Notes under the pieces: generated by a model
Told to the model about the DNA's origin: nothing
The model's input: the letters and a program-made list of their open reading frames with translations, nothing else
Databases searched by the model: none
DNA from: Prevotellaceae bacterium UBA4361
GTDB lineage: Bacteria; Bacteroidota; Bacteroidia; Bacteroidales; Bacteroidaceae
Direction of reading: 5' to 3'
Assembly (NCBI GenBank): GCA_002393575.1
Contig: DGSN01000032.1
Location: forward strand, 44,783-108,782
DNA: 64,000 nt
Part shown: positions 1 to 64,000 of the stretch, piece by piece
Position numbering within the stretch: position 1 is the first letter of the stretch
How the letters are laid out: each line of letters opens with the position of its first letter
Translations under genes and position numbers: made by a program

Positions 1-18
1 TTAAAATCGCTTCTCACA

Positions 19-1353
19 ATGAACCATAGATTGAGAAGGCTATGGGGCCTGTTACTTTTATTTCCTGCCTCTATGTGCTGGGCTCAGCAGGAGAGCAACA
101 ATCAGCTGGACGTGAACTTGCAGATGCTGGGGCACGGCGAAATGCGTTTTGGTGGGTTGGACGACAATGCCAGCGGAAGTGAAAGTGGTGCGACCGACAA
201 GAATCATGCCTACTTCCTGATGGGGCGTACCCGCCTGAGCATCGACTATAAGCGCATGGGCTTGGAAACGAAGGTTGTTGCTCAGCATTCTGGTGTGTGG
301 GGACAGAAGGGACAGGGCAATTTCAACCTCTACGAAGCTTGGGCAAAGTTTAGCTTGAAGAACGGGCTTTTCGGGCAGATTGGCCGTCAGGCTCTGGCAT
401 ACGATGATGAACGTATCATCGGTACGAACGACTGGGCTATGGCTGCGCTCTCTCACGATGTTCTCAGATTAGGCTATGACGGTCCACAGCACAAGGCTCA
501 TGCGATTTTTGCTTTCAACCAAAACGCTGAGAACACCCACGGCGGTACGTACTACAAGGATGGTGCACAGCCCTACAAGACGATGCAAACTATCTGGTAT
601 CATTTCGATGTGCCGAAGTTTCCTCTGGGAGCCTCGCTCTTGTTCATGAACATCGGTATGCAAGGTGGCACGAAGGAAGGCTATGGCGATGATGAGCCGA
701 GGACTATTTACCAGCAACTGTTAGGTACATACATCAAGTTCAGCCCTGGAAGGTTTTCAGCCGAAGCATCCTACTATCATCAGTTAGGCAGAAGCGAGGA
801 CGATCTCAAGATTGACGCATGGATGGCAAGTGTGCGTGGCAGCATGCAAGTGACGAGACAACTCAAGGCTGTGGCGGGCTTCGACTACCTGAGCGGTGAC
901 AAATACTTTGCCGTTCCAGCCAAAGGGCATTTTGGTGTCACGAGGCACGAAGTAATCAAGGGTTTCAATCCCATCTATGGTTCTCACCACAAGTTCTACG
1001 GCATGATGGACTTTTTCTATGTCAGGACCTACCTCAATGGTTTCACTCCTGGATTACAGAACTTGTATGTGGGCGGCGATTATGCCCCTATCGACAAAAT
1101 AAATTTGAAATTGCGATACCACTATCTGGCTATGGCAACCAAACTGGCTGGCATTGACCAGACGTTGGGACATGATGTGGATTTCGAAGCGTCATACCAA
1201 TTCGCTAAAGATGCTCGTTTCTCGTTGGGTTTCTCCTACATGCTTGGTACGGAGAGCATGGAGAAGCTGAAACGCGCATCCAAAGACAACAACCTGAAGT
1301 GGGCATGGTTCTCTCTGCTCATTTCTCCACGTATCTTCACGACCAAATGGTAG
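19..1353 (+). CDS. Outer-membrane beta-barrel protein, alginate-export (AlgE)-like porin family
   Basis: 444-aa ATG-initiated ORF. Signal peptide (LWGLLLLFPASMCWAQQ), amphipathic beta-strand pattern and aromatic C-terminus (FTTKW). The motif GRQALAYDDERIIGTNDWA resembles the GRQ..YGD.RLIG..DW signature I associate with the alginate-export family. Called by recognition, not search. Confidence 0.6.
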   Translation: MNHRLRRLWGLLLLFPASMCWAQQESNNQLDVNLQMLGHGEMRFGGLDDNASGSESGATDKNHAYFLMGRTRLSIDYKRMGLETKVVAQHSGVWGQKGQGNFNLYEAWAKFSLKNGLFGQIGRQALAYDDERIIGTNDWAMAALSHDVLRLGYDGPQHKAHAIFAFNQNAENTHGGTYYKDGAQPYKTMQTIWYHFDVPKFPLGASLLFMNIGMQGGTKEGYGDDEPRTIYQQLLGTYIKFSPGRFSAEASYYHQLGRSEDDLKIDAWMASVRGSMQVTRQLKAVAGFDYLSGDKYFAVPAKGHFGVTRHEVIKGFNPIYGSHHKFYGMMDFFYVRTYLNGFTPGLQNLYVGGDYAPIDKINLKLRYHYLAMATKLAGIDQTLGHDVDFEASYQFAKDARFSLGFSYMLGTESMEKLKRASKDNNLKWAWFSLLISPRIFTTKW

Positions 1354-1409
1354 AGAAACGTGAGTTCGATATAAATAAATATGTTCTTTTGTAGTGCCTC
1401 TACGAGGCA

Positions 1410-1498
1410 GAAATCTAACAAATCTATTCAAAATCTCTCAAAATCTCATTCATATTTGTAAGATTTGAGAAGATTTGTGAGATTTCTCGCGAAGCGAC
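1410..1498. repeat. Imperfect low-complexity hairpin (words AAATCT / AGATTT) followed by a GCGAAGCGAC motif, upstream of the NRPS gene
   Basis: aaatctaacaaatctattcaaaatctctcaaaatctca...agatttgagaagatttgtgagattt. GCGAAGCGAC at 1489-1498 recurs next to the family A hairpins (15218-15230, 48532-48545, 48588-48601). Confidence 0.6.
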
Positions 1499-1567
1499 TC
1501 CTTATACCGAACTGACGTTAGAGAAGGAATTCACCTACATTAATAAGAGCAATAATCACTTTAAACC

Positions 1568-2830
1568 ATGAAACAAATAGTTCCTTTATCAAAAACACAA
1601 TATGGCATCTATGTAGAAAGCGCAAGCCATATAGGAGAAATCTGTTACAATCTGCCTTATTTATATGCTCTTGATAAGAGTCTTGATGCAGAACGCGTAT
1701 GCAGGGCTGTAGAAACTGCAGTGAAAGCCCATCCCACTCTCTTCACTCGCATCATCCTCACGGACGATGGCGAACCTATGCAAACCATCGGTGAAGACAT
1801 CGATTCATGGACGCTCCATGTGGAGGACATTGACAACATCGACACCGTGAAATCCTCTTTGGTAAAGCCGTTCAATCTATACGATGACCTCCTGTTCCAC
1901 ATTCGCCTTTTACGCGATGCCCAACATCTCTATCTATTCATCGACTATCACCACATCATCGTTGACGGCACTTCCATGAAATTGCTTCTCAACGACATGG
2001 ACAAAGCTTATCATGGCGAGGCTCTTGCTCCAGAGCAAATCACGTTGGCAGAAGTGAGTGAGGATGAACAGGCGAAACGTCAGTCCCCAGCATTGGAGGA
2101 AGCCAAGCAATGGTATGCCAAGACTTACGATTGCGGAGATGTTTTCACCCAACTCATTCCCGACCTTGAAGAAGCGACTGTCACAGAAGGTAGCCAGCTC
2201 CACACTATATCCATCAACACTGAGCGAGTTGAGTCTTTCTGCAAGGAAAATGGTGTTTTCAAAAGCACACTCTTCACCATGGCATACGCCTTTCTGCTTG
2301 CAAAATTCAACAATGAGCCAGAATCGCTGTTCACCACCGTTTACAATGGTCGCAACGACAAGCGTTTGAGCAATACGGTTGGCATGTTTGTCAAGACGCT
2401 GCCCGTTTATGCCAAGTTCGACAATGACACATCGGTGCTCGACTACTTGAAAGCAGGGCAGGAGCAAATCAGCGGATGCCGACAGCACGACATCTATTCT
2501 TTCAGCGACCTCATGGAAGACCTCAACTTACAGAGCAATTCCATGTTCGCATGGCATGCCACACTCTTTGCCGACGACCAATTTGGTGACAAGCCAATGG
2601 AGGCTGAACGCATCGGCAACAGCACACTCGATGTTTCACTTTACCTAAAAGCCTTCATCAGAGATGGACATTTTCAGGTGAAGGCAGAATACCGTTCAAA
2701 CGAATATTCCCAGGCACTCATCAGCCAGTATCTGGAAAGTTATGAAGCAGTGATTGAAGGTATGCTTTCCTGCCAATATCTGCGCGACATAGACATAGCT
2801 ACCGCTTCTCAGGTTCAGACACTCGACTCT
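1568..2830 (+). other. NRPS condensation domain C1 (N-terminal, precedes the first A domain)
   Basis: HHIIVDGTS active-site motif at nt 1949-1975. About 420 aa lie before the first A domain. Boundaries approximate. Confidence 0.8.
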
Positions 2831-5800
2831 TTCAATCAGAACGATGTCGATTACGACTCCACTCAGACCATCGTTTCCCTGTTCCTTCAGCAAGCGAAAG
2901 CAACTCCCGACAACATTGCTGTTGTTTTCAAGGAAAAACGCTACACGTACCAGCAAGTGGATGCCATCAGCAACAGCATTGCATCCTGCCTGGCAGGGAA
3001 AGGACTGGGGCAAGGCGATGTCGTTTCGGTACTGATACCACGTTGCGAATGGATGGCAATTGCATCGTTGGGTATTCTGAAAGCAGGATGTGCCTATCAA
3101 CCGCTCGACCCAAGTTATCCGAAGGAGCGACTGAATTTCATGATGCAGGATGCCAATGCACGTTTGCTTCTGAGTCTCGACGAAGCTATTCTGTCCAAGC
3201 AGCAGGCAAAGGAAGGTGAGGGATGGCTCGACGGTCTCGACATTCTGAACGAGAGGAATATCCCTGTCTTAGACCTCAATGAATTCAACCCACAGGACTA
3301 TGACCAGCATTTCGCTTCGGCTACGGTTTCGCCCGACTCACTCTTCATTTTGCTCTACACATCCGGTTCCACAGGTATTCCTAAGGGATGCCAACTCACA
3401 CATGGAAACCTGGTTGCGTTCTGCCACTGGTACCAGAGATTCTACTCCTTGCAGCCAGAACACAACGTGGCAGCATACGCCAGCTACGGTTTCGATGCTT
3501 GCATGATGGACCTGTACCCAGCACTCACTTGCGGTGCTACGGTTCACATCATTCCAGAAGAAATACGTCTCGACCTCATTGCCCTCAACAATTATTTTGA
3601 GCAGAATGCCATCACCCATTCGTTCATGACAACCCAAGTGGGCTATCAGTTTGCTTCGAGCATCGAGAACCACTCGCTCCTCAACCTCTCAACAGGTGGT
3701 GAGAAATTGGCATCTATCGTTCCGCCACAAGGTTACCGCTTCTTCAATGTCTATGGCCCTACGGAGTGTACCATCTTCACAACCACTTTCCAGGTGGAGA
3801 AGAAAATGAAAGAAATTCCAATCGGCAAAGCACTCGACAACATGCGTCTCTACGTGGTTGACACTAAAGGCCATCGACTGCCAGTCGGTGCATCGGGAGA
3901 ACTGTGGGTGTCAGGACCACAAGTGAGTCGCGGCTATCTGAATCGACCAGAGAAGACAGCAGAAGTGTATATCGGCAATCCATTCGTTGACTCCGACGCA
4001 AGCGACAAGAAATATGCACGTGTCTATCGAACGGGCGACATCGTTCGTTTCCTCCCCGATGGAAACATACAGTTTGTCGGTCGTCGCGACGGACAGGTGA
4101 AGATTCGCGGATTCCGCATTGAGCTGAAAGAAGTGGAAGCGGTCATTCGCGATTTCCCTGGCATCAAGGATGCAACCGTGCAAGCCTTCGACGAGGATGG
4201 TGGCGGAAAGTTCATAGCTGCCTACATCGTTAGCGACCAGCAAATCGACATCGATGCTCTCAACAATTTCATTCTCGACCAGAAACCACCTTACATGGTG
4301 CCAGCCGTGACCATGCAGATTGATGCCATTCCGCTGAACCAGAACCAGAAAGTGAACAAGCGTGCTTTGCCAAAGCCTGAGAAAAAGGCAACGGCTGCAG
4401 AAGAAGTATCGAATGTGCCAATGAACGTACTCGAAGAAGAACTCCACAGCATGGTTGCAGCCATCGTCAATAATGAGGACTTCGGAGTAACAACCGTTCT
4501 CGGATATGCAGGTTTCACCTCCATCTCAGCCATCAAACTGGCTGTGCAAGTGAATAAGCGATATGACGTGATGCTCGATGCCAAGTCGCTCGTCAAGACA
4601 GGTACTCTGCAAAGCATTGAAAACGAGATTCTGAAGAAGATGCTTTTCCAGGACACTGACAGCACCGTCAAGAAAGAATCAACACAAGCACAAGATGCAC
4701 CAACCAGCGCACCTCTCTCATACGCACAGACGGGAGTCTATTTCGATTGCTTGAAGAACCCTGCATCCACGCTCTACAACATCCCATATCTGCTCACATT
4801 CCCTTCAGGTACAGACCCGCAGAAGCTGGCTGATGCTGTTGAGAAAGCAGTGAAGAGCCATCCAGAGCTGAGCGTCCACTTCACCACCAAGGGTGACACC
4901 ATCGTTCAGACCACTGAAGGCAGCATTGACATCTCGTTCAGCAAGGGCATAGGAGGCACGATGTCCGAAATGAGCGAAGCACAACTCAGCGAATACAAAA
5001 ACGAATTTGTTCGTCCGTTCAACTTGCAGAAAGCCCCACTCTATCGCTTCGAAATTGTAAGGACAGAACAAAACGTCCATCTGCTCATGGACATTCATCA
5101 TCTCGTTTTCGATGGTGGCTCTGCTGACCTTCTCATTCGTCAGATTTGCTCCCTCCTCGAAGGACAAAACATTGAACAGGAAACTTACACCTATCTCCAC
5201 TTCGTCACCGACCAGCAGGCAGCTGAGGATACGGATGAATTCCGTGCAGCAAAAGATTTCTTTGCCGAAAAACTGCAAACCTGTGAAGGTGCTAGCGAAA
5301 TACCTGCCGACCTCCACTCCGATGAATTAGCCGAGCATGAAGGAGTCATCGGCGAGGCTGTCTGTCCAACCGATTTCGACCGCATCAACGCCTTCTGCCG
5401 TGAAAAGGAAATCACTCCAGCCCATCTGTTCCTCGCTGCAACAGCTTACGTTGTTTCCCGCTACACCAACAACCGCGAGGTCTATCTCTGCACTGTCAGC
5501 AGCGGACGTAGCAACTTGAAGATTGCTGACACCGTGGGCATGTTTGTCAACACACTTGCCCTTGGACTGAACATCAGCGATGTCAGTGTGTCCGAATTCC
5601 TGAAGCAAACGAGTGAAACTTTCGACCAAACACTTCGCCACGAGGATTATCCATTCGTGCGCATCGCATCCGACTACGGTTTCCGTCCAGCCATTGCCTA
5701 TGCTTACCAAGTGGGTGTCCTTTCTCAATACACTGTCGGTTCGAAGCCTGTTGGTCAGGAACTGCTGGAACTCAACGTTCCGAAATTCAAAATCAACATC

Positions 5801-8800
5801 AAGATAGAGTCGCGAGGTGTCGTTGTGCAGTACGACGACTCACTCTATTCTGCTCGTCTCGGCACCGCACTTGCAGAGAGCATTGCTGCCGTAGCAGAAC
5901 GAATCACGCAGAATCCACAAGGCAAGATTCGCCACCTCTCCATCATCAGCAACAATCAGGAAGAAGAGCTCAGCCACCTGCGACAGACAGCCACAGGAGA
6001 TGCTCCATTCCAGTTCTTCCACGAATGCATCGCCCACTTCGCACAGACCCAACCTGAGCACGACGCATTAGTGGCTATCGATGCTTCTTATAACTATCAG
6101 CAGATGGACGATGCCACCAACCGTATAGCAATGGCTCTCCGCAAGCGTGGCGTTCAGGAGCGCGACCGAGTGGCACTGCTCCTCCCGCGTACCAGCCGAC
6201 TCATTCTGTCCCTCTTCGGTGTACTGAAAGCAGGTGCCGCTTACATTCCATGCGACCCAGAATATCCTGCCGACCGTGTGAAACTCATCCTTGAGGACAG
6301 CGAAGCACGCTACATCATCACAACCGCCGACCGCATCGACTCCGTTCCAGCAGGAAAGGGCATCGACGTGGAACAGTTGTTGGAAGAACAGACCGATGCC
6401 CCATTTGCTGCACCATCCATCACCCCTGACGACCTCGCCTACCTCATCTACACCAGCGGTTCCACAGGCAGACCAAAGGGAGTTATGCTCCGTCACGAAG
6501 GCATTTGCAACTACCTTTACGGCCATCCAGCCAACGTGTTCGCTCATGGTGTGCTCACTGATGCCCGTCGCATTCTCAGTGTCACCACCATTTCCTTCGA
6601 TGCAGCACTGCAAGACATCGGCATGGCATACTTCAACGGCAAGACACTCGTACTCGCCACCGAAGAACAAGCCAACAACCCTCTCGACCTGGCACAACTC
6701 ATCAACGAGCAACACATCAACATGGTGTCGGGCACACCATCGCGCTGGCAAACATGGCTCACCAGCGACGACTTCTGCCAAGCCATCAGCCACGTTGACA
6801 TCTGCCGTGCAGGTGGAGAGAAATTCTCCGACCAGCTTCTCAGCCAGATGCGCAGTGTTACTCATGCACGCATCTTCAACTGTTATGGTCCTACAGAAAT
6901 CACCGTTGCATCCAACAACAAGGAACTCACACATGCCAACATCGTGACAGTGGGCCGACCACAACTGAATGTCAAGGAATTCATTGTCGATGCCGACGGC
7001 AACGAACTGCCTGTTGGTGTGGTAGGTGAACTCTATATCGGTGGACGAGGCGTAGCTCGAGGCTACAACAACCTCGACGACATGACTCGCGAACGCTTCA
7101 TCACCTACTGCCCTGTGCGCACAGACTGCTCTACGGCAATCCGCATCTACAAGTCGGGCGACTATGCCAAGTGGCTTCCTGATGGCGACGTAGTCATTCT
7201 CGGACGAACCGACCACCAAATCAAACTGCGTGGACTCCGCATCGAATTGGGCGAAATCGAAAACGTCATGCTCAAAGTCGATGGCATCAAGAAAGTCGTT
7301 ATACTGATTCGCAAACTCAACGGCAAGGAGCACCTCTGCGCATACTACACCGCCGACCACGAAATCGCACCAGAAAACCTGAAAGCCGAAATCTCAAAGA
7401 GCCTCACACAGTACATGGTGCCAACAGCATACCTGCAACTTCCAGAAATGCCAATGACACCAAACGGCAAGACAGACGTGAAGGCACTCCCTGAACCACA
7501 GCTCGCCAGCACATCAGCATACGTTGCCCCTGCCAACGACACGGAACGCAGCTTCTGCGACATCTTCGCTTCCATCCTGCAAATGGAGCGAGTGGGAGCA
7601 ACCGACAACTTCTTCGAATTGGGAGGCACCTCCCTCGTTGTCACACGCGTCATCATCGAAGCAGACAAGGCTGGAATGCACGTAGCTTACGGCGATGTCT
7701 TCGCCAACCCAACCCCTCGCCAGCTTGCACGTTTGCTAACAGGAGATGCTGACAGCGAACAGACCGACGAAGTGGCAGCTTTCGACTACTCAGCCATCGA
7801 TGCTATCCTTCAGCACAATACACTCGACAACTTCCGCCAAGGACAACGCCAAAATTTGGGCAACGTACTTCTCACGGGAGCCACAGGCTATCTCGGCATC
7901 CACATCCTCCACCGACTCATCCAGTCTGATGCACAGATTATCTATTGCCTCGTGCGTGGCAAGAGCCAAGAGAAAGCAGAGAGCCGCTTGCGCACACTTC
8001 TCTACTACTACTTCGCCAATGCCCACAAGGACCTCTTCGGCACACGACTCCACGTCATTATCGGCGACGTAACAGCTGACATCAGCCAACTCACTTCCCA
8101 CCTCGCACCAACAACCATCAACACCGTCTTCAACTGCGCAGCCATTGTCAAGCACTTCAGCGAAGGCACAGAGATAGAAGACGTGAACATCGGAGGTGCA
8201 CAGCGATGCGTAGATTTCTGCATACAGACAGGCGCACAACTCGTTCATGTATCTACAGCCAGCACCCGAGGACTTTGGGCAGGCGACATCAAGAGCGACA
8301 CCTTCACCGAGCAACGACTCTACATGGGACAATACCTCGGCAACAAGTACATCTACTCCAAGTTCATGGCAGAGCGACTCATCCTCGATGCAGTGGCACA
8401 TCACGGACTCAACGCCAAAATCATGCGCGTCGGCAACCTCGCCGCACGTTCCACCGACGGAGAGTTCCAGGCAAACTTCTCCACCAACTCCTTCATGGGG
8501 CGCATCAGAGTTTACAACATGCTCGGTTGCTGTCCACATGGCATGAGAAACAAGCGCGTCGAGTTCTCCCCAATCAACGAAGTCGCCGATGCCATCGTCC
8601 TACTCGCATCCGCACCGCAAAAGTGTACCGTCTTCCATCCTTACAATATCCACACCCAGTTCCTTGGCGACGTACTCACCGGACTCACAAGCGTGGGCGA
8701 AAAACTCCGCACAGCCGACGGTTCTACAACCGTAGGCATTCGCTTCGTAGAACAAGAGGAATTTGCAGAAGCTATGGAAGCAGCCAAGTCCGACCCACAG

Positions 8801-8992
8801 AAAGCACGTCAGATGGCATCACTACTCGCCTACCAAGACATGGCACACGGTCAGAAGACCACCGATGTCAACCGCGACAACGACTACACCACCCAGGTGC
8901 TCTATCGTCTCGGCTTCGCCTGGTCGCCAACATCGTGGGACTATGTCGAGCGTATGCTCACAGCCATCGGTGGCTTCGGCTTCTTTGAGTAA
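1568..8992 (+). CDS. Bimodular non-ribosomal peptide synthetase, domain order C-A-T-C-A-T-R (terminal thioester reductase)
   Basis: Uninterrupted 2474-aa ORF. C-domain motifs: HHIIVDG (nt 1949-1969) and HHLVFDG (nt 5096-5116). A-domain cores: LLYTSGSTGIPKG/NVYGPTE/YRTGD/GRRDGQVKIRGFRIEL and LIYTSGSTGRPKG/NCYGPTE/YKSGD/GRTDHQIKLRGLRIEL. Carrier serines in GFTSIS (nt 4520-4522) and LGGTSL (nt 7631-7633). C-terminal LLTGATGYLG Rossmann motif plus YIYSKFMAE (Y-x-x-x-K). Confidence 0.95.
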   Translation: MKQIVPLSKTQYGIYVESASHIGEICYNLPYLYALDKSLDAERVCRAVETAVKAHPTLFTRIILTDDGEPMQTIGEDIDSWTLHVEDIDNIDTVKSSLVKPFNLYDDLLFHIRLLRDAQHLYLFIDYHHIIVDGTSMKLLLNDMDKAYHGEALAPEQITLAEVSEDEQAKRQSPALEEAKQWYAKTYDCGDVFTQLIPDLEEATVTEGSQLHTISINTERVESFCKENGVFKSTLFTMAYAFLLAKFNNEPESLFTTVYNGRNDKRLSNTVGMFVKTLPVYAKFDNDTSVLDYLKAGQEQISGCRQHDIYSFSDLMEDLNLQSNSMFAWHATLFADDQFGDKPMEAERIGNSTLDVSLYLKAFIRDGHFQVKAEYRSNEYSQALISQYLESYEAVIEGMLSCQYLRDIDIATASQVQTLDSFNQNDVDYDSTQTIVSLFLQQAKATPDNIAVVFKEKRYTYQQVDAISNSIASCLAGKGLGQGDVVSVLIPRCEWMAIASLGILKAGCAYQPLDPSYPKERLNFMMQDANARLLLSLDEAILSKQQAKEGEGWLDGLDILNERNIPVLDLNEFNPQDYDQHFASATVSPDSLFILLYTSGSTGIPKGCQLTHGNLVAFCHWYQRFYSLQPEHNVAAYASYGFDACMMDLYPALTCGATVHIIPEEIRLDLIALNNYFEQNAITHSFMTTQVGYQFASSIENHSLLNLSTGGEKLASIVPPQGYRFFNVYGPTECTIFTTTFQVEKKMKEIPIGKALDNMRLYVVDTKGHRLPVGASGELWVSGPQVSRGYLNRPEKTAEVYIGNPFVDSDASDKKYARVYRTGDIVRFLPDGNIQFVGRRDGQVKIRGFRIELKEVEAVIRDFPGIKDATVQAFDEDGGGKFIAAYIVSDQQIDIDALNNFILDQKPPYMVPAVTMQIDAIPLNQNQKVNKRALPKPEKKATAAEEVSNVPMNVLEEELHSMVAAIVNNEDFGVTTVLGYAGFTSISAIKLAVQVNKRYDVMLDAKSLVKTGTLQSIENEILKKMLFQDTDSTVKKESTQAQDAPTSAPLSYAQTGVYFDCLKNPASTLYNIPYLLTFPSGTDPQKLADAVEKAVKSHPELSVHFTTKGDTIVQTTEGSIDISFSKGIGGTMSEMSEAQLSEYKNEFVRPFNLQKAPLYRFEIVRTEQNVHLLMDIHHLVFDGGSADLLIRQICSLLEGQNIEQETYTYLHFVTDQQAAEDTDEFRAAKDFFAEKLQTCEGASEIPADLHSDELAEHEGVIGEAVCPTDFDRINAFCREKEITPAHLFLAATAYVVSRYTNNREVYLCTVSSGRSNLKIADTVGMFVNTLALGLNISDVSVSEFLKQTSETFDQTLRHEDYPFVRIASDYGFRPAIAYAYQVGVLSQYTVGSKPVGQELLELNVPKFKINIKIESRGVVVQYDDSLYSARLGTALAESIAAVAERITQNPQGKIRHLSIISNNQEEELSHLRQTATGDAPFQFFHECIAHFAQTQPEHDALVAIDASYNYQQMDDATNRIAMALRKRGVQERDRVALLLPRTSRLILSLFGVLKAGAAYIPCDPEYPADRVKLILEDSEARYIITTADRIDSVPAGKGIDVEQLLEEQTDAPFAAPSITPDDLAYLIYTSGSTGRPKGVMLRHEGICNYLYGHPANVFAHGVLTDARRILSVTTISFDAALQDIGMAYFNGKTLVLATEEQANNPLDLAQLINEQHINMVSGTPSRWQTWLTSDDFCQAISHVDICRAGGEKFSDQLLSQMRSVTHARIFNCYGPTEITVASNNKELTHANIVTVGRPQLNVKEFIVDADGNELPVGVVGELYIGGRGVARGYNNLDDMTRERFITYCPVRTDCSTAIRIYKSGDYAKWLPDGDVVILGRTDHQIKLRGLRIELGEIENVMLKVDGIKKVVILIRKLNGKEHLCAYYTADHEIAPENLKAEISKSLTQYMVPTAYLQLPEMPMTPNGKTDVKALPEPQLASTSAYVAPANDTERSFCDIFASILQMERVGATDNFFELGGTSLVVTRVIIEADKAGMHVAYGDVFANPTPRQLARLLTGDADSEQTDEVAAFDYSAIDAILQHNTLDNFRQGQRQNLGNVLLTGATGYLGIHILHRLIQSDAQIIYCLVRGKSQEKAESRLRTLLYYYFANAHKDLFGTRLHVIIGDVTADISQLTSHLAPTTINTVFNCAAIVKHFSEGTEIEDVNIGGAQRCVDFCIQTGAQLVHVSTASTRGLWAGDIKSDTFTEQRLYMGQYLGNKYIYSKFMAERLILDAVAHHGLNAKIMRVGNLAARSTDGEFQANFSTNSFMGRIRVYNMLGCCPHGMRNKRVEFSPINEVADAIVLLASAPQKCTVFHPYNIHTQFLGDVLTGLTSVGEKLRTADGSTTVGIRFVEQEEFAEAMEAAKSDPQKARQMASLLAYQDMAHGQKTTDVNRDNDYTTQVLYRLGFAWSPTSWDYVERMLTAIGGFGFFE
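2867..4381 (+). other. NRPS adenylation domain A1
   Basis: Core motifs A3 LLYTSGSTGIPKG, A4 FDACMMD, A5 NVYGPTE, A7 YRTGD, A8 GRRDGQVKIRGFRIEL, A10 NQKVNKRALP. Boundaries approximate. Confidence 0.9.
4415..4640 (+). other. NRPS thiolation (PCP) domain T1
   Basis: LGYAGFTSISAIKL, with the presumed phosphopantetheine-attachment Ser at nt 4520-4522. This is a variant of the usual GG(D/H)S(L/I) motif. Confidence 0.75.
4709..5950 (+). other. NRPS condensation domain C2
   Basis: HHLVFDGGS at nt 5096-5122, preceded by a polar linker (QDTDSTVKKESTQAQDAPTS). Boundaries approximate. Confidence 0.85.
6010..7495 (+). other. NRPS adenylation domain A2
   Basis: Core motifs LIYTSGSTGRPKG, FDAALQD, NCYGPTE, YKSGD, GRTDHQIKLRGLRIELGEIE, PNGKTDVKALP. 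Boundaries approximate. Confidence 0.9.
7536..7739 (+). other. NRPS thiolation (PCP) domain T2
   Basis: DNFFELGGTSLVVTRV, with Ser at nt 7631-7633. Confidence 0.85.
7868..8989 (+). other. NRPS terminal thioester reductase (R/TD) domain, SDR fold
   Basis: NAD(P)H-binding LLTGATGYLGIHIL and catalytic YIYSKFMAE. About 370 aa following T2, with no TE domain. Confidence 0.85.
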
Positions 8993-9040
8993 ACGTTAAA
9001 AAGTAACTTGGTACGATTATAAACCACTCATCTGTGTTTT

Positions 9041-9187
9041 TCAACCACGAATTACTCGAATAAACGAATTTTTGATTTTAATGTTATCAAATTTCTCTAA
9101 TTTTAAAAATGCCTGCATTTTTATTCGTGAAATTTGATTATATACTACTCAAAATTAATTCGTTTAATTCGTGAAATTCGTGGTTGA
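9041..9187. repeat. Long imperfect inverted repeat (AATTCGTG/AATTCGTT words) between the NRPS and MATE genes
   Basis: Left arm tcaaccacgaattactcgaataaacgaatttttga (9041-9075). Right arm tcaaaattaattcgtttaattcgtgaaattcgtggttga (9149-9187). The outer 13 bp are perfectly complementary. A third word copy lies at 9123-9139. Confidence 0.75.
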
Positions 9188-9247
9188 TAATAATCCCAAC
9201 TTATTCTTTATTCTTCAGTCTTCATTCTTCACTCTCACTTCCCCATC

Positions 9248-10600
9248 ATGAACTCCGATCTGAATAAACAGTTCTACAACTACCTCTGGGCGTACATCCT
9301 TGTTGCCCTGTCAGGATGCCTCGGCAACGTAGTCGATGGCATCATCGTCGGCAACCTCATCAGCGAAGACGGCGTCAGCGCCATCAACCTCTCCAAGCCC
9401 ATCAACCAGTTCATATTCACACTCCACCTCCTCATCAATGCAGGAGCAGGAATGCTCGTGGCATACGCATTAGGAAAGAAGAACATAGCCGAAGCACAAC
9501 GCTACTTCGTCCGAGCCCTCACCCTCAGCACCAGCATCGGCATACTGCTCGCCATTGGCGGAGGTATCATCTTCCTCACACAAACAGCCAACCTCCTCTG
9601 CAGCAACGATCAGATACGTCCGCTCGCAACCGACTACATGCAGATACTCCTGCTTGGCAACCCTGCCTTCATCCTCCTGTGGGGACTCTCTACGATGGTT
9701 GGAGCCGATGGCAGTCCCAAACTCGTCTCCTTAGCCGTCATCATCGACAACGCAGCCAACCTATGCCTCGACATCGTCTTCATCCAGTGTATGGGTTGGG
9801 CCATAGCTGGTTCCTCCGCAGCAACCGTTGTGGGCCACCTCATCGGCATCGCCATCCTACTCAACCATTGGAGAAAACCAGGCGTGGCACAACTACGACT
9901 CAGCATCAAGCCCATTCCATCATCCGAACAGAACCAGCAACAAGACACACTCCTCACCTCCTGGCGACAGATAATCTCCCAAGGCGCACCCCTCGCCATT
10001 GCCTCCATCAGCCTCACCCTCCTCATGCTCTCTGCCAACACCATTGTGCTCGACACCCTGGGACGAACAGGCATCTTCGCCTTCGCAGTCTGCATGAACC
10101 TCCTGCAAATCTACAACCTCTTCGTTTCAGGCACCTGCCAAACACTCCAGTCCCTCGGAGCCATACAAGTAGGGAAAGGAAATGCCGACGGATTGCGACA
10201 AGTGATACGGAAAGCCTTCCGCTTCATCACCGTATCCATGACCATCACCTGCATCCTCGTCTGGATTTTTTCCACAGCCATCGTCCAACTCTTTGGAGCC
10301 AACGAACCAGCTTTCATCGCAGAGGGAAACCATGCACTGCGCATCTTTGCCCTCAGCTTCATCCTCTTCTGCTACATCTACGTGTTGATGATCGTGTATA
10401 AGCTCCACAAGCAAGACAACATGGCATTGTTCATCTCCTTTGCCCTCTCCCTCACCGTCATTCCAGTCCTTTGGGTCATGTCACGATGGCAACCCGCCTA
10501 CCTCTGGTACAGCTACCTCATTGCCTACATCATCGAAGGCATCGCCATCTTCATGATCCACAAAATGACCATTACTTCAAAAGTGAAAAAAGGGGCTTAG
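9248..10600 (+). CDS. MATE-family efflux transporter (MOP superfamily)
   Basis: 450 aa, about 12 hydrophobic helices in two halves. The N-terminal region (LGNVVDGIIVGNLISEDGVSAINLSKPI...AYALGKKNIAEAQRYF) fits the MATE pattern. Called by recognition. Confidence 0.65.
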   Translation: MNSDLNKQFYNYLWAYILVALSGCLGNVVDGIIVGNLISEDGVSAINLSKPINQFIFTLHLLINAGAGMLVAYALGKKNIAEAQRYFVRALTLSTSIGILLAIGGGIIFLTQTANLLCSNDQIRPLATDYMQILLLGNPAFILLWGLSTMVGADGSPKLVSLAVIIDNAANLCLDIVFIQCMGWAIAGSSAATVVGHLIGIAILLNHWRKPGVAQLRLSIKPIPSSEQNQQQDTLLTSWRQIISQGAPLAIASISLTLLMLSANTIVLDTLGRTGIFAFAVCMNLLQIYNLFVSGTCQTLQSLGAIQVGKGNADGLRQVIRKAFRFITVSMTITCILVWIFSTAIVQLFGANEPAFIAEGNHALRIFALSFILFCYIYVLMIVYKLHKQDNMALFISFALSLTVIPVLWVMSRWQPAYLWYSYLIAYIIEGIAIFMIHKMTITSKVKKGA

Positions 10601-10636
10601 TATTTAGAGTTGGTAAGTTAAAAGTTAATAGTGAAA

Positions 10637-10742
10637 AAGACCCTCCCCAACTATAGACCCCTCCAACTCCCCTGTGAGGGGAAAGAAATAACCATCCGGG
10701 TGACTACCCCCTCCCTCACAGGGAGGGCTGGGGAGGGTCTTT
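10637..10742. mobile_element. MITE/REP-like element bounded by AGACCCTCCCC ... GGGGAGGGTCT inverted termini (family B), copy 1
   Basis: Terminal inverted repeats at 10637-10648 and 10730-10742. Internal hairpins cccc-tgtga-gggg (about 10669-10681) and ccctccc-tcaca-gggaggg (10709-10727). The 3' 45 nt are near-identical to 60742-60786. Confidence 0.6.
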
Positions 10743-10753
10743 CCCACTTCCCC

Positions 10754-11323
10754 ATGTACCTCACCACCCGCATCACACAGTTCGACCTCGCCGCTGCACT
10801 CGCCACAGTCAGTGAACAACGGCGAGAGTACGCAATGCGCTATCATCAAGAGCACGACCGTCGGCTATCCGTTGCCGCATACCAACTGCTGCAACAAGCC
10901 CTCCGTGAGGAGTACGACATCAACGAAGCCCCCTGGTTCGACTTCGGCAAGCACGGAAAACCCATCCTGCGCGACCACCCCGACATTCATTTCAGCCTAA
11001 GCCATTGCCGCTATGCAGCAGCCTGTGCCGTTGACAACCAACCCGTAGGCATCGACGTGGAAAGCCTCGACAACTACGACCCATCACTTCTCCCTGCCAC
11101 CATGAACGAAGCAGAACAAGCCGAAATACACCGTTCGCCCAACCCGTCCATCACCTTTCTCCGCCTATGGACCATGAAAGAGAGTTACCTGAAAACCACT
11201 GGCGAGGGCATAGCCAATGACATGCGAACAGTACTCACCAACCCATCATTCCATCCTCAACGCTACCAATTCCACACCACTATCTACCCCCAATTTGTTT
11301 GCACGCTATGCAAACAAAACTAA
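10754..11323 (+). CDS. 4'-phosphopantetheinyl transferase, Sfp type
   Basis: Motifs GKHGKPIL, FSLSHC, VGIDVE, WTMKESYLK. I place the start at ATG 10754, because the GTG-initiated track ORF (10631) would translate straight through the family B repeat. Confidence 0.85.
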   Translation: MYLTTRITQFDLAAALATVSEQRREYAMRYHQEHDRRLSVAAYQLLQQALREEYDINEAPWFDFGKHGKPILRDHPDIHFSLSHCRYAAACAVDNQPVGIDVESLDNYDPSLLPATMNEAEQAEIHRSPNPSITFLRLWTMKESYLKTTGEGIANDMRTVLTNPSFHPQRYQFHTTIYPQFVCTLCKQN

Positions 11324-11330
11324 GTCATTC

Positions 11331-11413
11331 GTAAGTCCCCATTCCCGTAAGAGTCGTTCCCCACTCCCGTACGAGTCGTTCCCCATTCCCGCATGAGTCG
11401 TTCCCCATTCCTG
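11331..11413. repeat. Tandem direct repeat, about 22-bp unit x about 3.8 (GAGTCGTTCCCCATTCCCGTAC)
   Basis: gtaagtccccattcccgtaa / gagtcgttccccactcccgtac / gagtcgttccccattcccgcat / gagtcgttccccattcctg. Begins 8 nt after the PPTase stop codon. Confidence 0.85.
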
Positions 11414-11430
11414 TTTTTAACATCTATATT

Positions 11431-11482
11431 ACACGGAAAAAACCGCAGACTGAACGGTTTTGGAATGTTCAATCTGCGGTTT
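11431..11482 (-). terminator. Intrinsic terminator of the T9SS cargo gene
   Basis: 10-bp stem aaaccgcaga/tctgcggttt extended by tgaac/gttca, with an 11-nt loop. A U-run follows on the minus strand. Lies 27 nt after the stop at 11509. Confidence 0.6.
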
Positions 11483-11508
11483 AAGAAATGTTTAGTGGGT
11501 GTGTAGTC

Positions 11509-14500
11509 TTACTTGATGAACACCTTCTTACCGTTGATAATGTTCATACCCTTCTGTGGTGCGTTGAGACGCTGACCTTGGATGTTGTAGATGGTTTGCT
11601 GACCAGCGTTGCCACTAAGGTTAGCAATACCTACAGTTTCATCGTTGCCGAGATAGAAGAGCTGGAAGTCATCGTAGATGAGCCAGTCGTTGCCGATGGC
11701 TGCCGTCTTGCGGAGACCGATAGTTGCGTTGCCACCTGCCTTCACGTAGATGCGTACTGAGTTGTTGTAAGCCTCTGGGCTCTGGAGCAGACGGTTGTAG
11801 AATCCAGCCATAGAGGAAGGATAGTAATATACGTTGTCGCCATCCTGTACGCGGGTATCGAATGGATAAGCTGGTGATTCGAGGTTGATGTTCTGGAGGC
11901 AGTCGATAAGGTCGTCTTCGTTGAGCACAGTCTCTTCGCCTTCGAGGATGCAGATGGTGCCATCCCAGTCGGTTACGTAACCTGCATTCACAGCTTCTTC
12001 ACTGTCCTTTGCGTTCCACCACTTGTCGAAGCTTGGAGTGGTCCACTTGCCGTCGCAAACAGACTTCACGTAGTTGGAGTTTTCTGTACCTCCGCTGCTT
12101 GCATAGATGATGGCGTTGTGGTTTTCCCAATTGTCGATGTCGGCATTTGCTGCCACCCACCAGTTGTAGTAAGGACCGCTTGTTGCATTGCCTACATCGC
12201 CAGCGTCGCGATAGCAAGCACGTGCGCGGAACTCGTAGAGTCCTTCAGGAAGGTTCTTGATGGTCTGGTGAATATCGAATGGGGAAGCATTCCAGATTTC
12301 AGCGTTCTGACGTCCGTAAGTGTTGACGGTAGGAGTAGCGCCTTCGGAAGTCCAGCCTACGGTTGGTCCTTCTGCCAAAGCTGGGTTGACGAGAAGGCTT
12401 GTCACTTCAACAGGATTGTCGAGCGTAGCCTTGTCAGCATTGAGTTCTGCAAAGATAGCCTTGTTGATGACTGCGCTGAGAGCGGACTCGTAGCGGTCGA
12501 GTTCTTCGATGGTAGCATAGTGGGTAGCGAGGTCAGCTGCCTGGGTAGCGATGGTAGTGTTTGCCTCGTCTGTGTTGTAAGAACGTGCCTTGTCAACAGT
12601 TCTCATGTAAGACTCGTAAGCTGCATAAACCTTGTTGGCTTCTTCAGCATCCTTGTATGTGTCGTTTTCGCCATTACCCAAGTTGAGTGAGAACTGGAGT
12701 GCTGGTTCGATGATCGCATATTCTTCAGACTTATTGGAGTAGTTCTCCTGCATGGTGGCATACTTGCCAGGGAGGTCGAATGCAGTGGTGATGCGAGCAG
12801 CTTCTGAAGCGTACTTGTCTGCTTCCTTGACGATTTCGATAGCTTGGCTGTAAGCCTCTGGGCTGGTGATTGGCATGGAGATGGTGGCGAGGATGTCGTC
12901 AACGGCCTTGCGGTCGCCTGCCCATGTGAGGGAGCCTGCATACTTATTGTTGAGTTCTGCGATGCGGTCGTTCACAAGCTTAGAATAGTCTGGTGATTCG
13001 CCGTAGTAGCGGAATGTGACACCAGTGTTGAGTGCCATTGAGTTGTGGTGATAACCGAGCGTAACGGTGCCTCCTGTTACCTGAAGGAAGTCGGTAGTGA
13101 CATCTGTCCAGTCGCCACGACCATAGTAGCTCCAGTAGCCCTTGGATGTGGTGTTGTTGGCTTGAACCATCTTGTCGCCACACTGCAGGAATACATACTG
13201 GTTGAGGTCGGCTTCATTGCCTTCGTTAGCAAATGCGAACATACGGCCTTCGATAGTGTAGAATCCGTCAGGGAGATTGGTAACGACCTGCTTCACCCAA
13301 ATGTCACCAGTGTTAGGACCTGCGCACCAACCAGTGTAGATGCCGCAATAGCCTTTCAGCCACTGCACGTTGTTCTGCATACCGCCAATCCAACCGTTGA
13401 AGTTGTTCTGGAAAATCCATCGATTCTCGGCTTCCTTGCTGGTGGTGTAATCGACTTTGTCTGCCAATGGAACAAGCCACTGGTTCTCGTCGTCATTCCA
13501 CTGTTGTGCAATTTCCACATTGCATTCGTCGTTTGGATGATGTGCGCCCCAGGTATCTTCAATCTCCTGTGGGAACTTGTACTCGCCATCGCGGAAGGTT
13601 GGTGTATATTCCTGGTTCACGAACCAAGGGCAGGAGATGACGTTTGTCACGTCGATAAAGCCATCAGCGTTCTTGTCCTGAGAGAGTACGTAGTTGACAC
13701 GTGCCTGTGCGAGGGCATTGGCTGCGTCGAGGTAACCCTGAACGGAGAAGATGGTCTGTTCACCTTCGCCGTCACCCAGTGCTGACTTAGCAGTGGCGAT
13801 AGCAGCTTCAAGCTGTGCCTTTTCTGGATAGTCAGTCACTTGAAGGAGTCCTTCGCAAACGGTTACGAGGTAGTCCATGTTCTGAACCTTCACACGTGCC
13901 ACTTGGAAGTCTTCGATATAGCTGTTCACCAAGTCGAGAGCTGCATACACTTCATCGAGTGTGGAATTGTTTGGGTCAACGTCGATTTCTCCAACGAGCT
14001 CCTCAAGAAGTGCTGCCAAAGAAGGATAGCTGTCGCCTATCACGTCAGCAAGATTTTCAGCAGCATCGACAGCTGTGTTGAACTTAGTAAGTGCTACTAC
14101 CTTCTTTGCATCGTCGTCGTAGTCACCTTCCCAAGTGATGCGGAAATTGTTCCACCATACCTGGTCTTGAGCTTGCTCTACTTGCTTGGAGATACCAATG
14201 CGGATGGTCATTTCCTCTGGCACAGCAAAGAGGACTTCGTTTTCTCCGAACTTGCCATTTTCGAAGAAAGCGGTAGCACCGTCGTGGCAAGAAGGAGCAT
14301 AGTAGGTGTTGCCATCCTTAGATGTCTGCTTCTGGTCGTTCTGCCAACCATCATGCTGATAATAGGATTCTGTAGATTTTGACCCCCAGAGGGACATAAT
14401 CTTGGTTTCATAGCGCTCATCGCCAACCTGCACATAGAGGTAGGCGTTCTGAGTAGGTGTGCCTGCATCCCAGTTGCGGAAAGAGACGTTTGCATCTCCT

Positions 14501-14841
14501 TCACGATAGAGTGCCTGAACGGTGAGGTTGTAAAGACCTGCAGGAATGGTGAATTCCTGATAAACGTCCCACTGAGGAATGTTGTAAGTTCCCCAAGTGA
14601 CAGCAGGGCGTTCATAATCAGAGTTAGCGAACTCCCAACGAGTATCAGAGCCAGAGGTACCAGCCTGATAGTCGAAGCCCTTCCAAGCAGGATTGTCCAT
14701 ATCCTCTTGGTCACCGGTTGTGGCTTTCCAGTTCAGCAGATTGGTTACGTCCTGACCCTCTTTCCAACCAGAGGTGTCCTGAGCGTATGCACCCAATGCC
14801 AAACCAGCCAAAAGCGAAAGCGTAAAGACTCTTTTTTTCAT
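11509..14841 (-). CDS. Large secreted protein of unknown function with a T9SS (Por) C-terminal sorting domain
   Basis: Signal peptide MKKRVFTLSLLAGLALGAYAQD. C-terminal ...IYNIQGQRLNAPQKGMNIINGKKVFIK is typical of T9SS CTDs. Three related modules share LP(A/D/E)GxYxh motifs, separated by helical Ala/Glu/Leu-rich linkers. Confidence 0.8.
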   Translation of the reverse strand: MKKRVFTLSLLAGLALGAYAQDTSGWKEGQDVTNLLNWKATTGDQEDMDNPAWKGFDYQAGTSGSDTRWEFANSDYERPAVTWGTYNIPQWDVYQEFTIPAGLYNLTVQALYREGDANVSFRNWDAGTPTQNAYLYVQVGDERYETKIMSLWGSKSTESYYQHDGWQNDQKQTSKDGNTYYAPSCHDGATAFFENGKFGENEVLFAVPEEMTIRIGISKQVEQAQDQVWWNNFRITWEGDYDDDAKKVVALTKFNTAVDAAENLADVIGDSYPSLAALLEELVGEIDVDPNNSTLDEVYAALDLVNSYIEDFQVARVKVQNMDYLVTVCEGLLQVTDYPEKAQLEAAIATAKSALGDGEGEQTIFSVQGYLDAANALAQARVNYVLSQDKNADGFIDVTNVISCPWFVNQEYTPTFRDGEYKFPQEIEDTWGAHHPNDECNVEIAQQWNDDENQWLVPLADKVDYTTSKEAENRWIFQNNFNGWIGGMQNNVQWLKGYCGIYTGWCAGPNTGDIWVKQVVTNLPDGFYTIEGRMFAFANEGNEADLNQYVFLQCGDKMVQANNTTSKGYWSYYGRGDWTDVTTDFLQVTGGTVTLGYHHNSMALNTGVTFRYYGESPDYSKLVNDRIAELNNKYAGSLTWAGDRKAVDDILATISMPITSPEAYSQAIEIVKEADKYASEAARITTAFDLPGKYATMQENYSNKSEEYAIIEPALQFSLNLGNGENDTYKDAEEANKVYAAYESYMRTVDKARSYNTDEANTTIATQAADLATHYATIEELDRYESALSAVINKAIFAELNADKATLDNPVEVTSLLVNPALAEGPTVGWTSEGATPTVNTYGRQNAEIWNASPFDIHQTIKNLPEGLYEFRARACYRDAGDVGNATSGPYYNWWVAANADIDNWENHNAIIYASSGGTENSNYVKSVCDGKWTTPSFDKWWNAKDSEEAVNAGYVTDWDGTICILEGEETVLNEDDLIDCLQNINLESPAYPFDTRVQDGDNVYYYPSSMAGFYNRLLQSPEAYNNSVRIYVKAGGNATIGLRKTAAIGNDWLIYDDFQLFYLGNDETVGIANLSGNAGQQTIYNIQGQRLNAPQKGMNIINGKKVFIK

Positions 14842-15070
14842 AACGTTTTTCTTTTTAGTTTGTGGATTAGTTAATATGATTGATAAAAAAAAGTGTTTCT
14901 AAAATGGGATTCCTTCATCTATTAGGTATGTTCCCAAATAGTATTAATATCGAATAAAATTTTTGCAAAAGACGGAATTTCTCGTTGAATTCGCTATAAA
15001 ATTGGAAACAAATACTTTTAAATTTGTAACACGGAACAAAAAAATGTAAATTTTATCCTATCTAAAGAGG

Positions 15071-15244
15071 AAAAGAAGAAAATGAAGAATGAAAATTAAA
15101 TGAAAAATGGAGAATGGAGATTGAAGAATAATAAAATGAAGAATGAAGAATGGATTTTACCCTGCTCTTTGGATGAGTAATTTTCATTCTTCATTCTTCA
15201 TTTTTCATTCTTCATTCGGAGCGAAGCGTCTATTCTTCATTTAT
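15071..15244. repeat. Family A hairpin element (GAATGAA heptamer arms with a conserved loop), copy 1
   Basis: Arms aatgaagaatgaagaatgg / cattcttcattcttcatt. Loop attttaccctgctctttggatgagtaatttt. Followed by ggagcgaagcgtc. Sits 7 nt downstream of the atpG stop (minus-strand sense). Confidence 0.85.
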
Positions 15245-15250
15245 TAATGA

Positions 15251-16120
15251 CTACTCTACTTTGCCGCCCATGATGTCGATGAGTTCGTTAGTGATGGCTT
15301 GCTGACGTGTTTTGTTGTAGAGGAGGGTGAGTTCTTTGAGCAAGTCATTGGCATTGTCATCGGCTGTTTGCATGGCAAGCATACGAGCTGCGTGTTCGGA
15401 GGTGAAGGAATCAAGAAGTGTACCATAGACTTCTGCATTCAACAGACGAGGATGAAGGGCTTGAACGAGTTCATCGGCACTTGGCTCAGTGAGGAAAGGA
15501 TTGTCGGCTTCCACTTTTCCGACTTTCGGAGGGGATAATGTGAGTTCCTTGACGGTAACAACTTGACTACCCATCGACTTGAAATGGTGAAAGACGAATT
15601 CGACAGTATCTATACTACCCTCCTGATAAAGCTGAAGTATCTGGACGGTGAACTGCGACACGGCTTCGAACGGGTCACCTTTCTCCAATTTGTCCATCAA
15701 ACCGACAAAGTCGGTGATGCATGGTTGCTGTTCTTTTTTCAACTCATGGTTGATTTTTTTCCCAACAGGAATCAACTGGAGCTTGGCTCCTCGGCGTGTC
15801 CATTCATCAATTCGTTTGAAAGTGGCTTTCGAGAGGTTGCTATTGAATGCTCCGCATAGTCCGCTATTGCTGGCTATGGGAATGAGCAACACACTCTTCT
15901 GCTTTTTCTCGTCTGCTGAAGTGCTTACCTCCTCATCGGTAGCTGCACAACCGAGGTCGTTGAGGATGGAACGCAATTGCTCCATATAGCACAGGAAATT
16001 CTCAGTCATGCCCTGTGTGCGATGCAACTTGGCAGATGCTATCATACGCATGGCAGATGTGATTTTCTGCGTGGATTGTATGGACGCTATGCGGCTTTTT
16101 ATCTCTTTGAGTGAAGGCAT
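15251..16120 (-). CDS. atpG: F-type ATP synthase subunit gamma
   Basis: MPSLKEIKSRIASIQSTQKITSAMRMIASAKL... is a typical gamma N-terminus. Start moved to ATG 16120 from the track start at 16144. Confidence 0.9.
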   Translation of the reverse strand: MPSLKEIKSRIASIQSTQKITSAMRMIASAKLHRTQGMTENFLCYMEQLRSILNDLGCAATDEEVSTSADEKKQKSVLLIPIASNSGLCGAFNSNLSKATFKRIDEWTRRGAKLQLIPVGKKINHELKKEQQPCITDFVGLMDKLEKGDPFEAVSQFTVQILQLYQEGSIDTVEFVFHHFKSMGSQVVTVKELTLSPPKVGKVEADNPFLTEPSADELVQALHPRLLNAEVYGTLLDSFTSEHAARMLAMQTADDNANDLLKELTLLYNKTRQQAITNELIDIMGGKVE

Positions 16121-16176
16121 AAAACTTCGAAAGTTAAAAATCAAAAACTAAAAGGTGAAAAGATTATTCAACCTCA

Positions 16177-16216
16177 ACCATAATAATACCTTCCCAATGG
16201 CTGTGATTGTTATGGT
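16177..16216 (-). other. Intercistronic hairpin between atpA and atpG
   Basis: 11-bp stem accataataat/attgttatggt with one G-U pair and an 18-nt loop, inside a 95-nt gap made of AT-rich words. Confidence 0.5.
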
Positions 16217-16238
16217 CTTAATTTTTAATTTTTATTTA

Positions 16239-17828
16239 CTAAGATACAGTGATGCTGGCAGCAACAGAATCGAGGATGTGAGTTACATTGTCGTCGATTT
16301 TGCCACTCTTGAGTACATCGAGCACATCAGCACGATGGAGAGTGCGAAGAAGTTCGAGGAACTTGGTTTCGAAGGTATCGACCTGCTCCAATGGGATGTT
16401 ACGAAGGAGTCCATGAGTTCCACAATAGAGGATGGCTATCTGTTCCTCGACTGGCATAGGGTTGTACTGCTTCTGGATGAGCAGACGGGAATTCTTCCTA
16501 CCCTTATCGATGGTGAATGCTGTAACAGGGTCCATGTCACCACCAAACTTGGTGAAGGACTCAAGCTCGCGATATTGTGCCTGGTCGATTTTTAGGGTTC
16601 CCGACACTTTCTTCATCGACTTCAGCTGTGCATTACCTCCTACACGACTGACAGAAATACCGACATTGATGGCTGGGCGCACACCTTGGTTGAAAAGATT
16701 GGTTTCGAGGAATATCTGACCGTCGGTGATGGAAATGACATTGGTAGGGATATATGCCGACACATCGCCAGCCTGGGTTTCGATGATTGGGAGTGCCGTG
16801 AGCGAACCGCCACCACGCACCTTGCCTTTGAGACAATCAGGCAGGTCGTTCATTTGTTCTGCCACTTCCTGTTGGGAGATGATTTTTGCTGCACGCTCCA
16901 AGAGGCGGGAATGGAGATAGAAGATGTCGCCTGGATAGGCTTCACGGCCTGAAGGACGCTTGAGGATGAGGGACACTTCACGGTATGCAACAGCCTGCTT
17001 GCTGAGGTCGTCATAGACCACAAGGGCATGCCTACCGGTATCACGATAATACTCTCCAATGGCAGCTCCGGCAAACGGTGCGAAATACTGCATGGCTGCA
17101 GGGTCGGAAGCCGTGGCTGAAACAACGATGGTGTAATCCATAGCACCCTTGTCTTGCAAAGTCTTGACGATGGTGGCAACAGTGGAACCTTTCTGTCCTA
17201 CAGCCACATAGATGCAATAGACTGGCTTGCCTGCCTCAAAGTTGGCACGCTGGTTGATGATGGTGTCGATAGCAATGGATGTCTTGCCTGTCTGACGGTC
17301 GCCAATAATCAACTCACGCTGTCCTCTGCCTATAGGAATCATGGCATCAACAGCCTTCAGACCTGTTTGCAAAGGTTCGTTGACGGGTTGTCGGAAAATA
17401 ACACCAGGTGCTTTTCGCTCCAAAGGCATGTGGAGGACTTGGCCAACGATGTCGCCCTTTCCGTCGATAGGATTGCCGAGTGTGTCAACCACTCGTCCCA
17501 CCATTTCCTCGCATACAGGAATGCTGGCAATACGTCCCGTGCGTTTCACGACATCGCCTTCCTCGATGTTGTCGGTAGGACCGAGCAACACCGCACCGAC
17601 ATTGTCTTCTTCGAGATTCATGACGATGGCTTCCATTCCGTTGTCGAACTGCAAGAGTTCGCCTGCCTCAGCATTGCGCAAACCATAGGCACGCACCACG
17701 CCATCGCTCACGGTGAGCACGGTGCCGACTTCGGTTTCGTTGCCAAGACTTTCGGTGTCGTCTTCTATGTTGGTGAGCTGTTGTCGCAACATAGCAGTGA
17801 CTTCGCTAACTTTTATTTGGTCAGACAT
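16239..17828 (-). CDS. atpA: F-type ATP synthase subunit alpha
   Basis: 529 aa. Walker A GDRQTGKT. Conserved alpha-subunit sequence throughout. Confidence 0.97.
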
Positions 17829-17875
17829 TATTTATATTTGTAGATGTAGAATAGAATAAAAAAATGAAATGAGTT

Positions 17876-18457
17876 CTAACAGAGTTTGGCACGGATGCGC
17901 TCCAAACGTGTTCGGAAACTATGGTCGTAGCGATGCTCGCCTATGCGAAGTCGGAAACCACCCAAGAGGGACGGAATGACACGACATTCGCACTCCACCT
18001 CTCGATGTGTGTGAGCCTTGACACGCTCGATGAGTTTCTGCACAATGCTATCGTCAACCGCAACAGCTGTTTCAAACACTACCCTATCAATTTTACGTTC
18101 CTCACGGTAGAGGTCTTGATAAACAAGGGTAATGAGACGAAGCTTGTTCTCGCGGTTATGTTCAAGCAACAGACGGAGAAAACAAGTGTAAAGCGTGGAC
18201 TGATAGCTTTCCGAACTTGGTGCAACGCCAGCCTTGACCCATGCCCCTGCATTCACTCCCGATGCCATGACAAGCAACTGGAACTTGCGGTCTTTGGAAA
18301 TGCGAGGATTCACCAAAGCAATCTGCAATTCGGGGGTCGCCTTCATGTTAGCATAGAGCACACCAAGATGTTCGTAGATTTCATCATCTACGAACTGCGC
18401 CTTGGCTTCCTCGTACAAAGCACGTGCATATCGTGTGGCAATGCTTCCTTGAATCAT
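17876..18457 (-). CDS. atpH: F-type ATP synthase subunit delta (OSCP)
   Basis: 193 aa. IATRYARALYEEA... is an OSCP-type N-terminus. Positioned between atpF and atpA, overlapping the atpF stop by 4 nt. Confidence 0.85.
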   Translation of the reverse strand: MIQGSIATRYARALYEEAKAQFVDDEIYEHLGVLYANMKATPELQIALVNPRISKDRKFQLLVMASGVNAGAWVKAGVAPSSESYQSTLYTCFLRLLLEHNRENKLRLITLVYQDLYREERKIDRVVFETAVAVDDSIVQKLIERVKAHTHREVECECRVIPSLLGGFRLRIGEHRYDHSFRTRLERIRAKLC

Positions 18458-18948
18458 AACTTCTCAATCATGCGTTCGATGGCTTTCTTCTGCTCAGCAC
18501 TGTTGCTCATCTTCTCGCTCAAAACCTTTTCAGCAATGTCGATGGCAAGTGTGGCTACCTCACTCCGAACCTCGCGCAGTGCCTTTTCCTTCTCAGCAGT
18601 AATGCGAGCCGTGGCATCGTCAACAATCTGCTGGGCAGAAGTGCGGGCCTCGTCTTGTGCTGCTTGAAGAATCCTCTGCTTCTCTTGCATGGCAGCAGAA
18701 ATGATTTCCTTCTGCTGTGCCTTGGCTTCTGCCAAAAGCTTCTCGCCCTCCTCCTGAATAGAAGCCAAACGCTCGTTGGCTTCCTTGGCTGAGACGAGAG
18801 ATGCTTCGATGAATTCCTTCCGCTTGTTAATGGCATTGACAATCACGGGAAAGCCAAACTTTGCCAGGAGAAAGAAAACAATGAGAAACGAAAGCACCAT
18901 CCAAAAAAGCAGTCCTGGATCTGGTGTAAGTAGGTTCATCTGAAACAA
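18454..18948 (-). CDS. atpF: F-type ATP synthase subunit b
   Basis: 164 aa. One N-terminal TM helix followed by a long charged Ala/Glu/Lys-rich helix. Confidence 0.85.
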   Translation of the reverse strand: MFQMNLLTPDPGLLFWMVLSFLIVFFLLAKFGFPVIVNAINKRKEFIEASLVSAKEANERLASIQEEGEKLLAEAKAQQKEIISAAMQEKQRILQAAQDEARTSAQQIVDDATARITAEKEKALREVRSEVATLAIDIAEKVLSEKMSNSAEQKKAIERMIEKL

Positions 18949-18984
18949 AATTTAATCTTGCTGCTGATGCTGCAAGAACGGTGA

Positions 18985-19227
18985 TTACATCACGACTACC
19001 AACAGACAAACAACGATAGCGAAGAGGGCTGCACCCTCGACGAATGCTGCTGTCAGAATCATGGATGAACGAATGTCGCCTGCTGCTGATGGCTGGCGAG
19101 CAATACTTTCAACGGATGACTTACCAATGTTTCCAATACCGTATGCTGCACCAATGACAGCGATAGCAGCACCAAGAGCTGCACCTGCTTTTGCAAGGCC
19201 TACGCCTGCGATAGATTCCAAAATCAT
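18985..19227 (-). CDS. atpE: F-type ATP synthase subunit c
   Basis: 80-aa hairpin proteolipid starting from ATG 19227 (MILESIAGVGLAKAG...ARQP...FVEGAALFAIV). The carboxylate Glu lies in helix 2. Confidence 0.9.
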   Translation of the reverse strand: MILESIAGVGLAKAGAALGAAIAVIGAAYGIGNIGKSSVESIARQPSAAGDIRSSMILTAAFVEGAALFAIVVCLLVVVM

Positions 19228-19334
19228 AATATTTGAGTTTTTATAAGTTGTTAATATGCTTCTTATTATTAGGGGCTGTGAAAAGAATTTCACAGAACGG
19301 TGAATGAATTTACATAAAGGTGATTGTTCTACGA

Positions 19335-20345
19335 TTATTCGCTATGGGCAATGCCAATGAAGGTGGCAGTGAGCATCGTGAAGACGTATGCCTGAATAAA
19401 TGCCACAAGAAGCTCCAAGCAATTCATGAAGATACTGAATGCCACACCCACAACTGTCATGGAACTGTTGATGCCTGCACCTGCCTGAGCTGTGATAAAC
19501 ACCAAACTACTGAGTGAAAGAATGACTACATGCCCTGCCAAGATGTTGGCAAATAGACGGATAGTGAGCGAGAACGGTTTGGTGAACACACCCACAAACT
19601 CAATGGTTGGCATGAGTGGAAACGCCTTGAGGAATAGAGGAACGTCAGGCCAAAAAATGCTCTTGTAGTAACCTTTCGGCGCAAAGAAATTGATTGCAAT
19701 GAATGCAGAGACAGCTAACGTGAGTGGCACTGCTATATTTCCTGTGAGGTTGGCACCTCCAGGGAAGATTGGTATCAATCCTAAGAGATTACATGTCAGA
19801 ATAAAGAAAAAGACAGTAAGCAGATAGTTGAGGAATTTTTGGTAGCCATGTCCAATACTCGACTTGATGACATCATTCTCAACGAAACCGACCACCACTT
19901 CCATCGCACCAACAAATCCTCCTGGGGCTTTCTTATAGCCATGCTTCTTGTACCAATGTGCCAATCCAAGAAAAACGGAAAGCAGGATAGCGCAGACGAT
20001 AAACAACTCAAGGACATTCTTTGTGATACTGATGTCGAAAGGCCGTTCACCCTGTGCATTGACTATCTTGCCAGCGTATTGACCTTCAGCAGCAATGTGA
20101 TAGCCCTTGCATTCTTGTCCATGTTCTATTTGATTCGACATGAAAGTGGTGACACCTCCTTTTTCGATAAGGATACAAGGCAGAGGAATGACACAGCCTT
20201 TGGCAATGTGCCACTCATAACTATCGCCCAAATGCTCAAAAATCAATTCCGACACATTAACACCTCCCTCTTTTTCCGCTGCACGCACAGGCAGGGAAAC
20301 ACAAGTGAGGAGCGTCAGGAAAAATATGTAGAGAATTTTCTTCAT
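19335..20345 (-). CDS. atpB: F-type ATP synthase subunit a, with a long N-terminal extension
   Basis: 336 aa. The C-terminal part carries the conserved LTIRLFANILAGH motif (essential Arg). The N-terminus has a signal-like helix plus about 100 extra residues. Confidence 0.9.
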   Translation of the reverse strand: MKKILYIFFLTLLTCVSLPVRAAEKEGGVNVSELIFEHLGDSYEWHIAKGCVIPLPCILIEKGGVTTFMSNQIEHGQECKGYHIAAEGQYAGKIVNAQGERPFDISITKNVLELFIVCAILLSVFLGLAHWYKKHGYKKAPGGFVGAMEVVVGFVENDVIKSSIGHGYQKFLNYLLTVFFFILTCNLLGLIPIFPGGANLTGNIAVPLTLAVSAFIAINFFAPKGYYKSIFWPDVPLFLKAFPLMPTIEFVGVFTKPFSLTIRLFANILAGHVVILSLSSLVFITAQAGAGINSSMTVVGVAFSIFMNCLELLVAFIQAYVFTMLTATFIGIAHSE

Positions 20346-20380
20346 TTATCAATATCTTTTGAAAAGTCAAAGGCGAAAAG

Positions 20381-20499
20381 AAGGACTAAGGACAAGTTTG
20401 TGAAAAGTGAAAAATGAAAAGTGAAAAATTCAATTCGGCAAAATCGCTTCACGCTTCTCTGTACGAGCTTCACTTTCAGACCTCAGTCCTTAGGTCTTG
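20381..20499 (-). other. Structured intercistronic element between the atpI-like gene and atpB
   Basis: Outer arms aaggactaaggac (20381-20393) and gtccttaggtctt (20487-20499), with the 8 inner bp perfectly paired. Inner GTGAAAAGTGAAAAATGAAAAGTGAAAA word tract. The atpI-like stop codon (20490-20492) lies inside the arm. Confidence 0.55.
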
Positions 20500-20866
20500 G
20501 GCCTTTTTGTCACAACGTATGTTTCAGCCACGAGGTTCAAGAAATAAAACAGCACGGCACTCACCACAAACGGTACAGTATGCTCTTGATAGCAGAGAAG
20601 ATACACGGCAATGAGGACGATGGTGATTATCATTTTGACAAGTTTGGAAACAAACAGCACTTTCACGAACAATCGACTCGGCACTGCGGTGTCGCTCTTG
20701 TCCCGACCATATCGTTCAAGGACAAACGACTGCACCATCTCCATCACCCAGTAAACCACCAATACGACAGGATAGGCATCGAACCAATACTGTGGAAACC
20801 AAAGCTTGCAAGCAATGCCAAGCAATACGCCCACCACGAACACGACCGTTGCCCATGCCTGTAGCT

Positions 20867-20876
<10 letters not shown>
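20490..20876 (-). CDS. Small integral membrane protein in the ATP synthase operon (AtpI/AtpZ-like)
   Basis: 128 aa, about 4 hydrophobic helices. Located between atpC and atpB and overlaps atpC by 10 nt. Assignment is by position only. Confidence 0.5.
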
Positions 20877-22668
<1,792 letters not shown>

Positions 22669-23187
22669 CTATTTCTGCAAATACTTATCGTTGGCAACAA
22701 GCACTTCTTCTATTTCACCAATGAAGAGGATATGAATGTCACCGCTCTCATAGTTCTTCTCAAATACTTCTTTGTCAATGAACTTCTTCTTGTCAAGTGG
22801 GTCAACATAGAGCTTACGACACTTGAACACAAGTTCTGCTTCACCCACGTATGTACATTTACCTTCGCAAACAGGAGTCAGCCCAGCACCTGCAAACTTA
22901 TCCTGACGCACACCCGACACCGTTCCGCAATAAGCCAAATGCTTCTTGTAGTCGTCAGATAGTACGGAAAGCGTGAACTGGTCGCACTTGTTCAGGAAAT
23001 TCATCGTGTGACGAGATGGACGGACATAAATCGTTGCAACGGGTTTGTCCCAAAGCATACCGAAATTGCCCCAAGAAATCGTCATCACATTGTATCCCAC
23101 TTCTTCATTTCCCGCCGTCAGCAGCATCATACGGTTGACCAGTGTGAAAGGATTACATTGCAAATCCTTATAGCTAATTTTTTCCAT
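22669..23187 (-). CDS. Flavin reductase-like (FMN-binding split-barrel) protein
   Basis: 172 aa. The pattern NPFTLVNRMMLLTAG...MTISWGNFGMLWDKPVATIYVRPSRHT resembles flavin reductase domain proteins. Called by recognition only. Confidence 0.5.
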   Translation of the reverse strand: MEKISYKDLQCNPFTLVNRMMLLTAGNEEVGYNVMTISWGNFGMLWDKPVATIYVRPSRHTMNFLNKCDQFTLSVLSDDYKKHLAYCGTVSGVRQDKFAGAGLTPVCEGKCTYVGEAELVFKCRKLYVDPLDKKKFIDKEVFEKNYESGDIHILFIGEIEEVLVANDKYLQK

Positions 23188-23238
23188 ATTGTGTTTATTT
23201 AGTTATTCTGTTTTTCGTGGTTGCGTTATACTCAATTG

Positions 23239-23246
23239 CAAAGATA
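23239..23246 (-). promoter_or_regulatory. Bacteroidota -7 promoter box TATCTTTG (consensus TAnnTTTG)
   Basis: Minus-strand TATCTTTG about 52 nt upstream of the flavin-reductase-like start. Could also drive the downstream atp operon. Confidence 0.45.
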
Positions 23247-23323
23247 AGCAATTTTTCATAGACTTTCCTACTTATCCATTGAATAATTTTTCAAAAAATT
23301 TTTATTTAAGCAGGATTTACAAC

Positions 23324-23381
23324 AAAAAAGGACATAAAACCACCACATTCTTCCACTTCCATGTGATAGTTTTATGTCCTT
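23324..23381 (-). terminator. Intrinsic terminator after the esterase-GH43 gene
   Basis: Perfect 12-bp stem aggacataaaac/gttttatgtcct with a 28-nt loop, followed on the minus strand by TTTTTTGTT. Confidence 0.65.
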
Positions 23382-23407
23382 CGCGATGCAGAATAGAGGA
23401 ATCGACC

Positions 23408-25294
23408 TTATTTCTGATTGACAAACTGAATTTTGCCGTCCTTGGTGTATTTCATCGGGCTTACACACACGCTCCTTCGTCCGATGGCACCTTGATGTCC
23501 ATCGATTGTGAGTGCAGCATTATGGTAGAAAAGATAGTCCTTGCCCTTGAAATGTGCAATGCCCGGATGAATGGTGAAACTGTTTTCTGCTCCTCCTGTC
23601 ACCTGTCCTTGATGCGTCCAAGGTCCATTGATGGAAGAAGAGGTAGCATAGTCGATGGCTTCCTTGTGGTCGTCACCCATAGAAGCATAAACCAAATAGT
23701 AAATGCCCTTGCGCTTGATGAGCCAAGGTCCTTCAACATACTTAGGTAAATCAACAGTCCAGATGTCTCCATCCAGTTCAATCATATTGTCCTTCAGCTT
23801 CGCCATAAAGCAGGTTCCATTTCCCCAGCAAAGATATGCCTGCCCATCATCATCAATCAGCACCGTTGGGTCGATGTCGTTCCACCACCCTCTTGCGCCG
23901 TTGTCTGTCATCTTGTCGTTCACAAGGGGCTTTCCGAGCGGGTCAATGAAGGGACCCGTAGGAGAATCACTCACAGCCACGCCTATCGCCTTACCTGTCC
24001 AAGGTTCTCCTGCTTGACAACTGGTGTAATAATAGAACTTTCCGTTTCGCTCCACCACTTGCGATGCCCAAGCCTCACCTACCGACCATGCAAAATCTTC
24101 GGGACGTAGCACTGCACCATGATCGGTCCATGTCTTCATGTCGGAAGTTGAATAGCAATTCCATTCAGTGATGTTGAACTCATGCCCTCCGCTGGCAGAA
24201 TCTTGTCCTTCGTACCACTCATCGTGTCCCACATAGAGATAGAGCCGATTCTTATACACAAGAGGTGCTGGGTCGGCAGTGAACTTGTTTCTGATGAGGG
24301 GATTGCTTCCGAACTTGAAGGTGTCCAGCTTTGCACTTCCCTGCTGACGACGAGCCCTGTCGAGGAAAGACACAGCGCGTTTCAGGTTTTCTTCTGTGTA
24401 CATCTTGAATCCGTGTCCTCCATCCTGCACCTGATAGTATTGGCATACAATGCCATGCTGACGGAGTGCCTTAGCGAATTCCCTGCCTTGACAACAAGGA
24501 ACGACGTTATCGGCTGTGCCATGAAACACAATGGTAGGAGGGTCACCCGCATTCAGGTAGGTGATAGGACTAAGGGAAGCATAGAGGTCCTCATGTCCCT
24601 GCAATGGTTGTCCAAGCAAAACTTCTTCAGGAGGATTGGGTGCGGTTTTGTGGTCGTCGCAATTCATGTTTTGCAAGTCGATAGGTCCCGACCAATCGAC
24701 AGCTGCATTCACAGCACTGCTTTCCTTGAGGTTGTTACCTACGCTTCCTTCCAAATCCATTTCAACGGTACCAACTGTGGCGTGTTTGGTTCCCGACGTA
24801 GCTGCGGTGAGCGAAGAAAGATGTCCACCCGAAGAGAAGCCAGATGTTGCAATGAAGGAGGTGTCGAACTGATAATCTGCAGCATGGGCACGGACGAAGC
24901 GTACTACAGCTTTGATGTCATGCAACTGGGCTGGATAGTGCGCATCTCCACTCGAACGGTGGTTAGGGGTAACAACGGCATAACCTGCATCGAGATATGC
25001 CTTGCAGATGGTGGCAAGGTCTGCCATGCCCTTTCCGTTATTGCTGAACCAAGCACTGCCATAAATGTGAATGACAACAGGATAGCGTTCAGCCTTTTTC
25101 TCGGGCAGATAGATGTCAAGTGTGTGATATGCCTTTCCATCGTCTGCATAATTCAAATCAGCAAACTTTTGGGAGTAATGCATGGCTTCGGGAGACAGTT
25201 GTTGTCCTCCGAATCCAAAATTCTGTGCTTCTACTGCACTACCCGCTCCCAACCAACAAGCAGCACTCAGCAATAATGGATATATACGTTTCAT
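23408..25294 (-). CDS. Bifunctional secreted enzyme: alpha/beta-hydrolase esterase fused to a GH43 glycoside hydrolase
   Basis: Signal peptide MKRIYPLLLSAACWLGAGSAVEAQ. Esterase motifs GFSSGGH (GxSxG), HGTADNVVP, GGHGF. C-terminal half NPLIRNKFTADPAPLVYKNRLYLYVGHDE... is GH43-like. Start set at ATG 25294, because the track extension runs into a family A repeat. Confidence 0.8.
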   Translation of the reverse strand: MKRIYPLLLSAACWLGAGSAVEAQNFGFGGQQLSPEAMHYSQKFADLNYADDGKAYHTLDIYLPEKKAERYPVVIHIYGSAWFSNNGKGMADLATICKAYLDAGYAVVTPNHRSSGDAHYPAQLHDIKAVVRFVRAHAADYQFDTSFIATSGFSSGGHLSSLTAATSGTKHATVGTVEMDLEGSVGNNLKESSAVNAAVDWSGPIDLQNMNCDDHKTAPNPPEEVLLGQPLQGHEDLYASLSPITYLNAGDPPTIVFHGTADNVVPCCQGREFAKALRQHGIVCQYYQVQDGGHGFKMYTEENLKRAVSFLDRARRQQGSAKLDTFKFGSNPLIRNKFTADPAPLVYKNRLYLYVGHDEWYEGQDSASGGHEFNITEWNCYSTSDMKTWTDHGAVLRPEDFAWSVGEAWASQVVERNGKFYYYTSCQAGEPWTGKAIGVAVSDSPTGPFIDPLGKPLVNDKMTDNGARGWWNDIDPTVLIDDDGQAYLCWGNGTCFMAKLKDNMIELDGDIWTVDLPKYVEGPWLIKRKGIYYLVYASMGDDHKEAIDYATSSSINGPWTHQGQVTGGAENSFTIHPGIAHFKGKDYLFYHNAALTIDGHQGAIGRRSVCVSPMKYTKDGKIQFVNQK

Positions 25295-25313
25295 ATTCAC
25301 TTTTTTCAAATTT

Positions 25314-25399
25314 ATGAATGAAGAATGAAGAACGTAGAATGAAGAATGTATTTTACTCTGCTCATGGAATGTGTAATTTTCATTCTTCACTCTTCATTT
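25314..25399. repeat. Family A hairpin element, copy 2
   Basis: gaatgaagaatgaagaacgtagaatgaagaatg - tattttactctgctcatggaatgtgtaatttt - cattcttcactcttcatt. Lies 12 nt downstream of the GH43 stop at 25411. Confidence 0.85.
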
Positions 25400-25410
25400 A
25401 TAAAACTTCA

Positions 25411-26844
25411 TTATAATTTCTTCAGATTCCACTTCGAGTTATCGCTTTGAAAGTCGAAAGCAGCCAATGTAGGAGAACTGTCTCCGATGGAAACAAGAGC
25501 AAGCTTCTCCTGAGTACCAGGAATGGCTTTTGGCATAATACGATAAGTACCATCAGTCAGCATGTCAATGCGCCACAACTGACAGTCTTCGCCTGTAAAT
25601 ACCGTGTCTGCTACAACTTCGCGTTCTGCCGTGGCAGTCAGCACTCGGTTCGTACCTTCGATACATATTTTATAATAAGGCTGTCCCAGATAGCCGCCTC
25701 GTCCAGCATCCTCAATAGCCCAACGCTGATGAGGGCGCGACATGAAGTCGCTGCAACGCACTCCGACACGTTCCTTTGGCCAACTGCCTTCCACGTCAGC
25801 CAATTTCTGCATCTCGATAGGCTTGATTTCGGTGTTTTGGTCTCGGCGGTACCAACGTCGGGCTGTTTCCAAACGGGTAAAATCCACAGCCAACTCCAAA
25901 GCATAGCCTCTGCGTTCTGATTCTATCTCATAACAGCCATCCTTAAATGACTCACCAGCCACAGGCCAGTCGTTCTTCCAAAGCAATGGACGAATACCCA
26001 ATGTGCTATAGCCTCCCTGGTCGAAATCGGCTTCAAAATGGCATGACATCTTCTCCACGCCATCGCATTCCACCGTGCGACCGAAATGTCCTGGACCAAC
26101 CACTCGGTCATGCGCAGCAATCACCATTTTTCCACCACCCTGAAGCATATCTCTGCCGACATTGTCGATGTAAGGGCCTGTCACCTTTCTCGACCTTCCA
26201 ACAACAATGTTATAGGTGGAGTTCACACCGTCGCAACATGTACCGTGTGTTCCTAAAAGATAATACCAGCCATTACGATAGATAAGGTCGGATGCCTCGC
26301 AGTCGATGGCAATGTCAATCGGCTCATTACCTTTCACACGTTCTCCCGTGCGAGGGTCGAGTTCCACAAGGCGAATATAACCGAAATAGGTGCCATAACT
26401 CAGCCACAGTCTGCCAGTGGTTGGGTCGAGAAGCATTCCAGGGTCGATGGCATCACAATCTTCATTACCATCGGTTGATGCCACTTCTACGGCTTCGGTG
26501 AATTTGAAATCAGGAGACTTTGGGTCGAGCGTCTTATTCCACATCGTAAGAATTCTGCCATTGTGTCCGCCACCCAGTCCACCACCAGTTGCTCCGTATG
26601 CAATCAAGTATCGGTCACCAATTTTCAGGACATCGGGTGCAGCACCACCTCCTGGACGCTCTGCACCACCATGCCAAGACCATCCATCGGAAGAAATCAA
26701 TCCACCGCCACCTGTACCAAAGGTATAATACTTTCCATCACATTCCTGAATGGTGGATGGATCATGAATAAAAGGTTCACCAATCTGCGCTTTCACCGTT
26801 GAAATCATGACACTTAACGCAGCATATATTAAAATTCTTTTCAT
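25411..26844 (-). CDS. GH43 glycoside hydrolase (arabinanase-like) with a C-terminal ricin-type beta-trefoil lectin domain
   Basis: Signal peptide. GEPFIHDPSTIQECDGKYYTFGTGGG is a typical GH43 N-terminus. The C-terminus has three QxW-like repeats (QRWAI, QLWRI, SKWNL). Confidence 0.75.
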   Translation of the reverse strand: MKRILIYAALSVMISTVKAQIGEPFIHDPSTIQECDGKYYTFGTGGGGLISSDGWSWHGGAERPGGGAAPDVLKIGDRYLIAYGATGGGLGGGHNGRILTMWNKTLDPKSPDFKFTEAVEVASTDGNEDCDAIDPGMLLDPTTGRLWLSYGTYFGYIRLVELDPRTGERVKGNEPIDIAIDCEASDLIYRNGWYYLLGTHGTCCDGVNSTYNIVVGRSRKVTGPYIDNVGRDMLQGGGKMVIAAHDRVVGPGHFGRTVECDGVEKMSCHFEADFDQGGYSTLGIRPLLWKNDWPVAGESFKDGCYEIESERRGYALELAVDFTRLETARRWYRRDQNTEIKPIEMQKLADVEGSWPKERVGVRCSDFMSRPHQRWAIEDAGRGGYLGQPYYKICIEGTNRVLTATAEREVVADTVFTGEDCQLWRIDMLTDGTYRIMPKAIPGTQEKLALVSIGDSSPTLAAFDFQSDNSKWNLKKL

Positions 26845-26862
26845 GCGTTTTTCCTCCTCTTT

Positions 26863-27630
26863 TTATTTAATTTTAAGTTGATTCAAAGGTTTTCCATTCG
26901 CATCCAAGAAGCGCACGCAGAAATCGCTCATGCCAGGTCCATTCACCACAGAGCCTCTCAGCACATTGATGCCCTTCTTCAAGGTCAGTCGTTTGCTGAC
27001 ACAGTCATCTACCACCATTCTTCGGTCGCCCGACATGAGGAGCACTTCCTCGCCATTAAGCCACCAAATAGAAGCGGAATTGGAACCGACTGCCAAACGA
27101 ACATCCTGCATGTCGGTGTCACATTCTATGAGTGTCACTGCCCAATAGAGCACACCATAAAGACGATTGCCGTATGCTTCGCCAAAGCGGAACAACTTCA
27201 CATTGTAGTTCTCACTTTCAAGTTCATGCCATTTCAGTGTTTCTCGTTTAACCACCTCCTTCGGTTCGAGCGGCTTTCCGTTCGCATCGGTTGGTGCAGG
27301 ACCTCGGAACGACCTCGTAGGCAATTCCATTTCGGTATGCACAGCCTTCACCTTCTGCCCATCACGAGGAATGGCTGTCATCTGACCTTTGAAATACTGT
27401 TTGGAGAAAACATCACGCAGGTAGGTGTCAGTAAATCCTGCATTGCTTCTGATTGGTTTGTCCATTGGTTCCAAAAGTCGCCAACGGCGAATAAAACCAT
27501 CTTTGTCGGTGTTCGACACTTTCGTTTTCACTGGGTGGAAATACTTTCCAATGTCCTGTGCACGACTCGTAACATTCACCATAGCCATCATGCAGCATAG
27601 AACGCAGCACATCAATTGTTTGTTCTTCAT
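26863..27630 (-). CDS. Secreted protein with a galactose-binding-domain-like beta-sandwich, function unknown
   Basis: Signal peptide MKNKQLMCCVLCCMMAMVNVTSRAQD, starting from ATG 27630. The IWWLNGEEVL...GINVLRGSVVN pattern resembles sugar-binding jelly-roll domains. Lies 18 nt upstream of the GH43 gene. Confidence 0.5.
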   Translation of the reverse strand: MKNKQLMCCVLCCMMAMVNVTSRAQDIGKYFHPVKTKVSNTDKDGFIRRWRLLEPMDKPIRSNAGFTDTYLRDVFSKQYFKGQMTAIPRDGQKVKAVHTEMELPTRSFRGPAPTDANGKPLEPKEVVKRETLKWHELESENYNVKLFRFGEAYGNRLYGVLYWAVTLIECDTDMQDVRLAVGSNSASIWWLNGEEVLLMSGDRRMVVDDCVSKRLTLKKGINVLRGSVVNGPGMSDFCVRFLDANGKPLNQLKIK

Positions 27631-27690
27631 ATTACCGTAATAGTTAAATGTATTTTTCAATTAGAGTGTGTATGAGAGAAAAAGTTTAAT

Positions 27691-27768
27691 AAGTTAAAAA
27701 TTAAAAGTTAAGAATTAAAATTGGCTATACAAACGGTCTTTTAACTATTAACTTTTAATTTTTAACTT
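27691..27768 (-). terminator. AT-rich hairpin (AGTTAAAA words), probable carB terminator
   Basis: Arms aagttaaaaattaaaagttaa(gaattaaaa) and (ttttaacta)ttaacttttaatttttaactt, with 21 bp perfectly paired and an 18-nt loop. Lies 14 nt after the carB stop. Confidence 0.5.
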
Positions 27769-27781
27769 ACCAAGCTTAATT

Positions 27782-30700
27782 TCAGCTCTTGTACTCCTGC
27801 CAAGACTTAGCCTTGATGTCCTCCAGCTTCATAGCAGTGAAAGCCTCGATAAACACCTTTGCCAAGCGTACATTCGTCATAAGCGGAATGTTGTGGTCAA
27901 TGGCACTACGACGAATGCGGTAGCCGTTGGTCAACTCGCGCTTCGTGTTGTTCTTTGGCACATTGATGATGAGGTCGAAAGCATGGTCGTGAATCATGTC
28001 GAGCACATTGTTCTGTGCATTTTCTTCATCTGGCCAAGCCACTTCTGTAGCAGGAATGTTATTGTCCTGGAAGAACTTAGCTGTACCTGCCGTAGCGAAG
28101 ATATTGTAGCCATTTTTCACCAATTGCTGTGCAGGCTCAAGCAATGCCACCTTACCTTTTGCTCCACCCGAAGAAATCAGAATGTTCTTCTTTGGAATGG
28201 AGTAACCCGTGGCAATCAAAGCATTGATGAGAGCTTCGTTGAGGTCATCGCCCAAACAACCAACCTCACCCGTCGAACTCATATCCACACCGAGCACAGG
28301 GTCTGCATTCTGCAAGCGGGCAAAAGAGAACTGCGATGCCTTCACGCCGATGCGGTCGATGTCGAATTCCGAACCGTCTGGACGAGTGTAAGGCACATCG
28401 AGCATAATCTTTGTGGCAGTTTCAATGAAGTTGCGCTTCAGAATCTTGCTCACAAATGGGAACGAACGTGATGCACGCAAGTTACACTCAATCACCTTCA
28501 CCTCGCGGTTCTTAGCCAAGAACTGAATATTGAATGGTCCAGAGATGTTAAGCTCCTTGGCAATCTTTCGGGAAATCTTCTTAATCTGACGAACTGTAGA
28601 GAAATAGATGTTCTGAGCAGGGAAAATCATTGTGGCATCGCCCGAGTGAACACCAGCATACTCAATATGCTCCGAAATAGCATACTCTACGATTTTACCC
28701 TTGTCGGCAACAGCATCGAATTCTATTTCCTTCGTGTCCTGCATGAACTGCGAAACAACCACAGGGTAGTCTTTGCTTACCTCCGTTGCCATCTGCAAGA
28801 AGCGTTCCAACTCCTCAAAGCTGTAGCACACGTTCATGGCAGCACCAGAGAGTACATACGAAGGACGGACAAGCACAGGGAATCCCACTTCGCCCACAAA
28901 CTCCTTGATGTCTTCGAACGAAGTCAACGCACGCCATGCAGGTTGGTCAACGCCCAACTTGTCAAGCATAGCAGAGAACTTGTCGCGGTTCTCGGCGCGG
29001 TCAATATCCACAGGCGATGTACCCAGCACAGGAATGCCCTGGCGGTAAAGTTTCATGGCGAGGTTGTTAGGAATCTGTCCACCCACGCTCACAATCACGC
29101 CGCGAGGCATCTCCAAGTCAATCACGTCGAGCACACGCTCCAGCGAAAGCTCATCGAAGTAGAGGCGGTCGCACACGTCGTAGTCCGTACTAACCGTTTC
29201 AGGGTTATAGTTAATCATGATGGACTTATAGCCCAACTTGCGAGCCGTGTTGATGGCATTCACCGAACACCAGTCGAATTCCACTGAAGAACCGATGCGG
29301 TAAGCACCTGAACCCAATACAACGACCGACTTGTCATTCTTATAATATTCTATGTCGTGTGACGCATTCTTCGAAGCGTTCTTCACACATTCTTTCCATT
29401 CCTCCGTGGTCATCTTGTCTGCACGAGTAGGCTCCACCTGTGGCAGATACGTGAAGTAGAGGTAGTTGGTCAGTTCAGGATGCTCGCTGGCAACGGTGTC
29501 GATGCGCTTCACCGATGGCAGGATGCCATGTTCCTTGCGGTAGCGACGCACAGCCAGATTTTCCTTCTCCATGTTGGCATGTCCTGGCTTCAGTACAAAG
29601 CGAGCTATCTGGAAATCGGAGAATCCAGCTGCCTTCACCTCGCGGAGGAACTCGTCGGACAGTTCTTCCAAACTGTTGTACGACTGCAGCTGATGCTTCA
29701 AGTCAACAATGTGCTTCAAGCGGTGGATGAACCAAACGTCAATCTTCGTCAGTTCCTCAATGCGTTCGCACGTATATCCTTCCTCCAAAGCCTGTGCGAT
29801 GGCGAAGATGCGCAAGTCGGTAGGGTTGGAAAGTTCCTCATCGAGGTTCTCAAACTTCACATGGTCGTTACCCACGAATCCATGCATACCCTGTCCAATC
29901 ATACGCAAGCCCTTCTGAATCATCTCCTCGAACGAACGGCCAATCGACATGATTTCGCCCACCGACTTCATGGACGAACCGATGAGTCGGCTTACACCCG
30001 AGAACTTCGTCAAGTCCCAACGAGGAATCTTACAAATCATATAATCAAGCGAAGGAGCGACGTAAGCAGAATTTGTCGTGCCCATCTCGCCAATCTGGTC
30101 GAGCGTGTAACCGAGTGCAATCTTTGCAGCTACGAATGCCAGTGGATAACCCGTTGCCTTCGAAGCCAAAGCAGAAGAACGCGACAGACGTGCATTGATT
30201 TCAATGATGCGGTAGTCATTCGTCTGGGCATTGAAAGCAAACTGGATGTTACACTCACCCACAATACCGAGGTGTTTCACGCACTTAATGGAAATATCCT
30301 GCAACTGCTTCACCTGTTCAGCTGTCAACGAACAAGTTGGAGCCACCACAATCGATTCACCCGTGTGGATGCCCAGTGGGTCGAAGTTCTCCATCGAAGC
30401 CACCGTGAAGCAACGGTCGTTGGCATCACGAATCACCTCAAACTCTATTTCCTTCCAGCCTTTCAGCGACTCCTCCACCAGAATCTGAGGAGCGAAGGTG
30501 AAAGCACTTTCTGCGATTTCCGTGAAAGTCTTCTCATCTGGGCATATACCCGAACCGAGTCCACCCAGAGCGTAGGCGGAACGAATCATGACAGGGAAGC
30601 CGATGCGTCGTGCAGCAGCAAGAGCGTCTTCCATCGACTCCACCGCCTGCGACACAGGCGTTTTCAGTTCAGCCTCATCCAATCGCTTCACGAAGCGGTC

Positions 30701-31081
30701 GCGGTCTTCCGTGTCCATGATAGCTTCCACCGAAGTGCCGAGCACTTCCACGCCATATTCAGCAAGTGTACCGTTCTGATAAAGTTCCGTACCGCAATTC
30801 AACGCCGTCTGACCACCGAATGCCAAGAGGATGCCGTCAGGTCGTTCCTTCTTGATGATTTCTGTCACGAAATAAGTGGTGACAGGCTGAAAATACACCT
30901 TGTCGGCAATGCCTTCCGAAGTTTGAATTGTGGCAATGTTAGGATTCACAAGCACAGAACTGACACCTTCCTCTCGCAAAGCCTTCAATGCCTGCGAGCC
31001 AGAATAGTCGAATTCACCAGCTTGTCCGATTTTCAATGCGCCCGAACCCAAAACGAGCACCTTACTGAGTTTCTTTTTCAT
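27782..31081 (-). CDS. carB: Carbamoyl-phosphate synthase large subunit
   Basis: 1099 aa. N-terminus KVLVLGSGALKIGQAGEFDYSGSQALKALREEG. Duplicated ATP-grasp halves. C-terminal MGS-like domain. Confidence 0.97.
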   Translation of the reverse strand: MKKKLSKVLVLGSGALKIGQAGEFDYSGSQALKALREEGVSSVLVNPNIATIQTSEGIADKVYFQPVTTYFVTEIIKKERPDGILLAFGGQTALNCGTELYQNGTLAEYGVEVLGTSVEAIMDTEDRDRFVKRLDEAELKTPVSQAVESMEDALAAARRIGFPVMIRSAYALGGLGSGICPDEKTFTEIAESAFTFAPQILVEESLKGWKEIEFEVIRDANDRCFTVASMENFDPLGIHTGESIVVAPTCSLTAEQVKQLQDISIKCVKHLGIVGECNIQFAFNAQTNDYRIIEINARLSRSSALASKATGYPLAFVAAKIALGYTLDQIGEMGTTNSAYVAPSLDYMICKIPRWDLTKFSGVSRLIGSSMKSVGEIMSIGRSFEEMIQKGLRMIGQGMHGFVGNDHVKFENLDEELSNPTDLRIFAIAQALEEGYTCERIEELTKIDVWFIHRLKHIVDLKHQLQSYNSLEELSDEFLREVKAAGFSDFQIARFVLKPGHANMEKENLAVRRYRKEHGILPSVKRIDTVASEHPELTNYLYFTYLPQVEPTRADKMTTEEWKECVKNASKNASHDIEYYKNDKSVVVLGSGAYRIGSSVEFDWCSVNAINTARKLGYKSIMINYNPETVSTDYDVCDRLYFDELSLERVLDVIDLEMPRGVIVSVGGQIPNNLAMKLYRQGIPVLGTSPVDIDRAENRDKFSAMLDKLGVDQPAWRALTSFEDIKEFVGEVGFPVLVRPSYVLSGAAMNVCYSFEELERFLQMATEVSKDYPVVVSQFMQDTKEIEFDAVADKGKIVEYAISEHIEYAGVHSGDATMIFPAQNIYFSTVRQIKKISRKIAKELNISGPFNIQFLAKNREVKVIECNLRASRSFPFVSKILKRNFIETATKIMLDVPYTRPDGSEFDIDRIGVKASQFSFARLQNADPVLGVDMSSTGEVGCLGDDLNEALINALIATGYSIPKKNILISSGGAKGKVALLEPAQQLVKNGYNIFATAGTAKFFQDNNIPATEVAWPDEENAQNNVLDMIHDHAFDLIINVPKNNTKRELTNGYRIRRSAIDHNIPLMTNVRLAKVFIEAFTAMKLEDIKAKSWQEYKS

Positions 31082-31169
31082 AACAATTATAAAAGTATTG
31101 TGTTTGAGATGTACTTTCTACGATGAAATAATCTTTTTACCTAAAGACTACATTTTCTTTTCCAATTTG

Positions 31170-31177
31170 CAAAGATA
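31170..31177 (-). promoter_or_regulatory. Bacteroidota -7 promoter box TATCTTTG upstream of carB
   Basis: Minus-strand TATCTTTG about 90 nt upstream of the carB ATG. Confidence 0.45.
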
Positions 31178-31473
31178 GGTCAAAATCCCGAATTATGCAA
31201 AAGCATCGCCGTTTTTTGAGTGTTTTTTCTAATATATTGAATATCGTTTGAATTTTTATGCAAAAATCGCATCTTCTATGCATAAATTGTAAACAAAAGA
31301 AATGGAAAACCATTCATAACTCAAAGCCCTTGTTTATTCTAAGGAGTAAAGGAGATTTGGAGTTTACATATAGATGCTGGGAAATCCTTTATTAAGAACT
31401 AATCAGGAAGCCCTAAAAAGACTATTACAGACGATTACGGGATTTACAAGAGAAGCGAACTATCAACACGAAA

Positions 31474-31583
31474 AAAACGAGCGCTCGTTTTCAATTAAAC
31501 GAAGGCTCGTTTTAAACAAAACGGGCGCTCGTTTTGTCAGTTAATCCCCAATCGAGAAATCGAAAATCCCCAATCGGGGATTT
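31474..31583. repeat. Cluster of short palindromes (AAAACGAGCGCTCGTTTT x3 variants; AAATCCCCAATCGGGGATTT)
   Basis: Perfect 18-nt palindrome at 31474-31491, with variants at 31497-31513 and 31518-31535. 8-bp-stem hairpin at 31564-31583. GGGATTT/AATCCC words continue to 31620. Confidence 0.85.
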
Positions 31584-31639
31584 GTGATTCCCAAATTGAG
31601 GATTTAAGGATCCCAAATGGTGAAATAACTAAATCTAAA

Positions 31640-32221
31640 TCAAGGGATAAGGATGACGGTGAGGGTACGTGCAGCTTGCGCACCCATGACGAGCACTTGG
31701 GCTATGTCGGCAGTCTTGCTGGGACCGCTAATGAAGGTGCCATAGCCAAGGTCGTTGAAGGAAATGCGTCGGTAGGCTTCGTGCATATTGTTGACGATAG
31801 CTGCCTTCGGAAGGAGAATGACAAGGTTTTCGGAGATGAAGCAGACGGCACGTTCCTTCATGGTCTGTGGAATCCAGACACAGGCATTTTCGGCTACGCC
31901 AAATTCGCCTCGTACTATGCCCACATCTGTGCCGTTGAGTGACTGGGCTGTGGGTGTGGTGTCGGGGTTGCGCGTGGCAATGGTGATTTCAGGAAGACTG
32001 GAAGCAATCTCCTTGGCATCGGGATAAAGACTGCGGATGAGTTGGTTGATGTCGTCACCGGCTTGCAGTTCTACTACTTTTCCTCCGACGCTTTTCGTCA
32101 TGGAAATGAACTGGGCAAGAGGGTCGGCGTATGTGGTGGCATCGATTTGAATGTCGGGCATCGGGAAACGCTCCTTGATGCTATTCTTGAGGGATGATAG
32201 GATTTGGGATTTGGTGGACAT
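31640..32221 (-). CDS. lutC: Lactate utilization protein C (LUD domain, YkgG-like)
   Basis: 193 aa. Third gene after the lutA- and lutB-like genes. LUD-type sequence. Confidence 0.75.
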   Translation of the reverse strand: MSTKSQILSSLKNSIKERFPMPDIQIDATTYADPLAQFISMTKSVGGKVVELQAGDDINQLIRSLYPDAKEIASSLPEITIATRNPDTTPTAQSLNGTDVGIVRGEFGVAENACVWIPQTMKERAVCFISENLVILLPKAAIVNNMHEAYRRISFNDLGYGTFISGPSKTADIAQVLVMGAQAARTLTVILIP

Positions 32222-32290
32222 GGGGATGGGAAGGATGGGGTTAATGGGGAGGATGGGGTTAATGGGATTAATGGGGAGGATGGGGACTAT
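32222..32290. repeat. Tandem direct repeat (about 18-bp unit GGAGGATGGGGTTAATGG) in the lutB-lutC intercistronic gap
   Basis: gggaaggatggggttaatgg / ggaggatggggttaatgg / gattaatgg / ggaggatgggg. On the sense (minus) strand this is a C/T-rich tract ending at the lutC ATG. Confidence 0.85.
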
Positions 32291-32296
32291 CTAAAA

Positions 32297-33670
32297 TCAA
32301 TGGGATAAGCCTTTCTTCCAGAGGGAGTGGAAGGATTGCTTTGGGAACTGCATCATTTCGTGTCCTTCGCCCCAAGGGTTGAGAGGCAAGTAGATGATGG
32401 AGCGCGGAATGCGGTTGGCAAGCGGAGAAACCCAAAGGGCTGAGTTGTAGATGCCCCAGTGGTTGAAGACGAAAGACATGGCTGAGGACATGAGCTTTTT
32501 CTCTGGATTGGCTGTACCGAAGGAAGGGAGCTGTTGCCTCCATTTGTAGATTTGGTCGCCCAAATCAATCTTCACGGGACAGACTGTCTGACAAGAAAGG
32601 CAGAGGGTGCAGGCAGAGACATTGCCACTATGCTCTTTCGGATTACGCAACATGCCGAGGTTGATGCCGATAGGTCCTGGGATGAAATAGCTGTAGGAAT
32701 AGCCACCACTGCGTCGATAGACAGGACAGGTGTTCATGCAACTGCCACAGCGGATGCACTTGAGCGATTCCCAATGCTCAGGATTACTCAGCCATTGACT
32801 GCGTCCGTTATCCACAAGGATGATGTGCATAGGTGCTGCCGTTGGTCGTGCCTTTCGGAAATGGCTGGTGTAGGTGGTAGTTGGCTGTCCTGTACCTGCA
32901 CGGCAGAGCATTCGTTGGAAAACTGCAAGGCAATCGTAGTTAGGGATTACCTTTTCGAGTCCGATGGCTGCGATGTGTAGCTTTGGGCAGGAAGTGCTCA
33001 TGTCGGCATTTCCTTCGTTGGTGCATACCACGATGTCGCCCGTTTCAGCAATACCGAAATTACCTCCCGTCATACCAGCGTCGGCTGTGAGAAATTCGTT
33101 GCGGAGAGAGAGACGAGCCATGTAAGTAAGGTACGTTGGGTCATGATTACCTTTCTCCGTACCCAATTTTTCTTCAAAAAGTTCACCCACATCGTCGTGA
33201 TTGAGGTGGATGGCAGGCATGACGATGTGGCTTGGCTTTTGTCCTTTGAGTTGGATGATGCGCTCGCCCAGGTCGGTTTCCACCACTTCAATGCCATGTG
33301 CTTCCAAATAAGGATTCATCTCGCACTCTTCGGTCAGCATCGACTTGCTCTTCACCATCTTCTTCACGTTGTGCTCACGAAGGATGGACAGGACTATCTC
33401 GTTGAATTCTGCAGCATCCTTTGCCCAATGGACAATGCAGCCGTTCTTCTCTGCATTGGTGGAGAACTGGTCGAGGTATTGGTCGAGGTGCGTCAAGGTG
33501 TGTCGCTTGATGGCAGAAGCCGTTTCACGCAACTGTTCCCATTCTTTCAGACCGTATGCCATATTGTCGCGCTTGGTGCGAACGGACCAGAATGTTTGGT
33601 CGTGCCACTTTGCATACTTTTGGTTCTTGAGAAATTCTTTTGCCGCTTTGCTGTGTGCTGTATTACTCAT
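32297..33670 (-). CDS. lutB: Lactate utilization iron-sulfur protein B (YkgF-like)
   Basis: Two 4Fe-4S ferredoxin motifs (CIRCGSCMNTCPVY, CTLCLSCQTVCPV). Start set at ATG 33670, giving an ATGA overlap with the lutA stop. Confidence 0.85.
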   Translation of the reverse strand: MSNTAHSKAAKEFLKNQKYAKWHDQTFWSVRTKRDNMAYGLKEWEQLRETASAIKRHTLTHLDQYLDQFSTNAEKNGCIVHWAKDAAEFNEIVLSILREHNVKKMVKSKSMLTEECEMNPYLEAHGIEVVETDLGERIIQLKGQKPSHIVMPAIHLNHDDVGELFEEKLGTEKGNHDPTYLTYMARLSLRNEFLTADAGMTGGNFGIAETGDIVVCTNEGNADMSTSCPKLHIAAIGLEKVIPNYDCLAVFQRMLCRAGTGQPTTTYTSHFRKARPTAAPMHIILVDNGRSQWLSNPEHWESLKCIRCGSCMNTCPVYRRSGGYSYSYFIPGPIGINLGMLRNPKEHSGNVSACTLCLSCQTVCPVKIDLGDQIYKWRQQLPSFGTANPEKKLMSSAMSFVFNHWGIYNSALWVSPLANRIPRSIIYLPLNPWGEGHEMMQFPKQSFHSLWKKGLSH

Positions 33671-34404
33671 AGTCCTGCTGATAAAATTTGAACAACATGG
33701 ATGAACTTGATAGGCAGATTCTGTCGCTTTGCCACTCCTGCCATGTGCATCAGGCAAGAAGAATCGGGACCTGTGACGTATTCAGCTCCTGTGGCAATGT
33801 GACGCTCCACCTTGTCTTTTCCCATTTGGGCACTGACGGCGGTCTCTTCTATGGAGAACATGCCACCAAAACCGCAGCACTCGTCCTTGCGTTCAGGTTC
33901 AATGACTTCCACCCCTTCAACAAGCTGGAGGAGGTCCTTTATTTTATTAAAAGGAGGAATGTTCTGCTCGCTCGGCGAGGACAGTCCTAATTCGCGCACT
34001 CCATGACAAGAATTGTGGAGACTCACCTTGTGAGGGAATTTTCCTGGTAGGCTCGTTGGTTTCACAACATCGTGCAAGAATTCGACAACGTCGATGACCT
34101 TCTGAGGAGTGACACAATGGTGCTTGTCTTCGAACAAACGAGGGTAATTGAAACGGACAAAAGCTGTGCATGACACGGATGGGGCAACTACATAGTCGAA
34201 CGACTTGAAAAGCTCTTCGAATTTTTCTGCAAGCGGAATAGCCTTGTCTTCGAATCCAGCATTTGCCATAGGTTGTCCGCAACAGGTTTGGCGTTCGGGA
34301 TAGGTGACATCAAGTCCCAAGTGTGTGAGCAACTTATAGGTGGCAACGCCCACTTCGGGAAAGACGGCATCTACATAGCAAGGAATGAAAAGTCCTATTT
34401 TCAT
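33667..34404 (-). CDS. lutA: Lactate utilization protein A ((Fe-S)-binding CCG-domain oxidoreductase, YkgE-like)
   Basis: 245 aa. Duplicated Cys-rich CCG motifs (CCGQP..., CCGFGG). Confidence 0.85.
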   Translation of the reverse strand: MKIGLFIPCYVDAVFPEVGVATYKLLTHLGLDVTYPERQTCCGQPMANAGFEDKAIPLAEKFEELFKSFDYVVAPSVSCTAFVRFNYPRLFEDKHHCVTPQKVIDVVEFLHDVVKPTSLPGKFPHKVSLHNSCHGVRELGLSSPSEQNIPPFNKIKDLLQLVEGVEVIEPERKDECCGFGGMFSIEETAVSAQMGKDKVERHIATGAEYVTGPDSSCLMHMAGVAKRQNLPIKFIHVVQILSAGL

Positions 34405-34420
34405 GGATGGTTGGAATTAG

Positions 34421-34495
34421 TCTTAACCTTAACGCTAACCTTCACTTTTCCTTTCGGATGGTTGTTGTGGTTATGGTTACGTTATGGTTGAATGA
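34421..34495. repeat. Family C hairpin (CTTAACCTTAAC ... CGGATGG ... GGTTATGGTTACGTTATGGTT), copy 1
   Basis: Arms cttaaccttaacgctaacc and ggttacgttatggttg, imperfectly paired. An inverted homologue is at 49585-49653. Lies between the putative lutA promoter and the lutA ATG. Confidence 0.7.
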
Positions 34496-34505
34496 AGAAA
34501 TGCTG

Positions 34506-34513
34506 CAAATTTA
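34506..34513 (-). promoter_or_regulatory. Bacteroidota -7 promoter box TAAATTTG upstream of lutA
   Basis: Minus-strand TAAATTTG about 100 nt upstream of the lutA ATG. Confidence 0.45.
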
Positions 34514-34589
34514 GAGAAAATTATGTTGTTTTTCAAAGAATTAGGAGATTTTTTTGTATAAAAATTGAATAGGAACCAGTAATTTTTCG

Positions 34590-34597
34590 TAACTTTG
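34590..34597 (+). promoter_or_regulatory. Bacteroidota -7 promoter box TAACTTTG upstream of rpsA
   Basis: Plus-strand TAACTTTG about 100 nt upstream of the rpsA ATG. Confidence 0.5.
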
Positions 34598-34695
34598 CAT
34601 CCGCTTTGCGCAAGAACGAGTGTGCGCATCGCACTTTTTATCAACATAATGTCTAACATTATTAATTCAAATCATTTCTTTTTTTAAAACTTTTT

Positions 34696-36486
34696 ATGGA
34701 CACTAAAAACATTCAACCGCTGGAAAATTTCGATTGGGATTTATTCGAAAATGGTGGTACAACTGCTGACAAGGCAGAGGCTGCAAAAGCCTACGAAGCA
34801 ACCCTCAACAAGCTCGGTGACAACGACGTTGTTGAAGGTACTGTTTCAGCTATCAACGACCGCGAGGTTGTAGTCAACATCGGCTACAAGAGCGAGGGCG
34901 TTATCAACTCTAACGAGTTCCGTTACAATCCAGAACTCGCAATTGGCGACACTGTTGAGGTTTACGTAGAAAACCTTGAGGACAAGAAGGGCCGTCTTGT
35001 ACTCTCTCACACAAAGGCTCGCGCTGCACGCTCATGGGAGCGCGTAAATGCTGCGCTTGAGAAAGACGAAATCGTGAAGGGCTTCGTGAAATGCCGCACT
35101 AAGGGTGGTATGATTGTTGACGTGCTTGGCACAGAAGCATTCCTCCCAGGCAGCCAGATTGACGTGAAGCCAATCCGCGACTACGATACATTCGTTGGCA
35201 AGACAATGGAATTCAAGATTGTGAAAATCAACCAGGAGTTCCGCAATGTTGTTGTTAGCCACAAGGCCCTCATCGAGGCTGAACTTGAGGCTCAGAAGAA
35301 GGAAATCATCGGCAAGCTCGAAAAGGGTCAGATTCTTGAAGGTACTGTTAAGAACATCACTTCTTACGGTGTATTCATCGACCTCGGTGGTGTTGACGGT
35401 CTCATCCACATCACAGACCTCTCTTGGGGCCGCGTGAGCGATCCACACGAAGTGGTTGAACTCGACCAGAAGCTCAATGTTGTTATCATCGACTTCGACG
35501 ACGAGAAGAAGCGCATTGCTCTCGGCTTGAAGCAGCTCACTCCACATCCATGGGATGCTCTTGACCCTAACCTCAAGGTTGGTGACAAGGTTCATGGTAA
35601 GGTTGTTGTTATGGCTGACTACGGCGCATTCATTGAGATTGCTCCAGGCGTAGAAGGTCTCATCCACGTTTCAGAAATGAGCTGGAGCGCACACCTCCAC
35701 AGCGCACAGGACTTCATGAAGGTTGGCGACGAAGTAGATGCAGTGATTTTGACTCTCGACCGCGACGAGCGTAAGATGAGCCTCGGCATCAAGCAGCTGA
35801 AGGAAGACCCATGGGAGAAGATTGAAGAGAAGTATCCTGTTGGCAGCCAGCACACAGCAAAGGTTCGCAACTTCACTAACTTCGGTGTATTCGTAGAAAT
35901 CGAAGAAGGCGTTGACGGTTTGATTCACATCAGCGACCTCTCTTGGACGAAGAAAATCAAGCACCCATCTGAATTCACAAAGATTGGCGAGCCTATCGAA
36001 GTGCAGGTTCTCGACATCGACAAGGAAAACCGTCGTCTCTCTCTCGGCCACAAGCAGCTTGAGGACAACCCTTGGAACAACTTCGAAACTATCTTCACTC
36101 AGGACAGCGTTCACAAAGGCAAGATTATCGAAGTGCTCGACAAGGGTGCAGTTATCCAGCTTGAAGGCGGTGTAGAAGGCTTTGCAACTCCAAAGCACCT
36201 CGTGAAGGAAGATGGTAGCCAGGCACAGCTTGGTGAAGAGCTTGACTTCAAGGTAATCGAATTCAACAAGGATGCTAAGCGCATCATCCTCTCTCACAGC
36301 CGTATCTTCGAAGATGCTGCACGTGCAGAGGCTCGCGAACAGCGCAAGGCTGCCGCTGCTGCTAAGAAGGCTACTCGCCCTCAGAAGGAGCAGGGTCCAT
36401 CAATCCAGAACAAGGCTGCAAGCCAGAGCCTCGGCGACATCGACGCTCTCGCAGCTCTGAAGGCTGAGATGGAAGGCAAGAAGTAA
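34696..36486 (+). CDS. rpsA: 30S ribosomal protein S1
   Basis: 596 aa with six S1 repeats (recurrent G.V..I..YGAFIDLGG.DGL.H.S motif). Confidence 0.97.
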   Translation: MDTKNIQPLENFDWDLFENGGTTADKAEAAKAYEATLNKLGDNDVVEGTVSAINDREVVVNIGYKSEGVINSNEFRYNPELAIGDTVEVYVENLEDKKGRLVLSHTKARAARSWERVNAALEKDEIVKGFVKCRTKGGMIVDVLGTEAFLPGSQIDVKPIRDYDTFVGKTMEFKIVKINQEFRNVVVSHKALIEAELEAQKKEIIGKLEKGQILEGTVKNITSYGVFIDLGGVDGLIHITDLSWGRVSDPHEVVELDQKLNVVIIDFDDEKKRIALGLKQLTPHPWDALDPNLKVGDKVHGKVVVMADYGAFIEIAPGVEGLIHVSEMSWSAHLHSAQDFMKVGDEVDAVILTLDRDERKMSLGIKQLKEDPWEKIEEKYPVGSQHTAKVRNFTNFGVFVEIEEGVDGLIHISDLSWTKKIKHPSEFTKIGEPIEVQVLDIDKENRRLSLGHKQLEDNPWNNFETIFTQDSVHKGKIIEVLDKGAVIQLEGGVEGFATPKHLVKEDGSQAQLGEELDFKVIEFNKDAKRIILSHSRIFEDAARAEAREQRKAAAAAKKATRPQKEQGPSIQNKAASQSLGDIDALAALKAEMEGKK

Positions 36487-36515
36487 CGAATCGAATCCTT
36501 TTCTATAAACGATAG

Positions 36516-36566
36516 CGAAAACGAAGGCTTTGCCATCTGGATGGCAAGTTTTCGTTTTCGTTTTTT
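36516..36566 (+). terminator. Intrinsic terminator of rpsA
   Basis: Perfect 10-bp outer stem cgaaaacgaa/ttcgttttcg plus inner stem ttgccatc/gatggcaa, followed by TTTTTT. Confidence 0.8.
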
Positions 36567-36638
36567 CGTTAATATGGGATAAAGACCTACGGTTTTACAT
36601 TCAGAAATACACCTTATATATAATATACGCGCGTAAAG

Positions 36639-37553
36639 ATGGAAAAATTTGAGGTGACGGTATTGGGATGCGGAAGTGCTCTGCCAACAGTGAAGCACAA
36701 TGGCAGTGGCATGGTGGTGAATATTCGAGAGAAATACTTCTTAGTGGATTGTGCAGAGGGAACGCAGGTGGAACTTCGCCGAAACAGAATCCATTTGAAT
36801 CGTCTCTTCACGGTTTTCATCACTCACCTTCATGGTGACCACTGCTTTGGTTTGATGGGACTCATCTCTACACTAGGACTCTTGGGACGCACTGCCCCAC
36901 TCCACGTGTATGGGCCACAGGATATTGACACCCTCTATCAGCCACTCATCGACTACCACTGCAACGGCATGACTTACGAAGTGGTGTTTCACCCCATCGA
37001 CACGCATCAAAACACCTGCATATACGAAGACAGAAGCTTGCAAGTCTTTTCCATCCCCCTGAAACACAGAATTCGCTGTTGTGGATATTATTTTAAGGAG
37101 AAAGAATTGTCGCGACATATTCTGAAGGATGCGATAGAAAAATACAACATCCCTATTTCACAAATCAACAATGTGAAAGCAGGACTCGACTATGTCATGC
37201 CAAATGGTGAAGTGATTAAGAATGAACTCATCACCACTCCACCAACCCCAGCTCGTTCGTTCGCGTATTGCTCAGACACCGTGTTTCGTCCAGAAATTGC
37301 AGAGATGATGAAAGGTGTGGACTTACTCTACCATGAAGCAACCTTTGCAGAAAGCGAAAAGCAACTCTGCTCGAAGGTATATCACTCCACGGCAAAACAA
37401 GCTGCTGAGATTGCTCGACTCGCCGGAGCCAAACGACTGATGATAGGACACTATTCGTCAAGATATGATGACGAGTCTATCCTTCAGAAGGAAGCCTCGG
37501 AAGTATTCGAAAACACCATTTTAGCTAAAGAAGGACTTGTGGTAACGGTATAA
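36639..37553 (+). CDS. rnz: Ribonuclease Z
   Basis: 304 aa. Metallo-beta-lactamase motif HLHGDHCFG. Length and overall pattern are typical of short-form RNase Z. Confidence 0.85.
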   Translation: MEKFEVTVLGCGSALPTVKHNGSGMVVNIREKYFLVDCAEGTQVELRRNRIHLNRLFTVFITHLHGDHCFGLMGLISTLGLLGRTAPLHVYGPQDIDTLYQPLIDYHCNGMTYEVVFHPIDTHQNTCIYEDRSLQVFSIPLKHRIRCCGYYFKEKELSRHILKDAIEKYNIPISQINNVKAGLDYVMPNGEVIKNELITTPPTPARSFAYCSDTVFRPEIAEMMKGVDLLYHEATFAESEKQLCSKVYHSTAKQAAEIARLAGAKRLMIGHYSSRYDDESILQKEASEVFENTILAKEGLVVTV

Positions 37554-37631
37554 TCACAGAAAAATTATAAAAAAAACGCACTAATTCGTAAAAAACAATC
37601 GAAAAAATTTGCAAGATTGGTTTACTTACAA

Positions 37632-37639
37632 TAAATTTG
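37632..37639 (+). promoter_or_regulatory. Bacteroidota -7 promoter box TAAATTTG
   Basis: Plus-strand TAAATTTG about 130 nt upstream of the 37768 ORF. Confidence 0.4.
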
Positions 37640-37767
37640 CAATTGAAAACCGTGGAATAGGCTGTTGTCAATGGACAATTTGCCTTAAACATGGTACAAA
37701 AACATGTAAAATCACGCAAATTACAAAGCATAAAAAAACGACAAAAGAACTTCAAAAATAGTTGCCT

Positions 37768-38085
37768 ATGATGAAGAAGATACTCATAATGATTACTGCG
37801 GCTTTCCTCCTTGCCATGCCAATGGAGGTGAAAGCTCAAGATATACAGCAGCAGCGCACAACCATTGAACAGGAGGTGGCTCCAATCACTATTAGTGTGA
37901 ACGAGTCAACCATTCACATCAAGAATGCCGAGAAGATGGTGATAGAAATCTACAACATGACAGGTGTGAAAGTGGTGACTCAGCGCATTGACAGTTCCGA
38001 CAAAATGATTGAGTTGGACAACCTGCCAAAGGGATGCTACATCATCAAGATTGGCAAAGTAGCTCGCAAAGTATATCTCCGCTAA
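37768..38085 (+). CDS. Mini-protein: signal peptide plus T9SS C-terminal sorting domain only
   Basis: 105 aa from ATG 37768 (the track start at 37762 is TTG). Signal peptide MMKKILIMITAAFLLAMPMEVKAQD. The remainder (ITISVNESTIHIKNAEKMVIEIYNMTGVKVVTQRI...LPKGCYIIKIGKVARKVYLR) matches the T9SS CTD pattern. Confidence 0.7.
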   Translation: MMKKILIMITAAFLLAMPMEVKAQDIQQQRTTIEQEVAPITISVNESTIHIKNAEKMVIEIYNMTGVKVVTQRIDSSDKMIELDNLPKGCYIIKIGKVARKVYLR

Positions 38086-38171
38086 ACTAATCTGCGGACA
38101 TCTATAGAAGATTCCTTGTTTATGTCCTCACCAGACATAGACAGGGATTTTTTGATTAAAGAAGATGGAAC

Positions 38172-38738
38172 ATGAAACAATTTGACGAGCAAGAACTGGT
38201 AGCTCGACTTCAGAATCCTTCGACACAGCGGCGAGCGTTTGAAGAAATGGTGGGCCACTTTGGAGAAAGCCTTTATTGGCAAATCCGAAGGATGGTGACC
38301 TATCATGATGATGCAGACGACGTGCTTCAGAACACGTTTCTCAAAGCGTGGAACAGCATAGGGAATTTCAGAGGTGATGCCAAACTGTCCACATGGCTCT
38401 TCAAGATTGCCTACAATGAGAGCCTGACGTTCCTGAGCAAGCAGAGAGATACGATTTCGCTCGACACGAATGTGCTGGATGACGATGACGACGCCCCCAC
38501 CCTTGCCAACACGCTGGAAAGCGATACATACTTCGACGGTGATGAAACGGAAGCCATGCTTCAAGCTGCTGTAGCATCCCTCCCAGCCAAACAACGAGCG
38601 GTTTTCAACATGAAGTATTTTCAGGAAATGAAATATGAAGACATGGCGGAAATCACGGGGACAAGTGTCGGAGCCTTGAAAGCATCCTACCACATTGCCG
38701 TGAAAAAAATAGAAGAATACTTCCAACAACGAGAATGA
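38172..38738 (+). CDS. RNA polymerase ECF-type sigma-70 factor
   Basis: 188 aa. Region 2 (DADDVLQNTFLKAWNSIGNFRGDAKLSTWLFKIAYNE). Region 4 (QRAVFNMKYFQEMKYEDMAEITGTSVGALKASYHIAVKKI). Confidence 0.9.
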   Translation: MKQFDEQELVARLQNPSTQRRAFEEMVGHFGESLYWQIRRMVTYHDDADDVLQNTFLKAWNSIGNFRGDAKLSTWLFKIAYNESLTFLSKQRDTISLDTNVLDDDDDAPTLANTLESDTYFDGDETEAMLQAAVASLPAKQRAVFNMKYFQEMKYEDMAEITGTSVGALKASYHIAVKKIEEYFQQRE

Positions 38739-38844
38739 CAAGTTTGCGTATTGTTTTTTTTCAAAATATATGTAATTTTTTTGCATAAAAGATTAAACTA
38801 TTTGCCAACTTATCAGTCATAAAGACAAGAAATCTACTTACAAT

Positions 38845-39234
38845 ATGAAGCAATTTGACATCAACAATCAAAGCAAGCGCAATCCCTTCACTGTTCCAGA
38901 TGGTTATTTCGAGAACCTGACGGCACGCGTGATGATGAACATTCCAGAAATGGAAGCTGAGGAGAAGGAAAGCGAGAACCATGCAAAGATTGTGAGTATG
39001 GAACCTCGCAAATCATCGCGGAAGTGGATGGGATGGAGTATTGCTGCAGCTGCCTGCATTGCTGTGGCAGCACTCTTTATCACGATTCCAAAAGATTCGA
39101 ATGGTGTTGGAGAAAGACGCATGGCACAGACAGAAACGTCTGCCACGTATGACTCTGAATATCAGGAGGAAATGTTGGAATATGCCATGGTGGACAACAC
39201 CGACATCTACAGCTACCTGTCGGGAGCAATGTAA
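38845..39234 (+). CDS. Putative anti-sigma factor (single-pass membrane protein)
   Basis: 129 aa with one TM helix (WSIAAAACIAVAALFITI). Positioned directly after the ECF sigma gene. Confidence 0.5.
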   Translation: MKQFDINNQSKRNPFTVPDGYFENLTARVMMNIPEMEAEEKESENHAKIVSMEPRKSSRKWMGWSIAAAACIAVAALFITIPKDSNGVGERRMAQTETSATYDSEYQEEMLEYAMVDNTDIYSYLSGAM

Positions 39235-39330
39235 TCTAAACCTTTATTTAATGGGGGTAGATTGCATTGTCCCCTTTCGAAAGAAAAACCGAACACGAGA
39301 TTCTGAAGATAAAATTAACAAACAGAAAGA

Positions 39331-39864
39331 ATGAAACACATGAAAAGAAGTATCATTTACATTATAGCCCTTCTACTACTATCTGTCAATGAGGCTCAAG
39401 CACAATTCAATAGGAATGAGCAAAAACAGGAAAGGAAAGAACATCGTCGTTTCAATCCTGAAGAATTTGACAAATGGATGGAACACTTCATCACCCAGGA
39501 GGTGGGACTCACCCCCGAAGAAAGCAAGCAGTTCTTCCCTCTTCTCAAAGAAATGCGCCTGAAGCAATTCAAGAACGACCAACAGGGACGCGAAATCATG
39601 GGAAAGCTCAATGACCAATCTACAGAAAAGGACTACGAATCGGCCATCAGCAAAACCTTGGAGCTTGACCTGGAAAACAGAAAGATTGAGAAGGAATACT
39701 ACAAGAAATTCCATAGCGTTCTATCTTGGAAGAAAATCCACAAAGTTCGCTTTGCCATCCAGAAATTCAACATGGAAGCCTTGAGACGCTTCTCCCCTCA
39801 GCGCAACAGGTTTAACGGACAGGGACAGCATAAGCATTGGAGATGGGGACAGAAGAACGACTGA
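39331..39864 (+). CDS. Secreted helical, Lys/Glu-rich periplasmic protein (Spy/CpxP-like?), third gene of the ECF module
   Basis: 177 aa. Signal peptide IIYIIALLLLSVNEAQAQ. Repeated charged helical segments. The family guess is weak. Confidence 0.4.
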   Translation: MKHMKRSIIYIIALLLLSVNEAQAQFNRNEQKQERKEHRRFNPEEFDKWMEHFITQEVGLTPEESKQFFPLLKEMRLKQFKNDQQGREIMGKLNDQSTEKDYESAISKTLELDLENRKIEKEYYKKFHSVLSWKKIHKVRFAIQKFNMEALRRFSPQRNRFNGQGQHKHWRWGQKND

Positions 39865-39925
39865 AAAAATCGTAGTCCTTCTGCCAAAAGAAGTTGAAGA
39901 AAACTCCTTTACAAATAAGATTTTG

Positions 39926-39968
39926 AAAGCAATTACGACTGTGGGAACAGCGTAGTTGCTTTTTCTTT
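39926..39968 (+). terminator. Intrinsic terminator after the ECF module
   Basis: Stem aagcaattacg/cgtagttgctt with one G-U pair, plus ctg/cag, followed by TTTTTCTTTT. Confidence 0.65.
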
Positions 39969-40000
39969 TATAAATTCTTCCGATTTCGAAGAAAAATGTC

Positions 40001-40008
40001 TAACTTTG
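40001..40008 (+). promoter_or_regulatory. Bacteroidota -7 promoter box TAACTTTG upstream of pheT
   Basis: Plus-strand TAACTTTG about 120 nt upstream of ATG 40127. Confidence 0.5.
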
Positions 40009-40126
40009 CAAACATAAAGTAAAGTGTGGGACACAGAACAGGTCTGATGTTCCCAAGTTCTTTGTGCAAAGAAGTTCTTGCAAGTTTTCTTTGCCAAGAG
40101 TCAGAAATCATCACAAAAAGAAATAT

Positions 40127-42634
40127 ATGAACGTCAGTTACAAATGGCTAAAAGAATACGTCGATTTCGACATGACAGCACAGGAAGTGGCAGATGCCCT
40201 TACCAGTGTAGGCTTGGAAGTTGACGCTATTGAAGAAGTGCAGTCCATCAAAGGTGGACTCGAAGGACTTGTTGTTGGTCAGGTTCTCACCTGCGAACCC
40301 CATCCAAATAGTGACCACATGCATGTATGCACAGTGGATGAAGGTAACAATCATGTGGAACAGATCGTATGTGGAGCTCCAAATGTTGCAGCAGGCCAAA
40401 AAGTGATTGTTGCCACTCTCGGCACCAAACTCTATGACGGCGACAAGGAATTTGTCATCAAAAAGAGCAAGTTGCGTGGCATTGAATCGAACGGAATGAT
40501 TTGTGCAGAAGACGAAATAGGCATTGGTACAAGCCATGACGGAATCATCGTTCTGCCAGAAGATGCCGTTGTGGGAACACCAGCTGCCAAGTATTATGGT
40601 TTAGAAAGCGATTGGGTAATAGAGGTTGACATCACTCCCAACCATTCCGATGCTTGTTCTCACTGGGGCGTTGCCCGTGATTTTTATGCATATCTGAAGC
40701 AGAATGGCTACGAAACGAGTTTGCACCGTCCATCCGTGGATGACTTCAAAGTGGAATCAAACAATCTCGACATAGATGTTGTAGTGGAGCAAGAGGAAGC
40801 ATGTCCTCGTTATTGCGCTGTCACAGTGAAGAATTGTGACGTGAAGGAATCTCCTAAGTGGCTCAAAGAGAAACTCAACACCATCGGTCTTCGCCCTATC
40901 AACAACATTGTAGATATTACCAACTACATCATGATGGCATACGGACAGCCTCTTCACTGTTTTGATGCAGACATGATTAAGGGTGGTAAGATTGTCGTGA
41001 AGGCAATGCCTGAAGGAACTCCTTTTGTGACCCTCGACGGTATAGAGCACAAACTGAGCGAAAAGGATCTTGCCATCTGCAATGCTGAAGAGCCTATGTG
41101 TATAGCTGGTGTATTTGGTGGTAAGGGTTCAGGTACATACGAAACGACCAAAGACGTGCTGTTTGAATCTGCTTATTTCCACCCAACATGGATTCGCAAG
41201 TCTGCCCGTCGTCATGGTCTTCAAACAGACGCTTCGTTCCGCTTCGAGCGTGGTATCGACCCAGAAGGACAGATTTACGCATTGAAAATGGCTGCCCTCA
41301 TGGCAAAGGAACTGGCAGGTGGAGAAATTGCCATGGAGATTAAGGATGTCAAGAATGACACACTGCCTAAGAATGCCATTGTGGATTTCGAATATCAATA
41401 CTGCCGCGACCTCGTTGGCAAGGACATTCCAGTCGAGACGATGCAAAGCATTTGCGAGAATCTGGGTATGAAGATTCTTGAGAAGAATGATGAAGGAATG
41501 AAACTTGAAGTTCCTGCATATCGTGTAGATGTAACCCGTCCTTGCGATGTGGTAGAAGAAATCCTCCGTATCTATGGATATGACAATGTGGAAATTCCAA
41601 CTCAGCTGAAATCATCACTCACTGTGAAGGGTGAACTTGACCGCAGCAACAAATTGCAGAACCTGATTGGTGAGCAATTGGTAGGTTGTGGATTTAATGA
41701 AATCCTCAACAACTCGCTTACCAAGACTTCTTACTACGACAACATGGAAGACGTGTGCAAGGCAGAAAACCTTGTTCACATCATGAACCCACTTAGCCAG
41801 GATCTGGGTGTTTTACGTCAGACGCTGCTTTTTGGTGGATTGGAAAGCATCAGCCACAATATCAATCGCAAAATTGCCGATTTGAAATTCTTCGAGTTCG
41901 GAAATTGCTACTATTTCAATCCAGAAAAGAAACAGGATAATTCAGACCTTGTTCCTTCTGGAGAGACATCTCGCCAGATTCTTGCAGCATATAGTGAAGA
42001 CTATCACCTCGGTTTGTGGCTCACAGGTAAACGTGTCAACGGCAACTGGGCTCATGCTGATGAGGAATCGTCTGTCTATGAACTGAAGGCATACGTCCTG
42101 AATATCCTCACCCGTCTGGGTGTTCCATTCGGTATGCTTGTATTTGGCGAGGCTAAGAATGACATTTTTTCCACATCGCAGACAATTTCAAATCGTGGCG
42201 GCAAGCTGATTGTTCAATTTGGTGTTGTCAGCAAGAAGCAAACATCTAAGCTCGACATTGAGGCTCCAGTTTATTTCGCAGACTTCAACTGGAACGCTCT
42301 GATGAAAACAGTGAAAAACAAGAGTGTCAGCTTCACTGAGATTCCAAAATTCCCAGCTGTCAGTCGTGACTTGGCACTTCTGCTCGACAAGAATATCGAA
42401 TTTGCAGAAATCGAGAAAATTGCATATCAGAGCGAAAAGAAAGTGCTCAAAGAAGTTCGCCTCTTCGACGTGTATGAAGGAAAGAACCTTGAAGAAGGCA
42501 AGAAGAGCTACGCTGTGAATTTCCTCTTGCAGGATGAGCAGAAAACAATGAACGACAAGCAGATTGAAGCCATCATGAGCAAGATTGAGCAAAACATCTG
42601 CAAGCAGCTCAATGCGAAGGTGAGAGGCAAATAA
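40127..42634 (+). CDS. pheT: Phenylalanine--tRNA ligase beta subunit
   Basis: MNVSYKWLKEYVDF... is the canonical PheT N-terminus, so I chose ATG 40127 over the GTG at 40064. tRNA-binding, B3/4, B5 and FDX-ACB regions are recognisable. Confidence 0.95.
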   Translation: MNVSYKWLKEYVDFDMTAQEVADALTSVGLEVDAIEEVQSIKGGLEGLVVGQVLTCEPHPNSDHMHVCTVDEGNNHVEQIVCGAPNVAAGQKVIVATLGTKLYDGDKEFVIKKSKLRGIESNGMICAEDEIGIGTSHDGIIVLPEDAVVGTPAAKYYGLESDWVIEVDITPNHSDACSHWGVARDFYAYLKQNGYETSLHRPSVDDFKVESNNLDIDVVVEQEEACPRYCAVTVKNCDVKESPKWLKEKLNTIGLRPINNIVDITNYIMMAYGQPLHCFDADMIKGGKIVVKAMPEGTPFVTLDGIEHKLSEKDLAICNAEEPMCIAGVFGGKGSGTYETTKDVLFESAYFHPTWIRKSARRHGLQTDASFRFERGIDPEGQIYALKMAALMAKELAGGEIAMEIKDVKNDTLPKNAIVDFEYQYCRDLVGKDIPVETMQSICENLGMKILEKNDEGMKLEVPAYRVDVTRPCDVVEEILRIYGYDNVEIPTQLKSSLTVKGELDRSNKLQNLIGEQLVGCGFNEILNNSLTKTSYYDNMEDVCKAENLVHIMNPLSQDLGVLRQTLLFGGLESISHNINRKIADLKFFEFGNCYYFNPEKKQDNSDLVPSGETSRQILAAYSEDYHLGLWLTGKRVNGNWAHADEESSVYELKAYVLNILTRLGVPFGMLVFGEAKNDIFSTSQTISNRGGKLIVQFGVVSKKQTSKLDIEAPVYFADFNWNALMKTVKNKSVSFTEIPKFPAVSRDLALLLDKNIEFAEIEKIAYQSEKKVLKEVRLFDVYEGKNLEEGKKSYAVNFLLQDEQKTMNDKQIEAIMSKIEQNICKQLNAKVRGK

Positions 42635-42670
42635 TCCTTTTCATATTAGCGGAAGAGACATTTTTGGCAG

Positions 42671-42814
42671 ATGAGAAAGAAGCAGATATTCAGAGTACTC
42701 TATTACATTTTGATAGTGCTATGGCTCTTGCAAATCTACTACTCAGGGTTTAACATCTATATCTTAATCCCCACCACTTGTCTTATCATCTGCTATTTTT
42801 TACAGAAAGAATAA
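42671..42814 (+). CDS. Candidate 47-aa small membrane protein (below the ORF-track cutoff)
   Basis: ATG 42671 to TAA 42812-42814: MRKKQIFRVLYYILIVLWLLQIYYSGFNIYILIPTTCLIICYFLQKE. Basic N-terminus followed by two hydrophobic segments. Fills the pheT-yebC gap. Confidence 0.3.
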   Translation: MRKKQIFRVLYYILIVLWLLQIYYSGFNIYILIPTTCLIICYFLQKE

Positions 42815-42843
42815 AACAATAAAAATTAAAATCATACAATCCA

Positions 42844-43575
42844 ATGGGAAGAGCATTTGAATTTCGTAAGGCCCGCAAACTGAAGCGTTGGGGCAACATG
42901 GCAAAAACATTTACACGTCTTGGCAAGCAAATCGCTATTGCTGTAGCAGAAGGTGGTCCAGACCCTGAGAACAATTCCCGTCTGCGTGCCATTATAGCTA
43001 CATGTAAGCATGAGAACATGCCAAAAGACAACATTGAGCGTGCCATCAAGAATGCAGCTGGAAAAGACAAGAACAGCTGGAAAACTATGACATACGAAGG
43101 CTATGGTCCTCACGGAATTGCCATTTTCGTTGATACACTTACCGACAACCCAACTCGTACTGTTGCCGATGTACGTTCCATCTTCAACAAATTCAATGGA
43201 ACCCTTGGCACAATGGGTTCACTCGCCTATCTTTTCGACCACTTCTCCTTGTTTACTTTCAAAGAAAAAGAAGGCATGGATATGGATGAAATGATTCTTG
43301 AACTCATCGACTACGGAGTGAGTGACGAATTCGACGAGGAAGAAAATGAGGACACTGGCGAAAAGACCATCACCATCTATGGCGACCCTAAGAGTTTCGC
43401 ACAGATTCAAAGCTACCTCGAACAAAACGGTTACGAAATTATCTCAGCAGACTTCACATACGTTCCAAATGATTTGAAGGATGTAACAGACGAACAGCGC
43501 GAAACGATTGACAAGATGGTGGAGCGTTTGGAAGAATTCGATGATGTTCAGAATGTTTACACCAACATGAAGTAA
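42844..43575 (+). CDS. YebC/PmpR family DNA-binding transcriptional regulator
   Basis: 243 aa. MGRAFEFRKARKLKRWGNMAKTFTRLGKQI... is the typical YebC N-terminus. Confidence 0.9.
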   Translation: MGRAFEFRKARKLKRWGNMAKTFTRLGKQIAIAVAEGGPDPENNSRLRAIIATCKHENMPKDNIERAIKNAAGKDKNSWKTMTYEGYGPHGIAIFVDTLTDNPTRTVADVRSIFNKFNGTLGTMGSLAYLFDHFSLFTFKEKEGMDMDEMILELIDYGVSDEFDEEENEDTGEKTITIYGDPKSFAQIQSYLEQNGYEIISADFTYVPNDLKDVTDEQRETIDKMVERLEEFDDVQNVYTNMK

Positions 43576-43698
43576 GAAAACCACATTCTGCATTTAAGAA
43601 AAAGAATCTCTAAACCGAACTATGCGAAGATAACAAACCACATCTCACATGGTTCGGTTTTCTTTCCCATAACAATTCAACAAAAACAAGCAATCACT

Positions 43699-43956
43699 AT
43701 GAAAATAGAATACCAACCAACAGGCACTTGCTCGAAAATGATACTTGCAGATATTGATGATGAAACAAGAGTCATCAACAATGTGCAGTTCATTGGAGGC
43801 TGTCCTGGCAATACACTTGGAGTCAGTGCGCTCGTCAAAGGACAAAAGGTCGATGATGTCATCAAGAAACTTGAAGGAATCAGATGCGGAATGAAGTCCA
43901 CTTCTTGCCCCGACCAATTGGCTCGTGCTCTCAGGCAAGCATTGCCTAATGGATAA
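43699..43956 (+). CDS. TSCPD-domain small protein (TIGR03905-like)
   Basis: 85 aa. Cys pattern TGTCSK...FIGGCPGN...CG.KSTSCPDQLA is characteristic of this family as I recall it. Confidence 0.65.
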   Translation: MKIEYQPTGTCSKMILADIDDETRVINNVQFIGGCPGNTLGVSALVKGQKVDDVIKKLEGIRCGMKSTSCPDQLARALRQALPNG

Positions 43957-43987
43957 GAACATATCTCCATATATCTACGAAATAGCT

Positions 43988-44392
43988 ATGAAAAAATCTA
44001 TTCTCTTTCCTCTTTTCTCGGCATTGTTTCTTGTCTCCCTTTCTTCCTGCCAAGAATCGAAGAGCGAACGATTTGAACGAGAAGCCAAGGAATTCACCAA
44101 AACGAAATGCCCGTCTGTGAGTGCGGATGGAGTGATTCGCACCGACAGCATGGTTTTTCACAATGATGGCTCTAACGACATGATTTATTATTACACCATC
44201 CTTGATGAAAATTCAGAAGCCGTCCTCATTCGAAACATGTCATCCGTCGAAGCAGAACTGCGTCGTGGCATCATCAACAGCGTGGATATGCGCCATCAAA
44301 AGGAGGCTCATTTGAATTTCATATACATCTATCGTTCTTCCACAAGTGGCAAAGAGGTGATGAAATTCAAGTTTACGCCACAAGATTATTAA
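43988..44392 (+). CDS. Lipoprotein of unknown function
   Basis: Lipobox MKKSILFPLFSALFLVSLSSC from ATG 43988. The longer track ORF would overlap the TSCPD gene. Confidence 0.6.
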   Translation: MKKSILFPLFSALFLVSLSSCQESKSERFEREAKEFTKTKCPSVSADGVIRTDSMVFHNDGSNDMIYYYTILDENSEAVLIRNMSSVEAELRRGIINSVDMRHQKEAHLNFIYIYRSSTSGKEVMKFKFTPQDY

Positions 44393-44415
44393 CAGATTGA
44401 AATACACCCATAAAG

Positions 44416-44457
44416 AAGAAAGCTCCAGACATCTTTCATGTCCAGAGCTTTCTTTTT
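44416..44457. terminator. Bidirectional intrinsic terminator between convergent genes
   Basis: Perfect 10-bp stem aagaaagctc/gagctttctt plus inner gaca/tgtc. T-run on the plus strand and a T-rich tract on the minus strand. Confidence 0.7.
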
Positions 44458-44485
44458 ATATCTACGATGGAATAGATGGTTTCAC

Positions 44486-45904
44486 CTATTTGTGATAAGT
44501 ACTATAAATCACTTTCAGCTGTATGTCATCTTGTCCTCCCACCAAACGAGCACTCGTCAAAGAAAAATCATGTGTGAGTCTCACCAGTTTCTTATTACTG
44601 TCGTAGGTGGCAACCACAGGTATCAGAAGAACCTTATCCGCATTCTCTGTTGCTGTGTTTTCTTTCTTCTCTTTGAGAATAGTCGTAATCAACTTGGAGA
44701 TGTTTCCAAATTCGTAGGTATTCGTTGCGGTATTGAATGTTGCCAAGTAAGATGTTTTATCATCCACAAGTGTATATCTTTCGAAATACCCTTTTAGGTA
44801 ATCATCTAAGCGGACCAACAGAAGTGTCTTTGGAATATCCAACTTAAAGCTATTCTGAAAAGTGGAATTGTAGCGAGTGAAAGTCAAACTTGCCTGATTG
44901 ATGGTATCTGTAATGTTAATTTGACTCGTTGGCAAGGTTGCTTCAGTGAAAATACCTGCAGGACTCTTCAAATAAGTAGCAGTATTATCAGACAGAAGTG
45001 TTTCCAAATTTGAATTGTCAAAACGATTGGCTTGCACAACCTCCTCTGTCGAAACCAAAGAGAAACCAGCCACCGTATCTACCGTTTGTGTTGGAACATC
45101 AAATTCCAAGTCCAGACGGCAAGAAGTAATATAGGCAATAGCACCATCACCTTTTTCCAACTTGAAGTAGAATCCCTTACTTCCCGTCAGTCCACTATTA
45201 ATCCACGTTTCCGAGTTTTGGAAAATATTATTGTTCTTCTTGTAAGCTTCAAAAATGTTCTGCCCCACTGACAAAGGCAACTTAATACTGATGTGAGGAG
45301 AATACACCTTCGTTGACCAGCGCACCTTTTCTTCAACATTTCTGTCTGAAAGAGTGTACCATTTTGAAACGATAGGATTTTTTGACTCATCATAGAAACG
45401 AGTTGCATCTATATTTGTATAGTAGTTTTCATCAGGGCTCATGACAGAATCGAGCGGATAGACGCTCAACTTGAAGCTTGCCAATGAGTCACCTACGTAA
45501 GAACCATAGAACAAACGAAGATAGCAATTCGAAATACTGTCATTTCTCAATAAGGAATCTGCGATGTGACTGTTTTCCAGCACATGAAACTGAGCCAAGA
45601 AGTCACTCTGAATCACCGTTCCTGTCTCAGGGTCAGAAAAACGGCCCAAATAGCATGTACTTGTACGAGCAAGCACAGAATCACCCACCTCATAGGAACG
45701 TGTCTTCACAGGATAGGTCTGATACTGCTTCGTCAAGAAACTTGTTTCAGGCATCATCCCTACGCCCAATGTGTTTGTCGTGTCATCACAAGAAGTGAAA
45801 ACAAAAATGATGGAGAGGATTACCAACAAAGTTTTAAGTGTGAATCCTCTGAGAGTATGAAACATATAAACCAAATGTTTATTGTTTAATGATAAATGAA
45901 TCAA
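44486..45904 (-). CDS. DUF4270-like lipoprotein
   Basis: Lipobox LVILSIIFVFTSCDD. About 460 aa. Position downstream of the short glycogen-synthase-like gene matches the conserved Bacteroidota gene pair as I recall it. The start may be ATG 45865. Confidence 0.5.
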   Translation of the reverse strand: MIHLSLNNKHLVYMFHTLRGFTLKTLLVILSIIFVFTSCDDTTNTLGVGMMPETSFLTKQYQTYPVKTRSYEVGDSVLARTSTCYLGRFSDPETGTVIQSDFLAQFHVLENSHIADSLLRNDSISNCYLRLFYGSYVGDSLASFKLSVYPLDSVMSPDENYYTNIDATRFYDESKNPIVSKWYTLSDRNVEEKVRWSTKVYSPHISIKLPLSVGQNIFEAYKKNNNIFQNSETWINSGLTGSKGFYFKLEKGDGAIAYITSCRLDLEFDVPTQTVDTVAGFSLVSTEEVVQANRFDNSNLETLLSDNTATYLKSPAGIFTEATLPTSQINITDTINQASLTFTRYNSTFQNSFKLDIPKTLLLVRLDDYLKGYFERYTLVDDKTSYLATFNTATNTYEFGNISKLITTILKEKKENTATENADKVLLIPVVATYDSNKKLVRLTHDFSLTSARLVGGQDDIQLKVIYSTYHK

Positions 45905-45919
45905 TCAAATGAAATGTTT

Positions 45920-46738
45920 TTAATCTTCGCCACCCATCACCTGCTCATAGAACTGGTTGTAAGCATCTTTGTAGTCCTCGCCTTGATATGGCAGAATCGG
46001 AATATCCAAACTCTTGGCATAATCCACAACTTCCGCACTCACATGGTCATCGTCGAAGACTACACCGTCAGAAAACTTGATGGCAATTTTTTGCAACTCA
46101 TCATAGCCGAATTCCGTGTCGCAAAGGTCCTCAATGTCCGAAAGCACAGCATCCCTGAAAGGAATACAATTCTTTGTGCTCTCACCAAGGTCGTTCTTGA
46201 ATTCAGGCGACGAAGCAGAAAACACCACTTTCGCATCCGAAAATGAAGGTTCATCAGCGTATGCTTTTTTAATGAAGAGAGGAGCCAGCGCTGTAATCCA
46301 ACCATGACAATGAATCACATCTGGCACCCAGCGCAATTTCTTCACGGTTTCGAGAACGCCACGTGCATAGAAGATGGCACGCTCTCCATTGTCGGTATAT
46401 TCCTGACCTTTCTCATCACAAATCATTCCACGTTTCATGAAATAGTCATCATTATCTATGAAGTAGATTTGCATTCGAGCCTGAGGAATAGAAGCCACCT
46501 TGATGATCAAAGGATGATCCGTATCGTCAATGATGATATTCATACCCGACAGACGAATCACCTCGTGCAACTGATTGCGGCGTTCATTAATCATCCCCCA
46601 CTTGGGTGTGAAAGTTCTGATTTCATGACCTGACTCCTGAATAGTTTGTGGGAGAAAACGTCCCATTATTGATTTTGCGTCCTCTGGCACAAACGGAACC
46701 ATGGCCTGAGTAATAAATAGAATCTTTTTCGCTTTCAT
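45920..46738 (-). CDS. Glycogen/starch synthase-like protein, N-terminal (GT5) half only
   Basis: 272 aa. KILFITQAMVPFV...GHEIRTFTPKWG...IHCHGWITALAPLF resembles the N-terminal Rossmann half of GlgA. No C-terminal GT1 half is encoded. Confidence 0.7.
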   Translation of the reverse strand: MKAKKILFITQAMVPFVPEDAKSIMGRFLPQTIQESGHEIRTFTPKWGMINERRNQLHEVIRLSGMNIIIDDTDHPLIIKVASIPQARMQIYFIDNDDYFMKRGMICDEKGQEYTDNGERAIFYARGVLETVKKLRWVPDVIHCHGWITALAPLFIKKAYADEPSFSDAKVVFSASSPEFKNDLGESTKNCIPFRDAVLSDIEDLCDTEFGYDELQKIAIKFSDGVVFDDDHVSAEVVDYAKSLDIPILPYQGEDYKDAYNQFYEQVMGGED

Positions 46739-46860
46739 TTCTTGCTATTCTCCTTATCTTGGAAAACCTTTAAGCATCAATAACTTCAATCCTTCTTTCA
46801 GATGCCATTTTGAGTCATCTCCAAAAGATTAATTCATTGACGCATAAAGATTTGCCTATG

Positions 46861-46868
46861 CAAAGATA
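46861..46868 (-). promoter_or_regulatory. Bacteroidota -7 promoter box TATCTTTG
   Basis: Minus-strand TATCTTTG about 123 nt upstream of the glgA-like ATG. Confidence 0.4.
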
Positions 46869-46922
46869 TAAAAAATTTTCGTGAAATTAGCAAGTTTTTT
46901 ACTTTTATTAAGAATTCAGACA

Positions 46923-47744
46923 CTAATATTGCTCGTTTTCATTCGGGAAGTCACAATTCTTTACATCTTCTATATAATGACCAATGGCATCCGTCATGAT
47001 AGTCGATAAGTCAGCATAGCGGCGTAAGAACTTAGGAGTAAAGCCTTTTGTCATGCCTAACATATCAGCTACAACGAGCACTTGACCATCCACCTTGTCG
47101 CCAGCACCAATACCAATAATAGGAATAGTCAGTTCACTCGCTACACGAGCAGCCAACATGGCAGGAATTTTCTCCAGCACGATAGAAAAACAGCCCGCAT
47201 CCTCCAGCGCATGAGCATCGCTGATGAGCTTCTGAGCCTCGGCTTCTTCCTTCGCACGGACCGTGTAAGTGCCAAATTTGTTGATAGACTGAGGAGTCAG
47301 TCCCAGATGACCCATCACAGGAATGCCTGCATCCAGAATCTTCCTGACCGTTTCAATGATTTCCACACCACCTTCCAGCTTCAGCGCGTCGCAGTGACTT
47401 TCCTTCATGATACGGATTGCGTTCTTCACACCCTCCGTGCAGTTGGTCTGATACGTTCCAAAAGGCATGTCGCACACCACCAGAGCACGCTGAGTGGCAC
47501 GAACCACCGACTTAGCATGATAAATCATCTGGTCGAGAGTAATAGGCAATGTAGTCACATTACCAGCCATCACGTTCGAAGCAGAATCACCAACAAGAAT
47601 CACATCCATGCCAGCTGAATCCACTATCTGAGCCGTTGTATAATCATACGAAGTCAACATGGCAATCTTCTTGCCTTCCTGTTTCATTTGCATCAAGCGG
47701 TGAGTTGTCACCTTTCGCTTGTCTTCAACTAAATAACCAGCCAT
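46923..47744 (-). CDS. panB: 3-methyl-2-oxobutanoate hydroxymethyltransferase
   Basis: 273 aa. [30 protein letters not shown] and KLEGG motifs. Confidence 0.93.
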
Positions 47745-47781
47745 AATAATTTCTGTATTAGTGATTAATTTTTAATTGTTA

Positions 47782-47789
47782 CAAATTTA
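47782..47789 (-). promoter_or_regulatory. Bacteroidota -7 promoter box TAAATTTG upstream of panB
   Basis: Minus-strand TAAATTTG 38 nt upstream of the panB ATG. Overlaps the stop codon of the HAD gene. Confidence 0.4.
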
Positions 47790-48446
47790 CCGTCCCACAA
47801 AATTCATTTTGTGGTCCACTATCTCCTCATAGCTCAAGCCCTTGAAACTATCCACCACAAGGCTGCACCTGCTTTCAATCACCTCACGTGGATTCGTAGT
47901 CGGGAAGCCAATCGTAAACATACCTGCACGCATACCAGCTTCCAGTCCTGTCAGTGCATCCTCAAACACCACACATTCCTCTATCTTTGCGTCAAACACC
48001 TTTGCGCCCAACAAATAGCAGTCAGGATTCGGTTTTGAAGCAGTAAACATCTCAGCAGTCAGCAAGCGGTCGAACAAATCATCAAAATAAGGAATACAAC
48101 GTCGCAGGCTACTCATCTTCTTTTCGTTCGAACTCGTCACCACCGCACATTTCACTCCTCTTCCATGAATGTCGCGGACGAAATCTTCTGCACCCTCCAC
48201 AAACTCAAACTTCATTTGTGCTTCGTAGGCATCCAACTCCTCCTCTATCTGTTCATGCTTTTCCACAGGGAAATATCTATTCAATATCTGTGTCAGCGTT
48301 GTTCCCTTGATGACATCACAGAAGTTCTCAATCTCGGGATGATAGCGTTTGCCCATATCGCCCCAAAACACTGAATACTGTCCTTCAGAATCCACCAACG
48401 TGCCATCCACATCGAACAGCGCTACTTTAAATAATTCGTTCAACAT
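47787..48446 (-). CDS. HAD-superfamily hydrolase (subfamily IA, beta-phosphoglucomutase-like)
   Basis: 219 aa. Motif I FDVDGTLVDSE. Cap-domain helices. Confidence 0.8.
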   Translation of the reverse strand: MLNELFKVALFDVDGTLVDSEGQYSVFWGDMGKRYHPEIENFCDVIKGTTLTQILNRYFPVEKHEQIEEELDAYEAQMKFEFVEGAEDFVRDIHGRGVKCAVVTSSNEKKMSSLRRCIPYFDDLFDRLLTAEMFTASKPNPDCYLLGAKVFDAKIEECVVFEDALTGLEAGMRAGMFTIGFPTTNPREVIESRCSLVVDSFKGLSYEEIVDHKMNFVGR

Positions 48447-48463
48447 ATAATATATAATTTACA

Positions 48464-48620
48464 ATTAAGAATGTAGAATGAAGAATAAATTTTTACCCTG
48501 CTCATTCGATGAGAAATTTTCATTCTTCATTCGGAGCGAAGCGACTATTCTTCATTCTTCATTTAAGCGTAGCGCTCATTCTTCATTCGGAGCGAAGCGA
48601 CCATTCTTCATTCTTCATTT
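48464..48620. repeat. Family A hairpin element, copy 3, with an internally duplicated right arm
   Basis: aagaatgtagaatgaagaat - aaatttttaccctgctcattcgatgagaaatttt - cattcttcattcggagcgaagcgac(t/c)attcttcattcttcatttaag. The last block is present twice (48521-48566 and 48577-48622). The MBL stop codon at 48608-48610 lies inside the arm. Confidence 0.85.
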
Positions 48621-49429
48621 AAGTTGAGCGTCCATGGTCCCGAAACCATATAGCGTTTCAGCACGTCCAGTTCGAAATCCACACCAGCAATGATACCATA
48701 TTGGCGCAGCTTCTGCTCCACCGTCTTGCGTGCCAATTCGGGATGGTTGTTTTGCTCGCTCAGATGGCATAGCCACACATGCCGCAACCCCTCATGGAAA
48801 TTGTCAGCCAATACCTGCGCCGTTTGGTCATTACTCAGATGTCCCGTACCACAAGTGATACGCTTCTTCAGATATTGAGGATAAGGACCATTGCGAAGCA
48901 TCTCCGCATCGAAGTCTGCCTCTATCATCAGATAGTTAGCCTTGCCAATATAAGTGTTCACCTCGTCCGTAGGTGTACCAATGTCTGTCATCACGCAGAA
49001 AGTGTCTCCGTCTGTCGTCTCAATGCAGTAACCCACATTCTCCGTCGCATCATGAGGCAACGGAAACGCAGTCACAGTCAGCGTCGTTCCCAGTTCGAAA
49101 GGAACCCCCTTTTCTATGTTCACGTCGCGACTTATCTCCACCTTTCGCATGGCATGATAATTATGGCGCATACCTTCATGAATCTCAGCAGTCGTAAAAA
49201 CCTTCAGGTTCAAGTCATTGCTTACGTACCCCGCAGCCTTGATATGGTCAGCATGGTCGTGAGTGATGAGAACACCTCGCAAGATGGAAGTATTCAAGCC
49301 ATACTCCCTTGTATAGCGCTTCAGCCTGCGGATTCCTATCCCCGCATCAATCAGCACAGCATCAGTACCATTGCTCACGTATGAGCAATTACCACTACTT
49401 CCGCTTCCAAAACATACAAACTGTAGCAT
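48608..49429 (-). CDS. MBL-fold metallo-hydrolase
   Basis: ITHDHADH motif. Start set at ATG 49429 (MLQFVCFGSGSSGNC), because a TAACTTTG -7 box sits at 49448-49455, inside the longer track ORF. Confidence 0.8.
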   Translation of the reverse strand: MLQFVCFGSGSSGNCSYVSNGTDAVLIDAGIGIRRLKRYTREYGLNTSILRGVLITHDHADHIKAAGYVSNDLNLKVFTTAEIHEGMRHNYHAMRKVEISRDVNIEKGVPFELGTTLTVTAFPLPHDATENVGYCIETTDGDTFCVMTDIGTPTDEVNTYIGKANYLMIEADFDAEMLRNGPYPQYLKKRITCGTGHLSNDQTAQVLADNFHEGLRHVWLCHLSEQNNHPELARKTVEQKLRQYGIIAGVDFELDVLKRYMVSGPWTLNLNEE

Positions 49430-49447
49430 TGTATTAAGATTTTGCTG

Positions 49448-49455
49448 CAAAGTTA
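49448..49455 (-). promoter_or_regulatory. Bacteroidota -7 promoter box TAACTTTG upstream of the MBL-fold gene
   Basis: Minus-strand TAACTTTG 19 nt upstream of ATG 49429. Confidence 0.45.
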
Positions 49456-49563
49456 CAAGTTTTTTCCCACACCGCACCTCTATCAATAATTAAAACACGT
49501 CAATGAATGTTTAAACATTACTAATTTAAAAGCTTTTTCATTGTGATTGATGAAAAAAATGGT

Positions 49564-49571
49564 TAAATTTG
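49564..49571 (+). promoter_or_regulatory. Bacteroidota -7 promoter box TAAATTTG
   Basis: Plus-strand TAAATTTG about 254 nt upstream of the 49825 lipoprotein gene. The composite repeats would then lie in the 5' UTR. Confidence 0.35.
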
Positions 49572-49584
49572 CAGCGACAGTTTT

Positions 49585-49748
49585 CTTAACTTCTCAACCA
49601 TAACGATAACCACAACCCGAACTTTCCATCCGGATGGCGGTTAAGGTTAAGAACTTAAAAACTCAAAAACTCAAAAACTTAAAAACTTAAAAACTTAAAA
49701 ACTTAAAAAGCCTCACCCCCGACCCCTCTCCGAAGGGCGAGGGGAGTG
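49585..49748. repeat. Composite of three repeat families: family C hairpin (inverted copy), TTAAAAAC/CTCAAAAAC octamer tract, GC-rich CCTCACCCCC...GGGGAG hairpin
   Basis: Three blocks. First, 49585-49653: cttaacttctcaaccataacgataaccacaacc...ccatccggatgg...ggttaaggttaag. Second, 49654-49709: octamer repeats. Third, 49705-49748: aaaaagcctcacccccgacccctctccgaagggcgaggggagtgg, which is the reverse complement of 63186-63226. Confidence 0.8.
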
Positions 49749-49824
49749 GATAGAGAGGAAAAAAATCCTTCTAAATCCTTTAAATCCCTGATTAAAAACT
49801 CAAATACTTAAAAACATAATCAAA

Positions 49825-50514
49825 ATGAAGAAAATCAGTTTTTTCGCAGCCATCCTCTCCAGCTCCATGTTTTTCGCTGGATGTGGCACCCAGTCCTCTT
49901 CCTCCAACGTAGGTAATATCCTCGGAAACATCGCCACCAGTGTCCTCACCGGCCAAGACGCAGCATCAGCAGCCACGGGAGCTATTACCAACGGTTCTGC
50001 TATCAGCAGTATCATCGGAATCCTCACCAGCGGACTCTCATCCTCCGCCAACGCTAACAGCATCTATGGCACTTGGGTCTATTCCGAACCAGCCATCCAG
50101 TTCGAAAGCGAGAACGCATTGGCACAAATCGGCAGTGGCGTGGTCAATAACATTGTCCAGAACAAGTTGGCACCATACTACAAGAAAATCGGCATCACCC
50201 CTGGCAAGTTCTCCCTCACATTCAACCAGGACAACACCTTCGTTTACACCATGAACGGAAAGCAGTACAACGGCACTTACACCTACGATGCCAAGTCCAA
50301 GACCGCCAACATCCAGGGCAGCATCCTTTCTTTGCCAACTTGCTATGTCACACTTTCCACCTCTGAGCTGGCACTCACCTACGACTCATCCAAGATGCTC
50401 AACATCGCACAAGCAGTTGCTGCCAAGTCGGGCAATGCCACCCTCGGTGCCATCTCCGACCTCTCTTCCACCTACAAAGGCATGAAGACTGGATTCCTCT
50501 TCAAGAAACAATAA
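49825..50514 (+). CDS. Lipoprotein of unknown function (Ser/Gly/Ala-rich linker plus a lipocalin-like C-terminal part?)
   Basis: Lipobox MKKISFFAAILSSSMFFAGC. Low-complexity S/A/G/I-rich region followed by a beta-rich domain. Confidence 0.6.
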   Translation: MKKISFFAAILSSSMFFAGCGTQSSSSNVGNILGNIATSVLTGQDAASAATGAITNGSAISSIIGILTSGLSSSANANSIYGTWVYSEPAIQFESENALAQIGSGVVNNIVQNKLAPYYKKIGITPGKFSLTFNQDNTFVYTMNGKQYNGTYTYDAKSKTANIQGSILSLPTCYVTLSTSELALTYDSSKMLNIAQAVAAKSGNATLGAISDLSSTYKGMKTGFLFKKQ

Positions 50515-50546
50515 TTCGAACAACACAACAGAACATTACAACTTTA

Positions 50547-50585
50547 CCCGAGAGTACATTTCCACTCTCGGGCTATTATTTTTCC
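50547..50585 (+). terminator. Intrinsic terminator of the 49825 lipoprotein gene
   Basis: Perfect 9-bp stem cccgagagt/actctcggg with an 8-nt loop, followed by CTATTATTTTT. Confidence 0.7.
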
Positions 50586-50717
50586 ATAACAAAGGAACTG
50601 CCACGCGATTTCGGGATAAGAATCATTCTCAACATGGCACGTGTAAGCTTGCATAGGGAATAACAACCAGAAAAGTTTTGAATCGACTGGCGTTTTCATT
50701 GGGTTGTGCTGAAAAGT

Positions 50718-50794
50718 CGAGCCCTCAGCGTTTTTCAAGCGAGCCCTCGTTTGAATCACGACGAGGGCTCGCTGTTTCGACAACGAGCCCTCGC
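50718..50794. repeat. CGAGCCCTCG word cluster with a perfect 12-bp hairpin
   Basis: gcgagccctcgt (50739-50750) pairs with acgagggctcgc (50761-50772). Extra half-sites at 50718-50728 and 50783-50794. Resembles the ACGAGCGCTCGT palindromes at 31474-31535. Confidence 0.8.
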
Positions 50795-50852
50795 AGCTTT
50801 TATTGAATCAAAAAGTGTTTCAGGCAATTCTCTTTCCGAACTGTCGTGAGGA

Positions 50853-51863
50853 CTAATAGCTGACAGGAAAGTGGTAAACAACTGGGAGATGGTCGGAGAA
50901 TCCACCAAGATAGACGGGTCCTTGGTAGGTTCTCGATGGCTTTCTTCCTCCAAAAGACGTGTCGTCCTGAAACAAGAAAGGCAAAGAAAGTGTACGGACA
51001 GAGGTGGAGAGATGAGCAAGCGATGGACTCACCCAAATTTGGTCAATCCATTCCCAAACACCTCGATACTTGTAAGACCCCAAAGGTAATTTAGCGACAA
51101 GATTGCGCATGGACAGACAGAGGCGAGCAAAAGTCTTGATGTCGGCAGATGCGGGTGGTGCATTGAAATCACCTGCAAGAAGAATGTATGCTTGTGGTGA
51201 CTGACGGAGCAGAACATGGATGTCTTGCGCCATGAGACGAAGCAGCTCTTTTCGTTTTTGTCGTGCCTCTTCACGCCCAAGTTGGGAGGGGAGATGGACT
51301 GCGTAGATGTGAAGTGTGTCACCAGAAGAAATACGTCCCCAAACATGTAGTATGTCGCGAGTGGGAAGCCACCCTTTCGCTGCAAGCAGAGAGTCTGAAA
51401 GTGCAATTGTTTGGGAGTTGATGAAATGAAAACTCAATGGTTGATAAACGATAGCCAGGTTCATGCCTCGGTCGTCAGGAGCATCCGTCATCAAGTATTG
51501 ATACCCTAAAGAAGCAAGGGGTGTTTGATGGACGAGATAGGAAAGACAAGAATCGGATTCCACTTCCTGTAACACTGCGATGTCCAACGGTTTAATGGTA
51601 TCGGCTGCAAGCATGACCTGAGCTATGCGTTGCATCTTTCGAGCAAAGCGAAAACGTGTCCAGCGTTGCTTTCCCTGTGGCAGGAAATCCGTGTCTTGAT
51701 GATGAGTGGACTGAATGGTATCAAAAGCGTTTTCGCAGTTGTAGGTCAGCAATGTAAAGAATGTCGAGGCTTGAGAGAAGGCTTCGATTGAGAAGAAAAA
51801 GAGAAGAAGAAATAAATGAAGAATGAAGAATGTAGAATTAAGAATGGATTTTACACTGCTCAT
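50853..51863 (-). CDS. Endonuclease/exonuclease/phosphatase (EEP) family protein, secreted
   Basis: LLTYNCENAFD, LAGDFNAP and FSDHLPV motifs. The only ATG upstream of the catalytic N-terminus is 51863, which lies inside the loop of family A repeat copy 4. Confidence 0.8.
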   Translation of the reverse strand: MSSVKSILNSTFFILHLFLLLFFFSIEAFSQASTFFTLLTYNCENAFDTIQSTHHQDTDFLPQGKQRWTRFRFARKMQRIAQVMLAADTIKPLDIAVLQEVESDSCLSYLVHQTPLASLGYQYLMTDAPDDRGMNLAIVYQPLSFHFINSQTIALSDSLLAAKGWLPTRDILHVWGRISSGDTLHIYAVHLPSQLGREEARQKRKELLRLMAQDIHVLLRQSPQAYILLAGDFNAPPASADIKTFARLCLSMRNLVAKLPLGSYKYRGVWEWIDQIWVSPSLAHLSTSVRTLSLPFLFQDDTSFGGRKPSRTYQGPVYLGGFSDHLPVVYHFPVSY

Positions 51864-51932
51864 GGAATTGGTAATTTTTACACTTCATTCTACATTCTTC
51901 ATTCTTCATTTTCCCCTCTTCATTCTTCATTT
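51812..51932. repeat. Family A hairpin element, copy 4
   Basis: ataaatgaagaatgaagaatgtagaattaagaatgg - attttacactgctcatggaattggtaatttt - tacacttcattctacattcttcattcttcatt...cattcttcatttt. Contains the stop codon of the upstream ABC ATPase gene (51927-51929) and the start codon of the EEP gene (51861-51863). Confidence 0.85.
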
Positions 51933-52703
51933 TCTTGTTATCTTTTGTTCGTCGTAAGCAATTTTTGCTTGACGGAGAATATCGGACGAAAAGATGAAGT
52001 CCTGAAGAGGCTTGTTGGTGGCATCCATGATTTCCTTGTTCGAGCCTTGCCACTCAGCCCTGCCTTCGCAGATAAAGGTGATGTTCTCGCCAATACCCAT
52101 CACTGAATTCATGTCGTGGGTATTCACGATGGTCGTGATTTGGTCTTCGTGTGTAATGCCCTGGATGAGTTCGTCGATGACGATGGATGTCTTCGGGTCG
52201 AGTCCAGAATTGGGTTCATCGCAGAAAAGGTATCGTGGTTGAAGCACAATGGCACGAGCAATGGCAACACGTTTCTGCATACCGCCCGACAGTTCTGCTG
52301 GCAACTTCTTGTCGGTCCCCTTGAGGTTGACTCGCTCCAAGCATAGCTGTGCCCGTTTCACTCGCTCATCACGCGAGAGGTCGGAAAACATATCCAGCGG
52401 AAACATGACATTCTCCAAAACGGTGAGCGAGTCGAAAAGTGCTGCACTCTGGAAAATCATTCCCATCTCACGACGCAGAAGAATCTTTTCTTTCTTTGGC
52501 ATACTGACAAAATCGCGGTCGTCGTAGAGAATCTGTCCCTTGGTGGGTGTGAGCAGTCCCACGATATTTTTCATGAGCACGGTCTTACCACTACCACTCT
52601 GTCCAATGATAAGGTTGATTTGTCCGTTTTTGAAAGTGGCATTGATGTCTTTGAGTACTTCCTTGTCGTCGAATGACTTGAAAAGATGGGAAACTTGTAT
52701 CAT
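51927..52703 (-). CDS. mlaF: ABC transporter ATP-binding protein (MlaF-like)
   Basis: Walker A GQSGSGKT, signature LSGGMQKR, Walker B YLFCDEP. Downstream of the MlaE-like permease gene. Confidence 0.8.
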   Translation of the reverse strand: MIQVSHLFKSFDDKEVLKDINATFKNGQINLIIGQSGSGKTVLMKNIVGLLTPTKGQILYDDRDFVSMPKKEKILLRREMGMIFQSAALFDSLTVLENVMFPLDMFSDLSRDERVKRAQLCLERVNLKGTDKKLPAELSGGMQKRVAIARAIVLQPRYLFCDEPNSGLDPKTSIVIDELIQGITHEDQITTIVNTHDMNSVMGIGENITFICEGRAEWQGSNKEIMDATNKPLQDFIFSSDILRQAKIAYDEQKITRK

Positions 52704-52724
52704 AATGAGGAATGAGGAATCGTT

Positions 52725-53471
52725 TTATGTGAGGATTTGGGTGAGGAAGACGTCTGCAAAAAGAACCAGGATGGATGAAGCGACTACGGCATCGGTGGAT
52801 GCTTTTCCCACTTCTACAGAACCTCCCACCACACTGTAACCCTTGAAGGCTGAAACACTGGAAATGATGAAGGCATAGACAACAGCCTTAATCATTCCAC
52901 ACCAAAAGAACCATTGGTTGAAATCGTATCGGAATCCTTCGTCAAGCTCTGGGATGGTGGTAATGCCCATGAAGGACGTGGCGTAAGCTCCAACGATTCC
53001 AGCAAACACGCTGAGGGTGACAAGCACCGGCATCATGGTCATGAGTCCGAGAATCTTAGGAAGGATGAGATAGTTGGCAGAATTGACTCCCATAATATCC
53101 AGTGCATCAATTTGTTGAGTGATTCTCATTGTACCTAATTCTGAAGCGATATTAGAGCCTACTTTTCCCGATAGGATGAGACACATGACGGAAGAGGAAA
53201 ATTCGAGAAGCATGATTTCACGAGTGGTGTAACCCACCACCATTCGCGGCATCCATGCGCTCTGAATGTTGAGTTTGATTTGCAGACAGATGACTGCACC
53301 AATGAAGAAAGAGATGATGAGAACAAGACCGATGGAGTTGTAGCCCAACTGGTACATTTCGGTCACATATTGTTTGTAGAACATACGCATACGGTCGGGC
53401 ACTGCCAAGGTGCGTCCCATCGTCTGCACATATTGTCCTAATTCTGTGAGCGAGCGTTTGAGTGAAATCAT
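52725..53471 (-). CDS. mlaE: MlaE-family ABC transporter permease
   Basis: 248 aa, about 5-6 TM helices. QIDALDIMGVNS motif is typical of MlaE/Ttg2B permeases. Confidence 0.75.
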   Translation of the reverse strand: MISLKRSLTELGQYVQTMGRTLAVPDRMRMFYKQYVTEMYQLGYNSIGLVLIISFFIGAVICLQIKLNIQSAWMPRMVVGYTTREIMLLEFSSSVMCLILSGKVGSNIASELGTMRITQQIDALDIMGVNSANYLILPKILGLMTMMPVLVTLSVFAGIVGAYATSFMGITTIPELDEGFRYDFNQWFFWCGMIKAVVYAFIISSVSAFKGYSVVGGSVEVGKASTDAVVASSILVLFADVFLTQILT

Positions 53472-53503
53472 TGCAATGAAAGATGAAAACTTATTTCAAA
53501 CTG

Positions 53504-53511
53504 CAAAAATA
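53504..53511 (-). promoter_or_regulatory. Bacteroidota -7 promoter box TATTTTTG upstream of mlaE
   Basis: Minus-strand TATTTTTG 33 nt upstream of ATG 53471. Confidence 0.45.
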
Positions 53512-53772
53512 AGAAAAAATTTGTTGGTATGCCGTCTTTTGGGGCAAAAAAATCCATTTTGAACGAAATACGCCTGTGCAAAGAAAGGACATAGAGGATT
53601 CACGGCATGAACAAATGACAAACGGCTAACGCAAAAAGGGCACAGCAATTATTCACGACGAAGGGCCATGAAATCCGTTTTACAAGCCCACGGCTATCGC
53701 AAGATTTTGTTAATTTAATTTGATTTAACATATCTTTTTACGACAGATTGCAAGAATTAAGCAAAGAATTAC

Positions 53773-53780
53773 TACTTTTG
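53773..53780 (+). promoter_or_regulatory. Bacteroidota -7 promoter box TACTTTTG upstream of lptB
   Basis: Plus-strand TACTTTTG 23 nt upstream of ATG 53803. Confidence 0.45.
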
Positions 53781-53802
53781 CAAAATATTATTACGATTCA
53801 GA

Positions 53803-54654
53803 ATGGCAGAAGATATTTTGAAAAGCGCAACGACCAATGCTGGCGATGCTGAAGTGCCAGAATTTTCAGAAGACCGTCAGACGCTTTACACTCGCCACTT
53901 GGTGAAGACTTACGGAAAGCGAACGGTGGTGAACGATGTTTCCATCCACGTGAGGCAAGGCGAAATCGTTGGGCTGCTGGGTCCGAACGGTGCTGGCAAG
54001 ACCACTTCTTTCTATATGACAACCGGACTGGTGGTTCCCAACGGTGGCAAGGTGTTTCTGAACGACACCGAAATCACGCACTACCCCGTAGCGAAACGAG
54101 CACAAGCTGGCGTAGGCTATCTGGCACAGGAAGCATCAGTGTTTAGGACCATGAGTGTGGAGGACAATCTGATGACTGTGCTCGAAATGCGAAAAGACAT
54201 CACTCGGGAACAACGAAAGGAAAAGATGGAAAGTCTGCTCGATGAGTTCCGTCTTCAAAAGGTGAGGAAGAACAACGGCAACCAGTTGTCGGGTGGTGAG
54301 CGTCGTCGCTGCGAGATTGCACGATGCCTTGCCATCGACCCGAAATTCATCATGCTTGATGAACCGTTCGCTGGTGTTGACCCTATCGCTGTGGAGGACA
54401 TTCAGTACATCGTATGGAAACTGAAGGACCGTAACATTGGCATTCTCATCACCGACCACAACGTACAGGAAACACTCTGTATCACGGACCGTGCCTATCT
54501 GCTGTTCGAGGGAAGAATCCTGTTCAAGGGTACTCCTCCCGAATTGGCTCAAAATACAATTGTGAAAGAAAAATATCTTGGCTCCACTTTTGTGCTTCGT
54601 CCAAAGGACTTCCAGCTCATCGGAGAAAAGAAACAAAGGGAAAGCGAGGAATGA
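53803..54654 (+). CDS. lptB: LPS export ABC transporter ATP-binding protein
   Basis: Walker A GPNGAGKTT, signature LSGGERRR, Walker B IMLDEPFAGVDP, and ITDHNVQETL, which is typical of LptB. Confidence 0.85.
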   Translation: MAEDILKSATTNAGDAEVPEFSEDRQTLYTRHLVKTYGKRTVVNDVSIHVRQGEIVGLLGPNGAGKTTSFYMTTGLVVPNGGKVFLNDTEITHYPVAKRAQAGVGYLAQEASVFRTMSVEDNLMTVLEMRKDITREQRKEKMESLLDEFRLQKVRKNNGNQLSGGERRRCEIARCLAIDPKFIMLDEPFAGVDPIAVEDIQYIVWKLKDRNIGILITDHNVQETLCITDRAYLLFEGRILFKGTPPELAQNTIVKEKYLGSTFVLRPKDFQLIGEKKQRESEE

Positions 54655-54731
54655 GATTTCATTTTATAATTTGGAATTAGAAATTAGGAGTTAGGAATAT
54701 ATTCCACATTTCTCATTCCTCATTCCTCATT
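54646..54731. repeat. GAGGAATGAG-word hairpin overlapping the lptB stop codon
   Basis: aggaatgaga (54648-54657) pairs perfectly with tctcattcct (54711-54720). Inner palindrome ggaatatattcc. The right arm continues as cattcctcatt. The lptB TGA (54652-54654) lies in the left arm. Confidence 0.8.
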
Positions 54732-54796
54732 AATTCATGAAAATTTTAATTCTTCATTCTCAAGTCAAGCTTCACAAAAAACTACCAGGGAAGAAC

Positions 54797-56800
54797 ATGG
54801 AGAAAGAAAACATACTGAACGAGGAAAGTATCAAGGAGGATTTGCGCTACTTGCAACTGTTGGCGCAGAGCTATCCTACGATTGCAGATGCAAGTACTGA
54901 AATCATCAATTTGGAGGCAATCCTGAATTTACCAAAGCCTACGGAACACTTCATCAGTGACCCTCATGGAGAGAGCGATGCCTTCAACCATGTGCTGCAC
55001 AATGCATCGGGATATGTGAAGAGAAAGGTAGAGGAAATCTTTGGAACAACACTCCGAAAGGTGGAAAAGAAAGAGCTCTGTACGCTCATCTATTATCCCG
55101 AACAAAAACTCCAACTCATCAAGGCTACTGAACAGAACCTCAACGACTTTTATGTAACAACTCTCAACCAACTCATCAAGGTGTGCAGAGAGGTTTCATC
55201 GAAATACACCCGTTCGAAAATCCGCAAGGAACTGCCTAAGGAGTTTGGCTACATCATTGAGGAATTGCTGCACGAAAGCTATAGCGCATACGGAGAGAAG
55301 AAACACGAATACTACAACGTCATCATGCAGTCAATCATCGACACACATCGTGCCGATGAATTTATCATAGAAATCTGCAAGCTCATTCAGAAGCTCGCCA
55401 TCGACCGCCTTCATCTTCTGGGTGACATCTTCGACCGTGGTCCTGGCGCACACCTCATCATGGAAACTCTCTGCAACTACAACCACTTCGACATCGTTTG
55501 GGGAAACCACGACATCGAATGGTTTGGAGCAGCAGCTGGAAACCGTGCTTGCATCTGCAATGTGCTCCGCATCACCCTACGCTATGGAAACCTCCCTACG
55601 CTCGAAGACGGCTATGGCATCAACCTCCTGCCTCTTGCCACTTTTGCTATGGAGGTATATCACGACGACCCTTGTGAATTCTTCCAAGTTAACTCTTTAG
55701 GTAGAGACCTCAACATGGACGAGAAAGCGCTTCGGCTGAGTGCTATGATGCACAAGGCTATCTCCGTGATTCAGTTCAAAGAAGAGGCGAAAATCATCAA
55801 CCGCCGTCCTGAATTCGAGATGGAAGACCGCAAATTGCTCCACCTCATCGACAAGGAAGCGGGTACCATCACACTCGGAGGAAAGACCTACGAGCTGAGG
55901 GACAAGAATTTCCCTACCATCGACCCTGCCAACCCCTACGAGCTGACTGCCGACGAAGAGCAGGTGATGCAGAAAATTCGCCACTCCTTCCTCACCAGCG
56001 ACAAGTTGCGCCGACACATCGACTGCCTCTTGGCACACGGTTGCATGTACTCCATCTCCAACTCCAACCTCATGTACCATGCCTCTGTGCCTCTCAACGA
56101 AGACGGTTCTCTGAAGGAAGTGGAGATTCGAGGAAAGAAATACAAAGGTCTCGAACTGATGAAGAAGACGGGCTACATCGTTCGCGAAGCATTCAGCAAC
56201 GACATCGACGACGAAGAAAAGCAATTCGCCATCGACTACATCTGGTATCTGTGGTGTGGCAAGAACTCTCCACTTTTCGACAAGGACAAGATGACCACCT
56301 TCGAACGATACTTCATTGACAACCCAGAGGCATACGTGGAGAAGAAAGGCTACTACTACCACTATAACAACGACGAGAAAATCGTTGATATGATACTCGA
56401 CAGCTTCGGTGTGGATGGCGAACATCGGCACATCATCAACGGACACGTGCCTGTGAAGACCATCAAGGGTGAGAACCCTGTGAAAGCAAATGGCAAGCTG
56501 CTCGTCATCGACGGAGGTTTTTCTCTCGCCTATCAACCACAGACAGGCATCGCTGGCTACACCCTCACATTCCATTCGCGCGGTTTGGACTTGGTACAGC
56601 ACCAGCCGTTCCGTTCTGCAAAGGAAGCTATCATCAGTGGCGACGACATCAAAAGCTCCACGCAAATCGTGGAGATGAATTCGAAGCGTATGTATGTGAA
56701 AGACACCGACAAAGGTAAAATACTGAAAGCCAAAGTAGATAACCTGAAACGGCTGCTCTATGCTTACCGCAATGGCTTCATCAAGGAATTATCCAAGTGA
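54797..56800 (+). CDS. fbp: Fructose-1,6-bisphosphatase class 3
   Basis: DLRYLQLLAQSYPTIADASTEIINLEAILNLPKPTEHFISDPHGE and GDIFDRGP motifs. Start set at ATG 54797, because the track start at 54737 abuts the upstream hairpin. Confidence 0.92.
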   Translation: MEKENILNEESIKEDLRYLQLLAQSYPTIADASTEIINLEAILNLPKPTEHFISDPHGESDAFNHVLHNASGYVKRKVEEIFGTTLRKVEKKELCTLIYYPEQKLQLIKATEQNLNDFYVTTLNQLIKVCREVSSKYTRSKIRKELPKEFGYIIEELLHESYSAYGEKKHEYYNVIMQSIIDTHRADEFIIEICKLIQKLAIDRLHLLGDIFDRGPGAHLIMETLCNYNHFDIVWGNHDIEWFGAAAGNRACICNVLRITLRYGNLPTLEDGYGINLLPLATFAMEVYHDDPCEFFQVNSLGRDLNMDEKALRLSAMMHKAISVIQFKEEAKIINRRPEFEMEDRKLLHLIDKEAGTITLGGKTYELRDKNFPTIDPANPYELTADEEQVMQKIRHSFLTSDKLRRHIDCLLAHGCMYSISNSNLMYHASVPLNEDGSLKEVEIRGKKYKGLELMKKTGYIVREAFSNDIDDEEKQFAIDYIWYLWCGKNSPLFDKDKMTTFERYFIDNPEAYVEKKGYYYHYNNDEKIVDMILDSFGVDGEHRHIINGHVPVKTIKGENPVKANGKLLVIDGGFSLAYQPQTGIAGYTLTFHSRGLDLVQHQPFRSAKEAIISGDDIKSSTQIVEMNSKRMYVKDTDKGKILKAKVDNLKRLLYAYRNGFIKELSK

Positions 56801-56881
56801 GCCAACCCTGTGCCTTCCGCATACCCACTGTTCCAACTCATAAATTTTTCTCCCTACTAATCCTTAAAAATAGATTTCAGC

Positions 56882-57391
56882 ATGGAAGAAGACAGATTTC
56901 AACTCACACAAATCGAACTCGATGCAGCCTGGAATGCAGGACCGCTCGACTACATCGGGCTCATCACCGACGCTTATCTGAACACGCTCGACGGACAACT
57001 CACGGAGTACAACATGGATGCACTCAGCGCCGACCAACACACGCTCCTCGCCTATCGCTACATCCTCGACGAGGTGATGGAAGGTGGATTCATCCAGCTC
57101 ATCCAGAACGGCTATGGCCCTTACGTGCTCGACGGACCATTTGCCATGATGATGAAAAAGCACTGGGAACTGGTCGATTTCGGCAAGTTCATGTACGAAG
57201 TGAAGAAAGTCTATCATCAGAACAAGGCAGAACTGGAGGCCGATTTGAGCGAAGACGAATTTATGGCACTCTATGAGCAACAAGAGAAGATGAACGAGCT
57301 GGGAGACGAGTTCCTCGACAAATACCAGGAAGAGGTGACTCCATCCATAGCCGACTACGTGAGAAAGAACGAGGAAATATTCGTAAAATAA
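56882..57391 (+). CDS. DUF4375 / DMP19-like protein
   Basis: 169 aa, acidic. HTLLAYRYILDEVMEGGFIQLIQNGYGPYV resembles the GGF.Q...NG core of the DMP19/DUF4375 family as I recall it. Confidence 0.4.
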   Translation: MEEDRFQLTQIELDAAWNAGPLDYIGLITDAYLNTLDGQLTEYNMDALSADQHTLLAYRYILDEVMEGGFIQLIQNGYGPYVLDGPFAMMMKKHWELVDFGKFMYEVKKVYHQNKAELEADLSEDEFMALYEQQEKMNELGDEFLDKYQEEVTPSIADYVRKNEEIFVK

Positions 57392-57859
57392 ATGGCAAAA
57401 AAAACAGTTAAAAACCAATCCATCAACATCAAGAACAAGCGCGCACCCTTCGACTACGAATTCATTGACCAATTCACAGCAGGCATCGTCCTCACAGGCA
57501 CAGAAATCAAGTCCATCCGCATGGGAAAGGCAAGCCTCGTGGACACCTACTGCTACTTCGTGGCCAACGAACTGTGGGTGAAAAACATGAACATTTCGCT
57601 CTACATGCAAGGTTCGTACAACAACCACCAAGTGCGTCGCGACCGTAAACTTCTCCTTAACAAGAAAGAGCTACGCAATTTGGAGCAAGACTCCAAATCG
57701 CCTGGCTACACCATCGTGCCCATTCGTCTCTTCATCAACTCCAATGGACTGGCAAAACTCGACATCGCTCTTGCACGAGGCAAGAAGGAATTCGACAAAC
57801 GACAGTCGCTCAAGGAGAAAGAAGACCGCAGAGAAATGGACAGAGCTATGAAACATTAA
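57392..57859 (+). CDS. smpB: SsrA-binding protein
   Basis: 155 aa. [29 protein letters not shown]... and the basic C-terminal tail are typical of SmpB. Confidence 0.95.
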
Positions 57860-57865
57860 TCATCA

Positions 57866-60613
57866 ATGCAGACACCACTAAACGACATCATCAAGGAACG
57901 CATTCTCATCCTCGATGGAGCGATGGGAACCATGATTCAGCAGTATGGCCTATCCGAAGAGGATTTCCGTGGCACACAATTCATCGACACGCCCGGACTC
58001 CAGAAAGGCAATAACGACCTCCTGAACATCACTCGTCCCGACATCATCCGCGACATCCATCGCAAATACCTCGATGCCGGTGCCGACATCATTACCACAA
58101 ACACCTTCTCCTCGCAGCGCATTTCGATGGAGGACTACCACGTGCAGGACTATGTACCCCAAATCGTGGCAGCAGGATGCAGCATCGCCCGCACCCTTGC
58201 CGACGAATACACCAAACGCAACCCATTGAAGCCACGCTTCGTGGCAGGTAGCGTGGGGCCTACCAATAAGTCGTGTACCATCAGTCCCGATGTCAACGAC
58301 CCTGCAGCTCGCAACCTCGACTTCGACTCCTTGGCTCTTGCCTATCAGGAACAAATCGAGGCACTGCTGCAAAACGGAGTCGATGCCATCCTCTTCGAAA
58401 CCATTTTCGACACGCTCAATGCCAAAGCAGGCATCTATGCAGCACAGGAAGCCATGCGTTCCACCGCCATCCATCGCCCCATCATGCTCTCCGTCACCAT
58501 TTCCGACGTGGCTGGGCGCACCCTCTCCGGACAAACACTCGATGCCTTCCTTGCCTCCGTTCAACATGCCGACATCTTCTCCGTCGGACTCAACTGCTCT
58601 TTCGGTGCCCGTCAGCTCAAGCCATTCCTGCGCCAATTAGCCAGCAAAGCACCTTATTATATTAGTGCACACCCCAACGCAGGTCTGCCCAACTCACTCG
58701 GTAGCTACGACCAGACTCCAGAGCAGATGGCAGAGCAAATACGCGAGTACATCGACGAAGGCCTTGTCAACATCGTAGGAGGATGCTGCGGCACCACCGA
58801 CGAATTCATTGCCCTCTATCCATCCCTCACTTCAGGCAAAGCACCTCATCAACCAGCGCCACCCACTCAGCACCTTCAACTCTCAGGACTCGAACTATTG
58901 GAACTCACGCCCGAACGTCGCTTCATCAACGTGGGCGAACGCTGCAACGTAGCTGGTTCCCGAAAGTTTCTCCGTCTCATCAAGGAGCACAACTACGAGG
59001 AAGCCCTCAGCATAGCTCGCCAGCAAGTGGAAGACGGATCCCTCGTGCTCGACATCAACATGGACGATGCCCTACTCTCTGCACAGACAGAAATGACCCA
59101 TTTCCTGCGCCTCCTCATGTCCGACCCCGACATATCGAAAGTGCCCATCATGATCGACTCCTCCCAGTGGGAAGTCATCGAGTCAGCACTCAAATGCGTA
59201 CAAGGCAAGTGCATCGTCAATTCCATTTCCCTCAAGGAGGGAGAAGCCACATTCCTTGCCCATGCCCAAGCCATACAACGCCTCGGAGCAGCTGTCGTCG
59301 TCATGGCATTCGACGAAGAAGGGCAAGCCACCACCTACCAGCGCAAAATCGCCATCTGCGAACGAGCCTACCACCTCTTGGTTGACAAGCTCGATTTCAA
59401 TCCGCTCGACATCATCTTCGACCCCGCCGTACTCACCGTAGCAACAGGCATGGACGAACACGCCAACTATGCCCTCGACTTCATCCGCGCCACCCAATGG
59501 ATTCGCACCCACCTGCCTGGAACACACGTGAGCGGAGGAGTGAGCAACCTCTCCTTCGCATTTCGAGGCAACAACTACCTGCGCGAAGCCATGCACGCCG
59601 TGTTCCTCTACCACACCATTTCAGCAGGACAGGACATGGGCATCGTAAACCCAGCCACACAAGTGCTCTACACCGATATTCCCCATCCCCTCCTCACCGC
59701 CATCGACGACGTACTTCTCAACCGCCGTGCCGATGCCACAGAGCGACTCATTGCCATGAGCGAGCAGATGAAGCAGACACCCGCCGACAATGCTTCCAGC
59801 GCCACAACCCGCCACGAAGAACTGCCCGACTGCGACGAACGCCTACGCCATGCACTCATCAAAGGCATCACCGACCACCTCGAAGCCGACCTCACCGAAG
59901 CACTGCAGAAGTACCAAGGCAATGCCGTCAGCATCATCGAAGGACCACTCATGGATGCCATGAACCAAGTGGGCACACTCTTCGGCAGCGGAAAAATGTT
60001 TCTGCCACAAGTCGTGAAAACAGCACGAACCATGAAGCGAGCAGTAAGCATCCTCCAGCCCTACATCGAAGCAACCCGACAAGAAGGAACAGCCAGAGCC
60101 GGCAAAGTACTCCTCGCCACCGTCAAAGGCGATGTACACGACATCGGAAAGAACATCGTCAGCGTAGTTCTCTCCTGCAACAACTACGAAATCATCGACC
60201 TCGGCGTGATGGTGCCAGCAGAAACCATCGTGCAGAAAGCCATCGACGAACAAGTTGACATCATCGGACTCAGCGGACTCATCACCCCCTCGCTCGAAGA
60301 AATGGTCAGCGTAGCACGTCTCCTGCAAGAACGCGGGCTACACATTCCCCTGATGATAGGCGGAGCCACCACCAGCGAACTGCACACAGCCCTCAGGATA
60401 GCACCCGTCTATTCAGCACCCATCGCCTGGATGAAAGACGCATCGCAAAACGTACTCGCCGCCGCACGACTCCTCCATCCCCAGCAGCGGGAAACCTTCA
60501 CCGCCGAACTCCAAGAGAAGTACCAAAACCTGCGAGAAGAGCACGAAAAAACCTCCTCCTCCCCACTCTCCTTAGAAGAAGCAAGGAAAAGGAAGCCAAA
60601 ACTATTCAATTAG
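57866..60613 (+). CDS. metH: Cobalamin-dependent methionine synthase, short form without the C-terminal AdoMet reactivation domain
   Basis: 915 aa. Hcy-binding (GGCCGTT), pterin-binding and B12-binding ([11 protein letters not shown]) modules. The ORF ends about 60 aa after the B12 domain. Confidence 0.93.
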
Positions 60614-60637
60614 AACCATCCAACCCAAGACCCACTC

Positions 60638-60807
60638 AGAAGACCCTCCCCATCCCTCCCAGTGAGGGAGGGAGTGAAAAGTGATAAATTCGCAAACAAA
60701 CCGGACGGTATTTTTAACTTTCAACTTTTCATTTTCAAGCTGGGTGACTACTCCCTCCCTCACAGGGAGGGCTGGGGTGGGTCTTCTGTTGGGGAGGGTC
60801 TTTTTTT
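60638..60807. mobile_element. MITE/REP-like element bounded by AGACCCTCCCC ... GGGGAGGGTCT (family B), copy 2. Probable bidirectional terminator between metH and glnN
   Basis: Termini at 60638-60651 and 60791-60807, with a T7 run after the right terminus. Internal hairpins ccctccc-agtga-gggaggg (60654-60672) and ccctccc-tcaca-gggaggg (about 60753-60771). The glnN stop codon (60806-60808) abuts the element. Confidence 0.6.
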
Positions 60808-63022
60808 AGAACAGCAGTTCTCGATACTTAGGAAGTGGCCAGCATGCATCGTCAACAATTAGTTCGAGCTTGTCAATCTCGTAGCGAATCAAGTCCATCT
60901 TGGGAGCCACCGAGTCGTGGTACGCAATAGCCTTCGCGTGCTCATCCTCAATCTTGTTAGCCACCTTGCGAGCATTCACCAGCTCCTCCACAAGCCGCTC
61001 AATCTCACCCGTTCGCCTCGCAATCTCCTCAATGATTTTCACATTTCGAGCAGATAACTCATCCACCTTCTCAGCAGCAAACACCCGTCCCATCATTTCC
61101 ACATTCGCCAACAGCTGGCTCTGGTAGCGCGTAGCCACAGGGATGATGTGATTCATCGAGAGGTCGCCCAGCACACGAGCCTCAATCTGTATCCTCTTCG
61201 TGTACGTTTCCCACTTCACCTCATTGCGAGCCACCAACTCCTTTTCGCTCATCACACCCATCGACTCAAACATCCGAATGCTCGACGGCGAGAGATAGCG
61301 CTCGAAAATCCTTGGGCACGACGTTTCCACATCCAGTCCCCTCCTCTCAGCCTCTGCTACCCATTCGTCACTATAGCCGTTGCCGTCGAAACGAATCGGA
61401 CTACAAGCACGGATATCCTCACGAACAACGTCGAGAATAGCATGGAACTTCGCCGTGTGACCCGTATTCTCAGCATATTCAGGACGCTGCACATAATCAG
61501 CCATCCGCTCATCCACCCGACGCTTGAAATCCGTCAACGCCTCTGCCACAGCCGAGTTGAGCGTAATCATCGCCGACGCACAGTTAGCCTCCGAACCCAC
61601 CGCACGGAACTCGAAGCGGTTACCCGTGAAAGCAAAAGGAGACGTGCGGTTGCGGTCCGTGTTGTCAATCATCAGCTCTGGAATCTCAGGAATATCCATT
61701 TTCAGCCCCTGCTTACCCATCATCACCAGCCCACCGTTGTCAGCCTGCGCAATATGGTCGAGTAATTCACTCACCTGCTTGCCCAGGAAACTGGAGATGA
61801 TAGCAGGAGGAGCCTCGTTCGCACCCAAACGATGCGCATTAGAGGCAGACATGATAGAAGCCTTCAGCAAACCGTTATGACGCCACACACCCATCAGCGT
61901 TTCCACAATAAACACCACAAAGCGCAAATTCTGCTCCACAGTCTTCCCTGGTGCATGGAGCAGCACACCCGTGTCAGTTGAAAGGCTCCAGTTGTTATGC
62001 TTGCCCGAACCGTTGATGCCCGCGAAAGGCTTCTCATGCAGCAACACACGGAACCCATGCTTGCGAGCCACCCGCTTCATCACACTCATCAACAGCATGT
62101 TGTGGTCAACAGCCAAGTTCGTTTCCTCGAAAATTGGAGCCAATTCAAACTGGTTAGGAGCCACCTCGTTGTGGCGTGTCTTGCAAGGAATGCCCAGTTC
62201 CAGCGCCCGAATCTCCAACTCCTTCATGAAAGCCTGCACACGGTCGGGAATCGTACCGAAGTAGTGATCATCCATTTGCTGGTTCTTCGCAGCATCGTGC
62301 CCCATCAGCGTGCGACCCGTCAGGAGCAAGTCGGGACGAGCAGCAAACAGACCCTCATCCACCAAGAAATACTCCTGTTCCCAACCCAAGTTGGAAGTCA
62401 CCTTCTTGACCGACGGGTCGAAAAAGTGGCAAACCTCCGTGGCAGCCACATTCACCGCATGGAGCGCACGAAGAAGCGGAGCCTTGTAGTCGAGAGCCTC
62501 ACCGCTATAGCTGATAAAGACAGTCGGGATGCAGAGCGTGTCGTCAATGATGAACACAGGACTCGTTGGGTCCCAAGCCGAATAGCCACGAGCCTCGAAC
62601 GTACTTCTGATACCACCCGATGGGAAAGAACTCGCATCAGGTTCCTGCTGCACCAGCAACTTACCCGTGAAATCCTCCACCATGCCTCCCTTGCCGTCGT
62701 GCTCAATGAAAGAGTCATGCTTCTCAGCCGTCCCTTCAGTCAACGGCTGAAACCAGTGCGTGTAGTGAGTGACACCGTTCTCCGTTGCCCACTGCTTCAT
62801 ACCAGCTGCCACAGCATCTGCCACATTGCGGTCAAGACGTGCACCATTGTCTATCACATCAATCATCTTCTCATACACATCCTTCGGCAGATACTTGAAC
62901 ATCTTTTCGCGGTTGAACACCTTTTTGCCAAAATACTCACTGGGTCTTTCCACAGGAACCGACACTTCGAGGGGCTTTCTCTTGTAAGCCTCCTCCACTA
63001 CTTTGAATCTTAAATTTGTCAT
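60806..63022 (-). CDS. glnN: Glutamine synthetase type III
   Basis: 738 aa. VTHYTHWFQPLTEGTAEKHDSFI and overall length are typical of Bacteroides-type GSIII. Confidence 0.93.
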   Translation of the reverse strand: MTNLRFKVVEEAYKRKPLEVSVPVERPSEYFGKKVFNREKMFKYLPKDVYEKMIDVIDNGARLDRNVADAVAAGMKQWATENGVTHYTHWFQPLTEGTAEKHDSFIEHDGKGGMVEDFTGKLLVQQEPDASSFPSGGIRSTFEARGYSAWDPTSPVFIIDDTLCIPTVFISYSGEALDYKAPLLRALHAVNVAATEVCHFFDPSVKKVTSNLGWEQEYFLVDEGLFAARPDLLLTGRTLMGHDAAKNQQMDDHYFGTIPDRVQAFMKELEIRALELGIPCKTRHNEVAPNQFELAPIFEETNLAVDHNMLLMSVMKRVARKHGFRVLLHEKPFAGINGSGKHNNWSLSTDTGVLLHAPGKTVEQNLRFVVFIVETLMGVWRHNGLLKASIMSASNAHRLGANEAPPAIISSFLGKQVSELLDHIAQADNGGLVMMGKQGLKMDIPEIPELMIDNTDRNRTSPFAFTGNRFEFRAVGSEANCASAMITLNSAVAEALTDFKRRVDERMADYVQRPEYAENTGHTAKFHAILDVVREDIRACSPIRFDGNGYSDEWVAEAERRGLDVETSCPRIFERYLSPSSIRMFESMGVMSEKELVARNEVKWETYTKRIQIEARVLGDLSMNHIIPVATRYQSQLLANVEMMGRVFAAEKVDELSARNVKIIEEIARRTGEIERLVEELVNARKVANKIEDEHAKAIAYHDSVAPKMDLIRYEIDKLELIVDDACWPLPKYRELLF

Positions 63023-63024
63023 AA

Positions 63025-63058
63025 AGTAAGTTTTTAAGTTTTTGAGTTTTTGAGTTTA
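63025..63058. repeat. AAGTTTTT/GAGTTTTT octamer tract (reverse complement of the 49654-49709 tract)
   Basis: aagtttttaagtttttgagtttttgagtttata, immediately upstream of the glnN ATG (minus-strand sense). Confidence 0.8.
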
Positions 63059-63185
63059 TATGTGTATGTCTCCTAAAGAACTTTTAGTTCGGCGAAGCCA
63101 AATAGACTAATTGTACTAAATTTTAAAATTTTACCGATTTTGCAAATTTCTTTAGGAAACCCCTTTTCATTTTAACACTCATTCT

Positions 63186-63226
63186 ACTCCCCTCGCCTTT
63201 GGAGAGGGGCTGGGGGTGAGGCTTTT
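63186..63226. repeat. GC-rich hairpin CTCCCCTCGCC...GGGGCTGGGGGTGAGGC (inverted copy of 49705-49748)
   Basis: actcccctcgcctttggagaggggctgggggtgaggcttttt. Abuts the dapL stop codon (63227-63229). Confidence 0.8.
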
Positions 63227-64000
63227 TCACCTTTTCATCCACTTCTCAATCCTCTCTATAGCCTCCTCCGTCTGTTCATGGCTACCGAAAGCCGTAAAGC
63301 GCACGTATCCTTCACCACTCGGTCCGAAGCCCACGCCTGGCGTACACACCACTTGTGCCCCATAGAGCATCTGCTCGAAGAACTGCCATGAACTAACACC
63401 ATCAGGTGTGCGCATCCACACATACGGTGCATTCTCACCGCCATACACCTCCAGTCCTAATCCTCTCAGCGTATCCAATAAACGAGAGGCATTCTGCATG
63501 TAGTACGCTATCGTTTCCTTCACCTGACTCTTTCCCTCAGGCGTATAGATGGCTTCGGCAGCCCGTTGGCTCAAATAGCTCGTACCATTGAATTTAGTAG
63601 ATTGCCTGCGCAACCACAATGGGTTCAGCGGAATCCGTTCCCCCTGCAGAGTGGCAGCAGTCAAGTCCTTAGGCACAATGGTATATCCACAGCGCACACC
63701 CGTGAATCCAGCCGTCTTGGAATAACTGTGAAATTCAATAGCGCACTTCCTGGCACCACGAATCTCATAAATGGAATGAGGAATGTCGGGATTCTGGATA
63801 TATGCCTCGTATGCAGCATCGAAGAAGATGAGAGTGTCGTTCTTCAGAGCATAGTTCACCCATTTGCGCAATTCATCCTTCGTCAGCACCGTACCCGTCG
63901 GATTGTTAGGATAGCAAAGATAAATCACATCCACCCTCCTGTCGGGCAAGGCAGGAACAAAGCCGTTCTCAGCCGTGCAAGGCAGATACACCACATTCGA
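63227..64000 (-). CDS. dapL: LL-diaminopimelate aminotransferase, 5'-truncated by the window edge
   Basis: [18 protein letters not shown] and [20 protein letters not shown] (PLP-Lys) motifs. The reading frame is open to nt 64000. Confidence 0.8.

Follow-up and report, generated by a model that had tools for sequence, protein, structure and literature searches.

Prevotella-type bacteria dominate the rumen, and none of their catalogued non-ribosomal peptide synthetase (NRPS) clusters has a known product, even though clusters of this type show a statistical link to feed efficiency (PMC8241843). The 64,000-nucleotide stretch of DNA analysed here, which we call the window, comes from Prevotellaceae bacterium UBA4361 and opens with genes for an AlgE-like porin, a dimodular NRPS, a MATE pump and a phosphopantetheinyl transferase (PPTase). 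This raises the question of whether these genes form one functional unit, what such a unit would make and why an outer-membrane barrel should be part of it. They belong to a larger cassette, as set out below, and we think it reasonably probable that this cassette produces a small N-acylated dipeptide aldehyde, exports it and controls its formation.

Layout of the locus

ORF calling places four genes on the plus strand of the window (19–1353, 1568–8992, 9248–10600 and 10631–11323), and the ORFs and their Pfam matches agree with the four functions originally predicted for them. The window is identical (100%) to its source contig, L033, from nt 9983 onward (window coordinate = L033 coordinate − 9982), and this contig encodes, directly upstream and on the same strand, a membrane sensor and a STAS protein that the window edge cuts off. 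The original prediction of a self-contained four-gene locus with no visible regulator thus has to be given up, and the four genes are the downstream part of a six-gene cassette in the order sensor, STAS, porin, NRPS, MATE and PPTase, laid out as follows.

L033 6887–9220 (outside the window), plus strand: membrane sensor, dCache-PP2C(SpoIIE)-RsbW-like (HATPase_c_2) (Pfam SpoIIE 167 bits, HATPase_c_2 96 bits, MCP-like_PDC_1/dCache)
L033 9429–9731 (outside the window), plus strand: STAS protein (Pfam STAS 63.5 bits)
1–18, plus strand: final 18 nt of the spacer between STAS and porin, the cassette extending upstream beyond the window (source contig gene calls)
19–1353, plus strand: outer-membrane beta-barrel of AlgE-like (Alginate_exp) fold, 444 aa (Pfam PF13372, AlphaFold model)
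1357–1518, no strand: right arm of a 160–185-nt inverted repeat bracketing the porin gene (88 nt at 97% complementarity)
1568–8992, plus strand: dimodular NRPS, 2474 aa, C-A-T-C-A-T-R (Pfam/NCBIfam, motifs in the translation)
8993–9247, no strand: AT-rich imperfect palindrome, about 150 nt, filling the NRPS-MATE spacer (repeat analysis)
9248–10600, plus strand: MATE family efflux transporter, 450 aa (Pfam MatE 98.6 bits, two stretches)
10698–10740, no strand: GC-rich palindromic repeat (CCCTCCCT...AGGGAGGG) in the MATE-PPTase spacer (repeat analysis)
10754–11323, plus strand: Sfp-type 4'-phosphopantetheinyl transferase (Pfam ACPS 47.7 bits)

The transporter has the two MatE repeats, about 12 transmembrane segments and length of about 450 aa that mark a MATE protein, its score against NCBIfam TIGR00797 being 110 bits, under the cut-off of 147. 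For the PPTase, the mechanical ORF (10631–11323, 230 aa) begins with a GTG at nt 10631, but the real start is probably the ATG at nt 10754, giving 189 aa, because the alignment with homologues, whose lengths are 189–212 aa, begins only near aa 42; the extra 41 N-terminal codons cross the GC-rich repeat. The motifs originally reported for it (GKHGKP, FSLSHC, VGIDVE and WTMKESYLK) can all be read in the translation. Downstream, the predicted atp operon is borne out, and the neighbouring 1110-aa protein, described as a type IX secretion (T9SS) cargo, does have a signal peptide and, by eye, a T9SS-like C-terminal tail, but it found no family match in Pfam or NCBIfam searches. A tailoring role for the upstream minus-strand genes (cupin, AlkZ-like, nitroreductase, aldo-keto reductase, esterase and peptidase S9) was rejected, as they are not kept beside the cassette in other species.

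The left arm of the repeat bracketing the porin gene lies at L033 9771–9953 and a third copy, 94% identical, at L033 5444–5604. An invertible porin switch was considered as a conserved feature and rejected, since the repeat is absent from the loci of 30 other species and the third copy lies 4 kb upstream; in metagenome contigs, a weak test, the junction pattern of the inverted state was found in none and that of the normal state in one. It is a species-specific dispersed repeat. The palindrome in the NRPS-MATE spacer is also present in locus L001, and the GC-rich repeat recurs in the sensor-STAS spacer and at about 60640–60805 of the window. A riboswitch or other known RNA in the spacers was likewise discarded, Rfam giving only chance miRNA-like hairpins, and a scan for sigma-70 promoters and terminators, which is uninformative for Bacteroidota, did no better than on shuffled sequence.

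The peptide synthetase and its predicted product

Pfam recognises two Condensation, two AMP-binding and two PP-binding domains and one NAD_binding_4 domain in the NRPS, all on the plus strand.

1571–2770, plus strand: N-terminal condensation domain C1, HHIIVDG at aa 128 (Pfam Condensation over aa 2–401)
2885–4351 (approximate), plus strand: adenylation domain A1, code DAMFSGVIFK (GrsA/1AMU numbering, verified)
4430–4633 (approximate), plus strand: carrier domain T1, Ser985 in AGFTS (Pfam PP-binding, motif located)
4706–6007 (approximate), plus strand: condensation domain C2, HHLVFDG at aa 1177 (Pfam, motif located)
6035–7492, plus strand: adenylation domain A2, code DAQSRGCVAK (GrsA/1AMU numbering)
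7553–7738, plus strand: carrier domain T2, Ser2022 in LGGTS (Pfam PP-binding, motif located)
7859–8989, plus strand: terminal thioester reductase R (SDR), TGATGYLG at aa 2103 and YIYSK at aa 2261 (Pfam NAD_binding_4, 128 bits)

The catalytic motifs are intact throughout (HHxxxDG twice, both carrier serines, TGxxGxxG and YxxxK). Reductase-terminated synthetases are recognised by two A-T modules with an SDR-type reductase behind them that carries the last two of these motifs, and their N-acylating subset by an N-terminal C domain with an intact HHxxxDG. The R domain, which spans aa ~2098–2474 and went unmentioned in the original prediction, has as its best solved match the PCP-R structure of Methanobrevibacter ruminantium Mru_0351 (6VTJ, 221 bits; PMC8024701), followed by the R domain of AusA (4F6C, 125 bits). 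Terminal R domains release aldehydes in the dipeptide-aldehyde systems of gut Clostridia (Guo et al., Cell 2017, as described in PMC8210680) and in ruminopeptin synthesis (PMC12327764), and synthetases that begin with a C domain are linked to N-acylated peptides (PMC2812497). The terminal R domain therefore most likely places this NRPS in the class of reductively released (N-acyl) dipeptide aldehydes, where two- and four-electron reduction cannot be told apart from sequence (PMC8024701).

The gut-Clostridia systems, together with the rup locus of Ruminococcus bromii (Schneider and Balskus, via PMC12327764), are similar in more than the release step. As far as these sources describe them, they too combine two modules with a terminal reductase in gut anaerobes, a subset with an N-terminal C domain has the architecture found here and yields N-acyl dipeptide aldehydes, and a PPTase and a transporter lie alongside. 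Unlike them, and with the likeness drawn by description only, the present cassette belongs to a diderm Bacteroidales host and includes an AlgE-like barrel, a fused dCache-PP2C-kinase sensor and a STAS protein.

Both adenylation codes keep Asp235, indicating that alpha-amino acids are specified. We know of no code that matches that of A2, and any identity given to residue 2 is a guess; the code itself is identical in 110 of 111 dimodular homologues, and that of A1 is nearly invariant across species, which implies that the product is shared across species. A siderophore-like or myxochelin-like metabolite, which a partial resemblance to MxcG (699 bits) and EntF (620 bits) in NCBIfam might suggest, is very improbable, for these scores fall far under the cut-offs of 2300 and 2400, the conserved cassette has neither DHB or hydroxamate genes nor a TonB-dependent receptor, and the codes point to alpha-amino acids. 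SolG is also far below its cut-off, no curated NCBIfam family matched the NRPS at membership level, and the original remark that the NRPS-barrel pairing could not be matched to a characterised cluster is upheld at that level.

The best NCBIfam match of both the NRPS and the PPTase is to the aureusimine system AusA/AusB of Staphylococcus aureus, which shares a dimodular NRPS, an aldehyde-forming terminal R domain and an Sfp-type PPTase, although both proteins fall short of their equivalogs (NF047350, 1153 bits with partial coverage against a cut-off of 2500; NF047349, 96 bits against 225). AusA lacks an N-terminal C domain, its order being A-T-C-A-T-R, and porin, MATE and sensor are all missing from the aus locus. 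The resemblance nevertheless allows for C1 being idle, in which case the released product would be a free dipeptide aldehyde, and spontaneous cyclisation would turn it into a dihydropyrazinone or pyrazinone, as happens with AusA and with many clusters of gut Clostridia. C1 is indeed closer to elongation-type (LCL) C domains than to a classical starter domain (93 bits to TycC6 vs 33 bits to SrfA Cs), subtyping by PDB similarity being suggestive only, and no acyl-activating gene is found in the cassette on the source contig or in related loci. However, starter C domains often take acyl-CoA or acyl-ACP from primary metabolism, so a dedicated gene is not required. Moreover, the HHxxxDG motif of C1 is kept in 110 of 110 dimodular homologues, and in the alignment with the four-module relative P0010 the counterpart of C1 is a C domain placed after an A-T loading module; the C domain of the four-module relatives is orthologous to C1 (60% identity over 2060 aa), and their loading-module A code, IPQISGVGMK, lacks Asp235. 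We consider an idle C1 improbable and retain N-acylation as the preferred reading.

Conservation of the cassette

The view that NRPS loci are uncommon in Prevotella-type genomes does not stand, as a search with this NRPS gave 2155 homologues (E<=1e-50), among which the 90%-identity clusters with 75–99% identity number more than 110, and NRPS clusters of rumen Bacteroidota have already been catalogued (PMC8241843). The layout sensor-STAS-(porin)-NRPS-(MATE)-(PPTase) recurs co-linearly at varying chromosomal sites in about 27 ruminant-gut Bacteroidales loci (20 porin-seeded species loci and 7 NRPS-seeded loci), with intergenic gaps of 1–110 nt in other species. The sensor and STAS genes accompany the NRPS in all 27 NRPS loci having upstream DNA and are its most constant partners. 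The porin is present in six of the seven unbiased, NRPS-seeded samples, a frequency at least that of MATE or PPTase, and one otherwise complete cassette is without it. MATE follows the NRPS in 13 of the 16 porin-seeded loci with enough downstream DNA and is absent from the other three. By comparison, the three- and four-module NRPS relatives (P0010, P0020) lie beside MFS transporters and have neither sensor nor porin, which indicates that the cassette is specific to the dimodular form.

It could be argued that porin, sensor and STAS are generic housekeeping genes that merely lie beside an NRPS-MATE-PPTase island, given that the porin family (2099 homologues) also occurs beside an ABC transporter, DUF2271 and other genes, and that its Pfam score is marginal. 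Against this, adjacency persists in 26 of 27 NRPS loci despite deep divergence and entirely different flanking genes, and gaps can be as short as 5–16 nt, so we regard chance neighbourhood as very unlikely. The pairing of porin and NRPS, which is conserved across porins only 46–80% identical, is not a chance one. The original prediction had counted porins in relatives lacking the NRPS as a sign against linkage, and formally there are such relatives, four species with sensor-STAS-porin and no NRPS (L005, L014, L015 and L021). In the porin tree, however, their porins nest inside the NRPS-linked clade, and secondary loss of the NRPS fits better than absence of linkage.

The upstream regulatory module

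The sensor carries a 270-aa dCache domain between two transmembrane segments, and this domain retains 20 invariant residues, including an aromatic/Asp set, at a mean identity of 46%. Its ligand could not be taken from solved structures, the best match being only 43 bits to an uncharacterised sensor (3LIC). A partner-switching phosphatase with a periplasmic sensor domain is known in Chlamydia RsbU. All components of RsbU/RsbV/RsbW-type modules are matched here, namely a PP2C (SpoIIE) phosphatase, an HATPase_c_2 kinase and a single-domain STAS protein with the phosphorylatable Ser-Ser-Gly motif (...YIASSGLR...), but a single membrane protein contains both phosphatase and kinase, fused behind dCache. 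Neither a sigma factor nor any other target of the switch is found among the conserved cassette genes, as judged from the source contig and related loci, though such a partner may be encoded at another place in the genome.

A neighbourhood of the same type has been described in the rumen methanogen M. ruminantium M1 (mru0066-0071 and mru0351/0352; Leahy 2010, PMC2812497), where a C-A-T-C-A-T synthetase is flanked by serine phosphatases, an anti-sigma-factor antagonist (STAS) and MatE, and a PPTase is clustered with phosphatase, STAS and kinase. It differs in that the host is an archaeon with no outer membrane, there is no porin, and phosphatase and kinase are separate genes.

The outer-membrane barrel

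The porin has a signal peptide ending ...CWA/QQ and scores 27.5 bits against PF13372, marginally above the cut-off of 25.2. Its AlphaFold model (pLDDT only 73.6, about 20 strands) finds AlgE in all of its top 16 Foldseek matches in the PDB (TM 0.57–0.62, best E = 3e-14), and many Arg and His residues are invariant in the family. It thus shares PF13372 and the 18-strand fold with AlgE, the alginate export porin of Pseudomonas aeruginosa, but at only 11–13% identity and with no alginate biosynthesis genes (alg8/44/K/X...) in the window, L033 or 45 related loci. Unlike AlgE, the family goes with the sensor/NRPS cassette, or with an ABC importer in the case of a sister clade.

This leaves the direction of traffic to be considered. 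The porin might mainly serve the sensor by letting the dCache ligand into the periplasm, possibly the cassette's own product from kin or neighbours, in an autoinducer-like circuit of production and sensing with the species that have only sensor, STAS and porin as listeners. The tie of the porin to the sensor is indeed closer than that to the exporter: the two remain together in the four species without NRPS and in two loci (L042, L045) where the porin has been relocated yet adjoins the sensor, divergently transcribed; MATE is missing from three of 16 loci, as noted above. The importer beside the sister clade implies uptake, and both the shared product and the invariant dCache residues would suit such a circuit. 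A passive channel would serve both directions, however, so these observations are compatible with export; one complete cassette lacks the porin, and M. ruminantium has the phosphatase/STAS module without one (PMC2812497). A porin mainly for sensing is accordingly a tentative, rather unlikely reading, and export remains the preferred one. Because the M. ruminantium neighbourhood of phosphatase, STAS, MatE and NRPS has no porin, the barrel looks like an addition specific to double-membraned hosts.

Proposed mechanism

Building on the observed gene and domain content, catalytic motifs, porin fold and conserved co-linearity, we suggest that the Sfp-type PPTase would prime both carrier domains, after which the N-terminal C domain would load an acyl group from a donor acting in trans, presumably acyl-CoA or acyl-ACP. 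A1 would then activate an aliphatic, hydrophobic amino acid and A2 a second, family-invariant residue that is probably polar or acidic. The terminal reductase, with NAD(P)H, would free the N-acyl dipeptide as a C-terminal aldehyde, possibly over-reduced to the alcohol, and the product may be a protease-inhibitor-like or signal-like small molecule. It would cross the inner membrane via the MATE pump and may leave through the 18-strand barrel acting as a passive outer-membrane channel. The upstream partner-switching module would control production, with the periplasmic dCache domain fused to a PP2C phosphatase and an RsbW-type kinase that would jointly set the phosphorylation state of the STAS protein.

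Implications

A wider and, in our judgement, unlikely extension is that the cassette serves communication by small molecules in the rumen. Many Bacteroidales would then make a conserved N-acyl dipeptide aldehyde that passes in and out via the AlgE-like porin and is read by the sensor dCache, species with only sensor, STAS and porin would eavesdrop, and the related phosphatase/STAS/NRPS loci of Methanobrevibacter would carry this chemical language over into a second domain of life.

Since the cassette forms one clearly bounded family that is widespread and whose predicted dipeptide core hardly varies, characterising one member would annotate hundreds of genomes. Its strict coupling to a periplasm-sensing partner-switching module offers a practical way into the question of how the pathway is activated, which is the usual obstacle to finding the products of gene clusters in anaerobes, and its usual coupling to a dedicated outer-membrane channel gives a case in which to study the passage of small NRPS products through the outer membrane of Bacteroidales. 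A product that is indeed a peptide aldehyde could act as a modulator of proteases in the rumen, whether of microbial or host origin.

Gene content of the locus

The original prediction placed a porin, a bimodular NRPS, a MATE-type pump and a PPTase at nt 19-11323 as a self-contained four-gene locus without a regulator. ORF calling recovered the four co-directional genes exactly, and this observation is confirmed, while the interpretation placed on it is partly supported. Using Pfam, the first ORF was assigned to Alginate_exp (27.5 bits, barely over the cut-off of 25.2), the third to MatE and the fourth to ACPS, and every PPTase motif quoted was found in the translation. The second ORF contains two Condensation, two AMP-binding and two PP-binding domains and a C-terminal NAD_binding_4/Epimerase match; it does have two modules, but "bimodular" was incomplete, since the full order is C-A-T-C-A-T-R. 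For the PPTase the most likely start is the ATG at nt 10754: its homologues, which are 189-212 aa long, align only from approximately aa 42. The surplus N-terminal codons traverse a GC-rich repeat, which is responsible for a spurious extension of the ORF.

The locus proved not to be self-contained. An exact look-up of the porin identified a 177.6-kb ENA sheep-rumen-type metagenome scaffold (the source contig, L033), in which the window begins at nt 9983 with 100% identity. Directly upstream of the window, on the same strand, are two further genes. One encodes a sensor of 777 aa, in which a 270-aa dCache domain between two transmembrane segments is followed by a SpoIIE/PP2C phosphatase (167 bits) and then an RsbW-type HATPase_c_2 kinase (96 bits); the other encodes a 100-aa STAS protein (63.5 bits) with the phospho-site motif ...ASSGL.... 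Beyond the sensor the upstream genes change strand and are not kept in other species, so that the unit comprises six genes, the regulator having been cut off by the window edge. Within the sensor gene (L033 8342-8468), tandem 21-nt repeats insert a low-complexity stretch into the PP2C domain (KEQGTTD twice and LHASPST three times in this species), and orthologues align least well here, at 26% identity.

The atp operon lies downstream, as described. The neighbour reported as a T9SS cargo protein (window 11509-14841, minus strand, 1110 aa, secreted, convergent with the cassette) has a signal peptide and a tail, ...YNIQGQRLNAPQKGMNIINGKKVFIK, that by eye resembles a T9SS sorting domain, but no Pfam or NCBIfam family was matched, DUF5013 being sub-threshold only. 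It adjoins the cassette here, and this adjacency is not kept elsewhere. A 915-aa plus-strand ORF (window 57866-60613) lies where the window is richest in GC (0.53-0.56) and has its strongest GC skew.

Repeats in the spacers

All cassette spacers in this genome are enlarged by repeats; in other species the intergenic gaps within the cassette are 1-110 nt. The elements are as follows.

Repeat elements in and near the cassette
Window 1357-1518 and L033 9771-9953: 160-185-nt repeat, as inverted copies bracketing the porin gene
L033 5444-5604: third copy of the 160-185-nt repeat, 4 kb upstream, between cupin and AlkZ-like genes
Window 10698-10740 and L033 9229-9399: GC-rich palindromes, CCCTCCCT...AGGGAGGG, in the MATE-PPTase and sensor-STAS spacers
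Window 8993-9247: AT-rich imperfect palindrome of 150 nt in the NRPS-MATE spacer, with abundant CGAAT/ATTCG motifs

The porin-flanking repeat has internal AGATTTG/CAAATCT motifs and an 88-nt core that is 97% complementary, and its two arms, if they are part of one transcript, could pair into an extended duplex enclosing the porin ORF. As a conserved switch it was rejected, being absent from the loci of all other species examined; a search for the inverted-state junction of the porin region, a weak test with metagenome contigs, found no contig. The GC-rich palindromic element, with the core CCCTCCCTnnnAGGGAGGG, is dispersed in intergenic spacers, including window ~60640-60805, where the ~60.7 kb site lies between two convergent genes, and looks like a REP/MITE-type repeat. 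A relative of the AT-rich palindrome, ~80% identical, occurs in a locus of another species (L001 98-297).

Conservation and distribution

It had been suggested that NRPS loci are uncommon in such genomes; instead we found 2155 homologues of this NRPS at E<=1e-50, and the cassette is widespread in the rumen. Of its 90%-identity clusters, over 110 are full-length at 75-99% identity, and the few that are named are labelled Prevotella sp. or Bacteroidaceae.

Scanning one genome per GTDB species with the porin as seed gave 32 loci, all from ruminant-gut MAGs (Prevotella, Prevotellaceae, Muribaculaceae and other Bacteroidales). The sensor, STAS protein, porin and NRPS are in line in 20 of these, with the MATE gene preceding the NRPS in one of the 20. 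A MATE gene follows in 13 of the 16 loci with sufficient downstream DNA and a PPTase gene in 8 of 15. As this sample favours porin-bearing loci, a second was taken from the NRPS side (n=7): in four the whole cassette is in line, in two a divergently transcribed porin adjoins the sensor, and one, on two contigs, has sensor-STAS-NRPS-MATE without a porin. The NRPS is accompanied by sensor and STAS protein at 27/27 loci and by the porin at 26/27 (6/7 in the unbiased sample), and we consider it extremely improbable that porin, sensor and NRPS are neighbours by coincidence. Each species has its own flanking genes, among them dnaA/gyrA, an R-M system and glycosidases, so that what is conserved is the cassette and not its chromosomal site.

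The NRPS and its predicted product

The condensation motifs (HHIIVDG, aa 128; HHLVFDG, aa 1177), the carrier serines (985 and 2022) and the reductase motifs (TGATGYLG, aa 2103; YIYSK, aa 2261) are all present. Specificity codes were read in GrsA numbering against a reference fragment 100% identical to 1AMU residues 185-528. The A1 code, DAMFSGVIFK, varies slightly among homologues and resembles aliphatic (Leu/Ile/Val-type) codes. The A2 code, DAQSRGCVAK, is the same in 110/111 dimodular homologues, and Gln239 and Arg299, in a pocket whose other residues are small, point to a side chain that is polar or acidic.

The C1 motif is intact in 110/110 homologues, so C1 is under selection. In four-module relatives of the P0010 type, the C1 orthologue (60% identity over 2060 aa) comes after an A-T loading module whose code lacks Asp235, so that an alpha-amino acid would not be activated there. 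Taken together, an orthologous C domain fed by a non-amino-acid loading module and selection on C1 make it most likely that C1 N-acylates residue 1 with a donor provided in trans. In PDB comparisons, however, C1 resembles elongation C domains more than it does the starter C domain of surfactin. That C1 is idle and the products are pyrazinones seems improbable to us. Reductase-terminated dimodular NRPSs of gut anaerobes yield dipeptide aldehydes or pyrazinones, and those with a leading C domain N-acyl products (Guo 2017, as summarised in PMC8210680; for ruminopeptin, PMC12327764).

The R domain best matches 6VTJ (221 bits), the PCP-R structure of Mru_0351 from a rumen methanogen, Methanobrevibacter ruminantium, followed by the aldehyde-forming R domain of AusA (125 bits), and R-domain sequence does not reveal whether release halts at the aldehyde (PMC8024701). 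As the original prediction had it, no characterised cluster was recognised: none of the curated NCBIfam models was reached, AusA, MxcG, EntF and SolG being well under cut-offs and the PPTase scoring 96 bits against AusB (cut-off 225). A siderophore-like product appears very unlikely.

Within this bacterial group, reductase-terminated relatives with 3 and 4 modules (3493 and 4121 aa) are encoded at L037 1-18482 and L036 3549-15914, and an MFS transporter accompanies each. One of them, in L037, lies downstream of another NRPS, a dimodular one, at a distance of 4.7 kb. The four-module enzyme begins with a loading A domain (non-amino-acid) and is close in length to Mru_0351 (4187 aa).

The porin

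Modelling with AlphaFold from 42 homologues gave an all-beta barrel of ~20 strands (pLDDT 73.6, pTM 0.72). When this model was compared with the PDB, AlgE took the top 16 places (TM 0.57-0.62, best E = 3e-14), and Campylobacter MOMP and the OccK/OpdO channels came next. The family (2099 hits, members named "alginate export family protein" by NCBI) has many invariant Arg and His residues and extends beyond NRPS loci. A sister clade adjoins an ABC importer (a fused SBP_bac_3-permease plus ATPase), which suggests that these porins serve that importer as its own uptake channel in the outer membrane; a few family members have other neighbours. In L022, L023, L024 and L032 of this clade (46-53% identity) the importer is always adjacent.

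Four species keep sensor, STAS protein and porin with the NRPS absent within 10 kb, formally a case that the original prediction had named as evidence against a functional link, but in a neighbour-joining tree these porins are scattered within the NRPS-linked clade. Such dispersal is in keeping with the biosynthetic half having been lost repeatedly and the sensing half retained. Where the cassette has been rearranged or has lost its NRPS, the porin stays with the sensor. This favours the chief alternative, in which the porin might mainly admit whatever ligand the dCache domain detects, which may be the cassette's own product. We regard this as possible though rather unlikely as the main role; it is compatible with export, since porins are passive.

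Discussion

The locus is a sensor- and porin-coupled Bacteroidales form of the reductase-terminated dimodular NRPS, widespread in the rumen, and by its architecture it groups with those of gut anaerobes. We think it probable, with appreciable doubt, that the cassette is a regulated make-and-export unit. The PPTase would prime the NRPS, which would assemble an N-acyl dipeptide and release it reductively, with a predicted product of the form N-acyl-(Leu/Ile/Val/Met-like)-X-H; the MATE pump would carry the product over the inner membrane and the porin over the outer membrane, with the dCache/PP2C/kinase-STAS switch governing the level of production.

Pairing of an NRPS with phosphatase/STAS regulation already has precedent in M. 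ruminantium M1, where the C-A-T-C-A-T NRPS mru0068 has as its neighbours a pair of serine phosphatases, a MatE pump and an anti-sigma-factor antagonist, and a separate PPTase cluster has a phosphatase, antagonist and kinase (Leahy et al., PMC2812497). The Bacteroidales cassette differs in having one fused protein, with a periplasmic dCache domain ahead of the phosphatase and kinase, and in its additional outer-membrane barrel, as a host with two membranes would require. NRPS clusters of rumen Bacteroidota have already been counted, some of those in Prevotella being differentially expressed (PMC8241843); our literature search found no paper characterising the Bacteroidales sensor-porin-NRPS cassette. 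In kind the cassette is no surprise, and it is a well-delimited target for product discovery, useful for the study of how NRPS pathways of anaerobes get switched on.

Follow-up and report, generated by a model that had tools for sequence, protein, structure and literature searches.

What does a nonribosomal peptide synthetase (NRPS) make when it opens with a condensation domain and closes with a reductase, and how would its product leave a cell with two membranes? These questions are raised by a single gene of a rumen Prevotellaceae, analysed here within a stretch of 64,000 nucleotides (the window). The most likely answer is that the enzyme makes a small N-capped dipeptide aldehyde, which is exported and is probably a protease inhibitor.

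Domains of the assembly line

The gene is one unbroken reading frame of 2,474 codons. Pfam recognizes two Condensation, two AMP-binding (each followed by AMP-binding_C) and two PP-binding domains in its product, together with a C-terminal NAD_binding_4/Epimerase domain, all with E-values between 1e-159 and 7e-14. The domain borders (Table 1) were set by probing with the window's own domains. Two A-T modules and the C domain that links them are thereby found on a single polypeptide, in the order C-A-T-C-A-T-R that had been read in the initial annotation, and the motifs quoted there lie at residues 128–134 (HHIIVDG), 2101–2110 (LLTGATGYLG) and 2261–2265 (YIYSK). By its domain content, the gene is a complete dimodular assembly line of a ruminant-gut Prevotellaceae, with a predicted function. 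All of its catalytic motifs are intact, and they are invariant or nearly so among 108 family sequences with a mean identity of 67–90% per domain. Relatives are numerous: they fill over 2,000 protein clusters, species-representative genomes gave over 570 matches, and the family includes tri- and tetramodular versions. The remaining 10 large ORFs that were scanned in the window are housekeeping genes; a second NRPS considered in the high-GC stretch at 56–62 kb was ruled out, as FBPase and MetH are encoded there.

Table 1. Coordinates of the NRPS, its domains and the neighboring features in the window.
Feature	Position (nt)	Strand	Residues	Remarks
AlgE-like outer-membrane beta-barrel ("alginate export family")	19–1353	+		alternative start 73, as in contig L081
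Strain-specific insertion, ~161 bp	1358–1518	.		between barrel gene and NRPS; long hairpin
NRPS gene, C-A-T-C-A-T-R	1568–8992	+	2,474 in all	Pfam and domain mapping
C1	1568–2839	+	1–424	HHIIVDG; predicted N-capping (initiation) C domain
A1	2885–4402	+	440–945	10-residue code DAMFSGVIFK (motif-anchored extraction); hydrophobic pocket
T1 carrier	4430–4672	+	955–1035	Ser985, motif G(F/L)TSIS
C2, elongation (LCL-type)	4700–5992	+	1045–1475	HHLVFDG at 1177–1183
A2	6020–7507	+	1485–1980	code DAQSRGCVAK; polar, cationic pocket (Gln239, Arg299)
T2 carrier	7535–7753	+	1990–2062	Ser2022, motif GGTSL
R, SDR-type thioester reductase	7850–8989	+	2095–2474	TGATGYLG at 2103–2110; Thr2230, Tyr2261, Lys2265
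MATE efflux transporter	9248–10600	+		Pfam MatE, NCBIfam MATE; candidate inner-membrane exporter
Sfp-type 4'-phosphopantetheinyl transferase (AusB-like)	10631–11323	+		alternative start ~10754, as in contig L081

Which residues would be joined? The codes of the two A domains were read by anchoring on core motifs; an alignment of just A1, A2 and a GrsA segment (MAFFT) was set aside, since it was ambiguous for code position 278 versus 301. A1 has Asp235, so its substrate should be an alpha-amino acid, probably a hydrophobic one, which would be loaded onto T1; code positions 322 and 331 of A1 vary within the family. T2 would receive a second alpha-amino acid from A2. The A2 code is invariant in 107 of the 108 relatives over the nine positions counted, position 278 being read one residue off in that comparison, and its register was confirmed by aligning it with HMMER to the two A domains of LgrA. 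The regex comparison of codes across relatives was confined to positions 299–331, as positions 235–239 failed its control; over that range, the R-G-C-V-A pattern of A2 is shared by none of the R-terminated representative relatives examined. From the Gln239/Arg299 pocket, Glu or Gln may be guessed as the A2 substrate, with low confidence. Both carriers would be primed by the adjacent Sfp-type phosphopantetheinyl transferase (PPTase), and the peptide bond would be made by C2, for which the best PDB matches are the LgrA C domain and TycC6, and which falls in a clade where 98 of the 110 leaves are internal C domains (neighbor-joining tree of 239 C domains).

The initial annotation had the chain ending in an SDR-type reductase, and this is borne out both by the Pfam assignment and by alignment to solved R domains: the best match is the PCP-R structure of Mru_0351 (6VTJ, 9e-64), followed by AusA-R (4e-35) and, more remotely, MxaA-R (2e-15) and Mtb-R (7e-9). 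The Thr/Tyr/Lys triad, on which that prediction had been made to depend, is intact and invariant in the 108 sequences, and the NAD(P)H motif is nearly so. R thus appears redox-competent, with the aldehyde-forming AusA-R as its nearest characterized relative. With NAD(P)H as reductant, it would convert the N-acyl dipeptidyl thioester into a free aldehyde, which might be reduced once more to the alcohol. Were R to reduce twice as a rule, the product would be an N-capped dipeptide alcohol and not a reactive aldehyde. The same fold does perform four-electron reduction in MxaA-R and Mtb-R, both of them detectable homologues, and the alignment that had been proposed to separate two- from four-electron enzymes identifies the nearest characterized relative but does not decide the matter, since the extent of reduction by a terminal R domain is not readable from sequence (PMC8024701, the paper on 6VTJ). 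However, AusA-R is much the nearer homologue, and the gut-anaerobe products characterized for C-A-T-C-A-T-R enzymes are aldehydes (PMC8518294). The alcohol is therefore unlikely, and an aldehyde is the preferred product.

The first condensation domain and the source of a predicted cap

A condensation domain placed before any A or T domain usually points to an N-acylated first residue or to a unit delivered in trans. An in-frame stop lies at 1562–1564, just 5' of the NRPS ATG, and the gene upstream encodes a different protein, so that C1 is the true N-terminus and does precede any A or T domain, as had been claimed. Its HHxxxDG motif is invariant (108/108 relatives), and the full-length domain is kept across hundreds of species.

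What kind of C domain is it? By raw distance, C1 is equally near to internal and to other N-terminal C domains, and raw nearest-neighbor scores had suggested a plain LCL-like domain with internal neighbors, a view that was given up when the tree, with a label correction, placed it with first-position domains. Whole-protein ranking in the search of representatives is confounded by proteins with several C domains, so per-domain scores and the tree were used instead. In the tree of 239 C domains, about 62 of the 68 leaves of the C1 clade are first-position C domains, with weak bootstrap recovery of the exact clade (Jaccard ≥ 0.8 in 4% of replicates). Among solved structures, C1 comes nearest to LCL domains that form peptide bonds, with TycC6 at the top (93 bits). 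The classical starter domains (CDA-C1, RzmA-Cs and the surfactin type) resemble C1 in standing at the N-terminus, in keeping HHxxxDG intact and in a predicted role of N-acylating the first residue, but those that have been solved share no meaningful sequence similarity with it: CDA-C1 scores 17.9 bits (E 0.013) over the motif region alone, and RzmA-Cs gives no match even at E ≤ 10. Of the phylogenetic placement that had been proposed for C1, the grouping with first-position and not with elongation C domains has thus held while a likeness to solved classical starter domains has not, and C1 does not cluster with inactive or structural C domains. Its lineage appears to be LCL-like, with first-position domains forming a group of their own.

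Relatives that start with an A-T loading module provide a clue to the donor. In 22 of 31 of these, the loading A domain has I, V, A or G in place of Asp235, and such a domain probably loads a carboxylic acid; two of the domains lacking Asp235 score below the amino-acid adenylation cut-off, with acyl-CoA ligase models scoring about equally. Many of the first-position C domains in the C1 clade come after a loading module of this kind, which suggests that homologous C domains accept non-amino acyl donors. Together with the grouping of C1, this supports a first residue that is N-capped by C1 with a cap delivered in trans. C1 would transfer a carboxylic-acid unit, most simply from an acyl-CoA or acyl-ACP out of primary metabolism, to the amino group of the residue held on T1. 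The initial annotation saw no acyl-CoA ligase or acyl carrier protein gene; likewise, searches with NRPS-derived HMMs found no adenylate-forming or carrier-type ORF besides the NRPS in the 64-kb window. Nor is an acyl-activating enzyme or ACP encoded in the conserved cassette around the gene, and a PaaK-like adenylating gene is present in only 6 of 80 related loci. Cap supply can be compared within one family, between an in-cis carboxylic-acid loading module and a bare C start as found here.

The lack of a cap-supplying gene in the cassette could also mean that no donor reaches C1 in vivo and that the domain is structural or a vestige, in which case a free dipeptide aldehyde would go on to a dihydropyrazinone or pyrazinone, as with AusA and the A-T-C-A-T-R gut family. 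It is the least conserved domain (mean pairwise identity 0.67, versus 0.78 for C2), and the best NCBIfam model for the whole protein is aureusimine synthetase AusA. On the other hand, the invariant motif and the retention of a full-length domain in so many species speak against decay, and C-first relatives range from two modules to three and beyond, a pattern that argues for a maintained function of the N-terminal C domain. A vestigial C1 is, if anything, less likely than a twice-reducing R.

Alternatively, C1 might take an aminoacyl or peptidyl unit from a carrier or NRPS encoded elsewhere, giving a tripeptide or longer aldehyde. The LCL domains that are its closest solved homologues would fit such a donor, as would the tri- and tetramodular versions in the family and the few A-start relatives that retain Asp235 in the loading domain (e.g., P0143 and P0183). 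However, only five residues stand ahead of the first core motif of C1, too few for a docking peptide at the N-terminus, Asp235 is missing from most of the loading domains that relatives carry in cis, and no stand-alone A-T or second NRPS gene family recurs among the conserved flanking genes (within 7 kb, 80 loci). This is the least probable of the three alternatives, and capping by an acyl unit is the preferred reading. Because the N-terminus would then be blocked, the aldehyde could not cyclize to a pyrazinone.

A conserved cassette with a proposed role in export and control

The NRPS does not travel alone. Among 80 related loci, the barrel gene lies directly 5' of the NRPS in 60 and the MATE gene directly 3' in 63–64, while a PPTase gene (here with Pfam ACPS and NCBIfam 4PPT_AusB, 2e-27) is found in 29–31. 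A gene for a dCache-SpoIIE(PP2C)-HATPase_c_2 sensor and a STAS gene are located just upstream, outside the window, and both occur in L081, a contig of 97% identity; of the 80 loci, 70 have a STAS-like gene and 63 a SpoIIE-like sensor gene. The conserved cassette therefore consists of sensor phosphatase/kinase, STAS protein, AlgE-like barrel, NRPS, MATE transporter and PPTase.

The barrel scores 27.5 bits against Pfam Alginate_exp (cut-off 25.2), and its homologues are named "alginate export family protein [Prevotella sp.]". Its AF2 model (pLDDT 74.4) has a signal helix and about 18 strands, and the top Foldseek matches are to AlgE (E 4e-16, TM 0.60–0.68), making it a candidate outer-membrane exit channel. 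There are no alginate genes near the barrel, and synteny suggests that it exports the NRPS product. The aldehyde would leave through the MATE transporter across the inner membrane and through the barrel across the outer membrane, and the sensor and STAS pair probably control the system. Taken as a whole, the mechanism of a capped dipeptide aldehyde that is made, released and exported under the control of a signal is somewhat on the probable side of even.

Two neighbors do not belong to the cassette. A 1,110-aa ORF beside the cluster shows no conserved association with the NRPS and seems to encode a secreted protein unconnected with it. The insertion that separates the NRPS from the barrel gene lies outside the conserved cassette, and contigs L081 and L082, both 97% identical, lack it and have a 48-bp gap there. 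Positions 1411–1518 are an inverted 94% copy of L081 2957–3063, and the hairpin has an MFE of -55.4 kcal/mol (z = -4.86). An Rfam scan of the window gave no matches. A sigma-70 promoter and terminator scan found sites no more often than in shuffled sequences, and the tool, by its own description, does not extend to organisms with promoters of another type, which should include Bacteroidota.

Relation to known peptide aldehydes

How does this locus compare with systems already known? Guo et al. (2017, Cell) reportedly described an R-terminated dimodular NRPS family of gut anaerobes from Clostridium, and Schneider and Balskus (2018) are said to have reported the ruminopeptin (rup) pathway of Ruminococcus bromii. 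The gene analysed here comes from a Prevotellaceae of the rumen rather than from a gut Clostridium. Unlike the Clostridium family, the host is diderm, an AlgE-like barrel and a partner-switching sensor pair are added, and the A-domain codes differ. The closest subgroup, around the Clostridium cluster BGC0001686 of MIBiG, has by its description the same C-A-T-C-A-T-R order and terminal SDR reductase; according to PMC8518294, this C-first cluster yielded N-octanoyl-Met-Phe-H when expressed in E. coli, and the product was obtained without a dedicated acyl-activating gene. The N-acyl tail has been proposed to stabilize dipeptide aldehydes against cyclization (PMC8210680). For ruminopeptin, the NRPS was first predicted, and then shown by way of synthesis, to yield N-acylated dipeptide aldehydes (N-acyl Leu-Glu-H) that inhibit proteases, according to PMC8518294 and PMC12327764. 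R. bromii belongs to a different phylum from the Prevotellaceae; by analogy, the polar, cationic pocket of A2 would suit an acidic or amide residue at the aldehyde end, as in ruminopeptin.

AusA/AusB of S. aureus are similar in that the enzyme is dimodular, an AusB-like PPTase is encoded next door, and the two-electron R domain is the second-best match to R. AusA, however, is A-T-C-A-T-R; with no C domain at its N-terminus, it gives a free dipeptide aldehyde that cyclizes to pyrazinones (PMC8210680). A parallel in genomic context is mru0068 of Methanobrevibacter ruminantium M1, the species that also encodes Mru_0351, the best solved match to R. The mru0068 protein consists of two C-A-T modules followed by a domain given as a thioesterase in the main text and as a thioester reductase in the legend to Fig. 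S8, and its gene has serine phosphatases, an anti-sigma antagonist and a MatE pump as neighbors (Leahy et al. 2010, PMC2812497). The accessory set (phosphatase, anti-sigma antagonist/STAS, MatE) and the rumen habitat are common to both, but M. ruminantium is archaeal and has no outer-membrane barrel. The same inference was drawn for the methanogen NRPS in that study (PMC2812497).

The prediction with which this analysis began is therefore sound but not new, since N-acyl dipeptide aldehydes from C-A-T-C-A-T-R enzymes are known and the same neighborhood has been on record in M. ruminantium since 2010. No characterized product of the capped-dipeptide-aldehyde type from Prevotella or Bacteroidales was found in the literature. 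No new principle emerges; what is gained is a distribution, a context and a hypothesis that can be tested. Peptide aldehydes inhibit proteases potently and in a covalent-reversible manner, Prevotella is one of the dominant genera of the rumen, and nitrogen efficiency in cattle is limited by ruminal proteolysis. With a cassette found in hundreds of rumen Prevotellaceae species and an invariant residue at the reactive position, the locus is a reasonable target for product discovery. A wider proposal, which is doubtful as a whole though less so than any of the alternatives above, is that Prevotellaceae of the ruminant gut, in their hundreds of species, secrete one particular capped dipeptide aldehyde by means of a common cassette under the control of a signal. 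The aldehyde residue would be fixed by the invariant A2 code with the unusual Gln239/Arg299 pair, the cap would come from primary pools of acyl-CoA or acyl-ACP by way of a non-classical lineage of initiation C domains, and the molecule, leaving through a dedicated MATE transporter and barrel, would inhibit a specific class of rumen proteases at the level of the community. If this is true, such an inhibitor would bear on the breakdown of protein in the rumen.

Domain order and predicted reductive release

The NRPS is encoded by a single uninterrupted ORF of 2,474 aa (window 1568-8992, + strand), in which Pfam finds two Condensation domains, two AMP-binding domains (each with an AMP-binding_C), two PP-binding domains and a C-terminal NAD_binding_4/Epimerase domain. 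Domain limits were mapped with the window's own domains as probes (see the table). C1 carries HHIIVDG (residues 128-134) and C2 HHLVFDG, the carrier serines are S985 and S2022, and the reductase has LLTGATGYLG (2101-2110), YIYSK (2261-2265) and Thr2230. The reading frame is closed by a stop codon at 1562-1564, just 5' of the ATG, and five residues only precede the first C-domain core motif, so C1 is the true N-terminus: there is no hidden loading module and no space for a docking peptide. The ORF, the Pfam assignments and the domain mapping bear out the C-A-T-C-A-T-R order and the three motifs quoted in the initial annotation (HHIIVDG, LLTGATGYLG and YIYSK), and the upstream stop does the same for its placement of a C domain ahead of any A or T domain. 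The catalytic positions of the two HHxxxDG motifs show no variation in 108 family sequences; the same holds for the two carrier serines and the reductase triad, and the TGxxGxxG motif comes close to it.

The C-terminal domain is an SDR-type thioester reductase, as first annotated, with its NAD(P)H motif and Thr/Tyr/Lys triad intact. How far would it reduce the chain? [quoted passage not shown] Because R is closer to AusA-R than to the 4-electron reductases, an aldehyde is the favoured release product, subject to the caveat, stated by those who solved 6VTJ, that it is not yet clear what determines how far an R domain reduces its substrate (PMC8024701).

The A-domain codes were read with the A3, A4, A5 and A10 core motifs as anchors. 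A1 gives DAMFSGVIFK, with Asp235 present and a hydrophobic pocket; its residues at 322 and 331 differ among family members. A2 gives DAQSRGCVAK, which is invariant at nine positions in 107 of the 108 sequences (position 278 being read one residue off in that count), and HMMER alignment to the two LgrA A domains gives the same register, Ser278 and Arg299 included. The Gln239/Arg299 pocket of A2 suggests an acidic or amide side chain. Six positions are shared with a published Gln code, DAQDLGVVDK, a likeness that may serve as a lead and not as a test. The NRPS lacks an E domain and its C2 is LCL-like, from which a dipeptide of L-residues throughout would be expected.

The first C domain and the likely source of a predicted cap

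Mean pairwise identity among the 108 sequences is lowest for C1 (0.67, against 0.78 for C2 and 0.83-0.90 for A1, A2, T2 and R), and conservation of C1 is, by this measure, far from decay. What kind of C domain is it? Among solved structures, C1 matches LCL domains that form peptide bonds, first TycC6 (93 bits) and after it BacC and LgrA. The CDA-C1 starter domain is matched at 17.9 bits (E 0.013) in the motif region only, and RzmA-Cs was not found in this solved-structure search even at E <= 10. With LCL domains the best matches and Cs similarity near-absent, a classical lipo-initiation Cs domain is ruled out.

In an exhaustive search of 50%-identity representatives, the best per-domain matches to C1 outside its own family are mostly internal C domains, often preceded by an A-T loading module at the N-terminus of an A-T-C-A-T-C-A-T-R protein (~2,950-3,000 aa; Rikenellaceae, Prevotella and Lachnospiraceae). 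In a neighbour-joining tree of 239 C domains, the C1 clade has 68 leaves, of which 55 are labelled first-position and seven more are first C domains (six after a divergent loading A domain, one starting at residue 51). First-position leaves thus make up about 62 of the 68, and 98 of the 110 leaves of the C2 clade are internal (Fisher p = 7e-26 for the association of clade and position, uncorrected for relatedness). Bootstrap support for the exact C1 clade is weak; its first-position composition is stable (median 82%). In 22 of the 31 relatives that begin with an A domain, Asp235 of this loading domain is replaced by I, V, A or G, and two such domains score ~196 bits against an NCBI amino-acid adenylation cut-off of 317, with acyl-CoA ligase models scoring about equal. 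The conserved motif, the first-position clade and the in-cis loading modules lacking Asp235 place C1, at the level of sequence, among initiation C domains of a lineage that would usually take carboxylic acids lacking an alpha-amino group as donors. The same three features support, as a prediction, the N-capping role initially assigned to C1.

Where would the cap come from? The original remark that no acyl-CoA ligase or ACP gene is visible holds, as no adenylating or carrier gene was found elsewhere in the window. The cap donor for C1 would here be delivered in trans, most simply as an acyl-CoA or acyl-ACP drawn from primary metabolism. Such a donor fits the reported production of N-octanoyl-Met-Phe-H by a Clostridium cluster of this type expressed in E. 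coli (PMC8518294). Among the conserved flank genes of 80 related loci there is one candidate only: in six loci, L066 among them, the NRPS is followed directly by a PaaK-like adenylate-forming gene, a candidate in-trans cap activator in those 6 of 80 genomes. This gene is PaaK/F390-synthetase-like, with ~450 aa and a weak Pfam AMP-binding match (31 bits).

The conserved cassette and its surroundings

Gene counts were taken over the 80 related loci, the best 80 of at least 572 relatives. The genes for the STAS protein and the sensor fall just outside the left edge of the window; in their copies on L081, a JGI metagenome contig, Pfam finds STAS in the one and MCP-like_PDC/dCache, SpoIIE (PP2C) and HATPase_c_2 in the other. 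The barrel exceeds the Pfam Alginate_exp cut-off, and its structure model (pLDDT 74) has a signal helix and ~18 strands, with AlgE as the best structural match (E 4e-16, TM 0.60-0.68). Conservation with the NRPS was not seen over the 80 loci for its other neighbours in the window (a 1,110-aa ORF and the ATP synthase operon), and the 10 other large window ORFs scanned are housekeeping. The real unit is, from its gene content, a conserved cassette that includes a candidate outer-membrane exit channel and a putative partner-switching sensor.

Features of the NRPS, its cassette and the neighbouring DNA (domains in residues, other features in nucleotides of the window unless stated)
Feature	Position	Context	Loci
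C1	1-424
A1	440-945
T1	955-1035
C2	1045-1475
A2	1485-1980
T2	1990-2062
R	2095-2474
Sensor protein, ~735-775 aa		upstream of STAS, same strand	63/80
STAS protein, ~100 aa		upstream of barrel, same strand	70/80
AlgE-like barrel	19-1353 (+)	directly upstream of NRPS	60/80
MATE pump	9248-10600 (+)	directly downstream of NRPS	63-64/80
Sfp-type PPTase	10631-11323 (+)	after MATE in most loci having PPTase	29-31/80
PaaK/F390-synthetase-like gene	15555-17153 of L066
Strain-specific insertion, ~161 bp	1358-1518	between barrel gene and NRPS
Heptamer-run elements	9201-9246, 15099-15260, 25303-25425, 48442-48631, 51787-51944	intergenic
GC-rich palindromic element GGGTGACTACCCCCTCCCTCACAGGGAGGGCTGGGGAGGGTCTT	10698-10741, 60637-60675, 60742-60788	repeats ~50 kb apart
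Tandem 22-nt unit TCCCCATTCCCGTAAGAGTCGT, three copies	11336-11414	directly after PPTase stop codon
1,110-aa ORF	11509-14841 (-)
GH43 gene pair	23408-26844 (-)

A similar arrangement was described by Leahy et al. (2010) in the rumen methanogen M. ruminantium, where serine phosphatases, an anti-sigma antagonist and a MatE protein surround mru0068, a two-module C-first NRPS (PMC2812497). The accessory set is the same as here, except for the outer-membrane barrel, which does not figure in the description of the M. ruminantium cluster; we read the barrel as a probable diderm-specific addition to an mru0068-type cassette.

The 1,110-aa ORF has a signal peptide, no Pfam match and a C-terminal tail that, in our reading, resembles a T9SS sorting domain; only L081, from the same species, shares its place beside the cassette. 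Several repeats also occur in this DNA. The strain-specific insertion is absent from L081 and L082, both 97%-identical contigs; a stretch of ~108 bp within it matches the region between the STAS and barrel genes of L081 (2957-3063) at 94%, in inverted orientation. The insertion forms a long hairpin with (AAATCT)n/(AGATTT)n arms (MFE -55.4 kcal/mol, z = -4.86), and may represent a small intergenic element that moves or recombines. The heptamer-run elements consist of (GAATGAA)n and its complement (TTCATTC)n around a short core, TTTTACCCTGCTC..., in both orientations, and one lies within the NRPS-MATE gap. If the PPTase start is at ~10754, one copy of the palindromic element falls in the gap between MATE and PPTase; the other two form an inverted pair after a MetH-like gene.

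Spread of the family and known peptide aldehydes

The nearest proteins to the NRPS are labelled as Prevotella sp. MAGs. More than 2,000 protein clusters match it at E <= 1e-20, the best 120 being mostly full length at ~75% identity, and relatives are encoded by at least 572 stretches in a one-genome-per-species collection. Nearly all of the best 80 have ruminant or rumen MAG labels, from Prevotellaceae or Bacteroidales of cattle, sheep, goat, buffalo, yak and deer, and L081 is 97% identical to the window in DNA and 99% in NRPS protein. The gut-Clostridia frame of the initial annotation was right as to the family and wrong as to the organism, the relatives being MAGs of ruminant Prevotellaceae and Bacteroidales. 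The family is modularly plastic: among the top relatives are longer proteins (P0004, P0020 and P0028, ~3,490 aa; P0007-P0013, ~4,070-4,140 aa), some of them C-first trimodular (C-A-T)3-R versions and others tetramodular A-T-(C-A-T)3-R versions with Ile or Val at position 235 of the loading A domain. One rumen MAG survey counts Prevotella NRPS clusters among those whose expression differs with feed efficiency (PMC8241843). The window also holds two adjoining genes of glycoside hydrolase family 43, one of them in fusion with a BD-FAE esterase domain. They probably encode enzymes of hemicellulose breakdown, as would suit a rumen Prevotella.

Gut NRPSs are already known to make N-acyl dipeptide aldehydes: N-octanoyl-Met-Phe-H comes from BGC0001686 (PMC8518294), and ruminopeptin is an N-acyl Leu-Glu aldehyde of R. 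bromii (PMC8518294; PMC12327764). According to one proposal, an N-acyl tail makes such aldehydes more stable, where many of them would otherwise cyclise to pyrazinones (PMC8210680). That a first-module C domain points to N-acylated peptides was already remarked by Leahy et al. (PMC2812497), and a literature search found no characterised Prevotella or Bacteroidales product of this type. A capped dipeptide aldehyde is a supported prediction, and not a novel one. What is newly added is the right organism, the wide occurrence of the family, the cassette as a whole with its candidate outer-membrane exit channel and sensor, the invariant and unusual A2 pocket, and the reading of C1 as a non-classical initiation C domain whose relatives would use in-cis carboxylic-acid loading modules.
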